Below, one piece after another: positions 1 to 64,000 of a stretch of 64,000 nucleotides of DNA. Positions within the stretch are counted from its first letter, which is position 1. The number at the start of each line of letters is the position of its first letter. The notes under the pieces were generated by a model that worked only from the letters and a program-made list of their open reading frames with translations, ran no database searches and was not told where the DNA came from. Source of the stretch: an uncultured archaeon (GTDB lineage Archaea; Asgardarchaeota; Heimdallarchaeia; Heimdallarchaeales; Heimdallarchaeaceae). Position numbers and translations under genes: made by a program. Location: positions 4,314 to 68,313 of the forward strand of contig CAZJUB010000004.1 of the NCBI GenBank assembly GCA_964549075.1, written 5' to 3'.

Positions 1-741
1 CCTTACAGAGGGAGCCCCATCAGTAATTGTATGATCAATTCGGATTGAGAGGTTCATGAATTCTCTATTAACCAATTTTCCATCAAATAATCTTGGTTTA
101 AATGTTATACCTCCTGTTACAATATTAACAGAATGATAACCAAGATTTATTCCCCATCCTCCCATTCCTTTTCCAAACATACCTATAGCAGTAACAGATA
201 CAGTTCCATTTATTTGTTTGAGAAAATAAGGATTTCTTCTTACTCTATCCCAAAAAACTATTTTACGAACAAATTTTGGAAGTTTCAATAACGTTCGTAA
301 CTTCTTACTAGAAATATCAGAAGACATCTCATCCTTTGATTTTGGTTTTTGTATTTCTCTTATCTCATTATGTATTTCTAGGAGACTCTTTTCATTTGCC
401 TTTCGAATAACATGTAAAGCTGGAAAAGGTTTGCCATCGATTTTTCTTTCTATAGCAATAGATACATCAACATCTTCAAAGATATATAGTTTATTCCTTT
501 TCTTAATAGCTTGAACTTCTAGATTCTCACTAACAGCAACAGCTACACACCTAACCAACCAAGCAGTAAAAGACAACGATTTACCTGTTCTTTCCTTATA
601 ACATCTAAGTAGTTCTCGAGCTTTAGTTATATCTAATTCAACTAAACCTTGCATGAAATACTTGTAACGAGTCAAAGCTGTAACTTCAGCTTGTAATTGG
701 CGTTTGAAAGGTATGATAGTGTGTTTACCTGCATCATCCAT
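1..741 (-). CDS. Partial CDS running off the window start. 2-oxoacid dehydrogenase E2-type acyltransferase catalytic-domain-like (CAT-fold) protein. It starts directly at the catalytic domain with no lipoyl domain.
   Basis: On the minus strand, ATG at 739-741 opens a frame that stays open to position 1 (hand-translated). The N-terminus reads MDDAGKHTIIPFKRQLQAEVTALTRYKYFMQGLVELDITKARELL. The last readable residues are NLSIRIDHTITDGAPSVR, resembling the DHRxxDG catalytic motif of E2 acyltransferases. The ORF track omits it because it is truncated by the window edge. Confidence 0.5.
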   Translation of the reverse strand, partial: MDDAGKHTIIPFKRQLQAEVTALTRYKYFMQGLVELDITKARELLRCYKERTGKSLSFTAWLVRCVAVAVSENLEVQAIKKRNKLYIFEDVDVSIAIERKIDGKPFPALHVIRKANEKSLLEIHNEIREIQKPKSKDEMSSDISSKKLRTLLKLPKFVRKIVFWDRVRRNPYFLKQINGTVSVTAIGMFGKGMGGWGINLGYHSVNIVTGGITFKPRLFDGKLVNREFMNLSIRIDHTITDGAPSVR

Positions 742-816
742 TATTTACCAATTTTTAGTTTTTTTGAGTTGTTTATATATTTTATCAAAAAACAACATAA
801 AAGAAGAAAAATGAAA

Positions 817-1152
817 TTACCACTTTTCTTCAGGTCTACGTTCTGGAATCATTTTCAAAGGTTGTGAAAAATCATAATCTTTCTTGTAGAAAAGCGCACA
901 GTAACATCTTGAATATTCATCTATATCTGATTGAGCATAATCACATGGACAAATTATATCTCGATCCATAGTTCTATCTTCAAAAGAATCTCTACATGGA
1001 CAGTTGAAATAACCTACTCGGTTAAAATAATCTTTCAGACCTTCGATGAGAAACTGGTGAGTCTCTCCTTTATTAGGATCAAGAATCCACCCTCGTTTGT
1101 CTGCAACCTGTTGAATATATTTTGCTACATCTTCAAAATTTTTCTCTTTCAT
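817..1152 (-). CDS. Ferredoxin:thioredoxin reductase catalytic subunit-like protein (FTR-like)
   Basis: 111 aa with CPCR...CPCDY...CYC, matching the CPC-x-CPC-x-CHC redox-active disulfide/Fe-S motif arrangement of FTR catalytic chains. It sits 8 bp downstream of a CxxC thioredoxin-fold protein. Confidence 0.65.
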   Translation of the reverse strand: MKEKNFEDVAKYIQQVADKRGWILDPNKGETHQFLIEGLKDYFNRVGYFNCPCRDSFEDRTMDRDIICPCDYAQSDIDEYSRCYCALFYKKDYDFSQPLKMIPERRPEEKW

Positions 1153-1160
1153 TTATACAC

Positions 1161-1505
1161 CTATTCCACTAACATTTCTTTCCAGTTTTCTATGTTAAAA
1201 CCAGCATAAAACTTTTGTCCATCTACTATTAGAAAGGGGAAACGGATCATAGTATTGAAAAATTTACTAACATTTCTCTTCAATTCTAGTTTTTCTTCCA
1301 TTTTTAATTTGTCTACATCAACATACCGATAGTGATAGTTGTGGTCTTTTAACCATTTTTTACCTGACTGACACCAATGGCAGGTACTGAGTGCTAGCAT
1401 AAAGATGTTATTTGTCTTTTTTTCTCCATCAACTTCTACTATCTCTCCAGGTATAAATATATCTTCGAAATTCATAAGGTAATCGAGAAAACCGTTGAAA
1501 TACAA
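1161..1505 (-). CDS. Thioredoxin/glutaredoxin-like small redox protein (CHWC active site)
   Basis: 114 aa with a single CxxC (STCHWCQSG) in a thioredoxin-fold-like context. Co-oriented and nearly abutting the FTR-like gene. Confidence 0.5.
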   Translation of the reverse strand: MYFNGFLDYLMNFEDIFIPGEIVEVDGEKKTNNIFMLALSTCHWCQSGKKWLKDHNYHYRYVDVDKLKMEEKLELKRNVSKFFNTMIRFPFLIVDGQKFYAGFNIENWKEMLVE

Positions 1506-1558
1506 ATTATTAAAGATATTTGTTTTGCAACTAGTAGTTTCCTTCTATATCAAAGATT

Positions 1559-3448
1559 TTAACCAAGATATTTACTTTTAAATTCTTCCCAGTTGATAGT
1601 TTTAATTCCCAATTGTTCAGCATTTTCTAATTTGGATTGCCCAGCATTTTTACCAGTTACTAGAAAATCTAAATTCCTTGAAATACTTGAAGACCAGATC
1701 ATTCCTTTGTTTTCTACTAGTTTTATTAAATCATCTTTAGAATGTCCTTCTACTTTCCCAGTAATATAGACTTTTAGAGCATCTTCTGCTGCTTCTTTTG
1801 GTTTTTCATAGACTATCTTTACACCATTTTTAAACAGGTTCTCATACAATGTTTCATCTGTAATTCCATTCTTGATGTTTTGTGCAGTGATGTCTGATAT
1901 CCCATCAAAACTTGTTAATTTGGAAATCGTGGCATTCTTCAGTTCTTCTAAACCTTTGAAATAACTAGCTAGTTTCTTACCCATAGCCTTACCTAAGGAT
2001 TCTATTCCCAAACCCGCTAAGAATAATGGAAAAGGAAGCTCTCTTGTTCCTTCTATAGACGCAAAAATCTTCTCACCATTCTTACCTAAGAGATCTACTA
2101 ATTCTTTTTCTTGTAAAGCATAGAGATCAGAATAGTGTTTGACTTTTCCAGTGTCATAGAGTTTTTCTAAACTCTTTCCCCCTAGACCATCAATTCCCGT
2201 TATAGCTATCCAGTGACCTATTTGTTGGATATCTTTATCTCTACACTTATCTCCTGTACAAAGCAAATTTACTCCAGACCTTCTGGTATCAGAACCACAA
2301 GAAGGACATTTTTCAGGCAATTTGACATTACCTGTCGTATTCTTAGTTGTTACACTGATGATCTTAGGAATAACTTCTCCAGATCGTTCTACATAGACAT
2401 AGTCTCCTGGTTGAGCTTCTAAATCAATCAGAAAATCTGCGTTATGCATAGTTGCTCTGCTTATCACTGCTCCAGCTACTTCTACTGGCTCTAGTTCAGC
2501 AACAGGAGTAAGCACAGAAGTTCTCCCTACTTGCCAGGTTATACCTTTCAGTAAAGTAGATTTGCCTTTGCTTTCAAATTTTAGAGCTATCTGCCATCTA
2601 GGATGATGTTCAGTAGCCCCTGCTTCAGCTCTATGAGCAGCTTCATCATATTTATAGACAACTCCATCAATCTCGAAATCAAGAGTATTTCTTGCATCTT
2701 CAACATCTTTAAAAGATTGCTCAATATTCTCAAGAGTGGGTTCATCGATTTTCAAGAAATCTGAAGCTTCAAATCCCCAAGATTGTAATATCTGTGCTTT
2801 CTGTTCCATTGTAGCATCCTCCTCCCAACCTAAAAGATCAAAAACCATAAGATGAAGTTCGCGTCCTTCCATCCCCCGAACATCTTTTTGTTTCACAGTA
2901 CCTGCAGCTAAATTACGCGGATTACTATACTTTTCATCATCAAGAAGCAAAGCATTTATTCGGTTAAATTCAGAGATTTTCATATAAAGCTCACCTCGAA
3001 CTTCTACTCGTTCTTGTACTGGAATAGTCTTGGGTATAGAATCAATTTTCATAACATTAAGTGTCACATCGTCGCCTAGAGTCCCTGAGCCTCTAGTGGC
3101 TGACTGAATAAGTTTTCCCTTCTTATAGACAACTTTCAATGATATTCCATCAACTTTATACCCCATCATCAAAGGGTGATCATCAGCCCAAGAAACAACT
3201 TTGTCAATTGCTTTAGCTTTCTGACAAGAAAGCATAGGAGGATCGTGAGAAACATTCCCACCCGCAGGTGTTCCAACTATGAATAAAACAGGATTATCAG
3301 GATCGATATTTCTAAGTCTATCTTCAAGACTATCATATTCAGCATCAGAAATTTCAGGTTCGCCATCATAGTATTTACGTTTATGATATAAAATAAGGAT
3401 CTCTAGTTTTTTCCTTTCCTCTTCTGTCATTTCAATCACTAATCTCAC
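1559..3448 (-). CDS. ligA: NAD+-dependent DNA ligase LigA
   Basis: 629 aa. Contains an N-terminal Ia domain (EISDAEYDSLEDRL), the adenylation lysine motif YKVDGISL (KxDG), a four-Cys zinc finger (CPSCGSDTRRSGVNLLCTGDKC), HhH repeats and a C-terminal BRCT-like region (YITGKVEGHSKDDLIKLVENKG). Confidence 0.9.
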   Translation of the reverse strand: MRLVIEMTEEERKKLEILILYHKRKYYDGEPEISDAEYDSLEDRLRNIDPDNPVLFIVGTPAGGNVSHDPPMLSCQKAKAIDKVVSWADDHPLMMGYKVDGISLKVVYKKGKLIQSATRGSGTLGDDVTLNVMKIDSIPKTIPVQERVEVRGELYMKISEFNRINALLLDDEKYSNPRNLAAGTVKQKDVRGMEGRELHLMVFDLLGWEEDATMEQKAQILQSWGFEASDFLKIDEPTLENIEQSFKDVEDARNTLDFEIDGVVYKYDEAAHRAEAGATEHHPRWQIALKFESKGKSTLLKGITWQVGRTSVLTPVAELEPVEVAGAVISRATMHNADFLIDLEAQPGDYVYVERSGEVIPKIISVTTKNTTGNVKLPEKCPSCGSDTRRSGVNLLCTGDKCRDKDIQQIGHWIAITGIDGLGGKSLEKLYDTGKVKHYSDLYALQEKELVDLLGKNGEKIFASIEGTRELPFPLFLAGLGIESLGKAMGKKLASYFKGLEELKNATISKLTSFDGISDITAQNIKNGITDETLYENLFKNGVKIVYEKPKEAAEDALKVYITGKVEGHSKDDLIKLVENKGMIWSSSISRNLDFLVTGKNAGQSKLENAEQLGIKTINWEEFKSKYLG

Positions 3449-3617
3449 AAACTTTACATTGATATTTTAAATAGTTATCGGGGACAAGAGTAAAAGAAAT
3501 AGAAGTGAAAAAAGATTCATTTTTTAACATTTTCAGTTTAGTTATAAAAAAATTTTTGAAAGTAAAACCAAAGCTGAGAATCCTTATATAATTTTAAAAA
3601 TTATAAACAGAATTGTA

Positions 3618-4085
3618 ATGAAATTAGATAATCAAACAAAACAGATTTTAATAGAAAAAAATTGGACTATAGCTACAGCGGAATCTTGTACTGGGGGATT
3701 ATTAGCTCATATAATCACCAATTCTGCTGGAAGTTCAGACTACTTTTCTTATGGTTTTATTACTTACTCAGATGAAGCAAAAATCAAGGAATTAAACATA
3801 CCCAAAGAAATCATAGAGAAATACACTAGCTACTCTAAAGAAGTTGCAGAATTCATGGCTGAAAGTGTTCGGAAGAAAACTAAAGCAACTTTTGGTATCG
3901 CTATTACTGGTATAGCTCCTCCAGGTGATCCAAATTCATCACTACCAATTGGAACAGTTTTTGTTGGAATCTCATCAGCTGAGCATACAACACATTTTGA
4001 ATTCCAATTGAATAAACATTCCAGAATATGGTTCAAGAAAAAAGCAGTAAAACATGCACTGAAGGCTTTTAGCAAAAACCAGTAA
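3618..4085 (+). CDS. pncC: Stand-alone CinA C-terminal domain protein (NMN deamidase PncC-like)
   Basis: 155 aa with the diagnostic IATAESCTGGLLA motif of the CinA-C/PncC family. It is divergent from ligA. Confidence 0.75.
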   Translation: MKLDNQTKQILIEKNWTIATAESCTGGLLAHIITNSAGSSDYFSYGFITYSDEAKIKELNIPKEIIEKYTSYSKEVAEFMAESVRKKTKATFGIAITGIAPPGDPNSSLPIGTVFVGISSAEHTTHFEFQLNKHSRIWFKKKAVKHALKAFSKNQ

Positions 4086-4164
4086 GAACAGGTAGTATTT
4101 TGGATGTTACAAAGACACATACTGAATTCAGAGTAATATATCTTACAAATTGATAATATACAAT

Positions 4165-4782
4165 TTAGATAAGCGTTAAAGAATCTTGAAGTTTCTTTAT
4201 TACAGCTTTCTTCTTCTTCTCTAAATATTTCATCTGGAAGTGGATTTTAGTTACTTCAGAATATTTTTTTAGTAAAACAATGTTCTGGAGAAGTGAAAGA
4301 TCTTCATCAGCTCTTTCGTAAAGTTCTCCTAAAGCTTCTTTGAATTTTTTTGGTTTGATTTCTTCCTCAATCTCCTCTTTGAGCATTTTATGAACAAACT
4401 CAGTTGATCGTTTTTGGAAATAGGCAATAATTACACTGAGCGTAACCATTAATTTGAACTTCTTGTCCTTCATCTGTTCTTCTTCTAAGTTTGATAACTT
4501 GTTTTCATAGTTTTCATAAATTTCCTTTGTTCTAATGTTGAACTTAGAAGCTAGTTGTTTGATGAATTGTTCATCATCACCTTTAACAAATGGAGCAATG
4601 TTTTTCTTGACTATTTCTATCAAACCTTCTATTACCTCTCCACTCCCCTTTATTTTAATTCTTTGAACTGCTCGTCGATCTATAATAAAATCTCGGGATT
4701 GGTAAAATTGTTGGGAAAAAAGATAATTGACAACATCAAAAAACTCCCAATTCTCATTCCTCTCAACATCCTTCTCACCCAT
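4165..4782 (-). CDS. Hypothetical charged, lysine/glutamate-rich protein
   Basis: 205-aa ORF co-oriented 63 bp downstream of the methyltransferase. No recognisable motif. Confidence 0.35.
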   Translation of the reverse strand: MGEKDVERNENWEFFDVVNYLFSQQFYQSRDFIIDRRAVQRIKIKGSGEVIEGLIEIVKKNIAPFVKGDDEQFIKQLASKFNIRTKEIYENYENKLSNLEEEQMKDKKFKLMVTLSVIIAYFQKRSTEFVHKMLKEEIEEEIKPKKFKEALGELYERADEDLSLLQNIVLLKKYSEVTKIHFQMKYLEKKKKAVIKKLQDSLTLI

Positions 4783-4845
4783 ACTAACCCATAGTATTGA
4801 GATGTGTTCTATTTAAAAACTTTAGGCTTCAAAAATGCAGAATTA

Positions 4846-6348
4846 TTAATCTATATTTTCGAGAATCAAATCGTTAACTTTCAGTTGAAGGTTAGTTTTT
4901 CTTCCGTCAAAAATCTCTTTTGCAAGTTTACTTATTTTAATTTCAACAGAATCATCAAATTTTGGAATTTTGATATTTGCCATTATTCGTTGAGTGAAAG
5001 AAATCCTGTGACCTCTTCTTGCTCCAGCTGAAAGATAATAATCTCGAAAGAAGTGACTATTAAGATAACCTAACAAAAAGAAAGGATCTTTTTCTGTTGG
5101 AACTATTGTTAATACATCTCCTGAAGGATAAAATGGTTTTAATGACAAACTGAATCTATTAGTTGTACTTCTATCAAGATTTGGCACAAAAATCTTTGCT
5201 GTATCTTTATAATCTTTTAGTGTTTCAAAATTCCTCAAAGCTTGCCAATGAAACCATTTCTTTTTATCTGGTAGATATCTAACACTCATACTGGTTTTGA
5301 ATTCGATTAATTTCTTGTGAATGAAAGGATATTTCTCTTTCAGTTCTTTTTCTGTCGAAATTCCTTCATCTAGCAAGATATATTCAGTGTAACCTTCGGT
5401 CCAGAAACCTTTACAGTGCTTAGCTTTGATACATTTAATCAACAGTTTTTTTTCCTCTTCATTTAGTAACTGTTTTTCTTCTTTTGTAATAGTAAATGCT
5501 TTTTCGAAACCTGAAACTAATCCTACACCTATCCAAGCTACATCTTTAAGAAAATAAAAATTATTAATTGCTTTTTCAGGATAGGTCGTCCACACTATGT
5601 TTTCGTTTGAAAACAGCTCTTTTGTGTGATAATCAAATGTTGATGAACTTGTTTGTAACTTCAAAACATTAGAAGCTTCTGATCGTATTTTTTTAGGACT
5701 TAAATTGCGATCCTTTATTCTGAGTATCTTCACTTGAGAGTTAGTCTTCTGTTGAGTTTTGATAAACTTGAAAATGACTGTTTCTGGATTTTCTCCTTCA
5801 AATAAGCGAGTCTCATCTAAATCGATAATTATCTTGATGAGACCTTTTGATTTTAATTTCTCTCTAACAACCTTTGCATAAGTGTTGAAAAAAAATCCAT
5901 ATGGAACAATATAGATAAGTTCTCCACCTATTTTCAGGAGATCTATAGATTTCATTATAAAGGCATAATAGATGTCTGATTCTTTATTCCCAACTATTTC
6001 AGATACTTCAATTTTCATTTGTTTCGGTAATGAATTAAAGTGGCAATATGGAGGATTGCCAATTATCAAGTCGTACTTGGTGTTAGTTATCCAGCTCAAA
6101 TAGTCAAAATTTTGAAAATCTAGATTTGGAAATTTAGTTTTAGAATACTGAAATAGCTCTTTATCAAGTTCTACTGCTGTTATATTTCTGTATCCAGCTT
6201 TTGTAAGTCTATCCACGAAAATTCCTTTTCCGGTACCTGAATCCACAATTGAAATATTCTTATCAGCTTTCTTATTTTCACTGATCAGTTCTATCATCAA
6301 ATCTGCAATAGGTTCAGGCGTTTCTACAAAAGCAATAGGCTTATCCAT
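4846..6348 (-). CDS. N6-adenine DNA methyltransferase, gamma-class (M.TaqI-like), with a C-terminal target-recognition region
   Basis: Motif X VETPEPIADLMI (compare M.TaqI VETPPEVVDFMV, from memory), motif I VDSGTGKGIF and motif IV IIGNPPY in the order X-I-IV. It has about 350 aa of C-terminal non-catalytic sequence. Confidence 0.75.
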   Translation of the reverse strand: MDKPIAFVETPEPIADLMIELISENKKADKNISIVDSGTGKGIFVDRLTKAGYRNITAVELDKELFQYSKTKFPNLDFQNFDYLSWITNTKYDLIIGNPPYCHFNSLPKQMKIEVSEIVGNKESDIYYAFIMKSIDLLKIGGELIYIVPYGFFFNTYAKVVREKLKSKGLIKIIIDLDETRLFEGENPETVIFKFIKTQQKTNSQVKILRIKDRNLSPKKIRSEASNVLKLQTSSSTFDYHTKELFSNENIVWTTYPEKAINNFYFLKDVAWIGVGLVSGFEKAFTITKEEKQLLNEEEKKLLIKCIKAKHCKGFWTEGYTEYILLDEGISTEKELKEKYPFIHKKLIEFKTSMSVRYLPDKKKWFHWQALRNFETLKDYKDTAKIFVPNLDRSTTNRFSLSLKPFYPSGDVLTIVPTEKDPFFLLGYLNSHFFRDYYLSAGARRGHRISFTQRIMANIKIPKFDDSVEIKISKLAKEIFDGRKTNLQLKVNDLILENID

Positions 6349-6408
6349 TGTTTATGTACACTCAAGAGTAGAATATTGATATTACATATAAGTTCTTGCC
6401 CACAAATT

Positions 6409-8442
6409 TTAGAGATTCACTTGTTCTAGAAGGTCATCTATTTTACCAGGAACAGCTGAAACAAATTTGGTTACCACAGGTGGAATTTCCTTAATTCTAC
6501 TAGCTAAATTCATAGCCCACATTCTTATATCAGAGCTGACTTCAGAAGCAATAACTGCAATGATTCCGTTATTAATTGCTTGAAGAGAGATACAAAAATC
6601 TTCATAATTGACATCTTTCAATCGTCCTATTTCATCTCCTTCAAGAATACTTTCTGCAAATTGTGTAATAGCCATTAAAAGTCCAGAAAGAAGTAAATCA
6701 TTTGTTTTTAGTTTATCTTTTAATTTAGAATAGATTGGAATCCCAGAGTCAGAGATAATTAATACTCCTAAAACTTCAACAGGTTTCTGTCTTGATTGTG
6801 TAAGTTTCAATGATAAAAGAGATTTAAATTGTGGAAGGATAAATTCTATAATGTTCTGGCTTTGTAGATCTAAAAGACCAGTATCTACAGCTTTATTGAT
6901 GCTCGTTTCGATTTTGTCTATATCACTCAAAAGATAATCAATATCAATATTTTTGCTAAGTTCTCTTGCTTTATCTAAATCTCGTATAGAATCTTCATAA
7001 TCACCAGTTAAAAGACAAAGAACCGAACAAATCATTAACGAGGTAGTTAAGATCTGGTTATGGTTATTTTCAATTGCCAACTGTCTAACAGTATCAATAT
7101 AAGACACTGCTAGATTGAGTGATTCTTTTTTCTCAAGTAATCTATAATACCAAAGATGAGCAACAGCAAGTTGAATATTACAGAAAAGAATAAGTTCCAA
7201 ATCTTTTGTATGTTTTGCTTGTTTAAGCGAAGATTCAAGATATGCTAAAGCATTAGAGAGGTTATGATTTAGCATCTCATAAAAACCACGTAGATAATCA
7301 ACTCGTGCGTTTATAGAAGGTGCTTCTAGTTGTTTTGCTAGTTCTCTAAGTTCTTTCAAATATTTCTTAGAGGAATTTAAATCTTCAATTCTGAGGTAAT
7401 AATGAATTAATTCGTACATGATGAAAGCTTTGTGCATAGATTTTTCTTGTCGTTGAATCTTATATGCATGTAAGAACGATTCCTCAGCTCTTTTATCTCC
7501 AAGGAGATAATAGATATTCCCTATCTCAGTGAGATATAAATAAGGCCATTGACCGGTAGATTCTTTATAGAGATTTATTGCACGTTCCATTAATTCTTTA
7601 GATTTCTGTACCTGTCCTAATTCTAACAAAACCTCTGCTAGGTTACCTATAGCTATAGATAGCCTGTAATCGTCATTAAATTGTTCATGAAGTTCAATCA
7701 ACTTTTCAAAACTTTCCATTGCTTTAATATTGTCTCCAATAAAACTATCAATTGATCCTTTAACATTCAAATAACTAGTTTGTACTTGATAAAAGTTGTA
7801 TTTTTTCACATATGGGTCAATAAAATCAATTAACTCTTCAAAATCAACTTCAATTCCTGAATGCAGATACCACCAAAGTGAGTTCATGTAAGCTTCTTGT
7901 AAGCCACATTGTTCAACAAAATTGTCTGTTTCTTTGATACGATTTTTGACATAATTATGAATTTCTTTGATTTTTGCGATATCCCCTTGTTGACCATACA
8001 TCCACGAACTTATTTCTGCGATATGAGCTTTCATTTCATCTGAATAATCGGTTTTGCTCTCTAGAACCTTAATTATTGATTTAAGTTTTTCAAATGATTC
8101 TTCATAATTTGTAGGATTCTCTTCAAAATAAATTATATAAGCTTCAATATAATCATGTTTTACTTTTTTAAGTAAATCAATAAAATACTCGTCTGCTTTC
8201 ATTTTTTGAGTTAGATAACAACACAAACTGGCTACATTTAATCTATCTTGAACACTGTATTTTTTAGGATTTTCAAGAACTTCCTCTAAGGCAAGTGTAG
8301 CTCCTTTTCTTATCTCTTCATTTAGATTTCTTTCTTCTTGATTTTCTATATACTCCTTTAGTTTTAAAGCTAAGGAAGAAGATAATTTAGCTACGAAATC
8401 GTCTAGAAAGTCTTGCATTATCAAATATTTTTTTCTGTTCAA
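6409..8442 (-). CDS. TPR-repeat protein with a C-terminal roadblock/LC7-like domain
   Basis: 677 aa. The central region consists of TPR-like helical repeats. The C-terminal ~110 aa (nt ~6409-6770) reads VLGVLIISDSGIPIYSKL...FCISLQAINNGIIAVIAS. This matches the roadblock/LC7 pattern G-V-x-G-x-I-V-x(4)-G-I-P-I followed by the beta-strand L-x-F-x-I-x-x-x-x-x-x-I-x-V-I. Confidence 0.55.
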   Translation of the reverse strand: MNRKKYLIMQDFLDDFVAKLSSSLALKLKEYIENQEERNLNEEIRKGATLALEEVLENPKKYSVQDRLNVASLCCYLTQKMKADEYFIDLLKKVKHDYIEAYIIYFEENPTNYEESFEKLKSIIKVLESKTDYSDEMKAHIAEISSWMYGQQGDIAKIKEIHNYVKNRIKETDNFVEQCGLQEAYMNSLWWYLHSGIEVDFEELIDFIDPYVKKYNFYQVQTSYLNVKGSIDSFIGDNIKAMESFEKLIELHEQFNDDYRLSIAIGNLAEVLLELGQVQKSKELMERAINLYKESTGQWPYLYLTEIGNIYYLLGDKRAEESFLHAYKIQRQEKSMHKAFIMYELIHYYLRIEDLNSSKKYLKELRELAKQLEAPSINARVDYLRGFYEMLNHNLSNALAYLESSLKQAKHTKDLELILFCNIQLAVAHLWYYRLLEKKESLNLAVSYIDTVRQLAIENNHNQILTTSLMICSVLCLLTGDYEDSIRDLDKARELSKNIDIDYLLSDIDKIETSINKAVDTGLLDLQSQNIIEFILPQFKSLLSLKLTQSRQKPVEVLGVLIISDSGIPIYSKLKDKLKTNDLLLSGLLMAITQFAESILEGDEIGRLKDVNYEDFCISLQAINNGIIAVIASEVSSDIRMWAMNLASRIKEIPPVVTKFVSAVPGKIDDLLEQVNL

Positions 8443-8576
8443 ATTTAAACATTAAGATTCTCCTAATTGATTTTGTTTGGAAATGTATTGTATTTAATAA
8501 TACGAAATAGAAACAAAAGAATTTAAATTAAGGTATAAAATCTTGAAGATAAGATAAGATTAAAAGAGGAATAAAA

Positions 8577-9623
8577 ATGTCTGTCGAAGAACATAGAAGT
8601 ATTGCTAAAGAAAAAATGAAAGGGAAGTGTGGAGTTTTTTCTGTTTGTGATGGTGCTCTCAATAAAATATGTCAAGGGAATAGTTATGGTAAACCTATAG
8701 GTTTTGGTGGTGTTGGTTCAGGAGCAAGTTTCGCGAACAATGTTGAAGCATTGAGAAAGCTCAATCTCAAGATGAGAGTGATTGGGAACAATTACACTCC
8801 AGATACAAAATATGATTTCTTTGGTCACGAATTAACTATGCCAATAATGGGTGCTTCTATTACCGGTGTAAACTCATTTGGTGGAGATAGTGTTATTACT
8901 GAACCAGAATTTTGTAAAGCAACTGTATTAGGAGCAAAAGAAGCTGGTACCATAGGATGGAGAGGTGATACTTACACTTATTCTTTTGATTTCATGCCAT
9001 GTTATGATGCAATCTGTAATTTAGCTGGTGGCTGGGGTGTAAAAATCTCTAAACCACGAGCACAAGATGTCCTTTTTAAAGTTTTCAAAATGTATGAAGA
9101 AGGAAATGCGATAGCTGTTGGAACTGATGTTGACGGTTGTGGAAGTACAATTATGGCAGCTCACAACAAACCTGTTTTCCGAAAAACACCAGAAGATATC
9201 AAAGAATTAGTGAATGCAACAAAACTTCCTGTAATTGTCAAAGGTATCATGTCTGTTGAAGATGCAGTAGCAGCAACAGAAGCTGGAGCTAAAGCGATAG
9301 TAATTTCTAATCACGGAGGAAGGGTTCTTGACCATACTCTTGGAACTGCAGATGCTCTCTTTCCTATAGTCGATGAACTTAAAGGGAAAGTAAAGATCAT
9401 TGTTGATGGTGGTATCAGAACAGGGTATGATGTTCTAAAAATGCTTGCAATTGGAGCAGAATCTGTTCTTATTGGTAGAGATATTGTTCGAGCAGCTGTT
9501 GGTGGAGGAGCAGAAGGAGTAAAGGTTTTCCTTGAATTCCTCCAGAAAACACTAGTTAAAGCCATGAAAATGACTAATGTAGCTTCTCTTGATGAAATAA
9601 CTCGAGAGATTATTTTCAAGTAA
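8577..9623 (+). CDS. FMN-dependent alpha-hydroxy-acid dehydrogenase/oxidase family protein (LldD/glycolate oxidase-like)
   Basis: 348 aa TIM-barrel signature IVISNHGGRVLD (SNHGGRQLD family motif). Also VDGGIRTGYDVLKMLAIGA. Confidence 0.75.
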   Translation: MSVEEHRSIAKEKMKGKCGVFSVCDGALNKICQGNSYGKPIGFGGVGSGASFANNVEALRKLNLKMRVIGNNYTPDTKYDFFGHELTMPIMGASITGVNSFGGDSVITEPEFCKATVLGAKEAGTIGWRGDTYTYSFDFMPCYDAICNLAGGWGVKISKPRAQDVLFKVFKMYEEGNAIAVGTDVDGCGSTIMAAHNKPVFRKTPEDIKELVNATKLPVIVKGIMSVEDAVAATEAGAKAIVISNHGGRVLDHTLGTADALFPIVDELKGKVKIIVDGGIRTGYDVLKMLAIGAESVLIGRDIVRAAVGGGAEGVKVFLEFLQKTLVKAMKMTNVASLDEITREIIFK

Positions 9624-9629
9624 AATTGT

Positions 9630-10718
9630 CTATTCAGACAATTTTCTTTTTACATTTTCAATCGAAATTGCTTCTGATTTATTGTTATCTCTCCCTACTA
9701 TTGTTTCAGCCATTAGAATTGAATTGAGTATAGCTTCTTCGGTGGATTCAACAACAGCTCTAAGAAGAGATCTGAATAGTTTTGTTCTTTCGTTCACAAT
9801 TTTCATAGTAAGAATAGATTCTTTGTTGTCATGGTCGATTTTGTTACTAGTTGAAAATGATATTATCACATCTCCAGAACCATGGGAACCAAAACTACCT
9901 GTTCTAGATATACCAAGAGGTGCTCTTTTAGAAAGACGACAGAGTTGTCTTGCATTAAGAGGAGCATCAGTTGCCAAGATAACCATTATCGAACCTTTTT
10001 CTCTTTCTTGTACTTTATCTATTTTATCTATAGATTTTCCTAGTATAGTTAAATCACCTTTCATACCAAAATTAGAAAGTACTAATGCACCTAAATGATA
10101 GGTTAAATTCCTATCCTCTATCTTTCTAGAAGAGCTACCTATCCCAGCCTTATACCCTAAAGCTGTCATCCCAGTTCCTGCTCCTACAGAACCTTCTTTA
10201 AAAAATTTATCAGCGTTTTTTATCGCTTCATAAACATGTTCTTTCTTAACATGCCTTCCTTGAATATCATTTAACTTCCCATCGTGACATTCTCCAACAA
10301 CAACATTGATAGTTGATGTATCAATCCCGATATCAGGATTCTCTTTAATATGATAATCGATTAAAGCATTAGCAACTAGAGGAACATTAAGAGTGTTGGT
10401 TAAAGCAATAATAGATTCGATATTACCTAATTCTTGAACTTGTACAAGTCCAGTAGTTTTTCCATAACCATTAAATACAAACGCACTTGCTCGAACTTTT
10501 TCTCTATAATTATTTCCAGGATGAGGTCTAATAATTGTAACACCAGTTCTTTCTGGACCTTTACCAGGTATCAATTTCCCCTCTCCTTCTATGATAGTTG
10601 AATGCCCTACAAGTACTCCTGGAACGTCAGTAATTAAATTGAATTCTCCAGTGGGTAAAATACCAACTTGATAACCTAAATCCCTCAATCTCTTTCTTTC
10701 TTCTGTCATAATTAACAA
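9630..10718 (-). CDS. Peptidase family S58 (DmpA/L-aminopeptidase D-Ala-esterase/amidase-like)
   Basis: 362 aa. N-terminal GILPTGEFNLITDVPGVLVGH is typical of the DmpA/S58 Ntn-hydrolase family. Confidence 0.65.
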   Translation of the reverse strand: MLIMTEERKRLRDLGYQVGILPTGEFNLITDVPGVLVGHSTIIEGEGKLIPGKGPERTGVTIIRPHPGNNYREKVRASAFVFNGYGKTTGLVQVQELGNIESIIALTNTLNVPLVANALIDYHIKENPDIGIDTSTINVVVGECHDGKLNDIQGRHVKKEHVYEAIKNADKFFKEGSVGAGTGMTALGYKAGIGSSSRKIEDRNLTYHLGALVLSNFGMKGDLTILGKSIDKIDKVQEREKGSIMVILATDAPLNARQLCRLSKRAPLGISRTGSFGSHGSGDVIISFSTSNKIDHDNKESILTMKIVNERTKLFRSLLRAVVESTEEAILNSILMAETIVGRDNNKSEAISIENVKRKLSE

Positions 10719-10755
10719 GAATACTGAAAATATCGAGAATATATCTTTTTGCTTT

Positions 10756-12468
10756 TCATGTGTAACGAAAAGTCTCTAAAACTAATCTTTCATAAACTTC
10801 ATCATACATTGCCACAATTGTTTCTTTAGCAATATCCCTTGAGAATTTTCTAGCTATTCTCTCCTCAGGTTTTCGTTTCTTCCAGATATTAGCAATGAGC
10901 AGATATAATAATTTAGCGAAATAGAATAGACTTAATGGAAGAGCAAGTATAACTTTGAATAAAAACAGAAAGATTTTTGCAATCATATTCAGAGATTGCT
11001 TTGCTTCTTGCTTAGTTTGTTTATCCAATTCTTCATGAGGTTCATCTGCTAAAAGTAAAGAGTTCAAACCTTTCTGAATTTCTACGAATTTAGAACCTAA
11101 ATAACTCCCAGCTCTTTTTGTCCAATTCTTAGCAAATATAATTTTAAAACTATTAATTATATGCTTTCCATAAGAGTAGAAAATCATTCCAAACTCTATG
11201 AAAGGTACAACAAATCCGTAGGAGATATTTCGCAATTTTCTCAGAAATCTCTTAAAGAATTTTTCTTTTGCAAAATGATCAAGAATGTATCTATGTCCTC
11301 CCAAAGCTATGGAAAAAGCAAGTTGATTGTATTCAAGATCACTAATATGAGTCTTATATCTTTCTTCAACTTTAATAATTCCTTTTAATGCACCATTCAA
11401 TAGAATTGATTTAAAGAAATCGTCAGAAACAAATTCCTCACTTAGTTTGTTTGTTACAAAAACCAATGTTTGCTTAGCTTCTTTATAACTCATAGAATTC
11501 TCTTTTGCAAATGCAGCTAGTCCAGGTTCTTTCTTCCAAGGGAAGATATAAGTCTCTTTTTGCCAGAGTAAAAGAGAAAAGACTCTAGAGAGAGAATCTT
11601 CTACCTTAGTCATATCAAGTCGGTCTTCTGTTTCTGAGGATAAAAATTCTTCATAAAGTTTCTTAGTCTTTTCAGGTAAAGAGAAAGAAGATATACTAAT
11701 GATGTTAGTAAACCGTTTCTGAAGATTCCTCAAATCACCTACTAAATCGACTTTGAATTCTTCAAAGGTGGAAGCATCAACCGGAGGAGCTTCAAAGAAC
11801 GAGAAACTAGCTTTTGAAGCCAGATAAGGCAAGGAAAAAAGATTTTCTATTCTCTGATAGAATGATCCCCAGCTATAAGCTCCCAACCTTATCATCCTTA
11901 AACTTGCAGCATGAAATAATGCATAAACAGGTCCAAATACAGTTGCAATAAATGAGAGCATACCCATAATAGTGGAACAAATAACTGCAGTAGCAGTTAT
12001 GAGTAGCCATTGGGTAGTGGTGTCAAGTTCACTAAAACTTGGGAAAAAAGTACCAATGATATTATTAACTAAACTATTAAAATCAGTTGTCTGACTGCCT
12101 ATAAGAAGAATTGAAACAGAGATTATGACAATAATAATGAGAAGGTGGTCATAGGTTTCCCCTACTCCTCGCTGAATAGGATAAGCTTTGTTGATACGGT
12201 CTTCTCTCATCTGAATTTCTTCAATTTCCTCCTCTAGTTTGACTAGTTCTATTTTCTCTTGACTGGAAAAAAGATTAGAAGCATAAACTAGATATCTTCT
12301 CCAAAGATTAAGGATAGGAACAAGCTCTCGTAATCCTCTAGGGATTATTAATTCATAAATATATAAAAGAAATTTAGCAAGAACTACTGCGACATATAAA
12401 ATAGCTCCAGCAATCCAGAGAAAGGGAGTAAGAATAGCAATCAGAATCTTACTAAATATTTTTTTCAT
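10756..12468 (-). CDS. Large polytopic membrane protein of unknown function, paralog of 25989..28028 and 28039..29829
   Basis: 570 aa. It shares conserved blocks with the two tandem ORFs: IIPRGLRELVP, AYPIQRGVGE, FGPVYALFH, SLPYLASKASFSFFEAPP, SLLLWQKE and a C-terminal MYDEVYERL. Confidence 0.6.
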   Translation of the reverse strand: MKKIFSKILIAILTPFLWIAGAILYVAVVLAKFLLYIYELIIPRGLRELVPILNLWRRYLVYASNLFSSQEKIELVKLEEEIEEIQMREDRINKAYPIQRGVGETYDHLLIIIVIISVSILLIGSQTTDFNSLVNNIIGTFFPSFSELDTTTQWLLITATAVICSTIMGMLSFIATVFGPVYALFHAASLRMIRLGAYSWGSFYQRIENLFSLPYLASKASFSFFEAPPVDASTFEEFKVDLVGDLRNLQKRFTNIISISSFSLPEKTKKLYEEFLSSETEDRLDMTKVEDSLSRVFSLLLWQKETYIFPWKKEPGLAAFAKENSMSYKEAKQTLVFVTNKLSEEFVSDDFFKSILLNGALKGIIKVEERYKTHISDLEYNQLAFSIALGGHRYILDHFAKEKFFKRFLRKLRNISYGFVVPFIEFGMIFYSYGKHIINSFKIIFAKNWTKRAGSYLGSKFVEIQKGLNSLLLADEPHEELDKQTKQEAKQSLNMIAKIFLFLFKVILALPLSLFYFAKLLYLLIANIWKKRKPEERIARKFSRDIAKETIVAMYDEVYERLVLETFRYT

Positions 12469-12535
12469 TGATAGTAAAAGCTAAATAGCATATATTTTTA
12501 ATTTTGTGATACAGAGAAAAGAAAGAAAAGAGAAG

Positions 12536-13543
12536 CTAATATTTTATTCTAGGATCGATAAACACATACGTGATATCCGTAAGTAAACGCGCTACAAGGA
12601 ATAAAAATGGGAAAATGGTGTTCGTAGCCATCATCATAGGAAAATCTCTAAAGAGCGCTCCTTGTAAGAAATACGTACCTAAACCAGGCCAGCCAAAAAC
12701 GGTTTCTATCATGACACTACCCGATAGTAATCCTGGTAGAGAATTACCTACGATCGTGACTATGGGTAAAAGTCCATTTCTAAACGCATGTTTGTATATT
12801 ACTCCCCTCGATTTTACTCCTTTTGCCTTTGCCGTTGTTATATAATCTTGTCTCAGAATCTCTAAAAGTTGTGATCTAATCAAACGAGCCATGAAAACGA
12901 GATGTCCGAGGGTTAATGCTAGTGTTGGCAATATCAGATACTTGTAGAAATTCTTGTTTAAGAGTAGTGGTTTTACAAACGCATCCTTATTTGTTACTCC
13001 TGTAAAATTGAACAACTCAAAAGATAGATACATAAACAATTTTGCTATCCAGAACAGTGGCATTGAGTATCCTAGTAGCATTGCTACTGTAAGAGTTCTA
13101 TCCCAGAACGAATTTCTTCTTGTTGCTGACACTACACCTATTGCTGTAGACAAAACTAGTGATATAACGAATGATAGTATATTTAGAATAAGTGTATATG
13201 GAGCGTGATCACCGATAATTTTCGCTATTGGTACCCCTTGTCCTGCTTGAGTATAATACCAACTTTCCCCGAAATCAAATCTTAACAAATGGCTAACATA
13301 CAAAACATATCGTTGAAACCAAGGCACTGTATATAATTCTTGGTCTAACAGTCCCATTTCTATTGCTTCTTTGTTATACGCCTGATTATAACAATCTGCT
13401 GATTCACAATGAATTAAACCTATTCTTACAACTACAGGATCTCCTGGTGCTACATTAATCAGAGTGAAATTCATCAACGTTATACCTAACATTACAGGTA
13501 CAATGTATAATATTCTTCTTACAATAAACCCTTTTAATGACAA
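12536..13543 (-). CDS. ABC transporter permease, DppB/OppB (peptide/nickel) family
   Basis: 335 aa. N-terminal loop reads APGDPV...LLRFDFGESWYY. It has six TM segments and an EAA-like region typical of OppB/DppB. Confidence 0.75.
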   Translation of the reverse strand: MSLKGFIVRRILYIVPVMLGITLMNFTLINVAPGDPVVVRIGLIHCESADCYNQAYNKEAIEMGLLDQELYTVPWFQRYVLYVSHLLRFDFGESWYYTQAGQGVPIAKIIGDHAPYTLILNILSFVISLVLSTAIGVVSATRRNSFWDRTLTVAMLLGYSMPLFWIAKLFMYLSFELFNFTGVTNKDAFVKPLLLNKNFYKYLILPTLALTLGHLVFMARLIRSQLLEILRQDYITTAKAKGVKSRGVIYKHAFRNGLLPIVTIVGNSLPGLLSGSVMIETVFGWPGLGTYFLQGALFRDFPMMMATNTIFPFLFLVARLLTDITYVFIDPRIKY

Positions 13544-13593
13544 ATTACCACTCTGACCTTATTAGCATAATTCTTACTCAAACATTTAAGTTT

Positions 13594-13644
13594 GTTTCTA
13601 TGTGTAGAAACTTCAAACAATCCGAGTTATGAATAATTATTCAT
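13594..13644. promoter_or_regulatory. Two candidate operator palindromes upstream of the DUF134 operon
   Basis: The first is GTTTCTA-tgtg-TAGAAAC, a 7-bp inverted repeat at 13594-13611. The second is the perfect 16-bp palindrome ATGAATAATTATTCAT at 13629-13644. It lies immediately upstream of a TATA-like box (tttattaaat, 13655-13664) and 37 bp before the DUF134 start codon. Confidence 0.35.
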
Positions 13645-13680
13645 ATCCAAAGATTTATTAAATTAAATAGACAAACACAT

Positions 13681-13980
13681 TTGATGGTTCAGCAACGAAA
13701 AATTCCAAGAAACTGCATAGATTATGAAGGACAAGTATTCAAACCAGTTTCAATTCCTTTAAAAGATTTGGAACAGATGAGGTTAACTAAGGAAGAGATT
13801 ACTGCATTACATCACGCAGATTTTCTGGGTTTAAAACAACAGGAGGCAGCTGAAAAGATGGGAATTTCACAAGCTTCTTTTAGTCGAGAACTCGCTTCAG
13901 CTCATCAAAAAGTCGCAAAAGCATTTTTTGACATTAAAGCTCTTCTCTTTGAGGATCCATCAGAACAGTCAAGTGATTAA
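13681..13980 (+). CDS. DUF134 family predicted DNA-binding protein
   Basis: 99 aa: RKIPRNCIDYEGQVFKPVSIPLKDLEQMRLTKEEITALHHADFLGLKQQEAAEKMGISQASFSRELASAHQKVAKAF. This matches the DUF134 pattern of a C-terminal sigma-70 region-4-like HTH. Confidence 0.75.
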   Translation: MMVQQRKIPRNCIDYEGQVFKPVSIPLKDLEQMRLTKEEITALHHADFLGLKQQEAAEKMGISQASFSRELASAHQKVAKAFFDIKALLFEDPSEQSSD

Positions 13981-13982
13981 CT

Positions 13983-14312
13983 ATGAAAGTAGCTATACCT
14001 AGTTCTTCTAATCAAGAAGATTCTATAATGTATGAGAGATTTGGCAGATGTAATTATTTCTGTATATACGATTCTGAATATGATACACTGGATTTTATTA
14101 CCAATCCAGCTGTATATGCTAGTGGAGGAGCTGGATTTCAAGCTGTAGAATTCCTCCTTAACAATGATATTGGAGCAGTCATTGTTCCTCGGTTAGGACC
14201 TAATGCGGAAGGAGTTTTAAAGCGAGGTAAAGTTGATATCTTCCAAGGAGAGAATATTCCAGTCAAAGATTTGATAGAAAAATGGAAAACCAATTCTCTA
14301 ACTAAAATTTAG
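13983..14312 (+). CDS. Dinitrogenase FeMo-cofactor biosynthesis (NifB/NifX-like) domain protein
   Basis: 109 aa: KVAIPS...ERFGRCNYFCIYD...GGAGFQAVEFLLNNDIGAVIV...G. This is the PF02579-like pattern. Confidence 0.75.
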   Translation: MKVAIPSSSNQEDSIMYERFGRCNYFCIYDSEYDTLDFITNPAVYASGGAGFQAVEFLLNNDIGAVIVPRLGPNAEGVLKRGKVDIFQGENIPVKDLIEKWKTNSLTKI

Positions 14313-14320
14313 GTGATAAA

Positions 14321-14668
14321 ATGAAATATGCAATTCCAATTGATACAAATAATGATTTAGATTCTATTGTCGGTCAACACTTCGGTCATGTTCCCTTCTA
14401 TGCTATCTGGGATCAAGATTCTGATGAGCTTAACATAGTTGAGAACCAAAGCAACCATAAAGGTGGTTCAGGATTACCAATGGAATTCTTAGCCTCACTT
14501 TGTGATGGAGATTTACTCAAAGGAGCTGGATCCAAAGCTGTAATGTTAGGAAAGCAATTAGGCTTAGATGTTTATATGGGTGCTGAAGGTACTGTGAAAG
14601 ACACTATTCAGAAATTCATCAATGGTGAGCTTTATGCAGCAACCAAAGATGATGGATGTAATCATTGA
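14321..14668 (+). CDS. Dinitrogenase FeMo-cofactor biosynthesis (NifB/NifX-like) domain protein, second paralog
   Basis: 115 aa: KYAIPID...QHFGHVPFYAIWD... Same family. It overlaps the next gene by 4 bp. Confidence 0.75.
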   Translation: MKYAIPIDTNNDLDSIVGQHFGHVPFYAIWDQDSDELNIVENQSNHKGGSGLPMEFLASLCDGDLLKGAGSKAVMLGKQLGLDVYMGAEGTVKDTIQKFINGELYAATKDDGCNH

Positions 14669-15519
14669 TTGAAGGCAAATTTATGCAAATAGCCATAGTA
14701 TCAGGCAAAGGTGGTACTGGAAAGACTACTGTTGCTGTAAGTCTAGCTTTATCTATAAAGGATACTCATCTTCTAGATGCCGATGTTGATGAACCTAATT
14801 GTGCGTTGTTTTTAGGATTAGAGACAAAAAAAGTTGGTTCAAGTGAGATTCTGATTCCTGTAATTGACAAACAAAAATGCACTCTTTGTGGAAAATGTAA
14901 CGAGAGTTGTCAATATAATGCACTGATTAAACTACCAGAAGAAATTTTACTCTTTGAAAAAATGTGTCACGGATGTGGTGTTTGTTCATTTGTGTGTCCT
15001 GAAGATGCAATCTCTGAAACTCCACGAGAAATAGGGAAAATATACGAGGGGAAGAACGACAACATTCTATTCCATTTTGGAGAGTTAATTGTAGGTGAGG
15101 AACTTACTACTCCTGTGATTAGCAGATTAAAAGAGGAAATTAGAGATGGAAGTAAGTTTGTTGTAATTGATTCACCACCTGGTTCTGCTTGCTCTATGGT
15201 GGAAACAGTTTCTGATTCTGACTATATTATTCTAGTAGCTGAACCTACTCCTTTTGGACTCTCTGATATGAAGATCGTTGTTGACACTCTTCGAGTCTTA
15301 AAAAAGCCATTTGGTGTAGTGATTAACAAACACGGTATTGGTGATGACAAATTAGAACAATTCTGTAGAGATGAACAAATTCCAGTTTTGATGAAGATCC
15401 CTTTTGATCTTGAAATCGCACATAACTATTCATCTGGTAAACCTTTAGTTGAAGCTTTTCCGAAATACAAAAACGAATTTCAAGTTCTTCAAACTAAGAT
15501 TAAGGAGTTGATAAAATGA
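14665..15519 (+). CDS. MinD/Mrp-superfamily P-loop ATPase with an inserted 2x[4Fe-4S] ferredoxin domain
   Basis: Deviant Walker A IVSGKGGTGKTT. Two CxxCxxCxxxCP motifs (CTLCGKCNESCQ and CHGCGVCSFVCP). Confidence 0.8.
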   Translation: MIEGKFMQIAIVSGKGGTGKTTVAVSLALSIKDTHLLDADVDEPNCALFLGLETKKVGSSEILIPVIDKQKCTLCGKCNESCQYNALIKLPEEILLFEKMCHGCGVCSFVCPEDAISETPREIGKIYEGKNDNILFHFGELIVGEELTTPVISRLKEEIRDGSKFVVIDSPPGSACSMVETVSDSDYIILVAEPTPFGLSDMKIVVDTLRVLKKPFGVVINKHGIGDDKLEQFCRDEQIPVLMKIPFDLEIAHNYSSGKPLVEAFPKYKNEFQVLQTKIKELIK

Positions 15520-16415
15520 AAGAAGAAGATGTCAGACAAGTTACCATCATTTCTGGTAAAGGAGGAACCGGCAAAAGTTCATTGATTGCAGCTCTTGCTA
15601 GTTATCTTCAAGATCACATAATTCTTGCAGATGCAGATGTAGATGCAGCTGATCTTTATCTGATATTTACACCTTCAAAAACTGTAAGTTTTGATTATTA
15701 TGGCTTACAGAAGGCTTTCATTGATGAAGAGAAATGCATAAAATGTGGAGATTGTAAAGCTTATTGCCGTTTTGATGCTATTACAGACAATTTGACTGTC
15801 AATCCAACTAAATGTGAAGGATGTTCGCTTTGTTATCATGTTTGTTCTTTTGCTGCAATAACCATGAACGATGTTGTATCAGGTCAGTACTTTATCTCTA
15901 GTACAAGAATTGGTGAGATGGTTCACGCTAAATTAAATCCAGGGGAAGAAAGTTCTGGTTTACTAGTCGCAGAAGTACGTAAGACTGCAAAAACTGTTGC
16001 TGCTAAAAATAACAAACAGCTAGTGCTTATTGATGGCTCTCCTGGTATTGGTTGTCCTGTTATAAGCTCACTTACAGGAACTAACTTTGCAATTGTTGTA
16101 ACTGAACCAACTCTCTCTGGTTATCACGATTTAGATAGAATACTTCAACTTCTTAAGCAATTTAAAATCCCAGGTTTTATTGTTATTAACAGATCAGATA
16201 TTAACGAAGAGATAGCACGAAGTATCCAAGATGAGTTTCATGATACTTATCCTATTATAGGTAAAATCCCTTATAATTCAATTTTCGTGAAAGCTATGCT
16301 AGAGAAGAAATCGATAATGGAAATAAAATCAGAAGAAAAAGAAGATAAAGATATTCAATCTACAATAGAAAGATTTGGTGATCTTATTCTCGAAAAATTA
16401 TCGATAAAAGATTAA
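15516..16415 (+). CDS. MinD/Mrp-superfamily P-loop ATPase with an inserted 2x[4Fe-4S] ferredoxin domain, second paralog
   Basis: IISGKGGTGKSS plus CIKCGDCKAYCR and CEGCSLCYHVCS. It overlaps the upstream gene by 4 bp. Confidence 0.8.
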   Translation: MKEEDVRQVTIISGKGGTGKSSLIAALASYLQDHIILADADVDAADLYLIFTPSKTVSFDYYGLQKAFIDEEKCIKCGDCKAYCRFDAITDNLTVNPTKCEGCSLCYHVCSFAAITMNDVVSGQYFISSTRIGEMVHAKLNPGEESSGLLVAEVRKTAKTVAAKNNKQLVLIDGSPGIGCPVISSLTGTNFAIVVTEPTLSGYHDLDRILQLLKQFKIPGFIVINRSDINEEIARSIQDEFHDTYPIIGKIPYNSIFVKAMLEKKSIMEIKSEEKEDKDIQSTIERFGDLILEKLSIKD

Positions 16416-16445
16416 CTTTATAGGTTAGCTTTCTTCTGCTAGCTC

Positions 16446-17276
16446 ATGAACCACACTGAAGCATATTTTACAGGTGCTAAGAACTACCAGATATTTTATC
16501 AGAGTTGGGTACCTGATAAACCAAAAGCTGTTGTTCAGATTATTCATGGTGCCTTTGAACATATAGGTAGATATCAACATTTAACAGACTATTTAGTTTC
16601 TCGCAATATTGCAGTTTATGGCAATGATCATAGAGGACATGGTAAAAGTGAAGGGAGAAGAAATCATTGTGATAGTTTAGATGATTTAGTTGATGATTGT
16701 TACATATTAACTCAAATTATTCAAAAAGAGCAGAAAGGTGTGCCTATTTTTGTAGTAGGACACTCTATGGGATCATTTGTTGGACAACGATTTGCTATCA
16801 AACATCAAGAGGATTTGAAAGGATTGGTTCTTTCTGGAACAGGTACTAAAATACCTCCATTACCACCTTTACTAATGATTATTGCACGTATATTGGTGAA
16901 AATTTGGCCAACATTCAAAGGACCATCAGGACTTATTCCAGAGGAAATTTCTTCAGATCCAGAATCAGTAGAAAATTATGTCAATGATCCATTAATTAAC
17001 TATAAAGAAGCTTCAATTAAATATGGTTTGAATATGGTTTATAATTATAAAGACATAAAAAATAAGATGTCAACTATCAAAATACCTGTCTTAATCCAAA
17101 AAGGCGACCAAGACAAAATGGTTATACATCTAGATGAACTAATTGAAGATCTAAAACAAACTGATTTGACAGTGAAAATCTATAAAGATTCAAAACATGA
17201 AGTATACACTGAAGTGAAAGCAAAAAGAGAGGAAGCTTTTTCCGATCTCTTTGAATGGATTAACTCTCATCTTTGA
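16446..17276 (+). CDS. Alpha/beta-hydrolase (lysophospholipase/monoacylglycerol lipase-like)
   Basis: 276 aa. HGAFEHIGRYQHL, the nucleophile elbow GHSMGS, and a C-terminal D/H pair. Confidence 0.7.
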   Translation: MNHTEAYFTGAKNYQIFYQSWVPDKPKAVVQIIHGAFEHIGRYQHLTDYLVSRNIAVYGNDHRGHGKSEGRRNHCDSLDDLVDDCYILTQIIQKEQKGVPIFVVGHSMGSFVGQRFAIKHQEDLKGLVLSGTGTKIPPLPPLLMIIARILVKIWPTFKGPSGLIPEEISSDPESVENYVNDPLINYKEASIKYGLNMVYNYKDIKNKMSTIKIPVLIQKGDQDKMVIHLDELIEDLKQTDLTVKIYKDSKHEVYTEVKAKREEAFSDLFEWINSHL

Positions 17277-18450
17277 TTGTTTCATCTTCAGGACTTGAGT
17301 ATTCCTTTATAAGAAGACCATCACCAGCATTGATTTTTGCTTCATCTTTTGGAAAGAAGAAGTATTGTCCTTTCTTTCTAACTGCTAAAATTTGGAAGAA
17401 ATCATCAGTATATTCAGCTTCTTTGACAGACAATCCGACGTAAGGAGAGTCTTTAGTAACTAGGATATAGTTTACAGCTTCTGAAGAATCATCAACTACA
17501 TCTTCCAGTAATTCATAAGGTTTATGTCTTTTAGTAACTCCAAAAGCGATTTTATTTGCTGCATCAGCTATTTCTTCAAATGAATCAGCCATTCTGAGAT
17601 AACCCATTAGAGTACTATCTCCGATTTTATTTTGTTTATAGAGCTTTAATACTTCTTGAATTATCTCATATTGTAGTTTATCGACTCTATCTTCAGTCTG
17701 CATAATTAGATTTTTCACGTTTGGTAAATCTTCTAATGCAAAAAGATATGCTAAATCAACAATTAGCTCAGAAGATTCTTTCATTGTAACAAGTAAATCT
17801 TGATGATACTTCAGTTTCTCTACTTCTATCTTTCTAGTATCATCGATAATATTTTCTCGGGCTTTATCTACTGAATCAACTCTACCGTTAGCTAATTCTA
17901 TAAATTGGTTAACATTTTCTAAAGGTCCTCTAAAAATCAGTAAATCACCACACTTCATGATTTCTTTATAATCCAGTAAAAGACCTTCATTAGGTCGAAT
18001 TATAGCAGCTACATCTACTCCTAACTTATCGTGAATATCAGCTGTAAGCTCCGAAGTACCACAAAGAGGAGATTGTGCTTTTAATTCAACTAAATCTACT
18101 AATTGATCTAAATGCTGTTGAACTATTTTTATTTCATCTTCGATATGTATGTCCATTAGAACCAAAGAAGCTATGTCAGCTGCACTATCTGAGATAAGAT
18201 TATTTGCTTCTCCTATAATATAATAGATTCGCAACTCTTCTGCTTGATTCAAACTTTTAATCGAGACGGATAGTCTATCGAGAAGGTTTTTGTATAGACT
18301 ATCGATTTTTTCTTCTAAAACAAGCACTTGTTTTGCTAATAATTTATCTGAATATAGAAGTGATGCAAAAGCTAAATCAACGCAAATTTCTGAGAGCGTT
18401 TTCATTTCAATTAAAATATCTTTTACACTTATAGGTTCATTGTCGCTCAT
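17260..18450 (-). CDS. PhoU-like domain plus two TrkA-C domain protein (COG3273-like)
   Basis: 396 aa. N-terminal PhoU-like helices (KTLSEICVDLAFASLLYSDKLLAKQV). Two TrkA-C-like segments (GVDVAAIIRPNEG...GDLLIFRG and VGLSVKEAEY...AGDGLLI). Confidence 0.55.
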   Translation of the reverse strand: MSDNEPISVKDILIEMKTLSEICVDLAFASLLYSDKLLAKQVLVLEEKIDSLYKNLLDRLSVSIKSLNQAEELRIYYIIGEANNLISDSAADIASLVLMDIHIEDEIKIVQQHLDQLVDLVELKAQSPLCGTSELTADIHDKLGVDVAAIIRPNEGLLLDYKEIMKCGDLLIFRGPLENVNQFIELANGRVDSVDKARENIIDDTRKIEVEKLKYHQDLLVTMKESSELIVDLAYLFALEDLPNVKNLIMQTEDRVDKLQYEIIQEVLKLYKQNKIGDSTLMGYLRMADSFEEIADAANKIAFGVTKRHKPYELLEDVVDDSSEAVNYILVTKDSPYVGLSVKEAEYTDDFFQILAVRKKGQYFFFPKDEAKINAGDGLLIKEYSSPEDETIKDES

Positions 18451-18711
18451 TTCTGATCGAACACTCTTTCATAGATTTATTTCCTCAATCAAATATCAAG
18501 TTTTCGCTTTTAGAGGAAGAAGATAAAGACTTAAAACGAGAAATAAATAGTGTTGTTATGTATAATCAAGAAGAAGAGAAAAGGGGGATTTACTTCGAGA
18601 AAAATGAAGTACTTTCTCTTATTGGTATTTTCTTTCTTGGTTTTTCTACTGCAATGTTTCACCTTATGCGCCAATTTGGCTAGCAAGAATCTTTGAAGTC
18701 GATTCTTATTA

Positions 18712-18900
18712 ATATTAGGTTTTGCAGCTATAATTCCTAATTTTATAATCATAATAGGTACAACTGTATAGGGAATTGCAGTTGATAGATTTGGTAACAA
18801 ACCCTTTGTGCTAACTGGGTTATTAGGTTCAGCTATTATGTACTTTACTCTTTTATTTATCAATAAAGCTGTTGTTAGGTTATGCCAATATTTGCAATGA
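18712..18900 (+). pseudogene. Remnant of an MFS transporter gene, disrupted by an in-frame stop
   Basis: The frame reads ILGFAAIIPNFIIIIGTTV*GIAVDRFGNKPFVLTGLLGSAIMYFTLLFINK. This carries the MFS DRFGRK-type motif but has a TAG at 18769-18771 and further stops on either side. There is no intact ORF in the surrounding ~600 bp. Confidence 0.4.
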
Positions 18901-18999
18901 TAACCTCGATTTTTCCATTATTATTTTCAGGAGTGTTATTCATTTATCTGACAAAGAAAAAAGTATTGTTCTGAAAAAATTTAAGAGGTATAAAAATTA

Positions 19000-19038
19000 C
19001 TGGTCATTAGTGACCAGCAGTTTAAAATCAAGTGACCA
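19000..19038. promoter_or_regulatory. Hairpin/inverted repeat with a repeated TGACCA half-site, upstream of ORF 19080
   Basis: CTGGTCA-ttag-TGACCAG (19000-19017) plus a third GTGACCA at 19032-19038. A TATA-like ataattataaatag (19042-19055) and an AGAGG RBS lie before the ATG at 19080. Confidence 0.3.
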
Positions 19039-19079
19039 ATCATAATTATAAATAGAAAACACAAAGAGGTTTAAAAAAA

Positions 19080-19421
19080 ATGAATATTGATGAACTCGGA
19101 GAAAAACTTGGTGAAGAAATCGAGAAAAAAATTAAGAAGGAAAAGAAAGATAAAGAAGATCCTGAAGAGATAAGAGAAATTCTCTCGGTTGTAGGTTCTG
19201 AAGTTCCTGCATTAATCAAGAACATTTTCACTGCATTGTATGATCCTGAAATTGCTTCAAATTATGGAAAAGGTATAGTAGCCTTATATGAACAATTGAA
19301 AGATAAAGGTATACCAGAGGATATGCTTAAAGAAATTGTTATGAATTTCTCTAAATCATTTGATGTTGTCGGTAAAGCAATGAAAAATATCAATGTCGAT
19401 AGAAAAGATGAAGACGATTAG
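19080..19421 (+). CDS. Hypothetical acidic, lysine/glutamate-rich protein
   Basis: 113-aa ORF with an SD-like sequence upstream. No recognisable motif. Confidence 0.4.
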   Translation: MNIDELGEKLGEEIEKKIKKEKKDKEDPEEIREILSVVGSEVPALIKNIFTALYDPEIASNYGKGIVALYEQLKDKGIPEDMLKEIVMNFSKSFDVVGKAMKNINVDRKDEDD

Positions 19422-19442
19422 AAATAGCAGTAAGGTGTAATA

Positions 19443-19757
19443 ATGTCAAGTAAATTTTGGAATGTTCTTGTGATTACCTATTACATCTCTTATCTATTTC
19501 TAATTATACCTCCTTTAGCTTTATATTATCTTTTTGCAAATGGGTACAGAAGAAGAAGAAATAAGAGAACTGTAAGTAAAATTCTTAAAAAAGGAGGATT
19601 ACCTAAAGAGCTCCAAAAAGGGATTAGACAATCATATAGGGATCAGCTTAAAACTTTTAAAATAATTAACTTGGTCAAAAATAGCAAGGGGATAAAAGGC
19701 TCTAAAGATGAGGATAAAACTAATTTCGCTGGTTTTTTTAAATTCACAACGTCATAA
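19443..19757 (+). CDS. Hypothetical small membrane protein with a basic tail
   Basis: 104 aa. One N-terminal TM helix (VLVITYYISYLFLIIPPLALYYLFA) followed by an R/K-rich segment. Confidence 0.35.
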   Translation: MSSKFWNVLVITYYISYLFLIIPPLALYYLFANGYRRRRNKRTVSKILKKGGLPKELQKGIRQSYRDQLKTFKIINLVKNSKGIKGSKDEDKTNFAGFFKFTTS

Positions 19758-20237
19758 GTGATTTCTATGTCTGAGGATGAACAAAATTTGGAGGAAAGAA
19801 TTGCAGATTTAGAGGAAAAGATAAACTATGTTATCCTTCAGATTAACAATCTTCAACATAAAGTTTCAGATAGTAATCCTGAATTAAAACAGATGATGAA
19901 TCTATTACAAATATTAACTTCAACACTTCAGATTTCTAAAGCTCCTTTCACCATACTTAATCAAACTTTTTCTTTAAATGAGCGGATACACCAAAGATTC
20001 CCGGAACTCAAATATGACAATATTTCCAAAGTTATTGTAGATATTCTAGGTAAAAAAGGTAATTTGAACATTTCACAGCTAACTGAACAAGTTCGAAAAG
20101 AAAGAGGTTCTGCTTCTAGAAGGATAGTAAGAGAGAGAGTGGACATACTTATAGATTCAGGAATTATCCGTGAAGTTGATCATGGTTATGGAAGACAGAT
20201 TGAACTTATAGAACCTGAGGAAGAAGGAGAAGAATAG
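19758..20237 (+). CDS. Hypothetical coiled-coil protein with a C-terminal winged-helix-like segment
   Basis: 159 aa. N-terminal heptad-like LEERIADLEEKINYVILQINNLQ. C-terminal ISQLTEQVRKERGSASRRIVRERVDILIDSGIIREV. Confidence 0.4.
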   Translation: MISMSEDEQNLEERIADLEEKINYVILQINNLQHKVSDSNPELKQMMNLLQILTSTLQISKAPFTILNQTFSLNERIHQRFPELKYDNISKVIVDILGKKGNLNISQLTEQVRKERGSASRRIVRERVDILIDSGIIREVDHGYGRQIELIEPEEEGEE

Positions 20238-20240
20238 AGA

Positions 20241-21191
20241 TTATTTCCAAACATTCTTCATAACTCGCAGAAAATTTTTATGTGTGATTTTTTCAAGATC
20301 TTGTTTACTATATCCATTATTCTCTAAGTGGTCTAATAGAACTGGAAAATAACTAACATCTTTGACTACTTCTGGTACTGTTGCACCATCATAATCTGAA
20401 CCAAAGCTCATGTGATTTATCCCTACTAAATCGACTATATGATCAATATGCTTTCTCATATCTTCAAGTTCAATTTCTTCAGGTTTTTTTTCTGAATGCA
20501 AAAACGATACACAGAAGTTCAATCCTATAGTACCATCTTTTTCAGCAATTGCTTGGATTTGGTCATCCTTCAAATTACGAAAATGTGAACAAATTGCAAA
20601 AGTATTACTATGCGAAGCTATAATAGGTTTCTTTGTTGTTTCAATTACATCCCAGAAAGATTTTTCGTTTAAATGACTCACATCAATTATGATTCCTAAT
20701 CTATTCATTTCCTCAACTAAATCTCTTCCTTCATCAGTTAAACCTCGTTCTAAATTAAATCCTTCACCTGTTCTAGGATTGAAAGTGACACCTGTAGCAA
20801 AACGATTCACATTAGACCAACTCAAACCTATACTTCTTAAACCAACTCTATAATAATTACGTAAAGCCATTAAACTAGAATCTAATCCTCCTGAACCTTC
20901 AAAATGAAGAATAGCACCAACTTTATTTTCTTCTATACTTTTTTTAAAGTCTTCAACTTTCTTGATATGCATAAGTTGGTTATCTGGATTTTCTATAAGT
21001 TTAAACCATTGATCAATACCTCTTAAAATATCAAAATCACTCCAACTTGGAAAAATTGCAAAAAACGCTGCTTCAACTCCACCTTTTTTCATACGTGGTA
21101 GATCAACATGTCCTCTATCAGATTCATTCGCAAATGTACGCATTTCTCTCATTAATGCCCATAATACGTCTGTGTGTCCATCGATAATCAT
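20241..21191 (-). CDS. Membrane (renal-type) dipeptidase, peptidase family M19
   Basis: 316 aa starting MIIDGHTDVL (M19 xIDGHNDxP-type motif). The protein shows M19-like His/Glu/Asp spacing. Confidence 0.6.
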   Translation of the reverse strand: MIIDGHTDVLWALMREMRTFANESDRGHVDLPRMKKGGVEAAFFAIFPSWSDFDILRGIDQWFKLIENPDNQLMHIKKVEDFKKSIEENKVGAILHFEGSGGLDSSLMALRNYYRVGLRSIGLSWSNVNRFATGVTFNPRTGEGFNLERGLTDEGRDLVEEMNRLGIIIDVSHLNEKSFWDVIETTKKPIIASHSNTFAICSHFRNLKDDQIQAIAEKDGTIGLNFCVSFLHSEKKPEEIELEDMRKHIDHIVDLVGINHMSFGSDYDGATVPEVVKDVSYFPVLLDHLENNGYSKQDLEKITHKNFLRVMKNVWK

Positions 21192-21235
21192 TCAAAAATA
21201 GGTTAAACAATTTAATTAAAAACTTTCTTGATAAC

Positions 21236-22066
21236 TTAGAACAATCCTAGCCTTTTTAGTACGTATAGGACTGATAAAGTAGTAGCTACATCAAATTCTT
21301 CTCCATCTTCAGAATCCCATCTTCCATCACTTAACTGTCTTTGCGCGAGGACATCTATAAGTTTAGAAACCCACTCATGATTAAGAAGATTTGCGTTGAT
21401 AAAACTTTCAATCATCCAAACTATTGAAGAAGACGGGTAATTTTCTAGTTGGAAAGTATGAAGCATTTCCAGCCCTCTTCGGGAAATACTGTCCTCTTTT
21501 CCCTTGATTTTAATAAAGGAAGGAATCGCATTCCACAAAGCATGTGAGTAACTTTTAAATCCAGTATCATCCCTCCAGTTTCGTGATAAATAAACGATAC
21601 AATTTTCAATAATTCCAGCATATTTTTTATCTTTCAAACCAATTAAGAAATTCAAAACAATAGATGTACAATAAATCTGATTTGGTTTGGTTCCAGGTGT
21701 TTCCCAAGGTTCATAATCGAAATTTTTTATACTAATAGGTTCTTCAAAAAATCCTTCTTCATTCTGATTCTGGAGGAGGAAATGAACAGCCTTATCAAGA
21801 AATTCTTTAACTATCTCTGTTTTTTCAAGTATCAGAAAATCCTTGAAAAAAGTTATCGTTGGACCTATAGTACTAATACTATCTTTTCTCATCTTAAAAG
21901 GGATTCCACCATCAGAATTTTGTAATGTTAGATATTCAGCAAGTTTATTCATCGTATTGGAATTTTCATTCAATAAAAGAGATAGTTTGAGTTTATCTAT
22001 GTCTTTCCCCTTTTCTCTGATAAAATAGATTGCTTTATCAATATCGAAAGAAACCTCTTGCATCAA
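21236..22066 (-). CDS. Prenyltransferase/squalene-oxidase repeat (alpha-alpha toroid) protein
   Basis: Repeated QxxDGG-type motifs: LQNSDGGIPFK, LQNQNEEGFFEE and QLSDGRWDSEDG. Confidence 0.5.
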   Translation of the reverse strand: MMQEVSFDIDKAIYFIREKGKDIDKLKLSLLLNENSNTMNKLAEYLTLQNSDGGIPFKMRKDSISTIGPTITFFKDFLILEKTEIVKEFLDKAVHFLLQNQNEEGFFEEPISIKNFDYEPWETPGTKPNQIYCTSIVLNFLIGLKDKKYAGIIENCIVYLSRNWRDDTGFKSYSHALWNAIPSFIKIKGKEDSISRRGLEMLHTFQLENYPSSSIVWMIESFINANLLNHEWVSKLIDVLAQRQLSDGRWDSEDGEEFDVATTLSVLYVLKRLGLF

Positions 22067-22110
22067 TAAATATAAACAACAATAGTTCTTAAACCTAATG
22101 TGAATTTACA

Positions 22111-22839
22111 TCAGTTGAGTTTCAATTTCTTTAACATTTTTTCTGCTGCTTCTTTTTTTGCAGCTTTTCGATTTTGTCCTTTCCCAATAGTACTGATGGT
22201 TTTATCTTCAATTATGACTTTACATTCCATATGGAAAACTGGTTCATGATCACTTCCTCCTTTTTTGATCAAACTATATTCGGGAAGATCAAGATCTTCT
22301 TTTTGAAAAAATTCTTGTAATATATTTATGGGATTTTTTTCGCAAATAGTGAGTTTCAGAATCTTTTCTCTTCCTTCTTCGTTTTTCAAATCTTCTTTAA
22401 ACTGATGAAGATTTTTCTGAAAGATTCTTCTGAAAAACTCTCTAGCTACATCAAGTCCTTCAGAAAGATAGAAAGCGCCAAAAATTGCTTCTACTACATC
22501 CTCTAAATCTGTTTCTGCTACTTGATACTTTGATTCTGTTCTAAGATATTTTGCTATTTTCAAATCTTTTCCTACTTCTGCAAGAGCATTTGTTCTTACT
22601 AATAATGATCGAAGTTGAGACATCAAACCCACTTCCTCATCAGTTTCTTTAAATAGCCATTCTGCTGATAATAAATCTAATACAGCATCACCTAAAAATT
22701 CAAGTCTTTCAAAATCTTTAGCATCTGGATGTTCTGCTTTTAGATTTGGATGAGTAAATGCTTCTAGCAGTAGATCTTTATTTATTTTCCAGTCCAAAAT
22801 TATTCCATTTTTAAAATCTATTTTATTGGTTTTAGACAT
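22111..22839 (-). CDS. rnc: Ribonuclease III with a C-terminal dsRBD
   Basis: RNase III signature ERLEFLGDAVLDL. The catalytic region reads DVVEAIFGAFYLSEG. The C-terminal dsRBD reads HEPVFHMECKVIIEDKTISTIGKGQNRKAAKKEAAEKMLKKL. Confidence 0.85.
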   Translation of the reverse strand: MSKTNKIDFKNGIILDWKINKDLLLEAFTHPNLKAEHPDAKDFERLEFLGDAVLDLLSAEWLFKETDEEVGLMSQLRSLLVRTNALAEVGKDLKIAKYLRTESKYQVAETDLEDVVEAIFGAFYLSEGLDVAREFFRRIFQKNLHQFKEDLKNEEGREKILKLTICEKNPINILQEFFQKEDLDLPEYSLIKKGGSDHEPVFHMECKVIIEDKTISTIGKGQNRKAAKKEAAEKMLKKLKLN

Positions 22840-22893
22840 GTTGAGAAATTATCTATAATAGAGTTTTTAAATTCATTCATAAGTAGTAGTAAA

Positions 22894-23346
22894 ATGGAGT
22901 ATTATAATCCAATAACTGAATTAGAATGGGCATATGGCACTTGGGGAGGTAAAATACTTGTTGAAGATAAAGAACAAGAATCTCATTTAATAATCAGTTC
23001 CATAGGTTCAGGAATTATTGAATTTAATCTAACAACGAGTAAAAATGATATTAAGTATCAACTTGAAAAAAATATATTTTTCTATGATAAAACAAATGAA
23101 ATAGCCAAACTCTTTTCTTTTAATTCAGAAGGTTATATCGAATTCTCTGACATTTCAATTAAAAGTAAAAATAAGCAAACAGAGATTCTAAGTAATTTTT
23201 ATTCAGGATATAACTTACCTCCAAACATCAAAATAACAAAAAAATGGCGTTTCTTTAAAAATCCTAAACAATTATTCTGTGAAGTTAAAATGGGAAAAGA
23301 AGAAAAAACAGTTGTATCAGCAGAATTACGTTTTTTAGGAAGATAA
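22894..23346 (+). CDS. Hypothetical protein
   Basis: 150-aa ORF co-oriented with the downstream archaemetzincin-like, methyltransferase and membrane-paralog genes. No motif recognised. Confidence 0.4.
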   Translation: MEYYNPITELEWAYGTWGGKILVEDKEQESHLIISSIGSGIIEFNLTTSKNDIKYQLEKNIFFYDKTNEIAKLFSFNSEGYIEFSDISIKSKNKQTEILSNFYSGYNLPPNIKITKKWRFFKNPKQLFCEVKMGKEEKTVVSAELRFLGR

Positions 23347-23438
23347 ATCTATTTAAATTTCTTAATGAATAGGTAAGTTTGCATTGAAATAATCATAAAG
23401 ATTATTAGAGTTGAATACATATTAAAACTTGATAACGA

Positions 23439-23930
23439 TTGCCTAGAGATTTCAAATTATTTTATGGAGAAAAAGTGCCTGATGAGATATCAGACCATGT
23501 TGAAAGGCACTTAAACGACACTTTTGGAATTCATTTTAGGTCAGTCGGACTTCGATTACCCAGTCAAATTTCTTGGGTTGCTACGGCTAATGCTTATGAT
23601 GCAAAAAGCTTAATTGCTAATATTAATGCAGATAGAATCAACTTCTGTATGTGGCTGATTGCTTATCCTATTGTAGTGAATGGAAAATCTGTCTTCGGAT
23701 ATGCTGAACCTCTTAATGGTGCTGTTATCTCTACCACAAAAATGGCTACAAGAACTTTAATTGCTAAAGAAGTTGCTCATTTTGTTGGTATTGTCTTAGG
23801 GTTAACCAATTGTAAGAATAATTGTTTAATGACAGAAACTGAAAGTTTTGAAAGGTTGGTTCAAAAGCCTTCTTATTTATGTGATTCATGTAAAATTAGA
23901 TTTCAGAAACTTAAAATTAGGTATATGTAA
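23439..23930 (+). CDS. Archaemetzincin-like protein with a degenerate HExxH region
   Basis: 163 aa. The C-terminal Cys pattern NCKNNCLM-x16-CDSC fits the archaemetzincin Cx(3-4)CxM-x17-CxxC arrangement. The expected HExxHxxGxxH region reads KEVAHFVGIVLGLTN. Confidence 0.4.
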   Translation: MPRDFKLFYGEKVPDEISDHVERHLNDTFGIHFRSVGLRLPSQISWVATANAYDAKSLIANINADRINFCMWLIAYPIVVNGKSVFGYAEPLNGAVISTTKMATRTLIAKEVAHFVGIVLGLTNCKNNCLMTETESFERLVQKPSYLCDSCKIRFQKLKIRYM

Positions 23931-24004
23931 TCTGCCATACTTGATGTACCAAAGTTTTTGAATAATATCTTTATCTTAAAATTAAAGCTATTCAGGAGAA
24001 AGTA

Positions 24005-25963
24005 ATGAGTATTCTAGCTTACCTTGAGAAAATTCTACATAAAATCGACAAAGTGTTGTTGAACCAAGGTTATACGGAAGATGAATTACATCAAGAAGGA
24101 TTTCGAATTCTTGGAGAATTATATTTACTCAGTAGTTTGGAAAGAAATGGTTTGTTAAATGCAAATGATAGTTTTCAAAATAAGCAGAAAGAAGTCGTAA
24201 ATTCTTTTCCAACGATCTTATCAGGAAAAATAGATACTTTATGCAGTAGTGCTTATGATGATTTACTTAAGCTTAGAGAAAATTATCAAAAAGATTCTCA
24301 ACTAGATATTCTTGGATCTTTATATCAGAATGTTCTTACAAGATGGTATATCCAAGATCAAGGGATTGTTTTTACACCTGTACCAATTGTAGAGTATATA
24401 CTATCTCAAATAGACTTTCAATTAAATTCATTTCAAAAAGATGAGAATATAATTGATTTATCATGTGGTTCAGGAATTTTTCTTCGTAAAGCTGCAGAGA
24501 ACGCAATTAAAAGTGCTATCTTTAAGAATGAAGAATATAATTTTATCCAAGAATACGTAAATAAAAACATTATAGGTTTTGATATTGATCCTGATGCGAT
24601 TTTTATTTCTCACATCAGTTTAACAGATCTTTTAATAGAAAAACTAAAACAAAATTACTCATTAGATATTAAATTTAATCCTAAAATTTTCCAAACAAAT
24701 TCTTTAGTTGAGAATGATAAAAATGATATCTTAGAAGTACAGAATCTCAAACATTCAAAGTTTAATTATGTAGTTGGTAATCCGCCTTATATAGAATCCA
24801 AAATTATGGATGAAGAAACTAAACAAATATGTATTCAGCATTTTCCTGAAGCAGCTAGGGGTCATTTTGATGTTTATTCATGTTTTCTATCTTTAGGAAC
24901 AAGAGTATTAACGAAGGGTGGAAAATTAGGTTATATTATTCCAAATAAATTTCTCAGCTCTAACTATGCTAGAAAACTAAGAGAAAAATATCTCTCTTCA
25001 AACTGTATTTCTCAGATAGTTGATTTATCACATAATGGTGTATTTCAACCTGCAGTATACCCTATAATTTTGATAATAGATAATCAAAATACTTTAAAAA
25101 ATAGCATCAAAATTTCTCGAGCAAAAAGCCTTAACGACTTATCTCTTGATACTTTTTCTCATAACACAAAGATCGTAAAAACGAGTAATTTTCTTAAAAC
25201 TTATAATAAAACAATTTTCATCCTTGAAAATCCAATATTAGATATGGTAAACAGGATTTTCTCAGCGAGTTCTTTGACTTTAGGTGAGTTAGTTAGATTT
25301 CGGTGGGCAATTTCGTTTCATAGAAAAGGATTGCGGGAATTGTTTGTATCAAAAGTCCCTCGAGGACACTCTCCTGTTAAATTTCTTGGGGGTAAAGCTT
25401 TTGGAGGAAATAGAGAAATCAATCGTTATAACTTAAATTGGAAAGGTTATTGGATTGATTACGACCATAAAAAAGCAAAAAGTGTTAGGAATAATTTTCC
25501 TGATTATGAGTATTTTAAAAAAGAGAAAATTATAATTTGTCAGCATGCATTAAGAATAAGAGCAACAGTAGATTATGAAGGATATGCATGTAAAGATATT
25601 TTTATTATTGGGCATCTTACAAAGAAATCAAGAGAATTAAGGATTAGTCTAGAATACATCCTAGCGTTACTAAATTCAGAACTATATAGTCATCTCTATT
25701 CAAATATGTATTCTAGTACAGAAATTATGGGTAAATATCTTCACTACTTACCAATGTATCTACATGATCTTCCCGTAATAAAACCTACAGAAAGCGACAT
25801 TGTATATCTAGAAAGTTTGGTGAAAAAAAGATTACAACAAGCAAGTGATGAGTTCTCCTCAATTGATGAAGAAATTGATCAGAAAGTCTATGAAATTTAC
25901 AATTGTAGCAAAGAAGAGATAGAACTAGCAAAAAAACATATAAAAGAATATCTAGTGAAATAA
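24005..25963 (+). CDS. N6-adenine DNA methyltransferase, Eco57I/TaqI-like gamma-class
   Basis: 652 aa. Contains an N-terminal helical domain, motif X IVFTPVPIVEYIL, motif I IDLSCGSGIFL, motif IV VVGNPPYIESK, and a ~350-aa C-terminal TRD-like region. Confidence 0.7.
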   Translation: MSILAYLEKILHKIDKVLLNQGYTEDELHQEGFRILGELYLLSSLERNGLLNANDSFQNKQKEVVNSFPTILSGKIDTLCSSAYDDLLKLRENYQKDSQLDILGSLYQNVLTRWYIQDQGIVFTPVPIVEYILSQIDFQLNSFQKDENIIDLSCGSGIFLRKAAENAIKSAIFKNEEYNFIQEYVNKNIIGFDIDPDAIFISHISLTDLLIEKLKQNYSLDIKFNPKIFQTNSLVENDKNDILEVQNLKHSKFNYVVGNPPYIESKIMDEETKQICIQHFPEAARGHFDVYSCFLSLGTRVLTKGGKLGYIIPNKFLSSNYARKLREKYLSSNCISQIVDLSHNGVFQPAVYPIILIIDNQNTLKNSIKISRAKSLNDLSLDTFSHNTKIVKTSNFLKTYNKTIFILENPILDMVNRIFSASSLTLGELVRFRWAISFHRKGLRELFVSKVPRGHSPVKFLGGKAFGGNREINRYNLNWKGYWIDYDHKKAKSVRNNFPDYEYFKKEKIIICQHALRIRATVDYEGYACKDIFIIGHLTKKSRELRISLEYILALLNSELYSHLYSNMYSSTEIMGKYLHYLPMYLHDLPVIKPTESDIVYLESLVKKRLQQASDEFSSIDEEIDQKVYEIYNCSKEEIELAKKHIKEYLVK

Positions 25964-25988
25964 GTGAGAGAAATAAAAACATCTGAAC

Positions 25989-28028
25989 TTGGTTGAGTTT
26001 ATGTCAAAAGAGAGTACCGATGAGGTGATAAGTTCTTTTCAGGAGTTCATAAATAATCACCCAAAGCTACAAAAATCCTATGAAATCACCCGTTCTTTCC
26101 TTCATCGAAAAAGTACGGAAGGTAGCGAAGCTTTTAGAGAAAGTATGAGTAAAACTTGGTTTTTTACCCGAGAGAATATTATTCCTTATTTTGCTCCTCT
26201 TGCTTTCATCTTTCTATTGTTTTATTTCATATTTTTATACCCATTTATCAAACTATTTACTTGGTTATATCGAATTCTTTTACCTCCTAAGTTTCGTAAT
26301 AATTTAAAGAAAGTTTCATTTATCATTATTGCAGGTTTATTTACTTTTGTGTCAGTTGTAGGAAAGATACTTTTAGTTATTTATGATATCTTAGTTCCAA
26401 CAGGATTACGAGAACTTGTACCTCTTCTTCAATTGTACAGAAAATATGTGTTAGTTATTTCAAATATCTTATCTGGAGAGAAATCTCAAGAGATTATGGA
26501 AGTATCAGAAGAGCTAGATGAATTGATGCTAAAAGAACAAAAAATGATAAAGAATTATCCTATTAGAAGAGGAGTAGGTGAGGTCATCAATTTAGCTGTT
26601 ACTCCTTTGGTATTTATAGCAATACCTACTCTTATTGTACGTATTTTTCGAATAGGTTATGCAACACTATTCTTTACTATAGATAAACTTTCAACTCTTG
26701 GTCCTCTAGGTCCTCATAATTATCTAAGGTACTTTGATTTACTCAGATTGATTCAGGATTTAACAGGTTTAGGACCTATCTATTCTGTAGCTTTATTTGG
26801 TACTGGCTTACTTCTTGCAAGTTGGATCGCAACCATATTTGGACCAATTTATGCAGTATTTCACAGCTGTAGTGTTACCTTGATGAGGTTTGGATCATAT
26901 CGTTGGGCTAATATTTACCAAAGTCTAGAAAATTTCTTTTCTCTTCCTTATTATGCTGCAAAATCATCTTTCAGTTTCTTTGATGCTCCTCCGATATCAA
27001 TCGAAACGTACAAGGATTTTAAATTGGTAATTGAGGATGAAGTAGATACGATAAAAGAGAAAGTTCAATCACTTATTGTTTTAGATAGTGTTAAAGTCCC
27101 TGAACGTTCCAAAGAGATGTTAGAAGATCTTTTAGGGAAAGCTGAATTGACTTTAAATGAGCTTGATATTTCACGAATAGAACAAGAAACAGCTCGAACA
27201 TTTGCACTTCTTATTTGGAGTAAAGAAGCATCAATTTTTCCTTGGATATCAAATGAAGCTAAAAGCACATTCGCTAAACAAAATGATATGTCTGTTGAAG
27301 AAGTAGGAAAAGCTTTTAGTTTGATTCTAAAGAAAATTGATGAAGGGTATCTCACAGATGATCTTTTTTCGTCTGTTTTAATAACCGGAGCTTTGAAAGG
27401 TATTAACGATCAACAAAAGAAATACAAACAGCTATTAGATGATATCGAATATAACAAACTAGCTATTTCCTTAGCTCTAGGAGCAAGACAATATCTAAAG
27501 GATCAATTTGCAAAAAAACCTTGGTATAAGAAAATTGGAAAGAAGATTTTAATTTCATTAATTGCTCCTTTTATGCCTTTAGCTGTTATAATTCTAGCAT
27601 TTTATAACTATTTCAAACACATAATTTTGTCAACATTAAAAGCAATCATTGCTTTAGGAACAACCCGTGTAGGTCGTTTTATTTCTAGAAGATTTCTAGA
27701 AATTCGTGATACCATCATAACTACTTTTGACACAGTATCTTCGATGGGAAAAGAATTTAGCTTCAAAGAAGATTTGAATATAGATTTTAACAAGGCTCTC
27801 AAAATAACTGGAAAGATAATATTTAGACTAATCTTTTTTGTACCAGTACTTCTTTATTCTCTTTACAAAACAATAAGAAGATTATTTTACAGGATCTTTA
27901 AAAGGAGAAGTGAGGAGGAAGGGATGAGAAGAAGGTTTGAAAGAGAATTAGCAAAAGCATCTCTTGTGGCAATGTATCAAGAGATTTATGATAAAATGTT
28001 AATCTCAGACTTATTAATTACAGATTAA
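25989..28028 (+). CDS. Large polytopic membrane protein of unknown function (paralog family member 2)
   Basis: 679 aa. It starts 25 bp after the methyltransferase stop. Conserved blocks: VPTGLRELVP, NYPIRRGVGE, FGPIYAVFH, SLPYYAAKSSFSFFDAPP, ARTFALLIWSKE, MYQEIYDKM. Confidence 0.6.
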   Translation: MVEFMSKESTDEVISSFQEFINNHPKLQKSYEITRSFLHRKSTEGSEAFRESMSKTWFFTRENIIPYFAPLAFIFLLFYFIFLYPFIKLFTWLYRILLPPKFRNNLKKVSFIIIAGLFTFVSVVGKILLVIYDILVPTGLRELVPLLQLYRKYVLVISNILSGEKSQEIMEVSEELDELMLKEQKMIKNYPIRRGVGEVINLAVTPLVFIAIPTLIVRIFRIGYATLFFTIDKLSTLGPLGPHNYLRYFDLLRLIQDLTGLGPIYSVALFGTGLLLASWIATIFGPIYAVFHSCSVTLMRFGSYRWANIYQSLENFFSLPYYAAKSSFSFFDAPPISIETYKDFKLVIEDEVDTIKEKVQSLIVLDSVKVPERSKEMLEDLLGKAELTLNELDISRIEQETARTFALLIWSKEASIFPWISNEAKSTFAKQNDMSVEEVGKAFSLILKKIDEGYLTDDLFSSVLITGALKGINDQQKKYKQLLDDIEYNKLAISLALGARQYLKDQFAKKPWYKKIGKKILISLIAPFMPLAVIILAFYNYFKHIILSTLKAIIALGTTRVGRFISRRFLEIRDTIITTFDTVSSMGKEFSFKEDLNIDFNKALKITGKIIFRLIFFVPVLLYSLYKTIRRLFYRIFKRRSEEEGMRRRFERELAKASLVAMYQEIYDKMLISDLLITD

Positions 28029-28038
28029 ATAGTGATAC

Positions 28039-29829
28039 TTGCGGAACATTAAAATTCTTTTAAGAAAATGTTTTTCAATGTCTTCTAGTGCTAATGTCAA
28101 TCAAGCAGATGAAGAAATAACTGAAAAAGAAGAAGAGATAAACAAAGAAGTATCTGAGGGAACTGGAGAAGAGGAGGAAAAATTTCAAAGTAAAAAGAAA
28201 GGCAAATTTACCTTTACAATTCTTTCTGTAATAATATCAATTGTTTCTATTAGCACAAAATTCATGATAATTATTTATGATATTTTCATCCCAAAAGCAC
28301 TTCGTGAATATGTTCCTTTTCTAAATATGGTTCGTAAAATTGCTTTACCCATTTCAGAGATACTTGCAGGAAAGAAATCAAAAGAAATAACTGAGGTAAC
28401 AAATGAACTTGATGAATTGGATATTCAAAAAGAGAAGGTAATGAAAGCTTATCCTCTTCGAAGAACTATTGGGCAAGCGATAAGTATGGGTGTTTCTCCT
28501 CTTATTCTAATTGTAATTCCAACTATTATTTGGGGTGACACTTTGATCGACAAAATCCAACTAGCTCTTAATATACCAGAAGATTATCAATGGGTAATTT
28601 TTCTGCTATTGGGAACTATTATGTTGATTTTATCATGGATTGTAACCGTTTTCGGACCGTTTTATGTTATTTTTCATAATTCGAGTAAATATATGCTAAA
28701 ATTAGGAGCTTACAGGTGGGCAGCCATATTTCAAGATTTAGAAAATCTATTTGCTATCCCTTATTTTACTGCTAAATCTTCGTTTAGTTTTTTTGATGCA
28801 CCTCCAATCTCAAGTGAGACTCTAGAGGAATTTAAACTAGACATTAAAGACGAAGTAGAAACAGTTAAAGAGAAAGTGGAAGGATTGCTTGCACTCGACA
28901 CGAAGAATGTTCCTGATCGATCAAAAGAACAGCTTGAGAAACTCCTCAAGAAAATAGAGATCCCATTGGAAAAATTAGATTTATCCAAAGTTAAAGATAG
29001 TACTGCTAGAACATTTGCATTATTAATCTGGTCTAAAGAATCATCTATTCTTCCCTGGAGAAGACAAGATGCGTTAGAGAAATTTGCTGAAAGAAATAAT
29101 CTAACTAATCAAGAAGTCAAGGAAGCTTTCATTCTCTTAAACAAAAAGAGAAAGGAAGAAGGTATATCTGAGGAAACTGTCAAGTCAATTCTTGTTACAG
29201 GAGCACTAAAAGGAATTGAGAAACAAGAAGAGAAATATGAACAAATAATGACAGATATTGAAGCTAACAAACTAGCCATTTCTTTAGCATTAGGTACAGA
29301 ACAATATTTAGAAGACCTTTACTCAACACTTCCATTATTCTTAAAGATTCTAAAGGAAATTAGTTTTTCAATTTTAGCCTTTTTAATGCCATTTCTGCTT
29401 ATAATTATAGCAATTTTACTTTACATCAAACATGTCATCTTTACTCTGTTCAAGACATTATTTTCAAAAGATACCTTAAGGATTCATAGATATATTAAGA
29501 AAAGATATAAAGAAATCAAAAACACACTAGAAGAAACTTATCAATCTGTAAAAGAAAAAGGTAAGAAATTCAATTTCAAAGAAGATGTCGATATCGATTT
29601 CAAAGGCTTTTTCAAGAAAATTGGAAAAGGTTTCTTGAAACTTATTCTCGCTCTTATTAAATTAGCAATTCTATGGCCTTTATGGAAATCACTCTATATT
29701 CGTATAGCTAAACTTGTTGCAAATCGAAAACCAGAAGCAAAGATGAGAAAGATGTTTGAGAAAGAGCTCACAACAGAATCGTTGATTTTCATGTATCAAG
29801 AAGTATATGATAGATTAATTATTCAATAG
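28039..29829 (+). CDS. Large polytopic membrane protein of unknown function (paralog family member 3)
   Basis: 596 aa. It starts 10 bp after the previous paralog. Conserved blocks: IPKALREYVP, AYPLRRTIGQ, FGPFYVIFH, AIPYFTAKSSFSFFDAPP, ARTFALLIWSKE, MYQEVYDRL. Confidence 0.6.
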   Translation: MRNIKILLRKCFSMSSSANVNQADEEITEKEEEINKEVSEGTGEEEEKFQSKKKGKFTFTILSVIISIVSISTKFMIIIYDIFIPKALREYVPFLNMVRKIALPISEILAGKKSKEITEVTNELDELDIQKEKVMKAYPLRRTIGQAISMGVSPLILIVIPTIIWGDTLIDKIQLALNIPEDYQWVIFLLLGTIMLILSWIVTVFGPFYVIFHNSSKYMLKLGAYRWAAIFQDLENLFAIPYFTAKSSFSFFDAPPISSETLEEFKLDIKDEVETVKEKVEGLLALDTKNVPDRSKEQLEKLLKKIEIPLEKLDLSKVKDSTARTFALLIWSKESSILPWRRQDALEKFAERNNLTNQEVKEAFILLNKKRKEEGISEETVKSILVTGALKGIEKQEEKYEQIMTDIEANKLAISLALGTEQYLEDLYSTLPLFLKILKEISFSILAFLMPFLLIIIAILLYIKHVIFTLFKTLFSKDTLRIHRYIKKRYKEIKNTLEETYQSVKEKGKKFNFKEDVDIDFKGFFKKIGKGFLKLILALIKLAILWPLWKSLYIRIAKLVANRKPEAKMRKMFEKELTTESLIFMYQEVYDRLIIQ

Positions 29830-29921
29830 ATTTTTCTTCTGTTACTCAATTTTAGAAAACAAAACTTAAAAATGGATTACCTATCCGTTGGTTCACTAAT
29901 ATTATTACATAGGGTGAAGAA

Positions 29922-31025
29922 TTGACTATACAAGATCCACTTAAAGGGCAGAAATTTGGTCCTGCTATTGTATCTCTAGCTAATGCAGCTCGAGCTTTTG
30001 ATGCTCCTGTACGTTATCCAATTTTATTTAACTCACCAAACGCTTTTACTTCCCCATGGGGAATGCCTAGAGCTTCTTCTTTTATAACGTTGATTGAACA
30101 TTTCTTTGGAATACTCATCTTATTACCCATTATAGGATTCTCAAGAGGTTTCAAGAAGTTGTTTTTAGCAATCAAATCATTCACTGTAAGAGATTGGATA
30201 TCTCTGTTATACGTTTCATTTGGTGGATCAGCATTGGGTTTATTCTTTTTTCTTATAGCAATGGGTTTAGGAAATCCAACTATTGCGATATTAGTCCAAA
30301 AAATACAACCACTTGTTACCTTAGTTTTTGCTGTTATAATATTAAAAGAAAAATTATCACTTAGGTTCTATATTGCTCTTGGATTCTCACTTATAGGGAT
30401 TGTATTAATGGCTATGCCTGATATTATAAAATTAGTAGAAGAAGGTGATTACACTGGTCTAATTGCAATACTATTCTCCCTAATTGCAGCAATCCTTTGG
30501 GGAGGTAGCACTGTTTTCGGTAGAATTCTTACTGAAAAAGTAGATTTTTGGGATCTAACTTTACTTCGATATGTTGGAGGATTTATATTCTTAATTTTCT
30601 TGAATATACCTCTAATGACTTACAATTCTACTTATTTTGGATTTCTTCTCCAGAAACAGCATGTATTTGCTTATGAAAATCCAGCAGGTTCAGGTATTTT
30701 TGTTCCTGTTAATTGGCAATGGATTATTATCTTAGCAATACTCTATTTTGCTTCTTTAACAGGTGGTGTTTTACCACTAATGTTATATTATTTTGGTCTT
30801 AAACGTTCAAAAGCAGCAATAGCAGGATTATCAGAATTAGCTTTCCCTGTTTTAGCAATTATTGTCAATTACTACTTCTTAGGTTATGGACTAGATTGGT
30901 TTCAAGGTTCAGGAGCGCTTTTATTAGTTGTTACGATGTCTTTACTTTCATATATTAATGCAAAAGAAATGGAAAAGACAAAAAAACACGCTAGCAGTAC
31001 AAATACGAAGGTTGAGAAAGAATAA
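29922..31025 (+). CDS. DMT-superfamily (EamA-like) membrane transporter, tentative
   Basis: 367 aa with ~10 TM helices in two halves. The motif ILKEKLSLRFYIALGFSLIGIVLM resembles the EamA repeat end. Confidence 0.45.
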   Translation: MTIQDPLKGQKFGPAIVSLANAARAFDAPVRYPILFNSPNAFTSPWGMPRASSFITLIEHFFGILILLPIIGFSRGFKKLFLAIKSFTVRDWISLLYVSFGGSALGLFFFLIAMGLGNPTIAILVQKIQPLVTLVFAVIILKEKLSLRFYIALGFSLIGIVLMAMPDIIKLVEEGDYTGLIAILFSLIAAILWGGSTVFGRILTEKVDFWDLTLLRYVGGFIFLIFLNIPLMTYNSTYFGFLLQKQHVFAYENPAGSGIFVPVNWQWIIILAILYFASLTGGVLPLMLYYFGLKRSKAAIAGLSELAFPVLAIIVNYYFLGYGLDWFQGSGALLLVVTMSLLSYINAKEMEKTKKHASSTNTKVEKE

Positions 31026-31038
31026 AATTGTATTTTTT

Positions 31039-31611
31039 TCACCAATCTATTCCAAAAATTATTTCTAGTTCGAAAGGACTTATTATTTTTCCTTGATTGA
31101 AGTTCAAAAGTGTAATCCTATTGTTCAGATAAGATTTCAAATCTTTTATAATAACCTCATATCCCTCTTTATCAACTTCTTTATCAAGATGTAGCGTAAC
31201 AGTAAAAATCTTCATGGCACTATCATATTCAGTTTCAACATCAGCAACTAAATGAGCGAAGAATCTTGAGTTAAACATTTCATCTATTTCATTATATCGT
31301 TCTGTTAAAAACCACGCAGGAACTAATTCTTCCTCTTCTTCTGCAACTTCCTTATATGATTTTTTCTTCTTATCATGATATACACTAAGTAATTTAAAAA
31401 TAAGCTCATCTACTCTGAGCTTAAGATATTCATTCAAGGTTTCACTTTTCAACAGCTTTGCTTTGACATGTTCAAAGTAATCTGAGAACATGTCGTCACT
31501 ATAATGAATCATCTTTGAATCAAACCAATTTCCTACTGTTTCCAGAATCGAATTCAGGTCCAATTCAAAAATCAATGTTTCAACCTTTTCTTCATCACTC
31601 ATTGATATCAC
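31039..31611 (-). CDS. Hypothetical acidic protein
   Basis: 190-aa ORF with no recognised motif. Confidence 0.4.
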   Translation of the reverse strand: MISMSDEEKVETLIFELDLNSILETVGNWFDSKMIHYSDDMFSDYFEHVKAKLLKSETLNEYLKLRVDELIFKLLSVYHDKKKKSYKEVAEEEEELVPAWFLTERYNEIDEMFNSRFFAHLVADVETEYDSAMKIFTVTLHLDKEVDKEGYEVIIKDLKSYLNNRITLLNFNQGKIISPFELEIIFGIDW

Positions 31612-31776
31612 TTTTATGAAGTGAGATTAGTATACTTAATCCAAACTTGTTTAAATAGTATTCTGTGATATCAAGAAAATTTATTTAGAAAAAGGATAGT
31701 AATTGAATATATTAAATTGTATTACCCTTACATTAAGCTTTATTAGTTACAAAAATCAGAAAATAATAGGGGTTCT

Positions 31777-34700
31777 ATGAAATTAAATTTTTCAACTGCT
31801 ATTATCATCAGTATTGTATTTACATCCTTTCTTCTTAATCCACAATTGATCTCATTAATAAATAAATCTAATAATCAATCAACAGAATCAAGTCCAGAAA
31901 CGCAAACAAATAATATTCCTAATTATGATGACGATGTTTCTACCATTAAAAAAATTGAAACACCAGGTCATTATGCATTAAAAGCATTTTTTTCACAAAA
32001 TAACATCATAAATATAGGTCCTGAAGGCGATGCTTTAGAATGGGTTAGCTATGATGACATACGATATTCAGGATGGTCAAGTAGTTATTCAACCATGGAT
32101 TTCAGAATTGATAGTAGTTACACATATAATCCTGATTGTTGGCCAAATCAAGTTGATACATATACCTACATGAGAGATAATGGATATCCCTATCCTGTTT
32201 CAGTAATGTATAGCCCTGTTTTTGAAGAAGAAACATATATTCAAGGTAAAGTTCATTTTTTGACATATCTTCGAACAAATTTCGATTATGCTTATTCATT
32301 AACTATAACTTTTCGAATTAGACTCATGCTTTTCAATACTACAGATTCAACATCATCAGAGATTATATCGATAGAAGATGATTTAGGTTATGATGATTAC
32401 ACACAAGCAATTACTTATGATTACACCTTAGGTTCGCCAGTAACAATACCAGCTGGATTTCGGCTTAAAGTAGCTTATGATGCAAAATTATCTACTCTAA
32501 GTTATTCTGGAAATATGTTTCTATATGCAGGAGACAGAGGATATAACACTTTACATTGGAATATTTATGATGGAGATTATTCTGCGTATTATTCAATATC
32601 AAGTACTGATGAGATTTTAGGAGTTCAATTCGATATGTATGATACCATTTATCCTAATATCATAACTTCAGGATTTAGTAATAACACTATTTATCAAGAA
32701 AATAAAACAATTTCAATTGATGTATCAGGAGCAGAAGATAGTTCCTATACTTGGGATTATGGAACACCTGTTAGTTTTGGTACTTATACAACCACAGATT
32801 TACCTTTTACCATGGGCTGGCACACTTTAGCAGTACAAGCTCTAGATGAGTATGAGAACAACAAGACAATGATTTATGAAATAGGTTATGATGGTTCAAT
32901 AATTAATATTGCTCTTCAGAGTCCAAGTAACAATTCAGTTGTTGGTAAAGGAGAAATTCTTGATTTTGAGATATTTAGTATAGATTATGCAACGTATGAA
33001 TGGGATAATAGTGGAACGCAAAATAATTTAACATCACCAGAATATGACATTATTGCGCCAGCATTTGATGGAATTCACAATTTAACAATTACAACACATG
33101 ATGTTTTTGAAACTAAATCTTTCTATTATGAATTTAATTTTGATGGTATAGCACCAGCTATAAATCTCGTAGATGCTAGTGTGTCTAACAATTCTATACA
33201 ACCAGCTGGGAAACTCATTGACATCAATGTAACAGATCCTGTAGGAGTAGCTGAAGTGTATTATAAATGGGATTCAAGAGATAATTTTACTTGGTATGCT
33301 TTTGATGGATCTATCTATAGAACATATTTACCAGAATCGGCTGGAGTTCATACCCTTTATGTCTCAGCTAAAGATAATTATGACAATGCAATTAGTTTAG
33401 TTTTCCGTTTTACAGCTCAATTAAATCAAATATTAGTGGAATTAAGAAATGTTAATGACAACTCATACTTTCAAGGTAACAATGTTATAGAAGTAACTAT
33501 GCTTGGAATTAATAATACGATAAAATATAAATGGGACTCAGGAAGCGAATTAGATGGTTTATTAGATGCGTTTTATGTTAATTCAACGTTGATTCTAAAT
33601 GGAACTAATGTTCTTCCTTATTCACCCTTAGGAGAACATTATTTGACTATTAGAACCTTTGATACATCTGATATGCAGCATATTTATATTTTTAAATTTA
33701 CTTTGGATAGAGAAGCTCCTGTAATTCTCACAGACAAACTGGAATATGATGGGAAAAGATTTCTTGATACTGATACTTTACAATTTTCTTTTAGTGACAA
33801 TTTTGCTTCAGTGTCTCAGTTAGATGTAATCCTTTCTGTTGATGGAATTACAAACCATTCTCTTATATACCCTTACAATTTTAATCTTCTCTCACTATCT
33901 GATGGAACATATAATTTAACTATATATGTTTATGATATTGCAGATAATTTCGCGATAAGATCCTATCTAATAACTATAGATAATACTGCTCCTGAGATAG
34001 AAATCATTAATATGGAAGATATAGTTTATCTGCAAGGTCAGTATTATATTCCAGGTGATTTTAATGTATCTGTCTTAATAACAGATGATGATAGTCAGAT
34101 TAACAGTACATATTCATGGGGAGGAACAGAATATAATGATTTCAGTAATTCTTTCATCTTAAGTTTTATAGATGGAACTTCAGTCTTGTATATAAATGCA
34201 AGTGATTCTTTAGGAAATCATGAAGAAATTTCTATAACATTAACAATAGATAGTACAGCTCCTATATCCACCTTAGTCTTTCCTTTTATTAATTCTAAAA
34301 TCAATAGTAATACAACTTTAGATTTTGTTATTGAAGATATATCAAGAGCTACAATTGAAACTATATATTATACGTGGGATTATATTCCAGCAGCTATATT
34401 TTTTCCATTAACATTTAATAGTCTAGGCGAAGCAACATTCGATGGATATCCAGAATCTTTCTATCCAGCAAATGGCACAACAGCTGTTTTGTCAGTTTAT
34501 GTAGAAGATATAGTTGGGAATAACCATACATATACATATAGTTTTGTTGTTGATAATGAAGGACCAAATTATAATCTGCAACTATACAACGAGGATACTG
34601 AACAATGGGAAATTCTAAAAATTACAGAGACTTATCTTATAACTAATGATTCATTGATTAGAATAGTTGCAGAAAATACTGAAGATACTTTTAATTATTT

Positions 34701-36135
34701 CTGGAATAATGAAACAGATAGACCAATAAACAAATCGACTTGGTTAATTTCCGATGTTCCAGATTATGGTTTAGTCAATTTAACAATTGTTGCTAATGAT
34801 GACTCTGGAGAAAGATTATTTCCAAATGAAAAAATTATTACATTTCACTTTACTAATAAAAAAGAAGGTGCTCTTATAATTCTAAACTCCAATGATCAAG
34901 TAATATATGGAGATAATCTTAGAGTTCGAGTAGTTTTACAAGATGACCTATCAAATAATCAATCTATTATCAAAATTTCTGTGAACGGAACTTCTTTATC
35001 TTTCTCTTTAGAAACTGCAAGTATTTATTATTTTGACTATACTATACGAAAGTCTAAGGGTAATTATAACTTACAAATAATAGCTGAATCAGATCTTTAT
35101 TTTGGTAAAACAAATAATTCCTTAATCTATAATTTTGTCGTTCTTCCGCTTCCTCTCAATTTAACTATTGCTTCTTCAAGCTTAGAAGTAATAGCTGGTT
35201 CAGCAGTAGAATTAACAGGAACATTGACTTTCCTAAATGGAACCCCAGTTGAAGATATGGATTTAATTTTCAATTTTTACATTTATTATAAGGATAATAG
35301 TTTTTTCACTATTACAGCAGCATTTACTGATTATGATAATATTACAACTCGTACTGGGCAAACAAATTCTTATGGTATTGCAACAGTAACTTTTACCCCA
35401 ACAGAAGATTTGGACCATATTTCAGTAGATGTTTCCTTTGAAGGAAGTGATATATTAGGTAATATCTCTTTAGATTTTTCACAGTCAATTGTGGTTATTA
35501 AAGCAGGTTTACAATCTTGGCTTTTATATACAATTATAGGTGGAAGTTTAGTTATTATAGCTATAGTATCTCTAATAATATACAGAGCAACTAGATCAAC
35601 TCCTTTTGAAGATCTTCTAAGTAAAGTTACAGAAGAGGATGTGATGATAAAACTCCAAGAATTTTGTCCGGGTGTGATTCTTACTATTTTTGATCAAAGG
35701 CAAGGTGCTATACCTATTCTAACTGATCATTCATTCGGATTTGACCATAGTGGAAGAATTGCTTTAGAGTCAGATAATTTCATACTGAAAGTATCTGACC
35801 AAGCCTTTTCAGCTCTGGGATTTGAAGAAACACTTCAAGGAAGAAGATTGGGTTCGTTAACACTTCCAAATGAATCTATGCTAGGTTTTCTCCAAGGTAT
35901 TCAAATACAGAATAAAGAAGCTAGAGGAGGACTTGAAAATCTTGTTCTCGTAGTTTTAACTGATTTAGAATATGGTACAACATTATTAACCTACCAAGAG
36001 TATTTACATCCATTAATAGATGATTTACAAGCAATGCTTCAAGAGAAAAAACCTTTGAAGGAAATTGAAAGTCAGATGAGAGTAATTAGACTTCAAGCTG
36101 TAAAAGTAATTTTAGCTGGATACGAATTAGAATGA
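31777..36135 (+). CDS. Giant surface glycoprotein: signal peptide, ~7-8 cadherin/Ig-like repeats, one TM helix, and a ~190-aa cytoplasmic roadblock/LC7-like tail
   Basis: 1452 aa. N-terminal signal (MKLNFSTAIIISIVFTSFLL). It is Asn/Thr/Tyr-rich with dozens of N-x-S/T sequons. Repeats begin with D-x-x-A-P (DGIAPAINL, DREAPVILT, DNTAPEIEI, DSTAPISTL, DNEGPNYNL) and carry a (Y/K)YxWD motif (YTWDYG, YEWDNS, YKWDSR, YKWDSG, YTWDYI). The TM helix is SWLLYTIIGGSLVIIAIVSLIIY. The tail begins VMIKLQEFCPGVILTIFDQRQGAIPILTD (roadblock-like start). Confidence 0.6.
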   Translation: MKLNFSTAIIISIVFTSFLLNPQLISLINKSNNQSTESSPETQTNNIPNYDDDVSTIKKIETPGHYALKAFFSQNNIINIGPEGDALEWVSYDDIRYSGWSSSYSTMDFRIDSSYTYNPDCWPNQVDTYTYMRDNGYPYPVSVMYSPVFEEETYIQGKVHFLTYLRTNFDYAYSLTITFRIRLMLFNTTDSTSSEIISIEDDLGYDDYTQAITYDYTLGSPVTIPAGFRLKVAYDAKLSTLSYSGNMFLYAGDRGYNTLHWNIYDGDYSAYYSISSTDEILGVQFDMYDTIYPNIITSGFSNNTIYQENKTISIDVSGAEDSSYTWDYGTPVSFGTYTTTDLPFTMGWHTLAVQALDEYENNKTMIYEIGYDGSIINIALQSPSNNSVVGKGEILDFEIFSIDYATYEWDNSGTQNNLTSPEYDIIAPAFDGIHNLTITTHDVFETKSFYYEFNFDGIAPAINLVDASVSNNSIQPAGKLIDINVTDPVGVAEVYYKWDSRDNFTWYAFDGSIYRTYLPESAGVHTLYVSAKDNYDNAISLVFRFTAQLNQILVELRNVNDNSYFQGNNVIEVTMLGINNTIKYKWDSGSELDGLLDAFYVNSTLILNGTNVLPYSPLGEHYLTIRTFDTSDMQHIYIFKFTLDREAPVILTDKLEYDGKRFLDTDTLQFSFSDNFASVSQLDVILSVDGITNHSLIYPYNFNLLSLSDGTYNLTIYVYDIADNFAIRSYLITIDNTAPEIEIINMEDIVYLQGQYYIPGDFNVSVLITDDDSQINSTYSWGGTEYNDFSNSFILSFIDGTSVLYINASDSLGNHEEISITLTIDSTAPISTLVFPFINSKINSNTTLDFVIEDISRATIETIYYTWDYIPAAIFFPLTFNSLGEATFDGYPESFYPANGTTAVLSVYVEDIVGNNHTYTYSFVVDNEGPNYNLQLYNEDTEQWEILKITETYLITNDSLIRIVAENTEDTFNYFWNNETDRPINKSTWLISDVPDYGLVNLTIVANDDSGERLFPNEKIITFHFTNKKEGALIILNSNDQVIYGDNLRVRVVLQDDLSNNQSIIKISVNGTSLSFSLETASIYYFDYTIRKSKGNYNLQIIAESDLYFGKTNNSLIYNFVVLPLPLNLTIASSSLEVIAGSAVELTGTLTFLNGTPVEDMDLIFNFYIYYKDNSFFTITAAFTDYDNITTRTGQTNSYGIATVTFTPTEDLDHISVDVSFEGSDILGNISLDFSQSIVVIKAGLQSWLLYTIIGGSLVIIAIVSLIIYRATRSTPFEDLLSKVTEEDVMIKLQEFCPGVILTIFDQRQGAIPILTDHSFGFDHSGRIALESDNFILKVSDQAFSALGFEETLQGRRLGSLTLPNESMLGFLQGIQIQNKEARGGLENLVLVVLTDLEYGTTLLTYQEYLHPLIDDLQAMLQEKKPLKEIESQMRVIRLQAVKVILAGYELE

Positions 36136-37359
36136 TTATATACTGTAGTCAAAAATTACCTTTATTGCTTTATTCTTTTTCTTATTAAATGCGGTTTTAA
36201 GTGCAGTTTTATAATCTTTTAAATCAAATCTGTGCGTTATTATCTCGGAGATTTTAGGATTAATTTTTTTCTCAAGTATAAATTCACTCACTAATTGAAA
36301 AGTTGTTTTCTTTTTACCATTCCACTCTTCAGTACCATGAATACATGAACCAAGGAGGTCAACCTCTTGATACCAAATAGGAGAGTAATCAAATTTTCCT
36401 TGTTTTAAATTAACACCTAAGACCATAACCTTACCTTTACCTTTAGTCCACCGTAATGAATTCTGAATAGTTCTAGCTTTACCTACACAATCATATATCA
36501 GATTAAATCCACCAGCGAATGTTTTGTTACCAAAATAGCCTTTGTAGAGAACAGCATCGAGTTTTTGACCAAGATAATTATCCATTTCTTTATTTGAGAT
36601 AACATGTGTTGCACCAAATTTCTTTGCCATATCAACTTGAAAATCATATTTAGCTAAAACTGTAACATCAGCATCAGGTAGTATTGCTTTAACACAGACT
36701 AAGGTACACAATCCTATAGTTCCAGCTCCAATTATTAAAATTTTATCATCTTCTTTTGGAGAAGCTCTGAGAACACCTCTTAAGGCACATGAAAGTGGTT
36801 CGATTAATAGTGCTTCATCTGAAGTGATTTTTTCTGGTACGAAGAACAGCTGGTCTTTATGATATTTGAAACCAGTACTCCATCCTCCTGCAGCATCATA
36901 TTCAGTGAACTCTGCAAATTTACCAGCTTGTTCACATAACCAGAAATCTCCTTCTTCGCATCTAGGACACATTTTATCTGCTTGATGAAGATAACAAGAT
37001 GGACCTTTTTGTACTATCACTCTATCACCAATTGTTAAATTAGAAACATCTGAACCAACTTCTGTAATTTCAGCTACACATTCATGTCCCATCTGTCTAG
37101 GATCTGGAGAAGGAACAATAGTAGGAGATACATCTAAAGCAAAATCTAACGCTACTAAATGTAAATCTGAACCGCAAACTCCACCACGTAAAGTTTTAGT
37201 CAATACTTCATCAGGTTTTTCTATTTCAAAATTGTAGTTTTTCTTAAATACTACAGACCCTAATCCGGAAAATACTACACTCTTCCAAACAGGTTGCAAA
37301 ATTTGTGATATTAGAACTTTAGGTACAGATGGATCAAAATACACAATTTCAGTTTCCAT
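36136..37359 (-). CDS. Zn-dependent alcohol dehydrogenase / medium-chain dehydrogenase-reductase family protein (threonine/sorbitol dehydrogenase-like)
   Basis: GGVCGSDLH catalytic-zinc motif. Structural zinc cluster CYLHQADKMCPRCEEGDFWLCE. Rossmann motif ILIIGAGTIGL. Confidence 0.8.
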   Translation of the reverse strand: METEIVYFDPSVPKVLISQILQPVWKSVVFSGLGSVVFKKNYNFEIEKPDEVLTKTLRGGVCGSDLHLVALDFALDVSPTIVPSPDPRQMGHECVAEITEVGSDVSNLTIGDRVIVQKGPSCYLHQADKMCPRCEEGDFWLCEQAGKFAEFTEYDAAGGWSTGFKYHKDQLFFVPEKITSDEALLIEPLSCALRGVLRASPKEDDKILIIGAGTIGLCTLVCVKAILPDADVTVLAKYDFQVDMAKKFGATHVISNKEMDNYLGQKLDAVLYKGYFGNKTFAGGFNLIYDCVGKARTIQNSLRWTKGKGKVMVLGVNLKQGKFDYSPIWYQEVDLLGSCIHGTEEWNGKKKTTFQLVSEFILEKKINPKISEIITHRFDLKDYKTALKTAFNKKKNKAIKVIFDYSI

Positions 37360-37399
37360 ACTCTTTTAAAATTGAACTAGTTTTTAATTTTAACCTATT

Positions 37400-38212
37400 T
37401 TAATCAATACTGTAGAAAATTTCTTTGTTCTTTTTTAAATAACCGAATCTCCAGAGCTTCTCAAGGACATCAACTAGATTATTGTAAAATTCTCTAATTT
37501 CTTCTGGTACTTTTAATGATATTTTTAGATTGTGTGTTGTTGCATAGTAATTAAAGTATTGATAATCAAAGAATTCTAACTCAGGTCTGAAGAATTCCCA
37601 ATCAATTAATTTGATTTGTTTATTAATAATGAAGTTAGGTGGGACTAAATCGCCATGAACAAATGTTAAATTCTCTTTATACTGATCAAGAATTTCCTCT
37701 TGTTTTTCCACCGATAATACTAGTTCATTGATTAGATCTTTAGGATAAACAAGACTAGAACTTCTATAAATTGAAATAAGATTTCTATAATATTCTATAA
37801 CTTGTTCTCTCGATGGTCCTAGATAAAGTCTAGCTTCATCATGTAATGCAGTTAAAGTTTTAGAAATCTTTTTTGTAAGAGGTTTAGTAATTTCGATATT
37901 AATAAGTTCTATACCATCAACATATTCGTAAACTATCAAATCAGGTTTTTTCATCCATATTAGATGTGAAGAATATGAACCTCCAAAAAGCTTTAACGCT
38001 TTAATTTCTCTTTCCATCCTATCTTCAGATTTAAAAATACTATCGTCTGGAAAGTATTTACATACAGCTAGAGGTTCAGAATTGTTTCCTTTTATTACTT
38101 GATTATTATTAAAATAACCTTTATCGAGATTTACCCATTGAAATTCTGAATGAGATTCAAAGTACTGTAACAGCGCTTCTTCAATTTCATTCTTTACTTG
38201 TTCTGAAATCAA
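37400..38212 (-). CDS. APH/choline-kinase-fold small-molecule kinase (possible thiamine kinase analog)
   Basis: 270 aa. Catalytic loop VHGDLVPPNFIINKQIKLIDWEF (HGDxxxxN plus IDWE). It overlaps the upstream ABC ATPase gene by 4 bp. Confidence 0.6.
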   Translation of the reverse strand: MISEQVKNEIEEALLQYFESHSEFQWVNLDKGYFNNNQVIKGNNSEPLAVCKYFPDDSIFKSEDRMEREIKALKLFGGSYSSHLIWMKKPDLIVYEYVDGIELINIEITKPLTKKISKTLTALHDEARLYLGPSREQVIEYYRNLISIYRSSSLVYPKDLINELVLSVEKQEEILDQYKENLTFVHGDLVPPNFIINKQIKLIDWEFFRPELEFFDYQYFNYYATTHNLKISLKVPEEIREFYNNLVDVLEKLWRFGYLKKNKEIFYSID

Positions 38213-39282
38213 ATTAGAACTACATCCTTAGGTGTTATAGCTAGTGTGATACTAGTATCGACATTTAATTCTTTATTGATTTGATCTCTTAAACAATCTA
38301 CTTTAATATATTCTGAAAGTGTGTCTTTGATATCAACAATTAACCTAAATGTTTCATCATCTAACTCTACAACAGACTTAACTGTTCCTTGAAAAATAAT
38401 TAAATCATCTTTATTCTTAGTTTTATCAGAATAAATTGAAAATGAAGATGGATTTATTTTAATCCCTGAGATTTTTGATTGAATTTTTCTATCCAGTTGA
38501 ATTTTTCCTATTGGAACTGAAAGAATACTACCTTTTTTATCTTTTGTAATAAACTCTACAGGCCAAACATTATCTATACCCATGATTTTTGCTACAAGAT
38601 AATTCAATGGTTTTTGGTCGATTTCCAATAATTTTCCTATCTGTTGAATTTTTCCATCATACATCACTGCTACTCTATCACTGATTAGACGAGCTTCATC
38701 ACTACTGTGTGTAACATAGATAGTGGTTGTCTGTGTTTGTTTTTGAATACGTCTAATTGAAAGAGCTAAAGATTCTCTTCCAGAAGCATCGATGCTTGAC
38801 AAAGGTTCATCTAGAAGGAGCACTTCAGGTTCAATCGCCATCGCTCTAGCCAGAGCAACTCTCTGTTTTTGTCCGCCACTAATTTCTCGAGAAAATCTTG
38901 AAAATAATTCTCTTATTTGAGTAAGATTAGCAATCCACTCCAATTTTGATTCTACTTGTTCTTTACTAAGTTTTCTTGCTTCAAGACCAAATTTTATATT
39001 ATCTTCGACCGTCATATGCGGGAAGAGAACCTGGGCTTGAGGAACATAACCGATTTTCCTTTTTTGAGGAGGGAGATTTGTTATCTCTTCCTTATTAAAG
39101 TAAATATGTCCTGTTTCAGGTTCTATAATCCCTGCTATAATCTTTAATAATGTAGATTTTCCACAGCCAGATTCCCCCAAAATAACCAACAGTTCTCCGT
39201 TGTGAATATTAAGGTTTAGACCATCTAAAATATATTTCTTCTCATATTTCATGGACACTTCATTAATACTCACATTTACCAT
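38209..39282 (-). CDS. ABC transporter ATP-binding protein with a C-terminal TOBE/MOP-like domain (FbpC/ThiQ/PotA type)
   Basis: Walker A GESGCGKST. Signature LSGGQKQRVALARA. Walker B LLLDEP. About 120-aa C-terminal extension. Confidence 0.85.
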   Translation of the reverse strand: MVNVSINEVSMKYEKKYILDGLNLNIHNGELLVILGESGCGKSTLLKIIAGIIEPETGHIYFNKEEITNLPPQKRKIGYVPQAQVLFPHMTVEDNIKFGLEARKLSKEQVESKLEWIANLTQIRELFSRFSREISGGQKQRVALARAMAIEPEVLLLDEPLSSIDASGRESLALSIRRIQKQTQTTTIYVTHSSDEARLISDRVAVMYDGKIQQIGKLLEIDQKPLNYLVAKIMGIDNVWPVEFITKDKKGSILSVPIGKIQLDRKIQSKISGIKINPSSFSIYSDKTKNKDDLIIFQGTVKSVVELDDETFRLIVDIKDTLSEYIKVDCLRDQINKELNVDTSITLAITPKDVVLI

Positions 39283-39285
39283 TTT

Positions 39286-41034
39286 TTACACCTTAAGTTC
39301 AATTTCTCCTAATTTATGAATTCCGTAGAAGCAAAGTAAAGTCACAACTATTAAAAGACTAGCCATTGCTAAAGGAATTTGCAATGTTTGCGTTGAGATT
39401 GAATCATATATTCCAATGGAGAGAGTCTTAAATTTGTCTCTTGCAAGAAAATATGTTGCTCCAAATTCCCCAAGGCTAATTGCAAAAGAAAACAAACCTC
39501 CAACAATTATTCCTCTATAAATCATCGGAAAGATTATTTTTCTGAAATTTCTAAATTTAGACGCTCCTAATGTGGAAGCTACATTTAGTAATTCGACATC
39601 TATTCTGTTGTATGCTGATAAAATAGTTCTAGTTGCAAAAGGAATACTAATTATTACATGAGATACTATTACAAAAAACCAAACAGCTGTATTAAAAAGA
39701 TTGGAATTTCCATATTGCAGAAAAACTCCCGTTGCAAGGGTTATTGAAGAAGTAGCCATTGGTAGTATAATTAGATATGAAATCAAATTATCGACTCTTG
39801 AAGATCTATATTTCTGAAGACTTTGGAATCTATTTCTAAGTATAAAAACAATAATCATAGAGAGAATCAATGTTACTAGCGTAGAAATTGAAGCTAAAAA
39901 GAGAGTATTTCTTAAGAGAACAAGAGGATTAGCATGCAATACGCTAATTACTTTGTTAGAAAAAAATTCTTTGTATCCGAATAGGATAGTATTTCCAGTT
40001 TTATCTGGAATAAAGGATCTTATTATCACCGCTAAAATAGGTAAAAACGTGAATAAGCCTATCAAGGTAATAAATAAAATTACCATTATATTTCTTAATA
40101 TAATTCTCCAATTCTGATTTCTGAATTTGAACTTGATTGTTTTAAAACTTGATTCCTTTCCCTCAGCTGAATGCCTAGATTTTCTATCAAACATTATATA
40201 TAAAATTATAACTAGACTGTTCAGAATCAGCTGTAGGAGAGCCAAGAAACTTGCTCCCGTGTAATTATTTGCTCCTTTAAATTCTTTGTAAATCTGAACT
40301 TCAATTGTATTGTATATCGGACTTGCTAATTTTAACACTATTGCAAAGCTGTTGAAAGTATACACAAATACTAACAGAGTAGCAGCAACAATTGAATTCA
40401 TTATCTGAGGTGCAATTATTTTTCGTAGAATTCGGAATTTGCTTGCTCCTAAAGTACTAGAGACTTCTACTTGATCATAATCCACATTCTGCCAAGCAGG
40501 TATTGTCAATCTTATTATTACTGATAAATTATAAAATACATGAGCTAAGATTATGCCTTCTACGGTTCCAAAAATCGAAATAATTGGATTTGTACTATTT
40601 GTAATTGATTCCCATATAGTGTTTACCCATCCTGAGTTTCCATATGTTACAAGAAAACCAGCTAAGACAACAATAGGAGGAAGAACGAACGGAATAGTTA
40701 ATAAATTAACCAGTATTTCCTTACCTTTAAAATTATATTTAGCTAGAAAATATCCAGCTGGTAGTCCTATAAGTAAACATAATATTGAAGATATGAAAGC
40801 TTGTAAAAAAGTGAAACCTATAGCATACAGATTGACTTTATTGGTAATAGTTTCCTTTAAAATTAAGCCAAGTGGTTCTGTTCCAGAAGTGAAACTGTAT
40901 TCAAAAATCCTGATGAGAGGAATATAAAAAAAAGCTAATAAAAAAGAGAGAAGAAGAATTACAGCTAAAGCCATTATCAATTTGCTATATAGCTCATTCT
41001 TAGATTCTGCAATTCCTCTTAAATTTGCGAACAT
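39286..41034 (-). CDS. ABC transporter permease, fused double (12-TM) ThiP/FbpB type
   Basis: 582 aa with two tandem six-TM ABC permease modules. This architecture is characteristic of thiamine (ThiP) and Fe3+ (FbpB) importers. Confidence 0.75.
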   Translation of the reverse strand: MFANLRGIAESKNELYSKLIMALAVILLLSFLLAFFYIPLIRIFEYSFTSGTEPLGLILKETITNKVNLYAIGFTFLQAFISSILCLLIGLPAGYFLAKYNFKGKEILVNLLTIPFVLPPIVVLAGFLVTYGNSGWVNTIWESITNSTNPIISIFGTVEGIILAHVFYNLSVIIRLTIPAWQNVDYDQVEVSSTLGASKFRILRKIIAPQIMNSIVAATLLVFVYTFNSFAIVLKLASPIYNTIEVQIYKEFKGANNYTGASFLALLQLILNSLVIILYIMFDRKSRHSAEGKESSFKTIKFKFRNQNWRIILRNIMVILFITLIGLFTFLPILAVIIRSFIPDKTGNTILFGYKEFFSNKVISVLHANPLVLLRNTLFLASISTLVTLILSMIIVFILRNRFQSLQKYRSSRVDNLISYLIILPMATSSITLATGVFLQYGNSNLFNTAVWFFVIVSHVIISIPFATRTILSAYNRIDVELLNVASTLGASKFRNFRKIIFPMIYRGIIVGGLFSFAISLGEFGATYFLARDKFKTLSIGIYDSISTQTLQIPLAMASLLIVVTLLCFYGIHKLGEIELKV

Positions 41035-41046
41035 TTTCAGTCTCTT

Positions 41047-42297
41047 CTACAGCTTTTTTCTCTTTTTAATCATTACATAAACCATTGTACTTGTAAGTAA
41101 GGTAAACAGTAAGAGTACTGGAGAACCAAATGATGCAACTTCTGCTTCCCAATCATCTAACCAGTTATCTAAGTTATCTCGTATCATCTCAGGAGTAAGG
41201 ATGTCATTCAAAATCACATCAATGGAATCTGGATTAATAGAATTATTAGCAAAACAAGATGGGATTTCAGCTTGTATGTTTGCAGGGTACATCCAATTAT
41301 TTAATGGTATATTGTCTTGTAATTCTTTATCTAAGAACCAGTCTATGAATTTCTTTGCTTCTGCAGTATGAGGTGCATCTTTAACTAGGCCTATTCCTTC
41401 TATTTGAAGCCAGGCGTTTGACATTATAACTGTCAATTGTGTTGGATTCTCATGTGATACAACAGCTGCAGAAGGAGGAGGATTTCCTTCTCCAACGCCA
41501 TATTCTGGGTGACAAACATCATAAGCAGGACTGGTGCCATATGAAATCATTATTGGACGATTTTCTTCTGGAGTGTAATAGATACTAAAAGCATCACTCC
41601 AACTTGAAGTTATTCGCAAATCTTTCTTTGCATCACCCCACCAATCTCTCCAATCTTGTCCTAAGACTCCTTCAAAATTAATTTTTGGGTCACCATATAT
41701 TGCTATGGTCCAAAGCAAAAATCCTAAGCCAGGAGAACTTAAAGTTGGATCTTCAACAACTAATTTTTTATCAAGATTATACTTGAGTATATCACCTAAT
41801 TTAAGATATTCTAATTCTGGATTAGTAGTAAAATTGATACGATTTAAATCAAACCAGAGAGCTATTATACCATAATCATATGGTAAAAGATATTTCTCTG
41901 GATCGAGGTTGGTAATTAGATTTGAGGAAATGTTAACTAAGGATGGTGAGTTGTAAATCTCAAGTATCCCTTCATCTTTTGCTTTATGTATCAATACATT
42001 ATCTAAACCAATCAACACATCAGCTGTAGGAGAATCTTTTTCTAAAATCGCTTTAGAAAGTATTGTATTTGCATCTTCCATATACACTACTTTTATTGAA
42101 TCAGCTGATATACCACTATAAGTAGCATAAGCGGAGACAAAGTCATATCCAGGGTCTGCTAAAAGAGATTCATATGTATAGATTACAAGAGAGTAGTCTT
42201 CTGCATTAACCACTGTAGTTCCTTTAGTCTGGTGGACCGGAAGTAATAAAGAAGTGAATAATATAAGAATTATGAAAACTCTTTTCATGATTATCAT
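41047..42297 (-). CDS. Substrate-binding protein of the ThiB(TbpA)/FbpA family, with an N-terminal signal and a C-terminal TM anchor
   Basis: 416 aa. LVIYTYESLLADPGYD...ADVLIGLDNVLI resembles, from memory, the TbpA/ThiB N-terminal blocks VYTYDSF...ADVVLGLDNNLL. The C-terminal hydrophobic stretch LLLFTLLTSTMVYVMI plus KKRKKL is typical of archaeal SBP anchors. Confidence 0.6.
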   Translation of the reverse strand: MIIMKRVFIILILFTSLLLPVHQTKGTTVVNAEDYSLVIYTYESLLADPGYDFVSAYATYSGISADSIKVVYMEDANTILSKAILEKDSPTADVLIGLDNVLIHKAKDEGILEIYNSPSLVNISSNLITNLDPEKYLLPYDYGIIALWFDLNRINFTTNPELEYLKLGDILKYNLDKKLVVEDPTLSSPGLGFLLWTIAIYGDPKINFEGVLGQDWRDWWGDAKKDLRITSSWSDAFSIYYTPEENRPIMISYGTSPAYDVCHPEYGVGEGNPPPSAAVVSHENPTQLTVIMSNAWLQIEGIGLVKDAPHTAEAKKFIDWFLDKELQDNIPLNNWMYPANIQAEIPSCFANNSINPDSIDVILNDILTPEMIRDNLDNWLDDWEAEVASFGSPVLLLFTLLTSTMVYVMIKKRKKL

Positions 42298-42358
42298 GTT
42301 TATCTAGAGATCAGAGATTTTAAATCTTAGCTTCACTATATAGGTGACCTATATTTTT

Positions 42359-43267
42359 TTATTTTAAAAGCATAACCAATCTCAATAGATCTTTTTGATC
42401 TATAGCAAATAGATATGCGATTGATTCAAATCCAGAACTTGCTTCATCTATTATAGCATTCACATTAACTAATTTATTTCCTTTCTCGAGTTCTTTTAAG
42501 ACCTTATCAGTTGCTAAATCAAGATGCTTAGTTTCTATGAATTTGATGTTTTTTTCTTCAAACAATTTTTTGAGTTTATCTTTTGTTTTAATGCTTAAAA
42601 TCCAATTAATATCTGGACGATTATTCTTAAACCAAAGAAGTAATGAAGATGAGGTTTTTGAAGAGCCAAACTCAGGGGGATGAACATTCATGATTTGATC
42701 CTTTACCTTGATAATTCTGCCAGGAAAACTTGCCACATCATCTAATGCACTAGCTTCTGAATCACAACAAGCTAACTGTGATCCTATCTCTGGAATCCAT
42801 TGATGAAAGTTTTGATTTCTCTTTATTTCTTCAAATACTTCTTCTAAGGCACTCAAAATAGAAGTTCTTTTTTCTGAAGATGGAAGATATTCTGTCCCAT
42901 GGCAAATAGTACAAATTTTGATATGTGCAATTTCTTGCAGAATCTCTTTATGGATAGAGCAGATAGGGCCACTTACTCTCAAAGATTTGCATTTTAAACA
43001 TATTGTCTTCATCACTTCATCTATACTCACTTTAGACACAATCATATCAGAGACAGAATTAGCTAGAGAATCTAGATGAAAATTTATTCTTTCATCTCCT
43101 GTGTCTTCAATATTCTTTTGAAGATACGAAACAATAACCGGTTGTTTTACACCTAATATCTTAGCTATTTCATTTTGTGAAAAACCTTGATTTCTAAGAT
43201 TATGAGTGACTCTTACTCTTAATCCAGGTAAGAATGACGAAGAAACAAATTCACAAGGAAACCTCAT
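42359..43267 (-). CDS. Putative transcription regulator: N-terminal HTH, central zinc ribbon, C-terminal ligand-binding-like domain. A ThiN-type domain is a speculative candidate.
   Basis: 302 aa. HTH reads GFSQNEIAKILGVKQPVIVSYL. Cys cluster is CLKCKS...CSIH...CTICHG. It sits at the head of the co-oriented ABC importer cluster. Confidence 0.35.
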   Translation of the reverse strand: MRFPCEFVSSSFLPGLRVRVTHNLRNQGFSQNEIAKILGVKQPVIVSYLQKNIEDTGDERINFHLDSLANSVSDMIVSKVSIDEVMKTICLKCKSLRVSGPICSIHKEILQEIAHIKICTICHGTEYLPSSEKRTSILSALEEVFEEIKRNQNFHQWIPEIGSQLACCDSEASALDDVASFPGRIIKVKDQIMNVHPPEFGSSKTSSSLLLWFKNNRPDINWILSIKTKDKLKKLFEEKNIKFIETKHLDLATDKVLKELEKGNKLVNVNAIIDEASSGFESIAYLFAIDQKDLLRLVMLLK

Positions 43268-43329
43268 AAAACCATCAATATAAGCTCTATATAGGGGGAC
43301 TATTTATTCTTTTTAAGATTTGCTGAATC

Positions 43330-43524
43330 ATGTTAAAAAGAGGAAAGCATATAAAGAACTTCTGCACTCTTAGAGATAGAATGACAGTTTTAAGTGCTAT
43401 TCTTGGATCAATTACTTTCTTACTAATTACTGTAGCTTTTACATTTATTACTTGGTGGTTATTTCGATATGCTCTAAGAGAAAAACCTGAAGAAGAAAAT
43501 AATAATGTAAAAAATGTTACTTAA
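43330..43524 (+). CDS. Small hypothetical membrane peptide
   Basis: 64-aa ORF with one TM helix. The coding status is uncertain. Confidence 0.25.
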   Translation: MLKRGKHIKNFCTLRDRMTVLSAILGSITFLLITVAFTFITWWLFRYALREKPEEENNNVKNVT

Positions 43525-43661
43525 GAACGGCTTATTTTCTTTCTATTACTCGTTTAATTTGATTTAATACTATTTAAGGAAATTTAATAAAGGTGTCAGT
43601 AAAAATTAAATAGATTAAATAAGTTATAATAATGTAAACTAATTAAACTGGTTAGAGCAAA

Positions 43662-44558
43662 ATGAATTCTGCGAATGATATAGACTTTAGCGGAAAAATA
43701 GTATATTTAGAACAGATATTCAAAATTGCTCAAGATAGGCGATATAGTACAGCAATTGATGTATGGGCTATAGTTTTAGATGCAGAATTTTCTAATAGAA
43801 GATATCATAGTTTAGATGGTAGAGAGATCTATGGAATTACTGCTGCAGATATTGCTTCAAGTCTAAATATGCATCTAAGTTCAGTATATCATAATCTAAA
43901 AATCTTACAATCAGAAGATTTAGACCTCCTTAATACAGAGGATTTGATAATTTATAATGAAAAAGGAAGGAGAGTACAACAAAAGGTCTACCAGATACCG
44001 AGGATATATTATGACGAATTCCAACTTGTCCTCAAAGAACTACAGGACGAAGGTTTTCAATATCCTCATCGATTATTTACTTTTTTTAATATTTTAAAAA
44101 TCAGAGGGATTCTTGCTCATTATGCTGCTCTTCTTCACAAAGATCGAGTATTAGTAATAAATGAAATTGAAGAAGTTGAAGATTGGTATCATACTTGGTT
44201 AGATCCTATTAAAATTAAAAATAATGTTGTCGCTCCTGGAGTGATTTACAAATTTACAATAGATGATATGAGAAAAATTTTACCTCAGATCATAGAATTG
44301 CTTGATAAGAATGTAAATAGTTATACTGATGAACATGAAGCAAAAGGGATTATGCCAATTTCCTTTAGTTATTTATTGTTTGTACCTTATAACGAGATTA
44401 TGAGAGAAGGCGAATGGTTAAATAGAGATGAGTTTGAGGAAAGAGTAGCTGAAAATATGATAAAAATAGCAAATGGCGAAATAAAAGAATGCGAAAAAGA
44501 TCATCAAATATTTTTTAAGTATGGTCTAGCTTGCCCTGTGTGCGGAGAAAAACCTTAA
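43662..44558 (+). CDS. Hypothetical protein with an N-terminal HTH-like segment and a C-terminal CxxC pair
   Basis: 298-aa ORF. IASSLNMHLSSVYHNLKILQSE is HTH-like. It ends with CPVCGEKP. Confidence 0.4.
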   Translation: MNSANDIDFSGKIVYLEQIFKIAQDRRYSTAIDVWAIVLDAEFSNRRYHSLDGREIYGITAADIASSLNMHLSSVYHNLKILQSEDLDLLNTEDLIIYNEKGRRVQQKVYQIPRIYYDEFQLVLKELQDEGFQYPHRLFTFFNILKIRGILAHYAALLHKDRVLVINEIEEVEDWYHTWLDPIKIKNNVVAPGVIYKFTIDDMRKILPQIIELLDKNVNSYTDEHEAKGIMPISFSYLLFVPYNEIMREGEWLNRDEFEERVAENMIKIANGEIKECEKDHQIFFKYGLACPVCGEKP

Positions 44559-44560
44559 TT

Positions 44561-45331
44561 TTATCCTAATATTTGTCCAGAATCGACTCTTATTATTTGT
44601 CCTTGAATATGTTTTGTTTCTAGAAGGAGTTTGATCAAAGGATATATGTCTTCAGGATACAATGTTTGATTCAAAGGATTTTTTTGAAGTATTCCTTGTT
44701 GTATTTCTTCCAATGCTTTTCCTGTTTCTTCAGACTTTTTCTCGATTTCTTGGATATGTCTTTCAGTCATTACATAACCAGGCGAGATAGTATTTGTAAT
44801 AATTTTATATTCTGATCCTTCTTGAGCAAAGAACCAAGTCATAGCATGGATGCCAGCTTTTGCGATACCATAAGGTAATTTTTTGTTGGAAGGTTTAAAT
44901 CCTGTAGTTGAACCGAAGAGAATAATGTTTCCTCCACCTGTTGTTTGCATCCATTTCAGCGTTTCTTTCCCAATCAAAAATGCTGAATCAAGATTTATTG
45001 AAATAACCTTTCTATATTCTTCATAATTTAATTCAGTTGTTTTTTTACTATACAAACTTCCTCCTACCAGATGTATCATACCATCTAACTTTGCATATGA
45101 CTCTTTCATTTTTTTAAATGCTTCTGCAACTTCATTTTCAACAGTACAGTCACAAATAAAAAAAGATACATCAAATCCTTGAGACTTAAGTTCATCAAAA
45201 TATTCTTTACTGTGTTCAGTTCCTATTCCTAGTAAGGAATACCCATCTTGGATTAGAAGTTTGGAGATTATTTTACCAATACCACTCCCTGGAGCAGCTA
45301 GTAAAATCGTTTTGCTATTTTCATTTGGCAT
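44561..45331 (-). CDS. Short-chain dehydrogenase/reductase (SDR) family oxidoreductase
   Basis: Rossmann motif AAPGSGIGKII. Catalytic YGIAKAG (YxxxK). 256 aa. Confidence 0.8.
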   Translation of the reverse strand: MPNENSKTILLAAPGSGIGKIISKLLIQDGYSLLGIGTEHSKEYFDELKSQGFDVSFFICDCTVENEVAEAFKKMKESYAKLDGMIHLVGGSLYSKKTTELNYEEYRKVISINLDSAFLIGKETLKWMQTTGGGNIILFGSTTGFKPSNKKLPYGIAKAGIHAMTWFFAQEGSEYKIITNTISPGYVMTERHIQEIEKKSEETGKALEEIQQGILQKNPLNQTLYPEDIYPLIKLLLETKHIQGQIIRVDSGQILG

Positions 45332-45437
45332 AATTCTCTATATACCTCTCATTTTTCTTAAAATAAGTATTATCTTCAAACCAAATTTCAAGAGAGCATA
45401 AGATTTAAGGCAGTTTATTACTATTATTATAACAGAG

Positions 45438-46097
45438 TTGATGAAAATGGAAACAGAGATAATTACACTAAATGAATACCAACTCAATCTTAACAAACTT
45501 CGTGACGCTGCAAATTATGTATTAGATGGACAGGTAATTGCTTTTCCAACAGATACAATATATGGAATAGGATGTGATGTATTTAATACTGAAGCAGTAG
45601 AAAAGATCTATACATTAAAACAAAGGCCAAAAAATAAACCTATCAATGTTTTAATCTCTGAAGTAAATCAAGTCTATGATGTAGCACGGGATATTAAACC
45701 ACTATTTTTTGAACTTGCAACACGTTTCTGGCCAGGAGGATTAACCATAATTGTAGAAAAAAACAGAAGTGTCCCTGAAGTAGTTACTTCAAAACTTAAT
45801 TTTGTTGGTGTAAGAATGCCAAGAAATAATATCGTTCAACAACTAATTAAACTAGCTTATACTCCTCTAGCTGCTACAAGTGCTAACATTTCCGAACAAC
45901 CTGATTCTAAAACAGCAGAAAACGTTCTAGAGTATTTTGAAGGAAAGATTCCTTGTTTAATCGATGGAGGTCCTACAGAATTAGGCAAACCTTCAACAAT
46001 TCTTGATATTTCAGGTAAAACTCCAAAGATTGTCAGATCAGGTGTAATTTCTGGAGATATGTTAAGAGAAATCATTCCAAAACTTAAGGGAAAGTGA
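45438..46097 (+). CDS. tsaC: L-threonylcarbamoyladenylate synthase (TsaC/YrdC/Sua5 family)
   Basis: YrdC-domain motifs VIAFPTDTIYGIGCD and PLAATSANIS. 219 aa, single-domain. Confidence 0.8.
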   Translation: MMKMETEIITLNEYQLNLNKLRDAANYVLDGQVIAFPTDTIYGIGCDVFNTEAVEKIYTLKQRPKNKPINVLISEVNQVYDVARDIKPLFFELATRFWPGGLTIIVEKNRSVPEVVTSKLNFVGVRMPRNNIVQQLIKLAYTPLAATSANISEQPDSKTAENVLEYFEGKIPCLIDGGPTELGKPSTILDISGKTPKIVRSGVISGDMLREIIPKLKGK

Positions 46098-46154
46098 AAA
46101 AAGTAAAAAATGTTTAAATAAAATGTTTTTAAGTATCTTATATCATATTACTAG

Positions 46155-46811
46155 GTGATAAGAATGAGAACTGAAGTTATTTTTTGGGATGTTGATACAC
46201 AAAGAGATTTTATGGATCCAGATGGCAAATTGTATGTAAAAGGAGCGGAGAATCTTAAAGAAAACTTGGAGAAATTAACTCAGTTTGCGAATATTAATAG
46301 AATTCGTATCTTAGGTACTGTAGATTATCATTCTGAAGTAGATCCCGAGATAGAAAAGGACAATCCTGATTTTAATGAAACTTTCCCTCCCCATTGTATG
46401 CAGAATGATTCAGGACAAGAGAAGATTTTGGAGACAAGATCAGAGTTAACTAACTGGATAGATCCAATCACATACCCTGAGGAGAAAATCGATCAAATTT
46501 TAGAATCTAAAGGACCTATTATTTTTAGAAAAACAACCTTTGATGGCTTCTCAAATCCTAATGTTATAACATTTATTAGTAAAATAAAACCACAAAAAGT
46601 AGTAGTTTATGGAGTAGCTATTGATTATTGTGTAAAAACTGCTATAGAAGGTCTATTGAATTTTGGAGATTTAGAGATCTATTTAGTAATCGATGCAATA
46701 GAAGGGATTAATGAAGAAAATTCTCTTAAATTAATTGAAGACTGGATACAGAAAGGCATAAAAACTGTCACAACTGAAGCAGTTCTAAAAGGGTATGTCC
46801 ATGGTTCTTAG
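46155..46811 (+). CDS. Isochorismatase-family cysteine hydrolase (nicotinamidase PncA-like)
   Basis: VIFWDVDTQRDF, FPPHC and VVVYGVAIDYCVKTA match the isochorismatase/nicotinamidase active-site pattern. Confidence 0.65.
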   Translation: MIRMRTEVIFWDVDTQRDFMDPDGKLYVKGAENLKENLEKLTQFANINRIRILGTVDYHSEVDPEIEKDNPDFNETFPPHCMQNDSGQEKILETRSELTNWIDPITYPEEKIDQILESKGPIIFRKTTFDGFSNPNVITFISKIKPQKVVVYGVAIDYCVKTAIEGLLNFGDLEIYLVIDAIEGINEENSLKLIEDWIQKGIKTVTTEAVLKGYVHGS

Positions 46812-47143
46812 AATGTTAGTTGATGCCACCCCTCTTTTAACATATCAGAAACAAAAGAACCAACATATCTAACATCAATACCTATTTCTTCTAACTGCTT
46901 ACTAACTTCAAAATGATCACTACAAGATTTACACGCATAGACTTCAATTCCCTCATCCAATAACATTCGAATTTCCTCTTGGAATTCTAAATCTTCTAAA
47001 ATTAATTTCTCTGTAGGTCCCCAAAGAATAACTCTGACTTGATCCATCCAACCTTTGGTTTTGGAGTTGAAAGAATATGGGAAGCTTAGTTCTCTATGAA
47101 CAACAGAATCTGCACTACTTAAAATCAAAAAAACTTTATTCAT
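46808..47143 (-). CDS. DsrE/DsrF-like small protein, tentative
   Basis: 111 aa with VYACKSC and a DsrE-like alpha/beta pattern. A TATA-like TTTAAAT lies ~25 bp upstream. Confidence 0.4.
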   Translation of the reverse strand: MNKVFLILSSADSVVHRELSFPYSFNSKTKGWMDQVRVILWGPTEKLILEDLEFQEEIRMLLDEGIEVYACKSCSDHFEVSKQLEEIGIDVRYVGSFVSDMLKEGWHQLTF

Positions 47144-47311
47144 AATATCTCTAAAGCTAAGCAGATTTAAATCTGTTAGGATTTATCAGTTTTTTACATA
47201 AACAAACTTTGATGTTAATTAGACTGATTCAAACATAAATAAATAAAAACTAGTTAAAAATTTACTAATTTCGTTTCAATAAAAATTTATATGTAACGAA
47301 TCTTTTTTCTC

Positions 47312-48763
47312 TTGAAATACATGGATGACTTAATAGCTAAAGCTATAGATAAAGCTGAAAAGGGAGGCGCATCTTTTGCAGAAGTTAGAGTATTTGGTTA
47401 TAAATATGAAACTGTTTCAACAAGAGATGGACAAATTGAATCTTGTGGGAATTACAATGATAGAGGATATGGTATTAGAGTAATTAAAAATGGTGCCTGG
47501 GGATTCGCATCCACTTCTATCATTGATGAAAGCACAGTTGATGAAATTGCACAACTTGCACTTAAAGAAGCAGAAGCTACTAGTAAAGTTCAAAAGAGTA
47601 AGATTGAACTAACAGAAGAACCAATAATCAAAGATAAGTATAAAACTCCTTACAAAGTCAATCCTTTCGATATACCAATCGAAGATAAGATTGAGATTCT
47701 AAAATTATCTGACCAAATAATTATGGAGAAAGGAAATATAATTAAATCTAGAAGCAACGGGATGAGTTTTTACAACGTTTATTTAGATTATGGAAATTCA
47801 GAAGGAACTCGCATAACTCAAGAGGAACTTTTTACAGGAGCTGATGTCTCAGTTATTGCAATTGCAAATGATAACCAATCACGGAGTGAAGGATTATTTG
47901 AAATGAGAGGTTATGAATACATCGATAAATTCGATTTTGAAAAAACTTCTGATTATGTCGCTAAAGAAGCAGTATTACTGGCAACAGAAGCTAAGGCTCC
48001 AAAAGTACAAAAAACTAACTTCATTTTAGAACCATTTCAACTTGGACTAACTATTCATGAAAGCTGTGGACACCCAACTGAATTAGATAGAGTGTTAGGA
48101 TGGGAAGCAGATTTTGCTGGAACTAGCTTCTTAACTTTAGATAAACTTGGAACCAATTACAAATATGGTTCAGAGAAAGTTAATCTTATTTGTGATCCTA
48201 CAATGCCATATGTTTTAGGACATGAAAAGTATGATCATGAAGGAGTAGCTACTAAGAAATTTGATGTTGTTAGAGAAGGAATATTCAAAGGTTACCAATC
48301 TGATCGACAAACAGCTAAAATCGTTGGATTAGAACATAGTAACGGAAATGCGAGGATAGCACGATACAACAGAGTTCCTCTTGTTCGTATGAGTAATCTC
48401 TATCTTGAATCTGATCCTGAAGGACCAAAAGATTTAGATGAACTGATTTCTGAGACCAATGAAGGAATTTACGGTATTGGATGGAAATCTCATTCTATTG
48501 ATGATAAAAGAATCAATTTCCAATTTGCTGTACAGATAGCATATGAAATCAAAAATGGCGAACTTGGACAGCCTCTAAAAAATACTATCTATCAAGCTGC
48601 AACTCCAGAATTTTGGGGTGGATTAGATATGATGACACAAGAATGGTCAATAGAAGGTCTAGGTCCTTCTTGTGGAAAAGGAGCTCCACACATGCAAGCT
48701 ATGTGGGTATCTCATGGTGGCCCTTATTCCAGATTTAAGGATGTGAATATCTTTACAGGGTGA
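47312..48763 (+). CDS. tldD: Metalloprotease TldD
   Basis: 483 aa with the HESCGHPTELD (HExxxH) motif and the GxC motif typical of TldD. Confidence 0.85.
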   Translation: MKYMDDLIAKAIDKAEKGGASFAEVRVFGYKYETVSTRDGQIESCGNYNDRGYGIRVIKNGAWGFASTSIIDESTVDEIAQLALKEAEATSKVQKSKIELTEEPIIKDKYKTPYKVNPFDIPIEDKIEILKLSDQIIMEKGNIIKSRSNGMSFYNVYLDYGNSEGTRITQEELFTGADVSVIAIANDNQSRSEGLFEMRGYEYIDKFDFEKTSDYVAKEAVLLATEAKAPKVQKTNFILEPFQLGLTIHESCGHPTELDRVLGWEADFAGTSFLTLDKLGTNYKYGSEKVNLICDPTMPYVLGHEKYDHEGVATKKFDVVREGIFKGYQSDRQTAKIVGLEHSNGNARIARYNRVPLVRMSNLYLESDPEGPKDLDELISETNEGIYGIGWKSHSIDDKRINFQFAVQIAYEIKNGELGQPLKNTIYQAATPEFWGGLDMMTQEWSIEGLGPSCGKGAPHMQAMWVSHGGPYSRFKDVNIFTG

Positions 48764-50148
48764 TATCTATGAGTTTAGAACAACAAAAAGAACTATTGAG
48801 TGAATTAATTCAACTTGCACTTAAAAGAGTAAAGGAACTTGGTGCAGAAGGGTATGTTAATGCTAATATTTCTAAACAACATGCAACTAGATTTTCAAAT
48901 TCAGAAATATTACAGAATTATGTCGATCTTCAAAGAAGCTTCGAATTGACTGTTGTATATAAGAACAAACAAAAATCAACGTCCTACACAAATGATTTCT
49001 CAAACGATAGCATACTGAGCTTAGCAGATTATGTAACCAAAGTAGCTAAATTAGTACCACCCGATCCTATGTATCCAGGAATGTTAACAGAAGAACAGAA
49101 ATTTTCGAAACTTCAATTAAATGATCCAAAAGTTAGAAATATCCAACCAGATAATATTGCTGATAAAATCGAAGGAGCTATAATTGCAGGAGAAGGTATG
49201 GATCAAAAGGTTACTGGAGTTTCTGGGAACTTACTTATAGTTGATGGATATAATGTATTCTCGTCATCTGCTGATATAGAACTAGTTTTTCCAGAAACAG
49301 GGATAGTAGCAACTCTCAACACACAAGCAATACAAGGGGAAGAAGAAAGTAGATCAAATAGCGATTTTGGAGCTAGATATTTCGATAAACTTGATATGGA
49401 GAAAGAATCCAAAGAAGTAGCTGAAAGAGCAGTAAATGGACTAGGTTCAACATCTATAGAACCCGGAGAATACGAAGTTATATTTGATCATCAAGCTGCT
49501 TCAACAATTGCTAGAATGACAGGAATGGCTACATCTTCAATGCAACTTATAAGTAGAAGGAGTTTCTTGAATGATCGAATTGGACAACAAGTATTTGATG
49601 AAAATATATCTGTAATTCATGAACCTCATAATCAAGATTTGTTAAGTGCTAGACCAATAGATGATGAAGGAATGGCAACTCACGGATTTCCTGTTATTGA
49701 AAATGGCGTATTGAAAAATTACTCTTTTTCTAGATTAGATGCATCGAAATTAGGAGCTATACCGAAAGGATGTGGATTTAGTTTCTTTGGACGAACCATT
49801 GGATTCCCGTTTGCTATGGTCATGCAACCTGGCGATAAATCAAGAGAACAATTAATTTCAGAGATTGATGATGGTTTACTAATTACAAATTTCCATTATA
49901 CTAATTTCGTAAACCCACCAATTGGATCAATCACTGGTATGTCAAAAGATGGACTTTTCATAATCAAAAACGGAGAAATTATTGGTTCTGCAAAGAATAT
50001 GCGATTTACAGATGAAATACCTAGATTTTTGAAAGAGGTTGACGTTGGAAAAGAACTGCGACAACCTGTAGGTATGATGGGTATAGGAAGTATGGTTGCT
50101 CCTATAAGATCCAAAAGTTTCAGATTTACAAGTAAAACAGGACACTAA
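48760..50148 (+). CDS. pmbA: Metalloprotease TldE/PmbA
   Basis: 462 aa TldD/PmbA-family partner. It overlaps tldD by 4 bp. Confidence 0.8.
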   Translation: MISMSLEQQKELLSELIQLALKRVKELGAEGYVNANISKQHATRFSNSEILQNYVDLQRSFELTVVYKNKQKSTSYTNDFSNDSILSLADYVTKVAKLVPPDPMYPGMLTEEQKFSKLQLNDPKVRNIQPDNIADKIEGAIIAGEGMDQKVTGVSGNLLIVDGYNVFSSSADIELVFPETGIVATLNTQAIQGEEESRSNSDFGARYFDKLDMEKESKEVAERAVNGLGSTSIEPGEYEVIFDHQAASTIARMTGMATSSMQLISRRSFLNDRIGQQVFDENISVIHEPHNQDLLSARPIDDEGMATHGFPVIENGVLKNYSFSRLDASKLGAIPKGCGFSFFGRTIGFPFAMVMQPGDKSREQLISEIDDGLLITNFHYTNFVNPPIGSITGMSKDGLFIIKNGEIIGSAKNMRFTDEIPRFLKEVDVGKELRQPVGMMGIGSMVAPIRSKSFRFTSKTGH

Positions 50149-50345
50149 TTCTCTTCTTTTCTTTTTTTTATTTCGAACGTATATTTTTCTTCATCAAGCC
50201 ACGGACATTTTGCACAAGAATCACACGATTCATTGCAATTTCCTCTAGATATGAAAAATCTCACAAATCGCCTTTTTATCTTAGTCCAGAAAGATAGTTC
50301 ATCAGCTGGTTCTTCACATGAGTTCATTTTTCTAACCTCAAACAA
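50145..50345 (-). CDS. Small Cys-rich protein translationally coupled to feoB (FeoB-associated Cys-rich protein-like)
   Basis: 66 aa with seven Cys (CEEP...CNESCDSCAKCPWL). Its start overlaps the feoB stop by 8 bp. Confidence 0.35.
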   Translation of the reverse strand: MFEVRKMNSCEEPADELSFWTKIKRRFVRFFISRGNCNESCDSCAKCPWLDEEKYTFEIKKRKEEN

Positions 50346-52578
50346 ATTGTGCTAATACATGATAAACAATTACCGTTAGTATAATGGTTATTGCTAGTGG
50401 ATAAAATATACCTACTATTGTTAGTTTCCAGCTCTTAGTCTCAGATTTAATTGTTGCAATCGTAGCAAAACATGGAGCATAAGTTAATTGAAAAAGCAAG
50501 AAGGATATAACTTGTGATACTTTCCAAGTCGTAGCTGTTATTCCACCTGGATAAAGTATTGTCAAAGCTGAGATTATAGTTTCTTTTGCCGGTATTCCAA
50601 AGATTAACGGAACAGTCATTCTCCAATCAAAGCCAAACAAAGGCATTGTAACTACTTGTAATCCTCTGCCGATATATTCAGCTATTGATAATTTGGTCAC
50701 TAAAATTGGGCTCATTTGAACATAAAGGAGAACTTCACTTTCAGTAGGTTTGACAAAAGGTACATTACTGAGAAACCATATAAAGAGGGAAGCTATAAAA
50801 ATAAAAGTTCCAGCTTTCTTAAGGAAGATACCACCTCGTTCCCAAGTTAGATTCATGACATTCTTGAATCTTGGTCTTCTGTAATCTGGTAGTTCTAAGA
50901 TCAAGGGAATTGGATCTTCATGCTCATAAAAGATTCTAAAGAGAAAAGCTGTTAACAAAACTAGTAATAAGCTAACTCCATAAAGAAGTAACATGATTAT
51001 TGCTGCTAACCAAGGTTGAAAGAATATACTAGTTAGAAACGCTATAACACCTAATCTCGCAGCACAAGGAATAAAAGAGTTAGCAATAATCATCGTTGTT
51101 CTGTCTTTTTTATTTCTGATTGTTCTTGTTGCCATTATACCTGCAACATTACATCCAAATCCCATAATAAGACTTAGAAAAGCTGAACCTTGCATCCCGA
51201 ATTTACCCATCACTTTATCCATTAAATATGCGGACCTTGCTAAATAACCTGAATCTTCTAGAACTGCAATTAGTGTATAGAAAATCAAGATGATAGGTAC
51301 AAATAAAAGAACAGCAGTAATTCCTGCTATGATTCCATTAACTAATAGACTATTCAAGAATGGAGGACTATTGATACTAACAAGCGAATTCATTGTCCAA
51401 TCTGAGAATTGAGTAAAAATCCATTCTAAACCACGTATTATAGGAGATGTAGCATAAAATGTTATTAGGAAAAATACTGCAAATACTGCTATGAGAACAG
51501 GATACCCATAGATTTTGTGAATTAGAACTTTATCAATTTTATCACTTACTGTTACTTCAAATGCTTCTCCTCCTTCAGTAACTTCATTTACTATATTATG
51601 TAAAGCACCATATTTTCTTTTAGAAATTTCAACAGATGGATCAAATTGTTCTATCCTTGCCAAATTTTCTATTTTTTCTTCAAGATTAGATAAATCAAAT
51701 TCCTGAGATATTTCTTCCTTTACTAAAGAATCTCCTTCTAGTATTTTGAAAGCTAACCATCTAGTTGGATAACTCAACATGGTTTCTCTTGCTTCAATTT
51801 GTTTTGAAATATTATTAATCATAAATTCAATTTTTGGAGGATAGACTACATTCGCAGGATTAAAGTGGTATTTATCTGTATGTAAGGAATCATAGATAAA
51901 TTTCTTTATTCTCAGAATATCCAAAATATCATATGCACAAACATAAAGAATCGGAACTCCTAGTTTCTCTTGCAGAAGTTGAGTATCAATATCAAGACAT
52001 TCTTTTTCTGCGATATCTTTCATATTTATAATGATAGCAACGTTTGAGGTCAATTCCATCACTTGAAGTGCTACAAATAAGGTTCTTTCTAATCTTGTAG
52101 CATCTGCAATTACACATACTAAATCAGGTTTTTCTTGAACAATATATTGACGAGTAACCAATTCTTCTTCAGATCTAGCAGCAAGAGAGTAAGCACCTGG
52201 TAAGTCGATTAATGAGAAATATTCGTCAGAAAGAATAAAATGACCTTCCTTTCTCTCTACTGTTTTTCCAGGCCAATTACCAATATGCTGGTGCGAACCT
52301 GTAAGAAGATTGAACAACGAGGATTTACCAACGTTAGGATTACCAAGAAAAGCTATCTTATGTTCAATCGAATGATCGTTATAAATATGTCTTCGCATAT
52401 GAGTACGAAAATGCATTCTAAATTCTTTTCTAAATCCAGTAAATTGTTTATTCCACTGAGTGCGAAAATGATGACTTATTCTTTGTTTAAATTTGTTAAA
52501 TTGTTTACGTCTAAAACCTTTTTTTCTCTTTCTTGAAGGTCTTCCTCTTCTATGGTGATGACCACGTTTGTTAGGCAT
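50338..52578 (-). CDS. feoB: Ferrous iron transporter FeoB, with a His/Arg-rich N-terminal extension if the first ATG is used
   Basis: G domain GNPNVGKSSLFNLLTG followed by a polytopic membrane domain. The ~70 aa upstream of the G1 motif read MPNKRGHHHRRGRPSRKRKKGFRRK...HFRTHMRRH. An alternative start Met lies ~19 aa before G1. Confidence 0.9.
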   Translation of the reverse strand: MPNKRGHHHRRGRPSRKRKKGFRRKQFNKFKQRISHHFRTQWNKQFTGFRKEFRMHFRTHMRRHIYNDHSIEHKIAFLGNPNVGKSSLFNLLTGSHQHIGNWPGKTVERKEGHFILSDEYFSLIDLPGAYSLAARSEEELVTRQYIVQEKPDLVCVIADATRLERTLFVALQVMELTSNVAIIINMKDIAEKECLDIDTQLLQEKLGVPILYVCAYDILDILRIKKFIYDSLHTDKYHFNPANVVYPPKIEFMINNISKQIEARETMLSYPTRWLAFKILEGDSLVKEEISQEFDLSNLEEKIENLARIEQFDPSVEISKRKYGALHNIVNEVTEGGEAFEVTVSDKIDKVLIHKIYGYPVLIAVFAVFFLITFYATSPIIRGLEWIFTQFSDWTMNSLVSINSPPFLNSLLVNGIIAGITAVLLFVPIILIFYTLIAVLEDSGYLARSAYLMDKVMGKFGMQGSAFLSLIMGFGCNVAGIMATRTIRNKKDRTTMIIANSFIPCAARLGVIAFLTSIFFQPWLAAIIMLLLYGVSLLLVLLTAFLFRIFYEHEDPIPLILELPDYRRPRFKNVMNLTWERGGIFLKKAGTFIFIASLFIWFLSNVPFVKPTESEVLLYVQMSPILVTKLSIAEYIGRGLQVVTMPLFGFDWRMTVPLIFGIPAKETIISALTILYPGGITATTWKVSQVISFLLFQLTYAPCFATIATIKSETKSWKLTIVGIFYPLAITIILTVIVYHVLAQFV

Positions 52579-52589
52579 AAAAACAAATC

Positions 52590-52814
52590 CTAATTCACTT
52601 CAATTTTCGCTGCTAATCCCCGCCCTAAAGCTACACGTGTTCCTTTTACTTCTATTATCACTGGACCTGAATCATTCTTAATTACTTTAATTTTTTCCCC
52701 ATCATGTATCCCCATATCAGCTAGAAACCTGTGAGCTTTACTACCTGCATAGATATGAATGATGGTAAGAACTCCATTCTCATGCATATCAATCAAGTAT
52801 TTCTTATCAGACAT
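52590..52814 (-). CDS. feoA: FeoA
   Basis: 74-aa SH3-like FeoA. It is 11 bp upstream of feoB. Confidence 0.8.
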   Translation of the reverse strand: MSDKKYLIDMHENGVLTIIHIYAGSKAHRFLADMGIHDGEKIKVIKNDSGPVIIEVKGTRVALGRGLAAKIEVN

Positions 52815-52841
52815 TAATACCCACTTCTAGCCAGCCAGAGA

Positions 52842-52863
52842 AAATTTGGACGCATCCAAATTT
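52842..52863. promoter_or_regulatory. Candidate metalloregulator operator in the feoAB promoter
   Basis: AAATTTGGA-cgca-TCCAAATTT is a perfect 9-bp inverted repeat at 52842-52863, 28-49 bp upstream of the feoA ATG. It sits immediately downstream of a TATA-like ATATAAA (52861-52867, minus strand). Confidence 0.4.
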
Positions 52864-53585
52864 ATATGTTGATTGTATTGAGTTCGAGTATCTTATAAGA
52901 TTATCGTTAGAACCTCTGAAATTTTGGAAAATAAGCAGCTTATCCAAATTATCTGAACAGTTCTAAATTTAGACACAAAAAATGCAACTTGTTTTTAAAA
53001 CCGAATCAATTTTCCGCAGTATTCGATTGTTTAAGCATCTGATCTTTTTTCAAAAGATTTTCTACTTCTAATCGAAAGAAAGATAATACTTAGAAGAGCA
53101 AAAAGAAGAAAAAATTGATTAATACCACCTAAAACTACACTTGCAACACTCCAAATAGCTTGAACTGACCACCCTTCCATACTTATCCATCCAATAAGAT
53201 GTATTATCGAAAGAATTCCACCTGTACACAGAACAACAATAAAAATAACTTACTGATCTTTAAAAATTAGAGTTACTTTAGGACTATCAAAGAAATCGTT
53301 AAAGGTATAACTGGATTTAGAACTTCGCTCTAGTTTTCTTAAAACTTTCTTTCGTAAATTTTTGGGTTTATGTTTTTGTTTGTTAGAAGGCTAGCGTCTG
53401 TGCGAAGATTCATATCTTTAAGAATTAAATAGAGCTATTAAATTTATTGCCTTATTTGCAAAAGACAAGAATTTATTGCCTTACACATGTAAATTCCTAC
53501 CTTCTTGTAAACCCTCTTATTAAATGGGGTTCTTATTAAGAAGGGAGTAGGGATGTTTCCAATGGAGAAAATTACAACTATACAG

Positions 53586-54491
53586 TTAATTTTCTTTCTG
53601 ACATATAGGGCAGAAATAAATTGAACCACCAAGATATGCTTTTTTTTCTATCAACGTATCACAATTTGGACATGGAGTTCCAGCTGTTTTACTATAGAGC
53701 TTACTTTGATAACCACCATTATTATCAAACAGATCTTTCTCTGTACTTCTTCCTCCCTTAATAGCCATTTCATTGAGTTCCTTTCGAGTAGTATCATAGA
53801 GAAGTTTCCTTTCTTCTTTACTTAACGATTTCATTTCTCTAGCAGGATGGATCTTAGCTAAAAAGAAGATATCTTGAATGACTCCATTTCCTATCCCTCG
53901 TAAACCTGGTTTAGTTATGAAGAAATACTTTGCACCACATTTTCTTTTTTCTGGAAGAGTATCAATTAACTCATTAAATTTCTCAAAAGCAAATTCCTCA
54001 GAAAGAGGATCTAGTTTATCATAGCCAACATGAGGATGTTGATTTATATACTTGGATTCGAATAATCTTACTTCCCCCCATCCTGAAATTGTAACTGTAA
54101 AATAAGTACCATCTTCAAATTCGATGAATAGTTGATGTTTTTTTGGTAAGTTCTTATCATTCTCGTGATAGATAATTTTTTGTCCTCCACAGCCTAATGT
54201 GAGAATATAATCATCATCCATCTGGATAAAGATTATGTTCCCATTTCCCCAGCTTCTCTGGATTATTTTACCTTTTAATTTGTTAGTAAAAACCTCTCCT
54301 TTGTTTTCTTCACCTAATTGGACAGAAGAAGATCCTTGATACTGATGCTCAGGCAGATTATGTTTATCCATTGGAAACAGAAATTTATGTGGTGTGAAAC
54401 CTCTTATAGCATTTTTTATTTTCTTACCCACAAGTACGTCATTAATCTGTTTTGCTAAAGCTAGTGCTTCTGGAAGTTCAATCATGTGCAA
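53586..54491 (-). CDS. Fpg/Nei-family DNA glycosylase (H2TH + zinc finger) with a non-canonical N-terminus
   Basis: N-terminus MHMIELPEALALA, compared with Fpg MPELPEVE. H2TH IGNGVIQDIFFLAKIHPAREMKSLSKEE. C-terminal zinc finger CPNCDTLI...FCPICQ. Confidence 0.7.
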   Translation of the reverse strand: MHMIELPEALALAKQINDVLVGKKIKNAIRGFTPHKFLFPMDKHNLPEHQYQGSSSVQLGEENKGEVFTNKLKGKIIQRSWGNGNIIFIQMDDDYILTLGCGGQKIIYHENDKNLPKKHQLFIEFEDGTYFTVTISGWGEVRLFESKYINQHPHVGYDKLDPLSEEFAFEKFNELIDTLPEKRKCGAKYFFITKPGLRGIGNGVIQDIFFLAKIHPAREMKSLSKEERKLLYDTTRKELNEMAIKGGRSTEKDLFDNNGGYQSKLYSKTAGTPCPNCDTLIEKKAYLGGSIYFCPICQKEN

Positions 54492-54533
54492 ATATTCATG
54501 ATATTAATATAAAAACCTAACTTGTGGTATTGC

Positions 54534-55577
54534 TTATTCAAGTTCAAAAATTGGTGCTGATATAGTAATTCTAGTTCCAACGATTGTTCCTAATCTTTTT
54601 ACAGACTCGATTTGCAGTTGCATTTCATATCTTTCTAACATACTTTGTGTCACCGCTACATCAAGTTTTTTTCTATCCAAAGCTGCTATTTCAAGAATCT
54701 CAGTTTTTGCATCTGAAGAGAGTATAATTCCTTCAAACTGCAATTTTATATTTACTTTGTCTCTTCGAGGTTTGGTTACATAAATTTCTACATGTACTTT
54801 TTCATCAGTATACTCTAACATTCTTACTATTAAGTTGACAAAAATCCTGTAAAGGTATTCATCTCCCAAAATGATTATGTCCTCCATATGAGTAACTTCT
54901 GCTAAGATTTGATTTGCAAAGAAATTCTTAAGATACCCGATACTATAATTGATTACATCTTTGACCTTTTGTTTCGATAAAGGTCTTTCTTCTTGAAGTA
55001 ACAAATTAATGTTAGCATTTTGAATAAGATAAATAGACCTAACCATTAATTCCCTCATTTTTTCTAATAGTTGTTCAGCTGTCTCTCCTTTCCATTGTTT
55101 ATCATTCTTGAGTCTTTTGAAAAAATCAAGATAACCAATTTCTGCATGAAGATTATTTAATATGTCGTGTTGGAAAAGTTCGAAGAAAAATCTTCTTTGA
55201 GTAGCTACATCAATTAGATCTTGAATATCTCTGCACAAAAGAACAGAATAACTGAAAGATTCTGTTTTTATCAAAGTAGCAGACACATGAAAAGGAATTT
55301 CAGTATTATTCTTTGTAATAAATGTAAATTGACCATTTTTAGATCCTTGTTCTAGTGTTTCTTCAAGGAAGGTTTTAAATCTCTTAGATTCTTTCACAAA
55401 TTTTCTTAATTCTTGTTTTTGAATATTAATTAAAGTCATACCTAAGTATCTAAGAGCTTGAATATTGGAATCCAGAATAACACCATCATTATCTACAACA
55501 AAGATCATATCCATGCTTTCTTGGAATATGATATCAAATGTTTCTTGAAATAGTATCGCTTCATCTTCCGGATTCAT
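54534..55577 (-). CDS. PAS-domain sensor protein with a histidine-kinase-like C-terminal region. ATP-binding motifs not evident.
   Basis: PAS domain (IFVVDNDGVILDSNIQALRYLGM). H-box-like HDILNNLHAEIGYL. No clear N/G1/G2 boxes in the C-terminal ~120 aa. Confidence 0.45.
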   Translation of the reverse strand: MNPEDEAILFQETFDIIFQESMDMIFVVDNDGVILDSNIQALRYLGMTLINIQKQELRKFVKESKRFKTFLEETLEQGSKNGQFTFITKNNTEIPFHVSATLIKTESFSYSVLLCRDIQDLIDVATQRRFFFELFQHDILNNLHAEIGYLDFFKRLKNDKQWKGETAEQLLEKMRELMVRSIYLIQNANINLLLQEERPLSKQKVKDVINYSIGYLKNFFANQILAEVTHMEDIIILGDEYLYRIFVNLIVRMLEYTDEKVHVEIYVTKPRRDKVNIKLQFEGIILSSDAKTEILEIAALDRKKLDVAVTQSMLERYEMQLQIESVKRLGTIVGTRITISAPIFELE

Positions 55578-55658
55578 GAAACAAAACTTCCAACAATATT
55601 TTTAGTTCAGATGCGAATAAATATGTTGTGATTTTTCAAATATAAAAAAGTTGGTACG

Positions 55659-56258
55659 TTAGTACCAAACATCCTTTATTTTCAACCAGTAAGCAGCTAT
55701 ATTTACAACGAAATGTAGCAGAGGTGTGACAATTATCAAAACTATAAAGTAGAACCAGACATGAACTGCCCCCCATGTAAAAGGCAAAGCTAGAAGCACT
55801 CCAGTGACCATCCAAGATCCTTGATCATATAAAGGTAAAGCTCCACCAGATTTAATATTCATTCTACGTTTAATAAAAGAACCTGCTAAATCTGCAGCAT
55901 GGTCCCCTATACTCATAAAGAAACCTACATACCAGGGATAAACAGGATAACCTGTTGGTGTTTCTACATTCCAAGATTCATAGATTACATTGATTTGGAA
56001 CATATGATATTTAAAGTAACATAAATACCAAACTAAAACGCCTGTAACTGTTCCTGCAATAATTCCAGCAATTATCCCTCTCCAAGTTTTATGATCTCCA
56101 AAAACTCTCCTTCCATCTTTCCAATCTTTACCAAAATCAACTGGTGTTCCTAAAAGTGGAATGAATTTGCTAAGATTTGCAAATGCATTACACATTAGAA
56201 CTGGTAAGCCAAAAAGTAGAGCGTAATAAACTAGGAGAAAAAACTGTTGAGCATCCAT
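55659..56258 (-). CDS. carS: CDP-archaeol synthase (CarS)-like membrane protein
   Basis: 199 aa polytopic. PVDFGKDWKDGRRVFGDHKTWRGIIAG matches my recollection of the CarS/DUF46 motif (xxDGRRxLGDGKTWxG). Confidence 0.6.
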   Translation of the reverse strand: MDAQQFFLLVYYALLFGLPVLMCNAFANLSKFIPLLGTPVDFGKDWKDGRRVFGDHKTWRGIIAGIIAGTVTGVLVWYLCYFKYHMFQINVIYESWNVETPTGYPVYPWYVGFFMSIGDHAADLAGSFIKRRMNIKSGGALPLYDQGSWMVTGVLLALPFTWGAVHVWFYFIVLIIVTPLLHFVVNIAAYWLKIKDVWY

Positions 56259-56307
56259 GGAATTTGCAATAACTAAGGAAATTTAAGTATTTTGCATCGT
56301 ATATTTA

Positions 56308-57294
56308 GTGGTTTGTTATAATAGAAAGAAAACATTAATATTTACCAAACAATTTCACAGTATCATAACACCTTTGAGGTCTCATTCATTGAGTAATAAA
56401 TCTGGCAGACGAAAAATCGACTATGAATGCAATATTTGCCGAAAAACAAGGATTTTGTTTGTTTTACCTTCACTACACCATAGTGTCGATGAAAGAGGTT
56501 ACATTGAATACGTAGATATCCATCCTTGTGCAGATGAAAAATTGAATGCGAATATTCTCTATGTGGACAGAAATATGGTTGTGAGGTCTCAAGTTCCTGT
56601 CAAGGTTGGGGATGATGTTTCTAAACAAGACATTTCCTCTATGCAAATACCTGTTCCTAAAAGAGTAGATTTTAAAACAGTAAAGCTATCTCTAGAAAAA
56701 GATTTCAAAGGTAAAAATATAAAGGAATTTACTATAATTGACAGATTAAGACAAACACGTTTTCAAACTTCAGAAAAAGAAGAGGATTATACTTTAGAAA
56801 TTTCTTCTGATCTTCAATTTATAGATATAAAAGTTAAGTTAAACAGAAATATTGATCTTGAAATAGCGGAAGATTGGTTAAAACAGATAGCTTCAATTCT
56901 CGAGTCTGTAGTGATTCTTGACGAAGAGATGCTTTCATACATGTTATCTTACTTAGATCCAAAAATTCCTACAGGAACGACTGGAGAAACCATTATGGAG
57001 CTAGATATGATACTCCATGCTAAAAGTTCATTCCCCTTAGCATCTTTGAAATCGTATGCTTCTTTCAGGAGACAATGGCCATCTATAAAAGATGATCTCT
57101 CAGGAAAAGATTTCTTTACTTATGAGAAATTACTAACATATTGTATAGGTAATCAATACAAAACTCTTCTTGACATCTATTTTAAGGCTGAAGAATCAAT
57201 GAATTTTCTAACATTTATTGATCGAGTAGAAGATCTCTCCATGCTTGGTTTGATAAATATCAAGAAAACTGAGTTCTACACTATTGATGATTAA
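56308..57294 (+). CDS. Hypothetical protein. The annotated GTG start is doubtful; the first in-frame ATG is near 56575.
   Basis: 328-aa ORF from a GTG inside the divergent carS promoter region. CNICRK...HHS...HPCA suggests a small zinc-binding element. No other motif recognised. Confidence 0.4.
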   Translation: MVCYNRKKTLIFTKQFHSIITPLRSHSLSNKSGRRKIDYECNICRKTRILFVLPSLHHSVDERGYIEYVDIHPCADEKLNANILYVDRNMVVRSQVPVKVGDDVSKQDISSMQIPVPKRVDFKTVKLSLEKDFKGKNIKEFTIIDRLRQTRFQTSEKEEDYTLEISSDLQFIDIKVKLNRNIDLEIAEDWLKQIASILESVVILDEEMLSYMLSYLDPKIPTGTTGETIMELDMILHAKSSFPLASLKSYASFRRQWPSIKDDLSGKDFFTYEKLLTYCIGNQYKTLLDIYFKAEESMNFLTFIDRVEDLSMLGLINIKKTEFYTIDD

Positions 57295-57443
57295 ATTTAT
57301 TATATTTATAAATCTAATAGCTCTTAATGTTTATAAGATGAAATACACAATGCGGTTTCTCATTCTAATTCATACATACCTTGAAAAACAGAGATAAGTA
57401 ACTGCAAAAAATTTAAAAAATTCAAAAAAGCTCTCTATTTTAG

Positions 57444-58808
57444 ATGGCTGATAATCCTGCACCTAAAAAAATGTCGCTAGTTGAAGCTATTTCAATGGCA
57501 GTTGGAACAATGATTGGTGCAAGCATTTTTTCGATTTTTGGACTCGGAACAGAAATTGCTGGTAAGAATCTTCCGTTCGCTTTTCTTTTATCTGCTTTTT
57601 ATGCAATGATTGTTGCATATTCCTATGCAAGGATGGGATCCGCAATTAGATCAAATGCTGGACCTATTGCATTTATTTTAAAAGGTATTGGAGATAATAT
57701 AGTCACTGGTGCCCTTAGTATATTGATATGGATGATAAATGTAGTTTCAATCGCCTTATTCCTAAAAGGTTTTGCAGGATATTTACTGCCACTATTGAAT
57801 TTTAACTCTACTACATTAAATTTCGCTATTGTTGAAGGGATTTTGATCATTATCTTCACAGCATTAAATTTCTTTGGGAGTAAAGCAGTCGGAAAAGTAG
57901 AATTCTTTATTGTTTTAATTAAACTTAGCATTCTGGTAGTTTTTATAATTGCAGGGCTAATAACTTTAAACGTCGGGAATATAATTCCTAGTACAGATAG
58001 CTCCCATATATCCGGGACCTTACATGCCTCAGTGATTTTCTTTCTTTCATATATGGGATTTGGTCTCATAACAAACGCTTCAGAAAATATCAAAAATTCC
58101 AAGAAAAACGTTCCTAGAGCAATTTATTTGAGCATAATAATTGTGTCTATTGTATATATTTTGGTGGCAATCACTGCTGTGGGTAATCTGTCAATCCAAG
58201 ATTTAATCGCTGCTCAAGAAAACGCTCTAGCTGAAGCAGCAAAACCATTATTGGGGAATTTTGGTTATTTATTGATATCTATCGGAGCACTCTTCTCCAT
58301 ATCATCGGCATTGAATGCGACAATTTATGGTGGGGCAAATATTGCTTATTCTTTAGCCAAGGATGGAGAATTACCTGAATTTTTTGAAAGAAAAGTATGG
58401 TTTAAATCAACAGAAGGATTATATATTACAGCAGGTTTAGCTCTTGTTTTTGCAATAGTTTTTAATGTGGGAGAAATCGCTTCTATCACTAGTTCCATCT
58501 TTATCATCATCTATCTCTTCGTTTTAATTTCTCATTTTCGACGTGCGAAGGAGTATAGGGGAAACCGTGTCATCCTTGGAATTAACATCTCAATTCTATC
58601 GGTAATTTTCATTGCATCCATGTATTATCAGTTTACTACCCAACAAGTAGCTTTCTATGGAACTATCATCACACTTTTTGTAGCATTAATTGTAGAATAC
58701 ATCTTACGACGCTTCACAGTCAGAGAATTCAAGGTTATTGAAAAAACGATAGAAGAGGATGCCAAAACAATAGAACAGGACGTTAAAAAAATTGTTGAAA
58801 AATTATAG
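57444..58808 (+). CDS. APC-superfamily amino acid permease
   Basis: 454 aa with 12 TM helices. N-terminal motif SLVEAISMAVGTMIGASIFSIFG. Confidence 0.8.
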   Translation: MADNPAPKKMSLVEAISMAVGTMIGASIFSIFGLGTEIAGKNLPFAFLLSAFYAMIVAYSYARMGSAIRSNAGPIAFILKGIGDNIVTGALSILIWMINVVSIALFLKGFAGYLLPLLNFNSTTLNFAIVEGILIIIFTALNFFGSKAVGKVEFFIVLIKLSILVVFIIAGLITLNVGNIIPSTDSSHISGTLHASVIFFLSYMGFGLITNASENIKNSKKNVPRAIYLSIIIVSIVYILVAITAVGNLSIQDLIAAQENALAEAAKPLLGNFGYLLISIGALFSISSALNATIYGGANIAYSLAKDGELPEFFERKVWFKSTEGLYITAGLALVFAIVFNVGEIASITSSIFIIIYLFVLISHFRRAKEYRGNRVILGINISILSVIFIASMYYQFTTQQVAFYGTIITLFVALIVEYILRRFTVREFKVIEKTIEEDAKTIEQDVKKIVEKL

Positions 58809-58921
58809 ATAACTCAGTTACTCAGTAAGGGGAAAAGTATAAAACTTTGACACCTTTTTGACATCCTCGGAGTATTGAGATAGGTAAAGTAGTTTATTTA
58901 TAGTAGTTTATTAATTAAAAT

Positions 58922-60094
58922 TTGATGAAATATTTAGCTAATAGGATCAATTTATTTCAAGAGTCTGTAATTCGTGAAATGACAAGAAAAGCAATAGAAC
59001 ATGATGCAATAAATCTCTCTCAAGGAATGCCAGACTATTCTCCGCCTTCAATTTTATTAGAAGGTCTAGATGAAGCTTTGAAGGACAATGAACACCAATA
59101 TTCTGTCACCTATGGGAGAAAAGATTTGAGAGAAAAAATCTCAGAAAAACTTGAAAATTATAATAACATCCTATATGACTCAGAGGATGAAATTACAATA
59201 ACTTGCGGTGCTAGTGAGGCGATAGCAAGTAGTATCCTAGCTATACTCAATCCTTCAGATGAAATTCTTATCTTTGAACCTTGGTATGAAAATTATGTAC
59301 CTTTAACGTACCTTAGTGGAGCCAAACCTGTATTCGTACAACTGGGAAATACTAATTTCAACATCGATGAAGAAAAGTTAAAACAAAGTATAACTGATAA
59401 AACTAAAGCTATTTTTATTAATACACCTCACAATCCTAGTGGAAAGGTTTTTTCAAAAGAAGAACTTCTTGTTTTATCTGATATTTGTAATGACAATGAC
59501 TTGATAGCAGTTACTGACGAAATATATGAATATATCATATATGATAATTTAAAACACATAAGTCCTGCAAGTATTGGAGATATGTTTAACAAAACAATAA
59601 CTATTTCTGGTTTTAGTAAGACTTTTTCTATTACTGGATGGAGGATAGGATATGTTGCAGCTGAGAGGGAACTTATGAGTGGAGTAAGAAAAGTACATGA
59701 CTACTTAACCATATGCTCACCATCACTCCTTCAGCATGCAGTCTTGAAATCCTTTGAACTAGAAGATGAATATTATATGAATTTAAAGGAGAGATATCAA
59801 ACCAATAGAGATTATTTAGTAGAAAATTTGAGAAAATTAGGTTTGAATCCAATAGAGCCTAAAGGTGCATATTATCTTTTAGCTGATATTTCAGAATTCG
59901 GTAAAAGTGATGCGGAGTTTGCTGATTTTTTGGTAAAGAATCAAGGTGTTGCTACTGTTCCAGGCTCAAGTTTTTTTCAAAAAGGAGATAATAATCAAGA
60001 TGCTCAAAAATATGTTAGGTTCTCGTTTTCACACAAATTAGAAACTCTTCAAGAAGCTATTGCTCGAATAGAAAATCGATTAAAAGAAAAATGA
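58922..60094 (+). CDS. PLP-dependent aminotransferase, class I/II
   Basis: SQGMPDYSPP, NTPHNPSGKV and SGFSKTFSITGWRIGY (PLP-lysine region). 390 aa. Confidence 0.85.
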   Translation: MMKYLANRINLFQESVIREMTRKAIEHDAINLSQGMPDYSPPSILLEGLDEALKDNEHQYSVTYGRKDLREKISEKLENYNNILYDSEDEITITCGASEAIASSILAILNPSDEILIFEPWYENYVPLTYLSGAKPVFVQLGNTNFNIDEEKLKQSITDKTKAIFINTPHNPSGKVFSKEELLVLSDICNDNDLIAVTDEIYEYIIYDNLKHISPASIGDMFNKTITISGFSKTFSITGWRIGYVAAERELMSGVRKVHDYLTICSPSLLQHAVLKSFELEDEYYMNLKERYQTNRDYLVENLRKLGLNPIEPKGAYYLLADISEFGKSDAEFADFLVKNQGVATVPGSSFFQKGDNNQDAQKYVRFSFSHKLETLQEAIARIENRLKEK

Positions 60095-60105
60095 AAAAAA
60101 AGAGA

Positions 60106-61488
60106 TTATCTTTTTCTTCTTCTAATTATAGGTAAAACAGCAATTATAGAGAATAACAGATAATACCAATTATAACCTGATAAAGTCCATGTTCCATTTT
60201 CGTCGCTTGGTGTGTTAATCTCTCCATTAATTAATAATGAAGAATTCTCTGGAGCAAATTCCATTTCGAAATGAACAAAATCAACCAAATCAATTGCTAG
60301 ATTTTGAACGATTCCAGAATTCACATTAATTTCTAGTTCTACTGACCATAACATTGAATCATCAAGGATATTGAAACTTAGTGTCATATAACTACCCGAA
60401 ATTGAGGTCAATGTATTCTCGATGCCAGGATCATTAAGATCTCGAATATGAGATATATCTTCCATTGATATAATTGTACCATTATAAAGAGTGCAACTCA
60501 AAGGATTAGTTAATGTTACCCACAGCACTAATTGACCACGAGTCACATGTGTCCATTCCATCGGATTTCCTTCAAAAAATACGTCGAAGAAGCTAACACT
60601 TGGATCAGAGTAATCTCCGCCATAATACTCGAGTGGATTGGTTGGAAACAGGTTATATTCAAAACTAAATACATGACCCACTTCTAATGTGACATTGTTA
60701 ACTTCCATTCTGTCAATAACACCTGGTTCATAAGTAATTTCAGTATATTTCCAAGAAAGTATAGTTCCTGCACCTAAATTTGGATGAAAGTTAAGAGTAT
60801 TATCTATAACTACACCTGCATCGTCAATACCAGACTCCCAAATATCAAGTTGACCAAACATTTCTCCAAAATCATCTTCAATAAAGAAGTTAGAACAGAT
60901 TCCGGTATTATTATTGTATGTAACTTGGAACGAATCTAAATAATCATTGTAAATAGTAACAGTTACATAGTTTCCACCAGATATGTAGTAATCTATTGAA
61001 GTAATATTAGGATTAGTAATTGCTCTATATTCTAAGAATTGGGTTATGTTCTCATCTAGTCCAGAAGCAGCATTATGGAATACATAAGGGATAACTAGAA
61101 ATTGTAAAGCAAAAGAAGGTTCTGTGTTATCATTTATATCATAGAAAGATACTTCATTATAATTTACGAATAATTTCAAAAATTGAGGTGGGTGAGAAGC
61201 CTCATAGACTTCATGGTAAAGTTTTGGTAAAGTATCATTGATTTCAAAAGCTAAAACACTACCTTCAAACAAATCTTCTCCAGCTAAAGTTGGTGGATCT
61301 GCTGTATTAAACAGAAATTGATCGTATATTCTCCAAGCAATCGTCTCATCATCAAGGCTAGAATGCCAAATTAAACTATGATCAATAGCTTTTGTATTCA
61401 GAGGTACTATTGCTCCTAATAAAATTGCTGTAACTACTAAGGAGTAAATTGTTTTTTTTATCATAATATTTGAACCCCCATAGTTCAA
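60106..61488 (-). CDS. Secreted/surface protein with an N-terminal signal peptide and a C-terminal TM anchor plus basic tail
   Basis: 460 aa. The signal is KKTIYSLVVTAILLGAIVPLNTKA. The C-terminus is YYLLFSIIAVLPIIRRRKR. There are several N-x-S/T sequons. Confidence 0.5.
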   Translation of the reverse strand: MNYGGSNIMIKKTIYSLVVTAILLGAIVPLNTKAIDHSLIWHSSLDDETIAWRIYDQFLFNTADPPTLAGEDLFEGSVLAFEINDTLPKLYHEVYEASHPPQFLKLFVNYNEVSFYDINDNTEPSFALQFLVIPYVFHNAASGLDENITQFLEYRAITNPNITSIDYYISGGNYVTVTIYNDYLDSFQVTYNNNTGICSNFFIEDDFGEMFGQLDIWESGIDDAGVVIDNTLNFHPNLGAGTILSWKYTEITYEPGVIDRMEVNNVTLEVGHVFSFEYNLFPTNPLEYYGGDYSDPSVSFFDVFFEGNPMEWTHVTRGQLVLWVTLTNPLSCTLYNGTIISMEDISHIRDLNDPGIENTLTSISGSYMTLSFNILDDSMLWSVELEINVNSGIVQNLAIDLVDFVHFEMEFAPENSSLLINGEINTPSDENGTWTLSGYNWYYLLFSIIAVLPIIRRRKR

Positions 61489-61592
61489 GAGAAAATTAAG
61501 GCAATTTATCTAATAAAACTATTGTTAACAGCAAGGATGTTGCGATAAATAACAATTTATAAATGTTTAAATTCCAAACGTCTTGAAAATAG

Positions 61593-62522
61593 ATGTCTTC
61601 AGATGTAATCTTACAAGTATCTAATTTAACGAAAATCTATGGTAAAGAAATAGATTTGAGAATTAAAACTTTAGGTAGAGAAGTCACTGGTGCTGAGAAT
61701 GTTTCTTTTAGTGTCAATAAAGGCGAAATTTTTGGATTTTTAGGACCTAATGGTGCAGGAAAAACCACTACTATGCGAGCTATTTTAGATTATTTAAATA
61801 TTCAAGAAGGAAAGATAACTGTTTTTGGTCTAGACCATCATAAAGATTCTCTTGCTATTAGAAAGAGGATAGGTTATGTCCCCGGTGATATGGCTCTTTA
61901 TGACAATTTCACAGGTAATGAACTCATAAAATATTATGGTTTTTTTAGACCTGTAGATGAGAAGTTTCTTAAAAAATTGAAAAAAAATTTTAGAGTTGAC
62001 CTTAGTCTGAAAATTAGAACCTTATCTTCAGGAAACAGACAGCAAGTAGGGGTTATTGCAGCTTTAGCTTCGAAACCTGAACTGCTAATACTTGATGAAC
62101 CTACATCTGGATTAGATCCTCTCATGACTTCAAAATTCCATCAGATTCTGAAGGAATTACGGAAAGAAGGTACAACTATTTTCTTAAGTTCTCATGATCT
62201 TTCTGAAGTGCAAGCAATTTGTGATAGAGTAGCGATTATTAAAGAAGGACAAATTGTCTTAGTTGAAAACATCAAAGATTTAAGAACCAAATTCCTTCAG
62301 AATATTCACATTCAATTTTCAAAAGAAAGAATTCCAGAAATATCTTTCTTTGAAGATTTACCATACATTATGAATGTTGAAAAATTAAATGATACTGTAT
62401 TCAAACTACAATTAAAAGAAAATATCAATGAATTATTAAAAACATTGTCAAAATATAAGATTGAAAGGTTGACAATTGAAGATGCTAATCTTGAGGAGAT
62501 TTTTCTTCACTACTACCAATAG
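61593..62522 (+). CDS. ABC transporter ATP-binding protein (ABC-2/CcmA-like exporter)
   Basis: Walker A GPNGAGKTT. Signature LSSGNRQQVGVIAALA. Walker B LLILDEPTSGLD. Confidence 0.85.
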   Translation: MSSDVILQVSNLTKIYGKEIDLRIKTLGREVTGAENVSFSVNKGEIFGFLGPNGAGKTTTMRAILDYLNIQEGKITVFGLDHHKDSLAIRKRIGYVPGDMALYDNFTGNELIKYYGFFRPVDEKFLKKLKKNFRVDLSLKIRTLSSGNRQQVGVIAALASKPELLILDEPTSGLDPLMTSKFHQILKELRKEGTTIFLSSHDLSEVQAICDRVAIIKEGQIVLVENIKDLRTKFLQNIHIQFSKERIPEISFFEDLPYIMNVEKLNDTVFKLQLKENINELLKTLSKYKIERLTIEDANLEEIFLHYYQ

Positions 62523-62530
62523 GTGTCATT

Positions 62531-63349
62531 ATGTTTAGAGTTTATCTAAAAAATCTAAGAAAGAATTGGAAAAGTGGAATCATCCCTCCTTTAATTATGG
62601 GATTAATCATACCTCTAATTGCAGGTATTTGGCCTCAATTAAAATCTGCTTCAGAGGTTTTTAAAACCATTTTAGAAAATCCTGCTTACCAAGCTGTTCT
62701 AGGTAGTTTAGGTTTGGTAGATATAAGTAAATGGGAGGGGATGTTTTATATGTACATTTTCATCTGGCTTGAGATGATTTTATTATTTATAGTTATTTTC
62801 TTTCCTTCTCGAATGATAACAACAGAAGTAGATAAGAAGACTTTAGATATGTCACTAAGCCTTCCAATCCCCAGGTGGAAGTATCTTCTTGAGAAATTCC
62901 TTGTTTATTTGACCTATAATCTTCTGTATCCAGTTATTATACTTTTATTAGCATATATATCCACAGTATCACTAGCAGCAACAGGGTATGATGTTACGAT
63001 TAATTACGTGACATTGACTTATTCAGTAATTGGAGTATGGATGTGGTTTTTTGCTTTAGGTGCTATATCTTTGCTCTGTGGTTCAATTTTCTTGGAATCA
63101 AGAAAAGCTCTTTCAGCTTCTGCTGCTATTGTCTTAGGTATGTTCATCATTGTGAGAATAGGTGGTATGGTGGAGAGTGTATCATGGTTACAATATTTGT
63201 CAGTATTTCATTATATGGCTGCTGGAAGTATCTATCAACTAGATCCGCTAGTATTTCCTGTTGGAGATTTCTTCATATTATTTGGGATTGGCTTAGTTGC
63301 TTTAACTGGAGCATTATTCATATTTCAGAAAAGAGAATTAACCTATTAA
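62531..63349 (+). CDS. ABC-2 family permease
   Basis: 272 aa with six TM helices, immediately downstream of the ABC ATPase (8-bp gap). Confidence 0.6.
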   Translation: MFRVYLKNLRKNWKSGIIPPLIMGLIIPLIAGIWPQLKSASEVFKTILENPAYQAVLGSLGLVDISKWEGMFYMYIFIWLEMILLFIVIFFPSRMITTEVDKKTLDMSLSLPIPRWKYLLEKFLVYLTYNLLYPVIILLLAYISTVSLAATGYDVTINYVTLTYSVIGVWMWFFALGAISLLCGSIFLESRKALSASAAIVLGMFIIVRIGGMVESVSWLQYLSVFHYMAAGSIYQLDPLVFPVGDFFILFGIGLVALTGALFIFQKRELTY

Positions 63350-64000
63350 TCCGTTTTTTCTTCATTGATGTATTTTTTTTCTAGCTTGTTCATTAAAACT
63401 ATAGTTTCTGAGGAAAAAGAAGGTATATCTTCCCTGTCTTTTAATACAGCTTTATTATACAATTTAAAAAATGAAAAAGGATTTCCGATGTCTCTCAGCA
63501 TTTCTTCAACAAATGAATTCTTAATAATCAAATTCGTCATATAATACCCTATAGGATTTCCATAGGGAGGGGTAAATTCTCTCAATTCTTCTCCTAGTCT
63601 TTCACTTTGGGACATATTTTGAGTAAATTTACGTAAAATTGAATCTAACTTCACGAATGTTTTTGATATATTATCTAATGTTGCTTTAAATTGGGTTTTA
63701 TATCCCTCATTTAGGAATTTATGACTTGTTTCTTCTATAAAATATTCAATGTCGATATGGTCACCTATTCCTTCTATTTGGATAGTCTCCAATGTTCTGA
63801 CAATACCTTTATCTTCTTCATTTATTGCATCAACGTCATACTTGCTTAAGTTGTGGCATAGAAGACCATGTACCTCATGTGAAACTTTTGAAACAAACGC
63901 TTCAGTTTCTGTTGTATAGATAGGATCTACTGTAATTGTGTTTTCAGACTGTTCTTCTATATCAGGATCAACAATTGAAACAGTTATTTCTTCTGTAAAT
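63346..64000 (-). CDS. Partial CDS running off the window end (N-terminus outside the window). Hypothetical protein with an HExxH motif.
   Basis: The minus-strand frame of ORF 63346..63792 stays open through 64000 by hand-translation (...VSKVSHEVHGLLCHNLSKYDVDAINEEDKGIVRTL-ETIQIEG...). The track start at 63792 is a TTG codon inside a longer open frame. HEVHG is a possible zinc-peptidase motif. Confidence 0.45.
   Translation of the reverse strand, partial: FTEEITVSIVDPDIEEQSENTITVDPIYTTETEAFVSKVSHEVHGLLCHNLSKYDVDAINEEDKGIVRTLETIQIEGIGDHIDIEYFIEETSHKFLNEGYKTQFKATLDNISKTFVKLDSILRKFTQNMSQSERLGEELREFTPPYGNPIGYYMTNLIIKNSFVEEMLRDIGNPFSFFKLYNKAVLKDREDIPSFSSETIVLMNKLEKKYINEEKTD

Follow-up and report, generated by a model that had tools for sequence, protein, structure and literature searches.

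The window, the whole 64-kb stretch of DNA from a Heimdall-group Asgard archaeon that was analysed, encodes a large predicted surface protein, and the question is what its C-terminal tail is and which partners this tail might regulate. The ORF call placed the whole gene at 31777..36135 on the + strand (stop codon included), as for all features below; it starts with ATG and stops with TGA, and its gene model is identical on two public contigs. A 1452-aa protein with a single transmembrane (TM) helix and a C-terminal tail was described in the original prediction, and both the ORF and the hydropathy analysis agree with this. Only two hydrophobic segments were found by hydropathy, the N-terminal signal peptide or anchor (aa 1-28, 31777..31860) and the TM helix (aa 1247-1269, nt 35515-35583), which has the sequence SWLLYTIIGGSLVIIAIVSLIIY. 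The residues RATR follow the helix directly and represent a positive-inside signal. Of the N-x-S/T sequons, 35 lie before the TM helix and 1 after it; the composition of the protein would predict about 19 over its full length. The N-terminal signal, large ectodomain, one TM helix and C-terminal tail are those of a type-I single-pass surface glycoprotein, as had been proposed. Hydropathy, the positive-inside rule, the sequon distribution and the nature of the tail domain suggest that the tail is cytoplasmic, and the ectodomain is probably glycosylated.

The ectodomain (aa 29-1246, 31861..35514) is predicted to consist of Ig-like beta-sandwich repeats. Cadherin/Ig repeats had been suggested for it, and the Ig-like part was borne out by a Pfam match to Big_3_3 (E 4e-8, above the cut-off), together with weaker matches to Big_13 and PKD in Pfam and, below the cut-off, to an OmpL47-type barrel in NCBIfam. 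The tail includes 183 aa (aa 1270-1452, nt 35584-36132), C-terminal to the TM helix. Its earlier description as about 190 aa from 35554 was close in length; however, position 35554 lies inside the TM helix.

The structure of the tail was predicted with AF2 from a 46-sequence alignment, and the model has a pLDDT of 92.7 and a pTM of 0.88. Two N-terminal helices (tail residues 8-14 and 17-27) are followed by the order beta-beta-alpha-beta-beta-beta-alpha-alpha-alpha. The two short helices form the linker between the TM helix and the core (aa 1277-1296, 35605..35664); the core itself (aa 1299-1451, 35671..36129) comprises the beta-beta-alpha-beta-beta-beta part and the three helices, the last of which ends 1 residue before the C-terminus of the protein. 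The core thus contains the beta-beta-alpha-beta-beta-beta-alpha-alpha sandwich of the longin fold, and its nearest structural neighbours are longins, particularly the GAP longins and not the GEF longins. Searches by sequence gave no such assignment: the tail has no Pfam or NCBIfam match even at E<=10, and PDB sequence searches with 4- and 46-sequence tail profiles returned spurious helical designs only. It is very likely that the tail is a longin of the folliculin (FLCN)/SMCR8/NPRL2 ‘GAP-longin’ type, carried on a TM surface protein.

The original prediction had assigned the tail to the roadblock/LC7 (MglB-like) domains, and the string that it quoted, VMIKLQEFCPGVILTIFDQRQGAIPILTD, is present in the protein. 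The opening (G-V-x-x-x-I...G-x-I-P-I) does resemble roadblock beta1-beta2, and a helix precedes beta1 in the AF2 model, as in roadblocks. However, PF03259 was matched neither by the window tail (E<=10) nor by 46 family tails (E<=1), and longins score about 4 Z units above roadblocks in the structural comparison. The Foldseek ranking agrees, with longins first and no roadblock among the matches listed. The helix arrangement differs from that of MglB, LAMTOR2 and the Asgard roadblocks, with long, longin-like C-terminal helices after beta5, and the conserved motifs are colinear with FLCN. A roadblock identity is therefore most improbable, and the AlphaFold check that had been proposed for a roadblock sandwich returned a longin. 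The notion of a receptor-like protein with a GTPase-regulatory tail holds for the architecture; whereas the putative regulatory module is very likely of the FLCN-type longin rather than the roadblock type. A second roadblock had been placed on the TPR protein at 6409..8442, which was not confirmed, as no Pfam match was found at E<=10. For this TPR protein, an Asgard roadblock structure was matched in register but without significance (E 0.15), and the single-sequence AF2 model of its C-terminal 130 aa (pLDDT 46) was too poor for use. A SNARE-like reading of the tail was also rejected. The R-SNARE longins have an N-terminal longin followed by the SNARE motif and then the TM helix; whereas in the window protein the TM helix precedes the longin, and the SNARE motif is absent.

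A word-index protein search with the tail revealed only 3 relatives, and the family emerged from an exhaustive profile search. It includes 121 representative clusters (50% identity) at E<=1e-3 and 27 at E<=1e-30, and all the named members are from Asgard archaea. The tail is conserved far beyond chance. The architecture is also conserved: 97/103 family representatives carry a TM helix no more than 35 aa ahead of the domain, and the domain ends 25 aa or less from the C-terminus in all 103. The proteins are large and variable, up to 4285 aa; their ectodomains are hypervariable, and the genes occur as tandem duplicates in some genomes, where all the paralogues keep the conserved Arg of the beta4-beta5 hairpin. 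Soluble family members also exist (P0051, P0134 and P0118).

Three conserved motifs were found in the 107 family tails, among which F1305, G1310, P1313, R1383 and R1438 are invariant, and ARGGxEN and SDxxFS nearly so. The FDQxxG(A/P)xP motif is located at the beta1-beta2 turn (aa 1305-1313, 35689..35715), and its F, G and second P are found in 107/107 tails. It aligns with the FLCN ‘GP motif’: the first P is present in 98/107 (G-P-x-P), and Ala replaces it in 9/107 (G-A-x-P), namely the window protein, which reads G-A-I-P, and 8 others. The SDQAFSALGF motif (aa 1340-1349, 35794..35823) lies in the central helix, with D in 105/107, S in 102/107 and F in 104/107. The ARGGLEN hairpin (aa 1382-1388, 35920..35940), identified by conservation and by the FLCN alignment, lies between beta4 and beta5; here R is kept in 107/107, GG in 102/107 and 101/107, E in 105/107, and N in 104/107. 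Arg1383 (35923-35925) is the candidate arginine finger and lies in the beta4-beta5 hairpin of the AF2 model; in the GAP longins, the catalytic arginine finger of the longin domain is R164 in FLCN and R147 in SMCR8. The GP motif and the arginine finger were reported to be the signature of GAP longins, including some in Asgard, and to be absent from non-GAP longins such as FNIP2 and NPRL3; the Gly-Pro site immediately precedes beta2 or opens it (PMC12290439).

The family profile was aligned by hhalign with a 27-sequence FLCN profile, from which the disordered FLCN insert 28-100 had been removed, and the FLCN sequence was checked against 6ulg_L. Between 118 and 140 columns were aligned with a P of 2.3e-4, at a probability of only 44%. 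The alignment pairs family F36 with FLCN F10, G41 with G14, position 42 with P15, and R114 with R164; Arg1383 fell on FLCN Arg164 in three hhalign runs (best P 2.3e-4). The comparison with the single human FLCN sequence was non-significant (E 0.16), yet the two Arg residues were already paired. Arg1383 thus aligns with FLCN R164, and the profile alignment and the position in the beta4-beta5 hairpin suggest that the two are equivalent. The Pfam Folliculin family (PF11704) gave sub-threshold matches in 12/46 members (best E 1.8e-4). Five of these matching members were inspected singly, scoring 12.5-17.8 bits against a cut-off of 23.3, and all five matches cover the Arg hairpin. The window tail itself has no PF11704 match at E<=10, and ten tails of a remote subfamily showed no Folliculin match in Pfam; the sub-threshold matches belong to the window's own clade.

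Gene neighbourhood was also considered. In 26/33 genome loci, the surface-longin gene or its tandem array has a Gtr1/RagA-family gene as an immediate neighbour; the linkage is inherited synteny of related genomes, and therefore these 26 loci are not 26 independent events. Neighbouring GTPases matched Pfam PF04670 with E values of 6e-32, 7e-26, 7e-31 and 2e-34, and their best PDB matches were human RagA (2.8e-20), Gtr1 and RagC/D. At least three different gene arrangements were found, with a fourth in a remote subfamily, where a Gtr1/RagA-family gene flanks 4/16 metagenome loci. L006 and L007 (tails 75% and 64% identical) are the nearest orthologous loci; there, a same-strand gene for a 180-aa Rag protein is found 87 bp upstream. 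In 13 loci, the gene directly upstream is Ras-family-like (Rab/Ras-like). The GTPase neighbour appears to have been lost from the locus in the window, where searches for a remnant (tblastn at E<=50; Rag HMM at E<=1) found nothing, and no Ras-superfamily gene was found within the 64-kb window, as had been noted from the sequence before. The Rag-type GTPase genes that adjoin the gene in related genomes suggest an archaeal receptor wired to a eukaryote-type nutrient-signalling switch.

The tail probably works with Rag-family GTPases at the membrane, either regulating or binding them. It would be a membrane-tethered longin on the inner face of the cell membrane, which binds and regulates the Rag/Gtr1-family GTPases. 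The most probable activity would be that of a GTPase-activating protein, with the invariant Arg1383 inserted into the nucleotide pocket, although the chance that Arg1383 acts in this way is put at somewhat below even. The longin GAPs known to us are all longin-longin dimers, and therefore two tails would probably work together as a dimer. An event outside the cell (contact, ligand binding or clustering, for example) would then be relayed by the ectodomain to the Rag-like GTPase inside and change its nucleotide state. Several features count against this reading. A GTPase neighbour is missing from the window's locus, the sequence similarity to FLCN is weak, and the window protein carries G-A-I-P at the G-P site of the GAP longins. 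The Arg is kept in every family member; whereas the eukaryotic GAP dimers are asymmetric pairs, in which one longin is catalytic and the other is not. Moreover, the majority of longin domains serve as GEF subunits or platforms rather than as GAPs.

The same conserved Arg is compatible with a non-catalytic platform, in which the longin tail tethers Rag-like GTPases or other partners to the cell membrane under the surface protein, much like the roadblock scaffolds Ragulator/LAMTOR and EGO on lysosomes. Its presence in all the members, unlike in the asymmetric eukaryotic dimers, would fit such a role; pure binding would account equally well for the fold and for the Rag gene linkage, and longin and roadblock domains are commonly GTPase-binding platforms (PMC10933270). 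However, the invariant hairpin Arg and the G(P/A)xP turn are features reported to be specific for GAP longins (PMC12290439), and conservation of the Arg in 107/107 tails exceeds the expectation for a docking surface, which makes a mere platform rather doubtful. A dimeric longin tail might also activate a small GTPase, either the Rag-like one or the upstream Rab/Ras-like one, in the manner of the DENN, Mon1-Ccz1 and TRAPP longins. Longins more typically have such GEF activity (PMC12290439), and Liu et al. (bioRxiv 10.1101/2020.10.19.343400) proposed it for an FLCN-like module of Asgard archaea; the 13 loci with a Ras-family-like gene immediately upstream are in line with it. The top structural matches are GAP longins rather than GEF longins; the arginine-finger and GP-type motifs are present; and no DENN or other accessory domain stands C-terminal to the longin. 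A GEF role thus seems quite unlikely.

It is less likely still that the tail has no GTPase role at all, and that it instead sorts, anchors or oligomerises surface adhesins or S-layer-like proteins whose genes stand beside Rag genes by fortuitous synteny. The window gene without a GTPase neighbour would agree with this, as would the hypervariable ectodomains and tandem duplication typical of adhesins and the occurrence of longins in SNAREs and coat adaptors. However, Rag genes flank the family genes in several arrangements and in a distant subfamily, and the conserved residues fit the catalytic signature of the GAP longins. A sorting signal was rejected, as the tail forms a folded domain of 180 aa with conserved motifs; whereas the archaeal sorting signals known to us are all short peptides.

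Among known systems, FLCN, a human tumour suppressor, and its yeast counterpart Lst7, which are GAPs for RagC/D and Gtr2 together with FNIP and Lst4, offer the closest comparison for a putative GAP tail. The family tails have a Gly-Pro-type turn before beta2 and a beta4-beta5 hairpin Arg aligned to the catalytic Arg164; the tail homologues are genetically linked to Gtr1/RagA-family GTPases, and the tail, like FLCN, is predicted to act at a membrane surface. The tail differs in that neither a DENN domain nor an NPRL2-specific C-terminal domain follows the longin, and in its fusion to an extracellular domain of about 1200 aa. It is anchored covalently by its own TM helix; whereas FLCN is recruited by Rag-Ragulator. 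The window protein also has G-A instead of G-P, and its similarity to FLCN is under the Pfam threshold. A functional likeness without homology is found in the plexins, which are single-pass receptors of animals and act on Rap through a cytoplasmic GAP domain whose activity is dimerisation-dependent. They likewise combine Ig/IPT-like ectodomain repeats and a single TM helix with a GAP module for small GTPases inside the cell (putative in the tail); whereas their catalytic fold is RasGAP-like instead of longin, and the GTPase family differs.

‘Folliculin/SMCR8-type longin’ proteins from the same phylum are already known in Asgard (PMC12290439; Liu et al.), and GAP activity on Asgard Rag or Arf-related GTPases is a common hypothesis for them and the tail, although a transmembrane form is unmentioned in PMC12290439. 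Liu et al. (bioRxiv 10.1101/2020.10.19.343400) described longin+DENN proteins, an operon that groups LAMTOR1-like, Rab-like and DENN genes, and fusions of NPRL2-like longins with two-component domains; TM surface proteins and Rag neighbours are not described there. The longin domain of a Lokiarchaeota Roadblock-Longin protein (8yqg, a dimeric crystal structure) belongs to a soluble two-domain protein rather than to a TM tail, and it was unmatched at the sequence level by the tail profiles in the PDB searches. In the searchable literature, we did not find a report of the TM-longin fusion or of the Rag gene cluster.

The longin GAPs FLCN-FNIP, GATOR1 and C9orf72-SMCR8 control the Rag and Arf GTPases on eukaryotic lysosomes, and their origin is an open question in eukaryogenesis. 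The Asgard longins with a catalytic signature were previously without known partner, location or input, and this family offers all three as hypotheses: the inner face of the cell membrane as the location, set by the TM helix; the Rag/Gtr1-type GTPases encoded beside the gene in most Heimdall genomes as the candidate substrates; and the large, rapidly diversifying extracellular domain as the input. The cytoplasmic part, with 183 aa, is short enough for direct biochemistry. A tentative possibility is that the Heimdall group has an outside-in module, in which a giant Ig-like receptor with its own folliculin-type GAP domain directly controls an adjacent Rag-like GTPase pair. Such a module might be a plasma-membrane precursor of FLCN-Rag(-Ragulator) nutrient sensing, with the receptor TM helix doing the lysosomal job of Ragulator. 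If the tail is a Rag GAP, the protein would be a receptor of a prokaryote that has a small-GTPase GAP domain built in, of which we know no reported example, and Rag signalling would seem to have begun at the cell surface and later moved to an internal compartment.

The surface-longin gene of the window (31777..36135, +) encodes a protein of 1452 aa. Two contigs in public data encode the identical protein, one of 147.7 kb from the Logan assembly of SRR9700688 and the other from a JGI metagenome. A 19-residue hydropathy scan revealed only two hydrophobic segments: a signal peptide or anchor (aa 1-28, +), and a TM helix (SWLLYTIIGGSLVIIAIVSLIIY; aa 1247-1269, nt 35515-35583, +) with RATR directly after it. 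The tail of 183 aa C-terminal to this helix (nt 35584-36132, +) is attached to the membrane by it. There are 35 N-x-S/T sequons N-terminal to the TM helix versus one in the tail. The ectodomain matches Pfam Big_3_3 above the cut-off (E 4e-8), and also shows weaker Ig-like and OmpL47-type matches. Because of the hydropathy, the RATR, the sequon distribution and the Ig-like matches, the predicted type-I orientation is well supported, but not proven. The original prediction described this receptor-like architecture accurately, except for the start of the cytoplasmic domain at 35554, which falls within the TM helix.

The AF2 model of the tail (46-sequence alignment) has a pLDDT of 92.7 and a pTM of 0.88, and its elements are ordered as two short helices, beta-beta-alpha-beta-beta-beta, and three helices. 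In the fold comparison, the highest Z score was obtained with the longin domain of a Lokiarchaeota Roadblock-Longin protein (8yqg, 12.7), followed by human folliculin (FLCN; 6nzd_H, 11.9), the Lst4 longin (11.4), FNIP2, AP-5 sigma and C9orf72 (each 9.8), NPRL2 (9.5) and NPRL3 (9.2); the roadblock proteins scored 7-8.8. Foldseek agrees with this ranking, and roadblock is absent among the matches listed. Pfam Robl_LC7 had no match in any of the 46 family tails searched. These three results argue against the roadblock/LC7 identity originally proposed for the tail, and its modelled fold is that of a longin. A second roadblock domain had been assigned to the TPR protein (6409..8442, −; TPR repeats at aa ~220-497). 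The C-terminal ~120 aa of this protein (6412-6801, −), starting VEVLGVLIISDSGIPIYSKL, look roadblock- or longin-like by sequence. They have no Pfam match, and align in register with the MK-D1 Asgard Roadblock3 (9jue_D) at a non-significant E of 0.15; the single-sequence AF2 model (pLDDT 46) was unusable.

No match to the tail was found in Pfam, NCBIfam or PDB sequence searches, and a word-index protein search gave three relatives, of which one belongs to a Heimdallarchaeota MAG. When 1.84 billion cluster representatives were searched exhaustively with a profile, a family of 121 proteins was recovered at E<=1e-3 (27 at E<=1e-30). All source-named members are from Asgard archaea, namely Heimdallarchaeota, Hodarchaeales, Kariarchaeaceae, Promethearchaeota/-ati, Odinarchaeota and one 'Thorarchaeota' MAG. 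For 103 representatives, there was enough upstream sequence to judge. In all of these, no more than 25 aa separate the domain end from the C-terminus, and in 97 a hydrophobic helix precedes the domain by at most 35 aa; 69 have a length of 800 aa or more, with a maximum of 4285 aa. Large and variable surface proteins thus carry the longin domain at their C-terminal end; a few members are soluble, and in these the domain comes after a zinc ribbon or coiled coil. For example, three short tandem genes (285, 249 and 282 aa) lie on a 252-kb Hodarchaeales contig (L003, 347-3078), at least two of them soluble family members that have a zinc ribbon or coiled coil at the N-terminus; the trio adjoins an Rce1-like protease and an LRR protein, with no GTPase nearby.

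In 107 aligned tails, F1305, G1310, P1313, R1383 and R1438 are invariant, and the motifs FDQxxG(P/A)xP, SDxxFSxxGF and ARGGxEN are nearly so. G-A-x-P replaces G-P-x-P in nine of them, namely the window protein and its closest relatives. Pfam Folliculin (PF11704) gave sub-threshold matches in 12 of 46 family tails (best E 1.8e-4), and in the five members inspected these span tail residues ~105-160, which comprise beta4, the Arg hairpin, beta5 and the next helix. For direct comparison, the human FLCN reference sequence was checked against PDB chain 6ulg_L (one mismatch in 579 positions), and a 27-sequence FLCN profile was built from database homologues. Its hhalign alignment with the family profile has a P of 3e-4 over 56 columns, or 2.3e-4 over 118-140 columns without the disordered FLCN insert (aa 28-100), and is colinear. 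VILTIFDQRQGAIPIL is aligned to FLCN VALCHFCELHGPRTLF, with F on F10, G on G14 and position 42 on P15; the central-helix motif is aligned to IVRQACVRSLSCEV; and IQIQNKEARGGLEN is aligned to FFIKDSLARGFQRW, which places R1383 on R164. Arg164 lies in 'SLARGF' of FLCN, as also checked against 6ulg_L, and is the catalytic arginine finger of FLCN. Statistically, homology to FLCN at the sequence level is modestly supported; taken together, the fold rank, the motif colinearity and the invariance indicate that the tail is a folliculin/GAP-type longin with a conserved Arg/GP-type signature.

The gene neighbourhood is the strongest functional clue for the tail. With one genome per GTDB species, 33 surface-longin loci (L006-L038) were surveyed, all from Asgard MAGs and including the complete Ca. 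Heimdallarchaeum aukensis genome. In the product of every complete gene, the signal is followed by an ectodomain of ~1200-1400 aa, the TM helix and the longin tail. All-against-all clustering of the neighbour ORFs gave two recurrent families. The Rag-type family (43 ORFs, 26 loci) has the G1 motif GLQAAGKT or GLSQSGKT, retains the DxxGQ and Rag-typical HKxD motifs, and matches Pfam Gtr1_RagA (PF04670) far over the cut-off (E 6e-32 to 2e-34); its best PDB relatives are human RagA (2.8e-20), Gtr1 and RagC/D. The Ras-family-like proteins (13 ORFs, ~245 aa, G1 motif GDGxxGKT) match Pfam Ras over part of the G domain (E 1.6e-6, e.g. L021 3019-3801, +). Their genes lie directly upstream of the surface-longin gene in L009, L012, L016, L017, L021, L026, L031-L036 and L038, with the stop a few bases from its start codon, and encode a second candidate GTPase partner.

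The commonest order is the Ras-like gene (+), one to three tandem surface-longin genes (+), a Rag gene of 550-690 aa (+) and a converging Rag gene of ~409 aa (−). The genes are closely spaced: in L021, 2 bp separate the end of the Ras-like gene from the surface-longin start, and the long Rag gene follows the surface-longin stop after 110 bp. In L006 and L007, the orthologous loci nearest to the window, a Rag gene of 180 aa precedes the surface-longin gene by 87 bp and has the same orientation; a 198-aa Rag gene is upstream and divergent in L037; and in 4 of 16 loci of a remote metagenome subfamily, a convergent downstream Rag gene of 712-751 aa is followed by one of ~190-300 aa. In 26 of the 33 loci, the surface-longin gene or array has a Rag gene as its immediate neighbour; most of the exceptions are contig ends, and the loci are not independent trials because of their shared ancestry. 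That the linkage has survived several rearrangements, and persists where the proteins are 35-55% identical, argues for a functional connection. Tandem pairs or triplets of surface-longin genes occur in L011, L012, L013, L017, L022 and L025; their ectodomains are divergent and their tails conserved, with the invariant Arg in all, and the products could form hetero-oligomers. In the main Heimdall clade (L013-L036, e.g. L021 3804-), the signal peptides share a motif resembling L(F/I)LI(I/L)LCLNSL.YY, whose conserved Cys might be lipidated as in a lipobox; the window protein lacks a Cys at this position.

The window and the loci L006 and L007 are in synteny (47-81% identity), with the common order of EamA transporter, 190-aa ORF, surface-longin, alcohol dehydrogenase, kinase and ABC transporter. 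The 190-aa ORF (31039-31611, −) has no Pfam family, and shares 81% and 67% identity with L006 and L007, respectively. Between it and the surface-longin gene, L006 has ~2.2 kb (1654-3867) encoding a cytochrome-b561-like membrane protein (456 aa) and the 180-aa Gtr1/RagA GTPase, and L007 likewise has this segment. In the window, just 165 bp of intergenic sequence lie between these two genes (31611-31777), with no GTPase remnant found; the segment has therefore been either deleted from the window or inserted in the other loci. As had been predicted, the Ras superfamily is not represented among the genes of the window: the P-loop ORFs encode ParA/CbiA-ferredoxin proteins, ABC ATPases and FeoB, and the non-ABC motif matches are explained by the ParA/CbiA pair, RNase III and FeoB. 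The GTPase partner, if any, must be encoded elsewhere in the genome. The ParA/CbiA pair with embedded 4Fe-4S ferredoxin domains, the bacterial-type RNase III with a dsRBD, and FeoB are located at 14665-16415 (+), 22111-22839 (−) and 50338-52578 (−). The window also has two restriction-modification-like genes for Eco57I/TaqI_C-type N6-adenine DNA methyltransferases (24005-25963, +; 4846-6348, −; Pfam Eco57I E 5e-30 and 2e-18). Downstream of the methyltransferase are two ORFs of no Pfam family (25989-28028, +, 679 aa; 28039-29829, +, 596 aa), which are similar to each other's L007 homologues (47% and 71% identity over a matched C-terminal ~360 residues), with L007 truncated by the contig end.

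Asgard FLCN-like longin-DENN proteins and NPRL2-like longin fusions have been reported in a preprint (bioRxiv 10.1101/2020.10.19.343400). The full-text literature searched, which covers few subscription journals and supplements, has no mention of a transmembrane-anchored longin on giant surface proteins, or of a surface-longin/Rag GTPase gene cluster. In MK-D1, small GTPase genes are generally outside operons with roadblock or longin genes, as stated by Tran et al. The main rival explanations are that the tail is a passive Rag-tethering platform or a GEF, and both retain the GTPase connection. According to PMC12290439, the GAP longins FLCN, SMCR8, C9orf72 and NPRL2 have as their signature a GP motif before beta2 plus an arginine finger, which some Asgard longins also carry, and which is missing from FNIP2, NPRL3 and the GEF/platform longins.

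In the proposed mechanism, the tail would be cytoplasmic, bind Rag-like GTPases and act as a GAP through Arg1383. Two tails would have to pair, because longin GAPs are known as longin-longin dimers and 8yqg also forms a dimer; engagement of the ectodomain might control this pairing. The plexin-type receptor-GAP would then be a functional analogue of the surface-longin protein, and FLCN acting on Rag at the lysosome a homologous one; whereas the membrane tether is Ragulator for FLCN-Rag, it would be the TM helix in these Asgard surface proteins.
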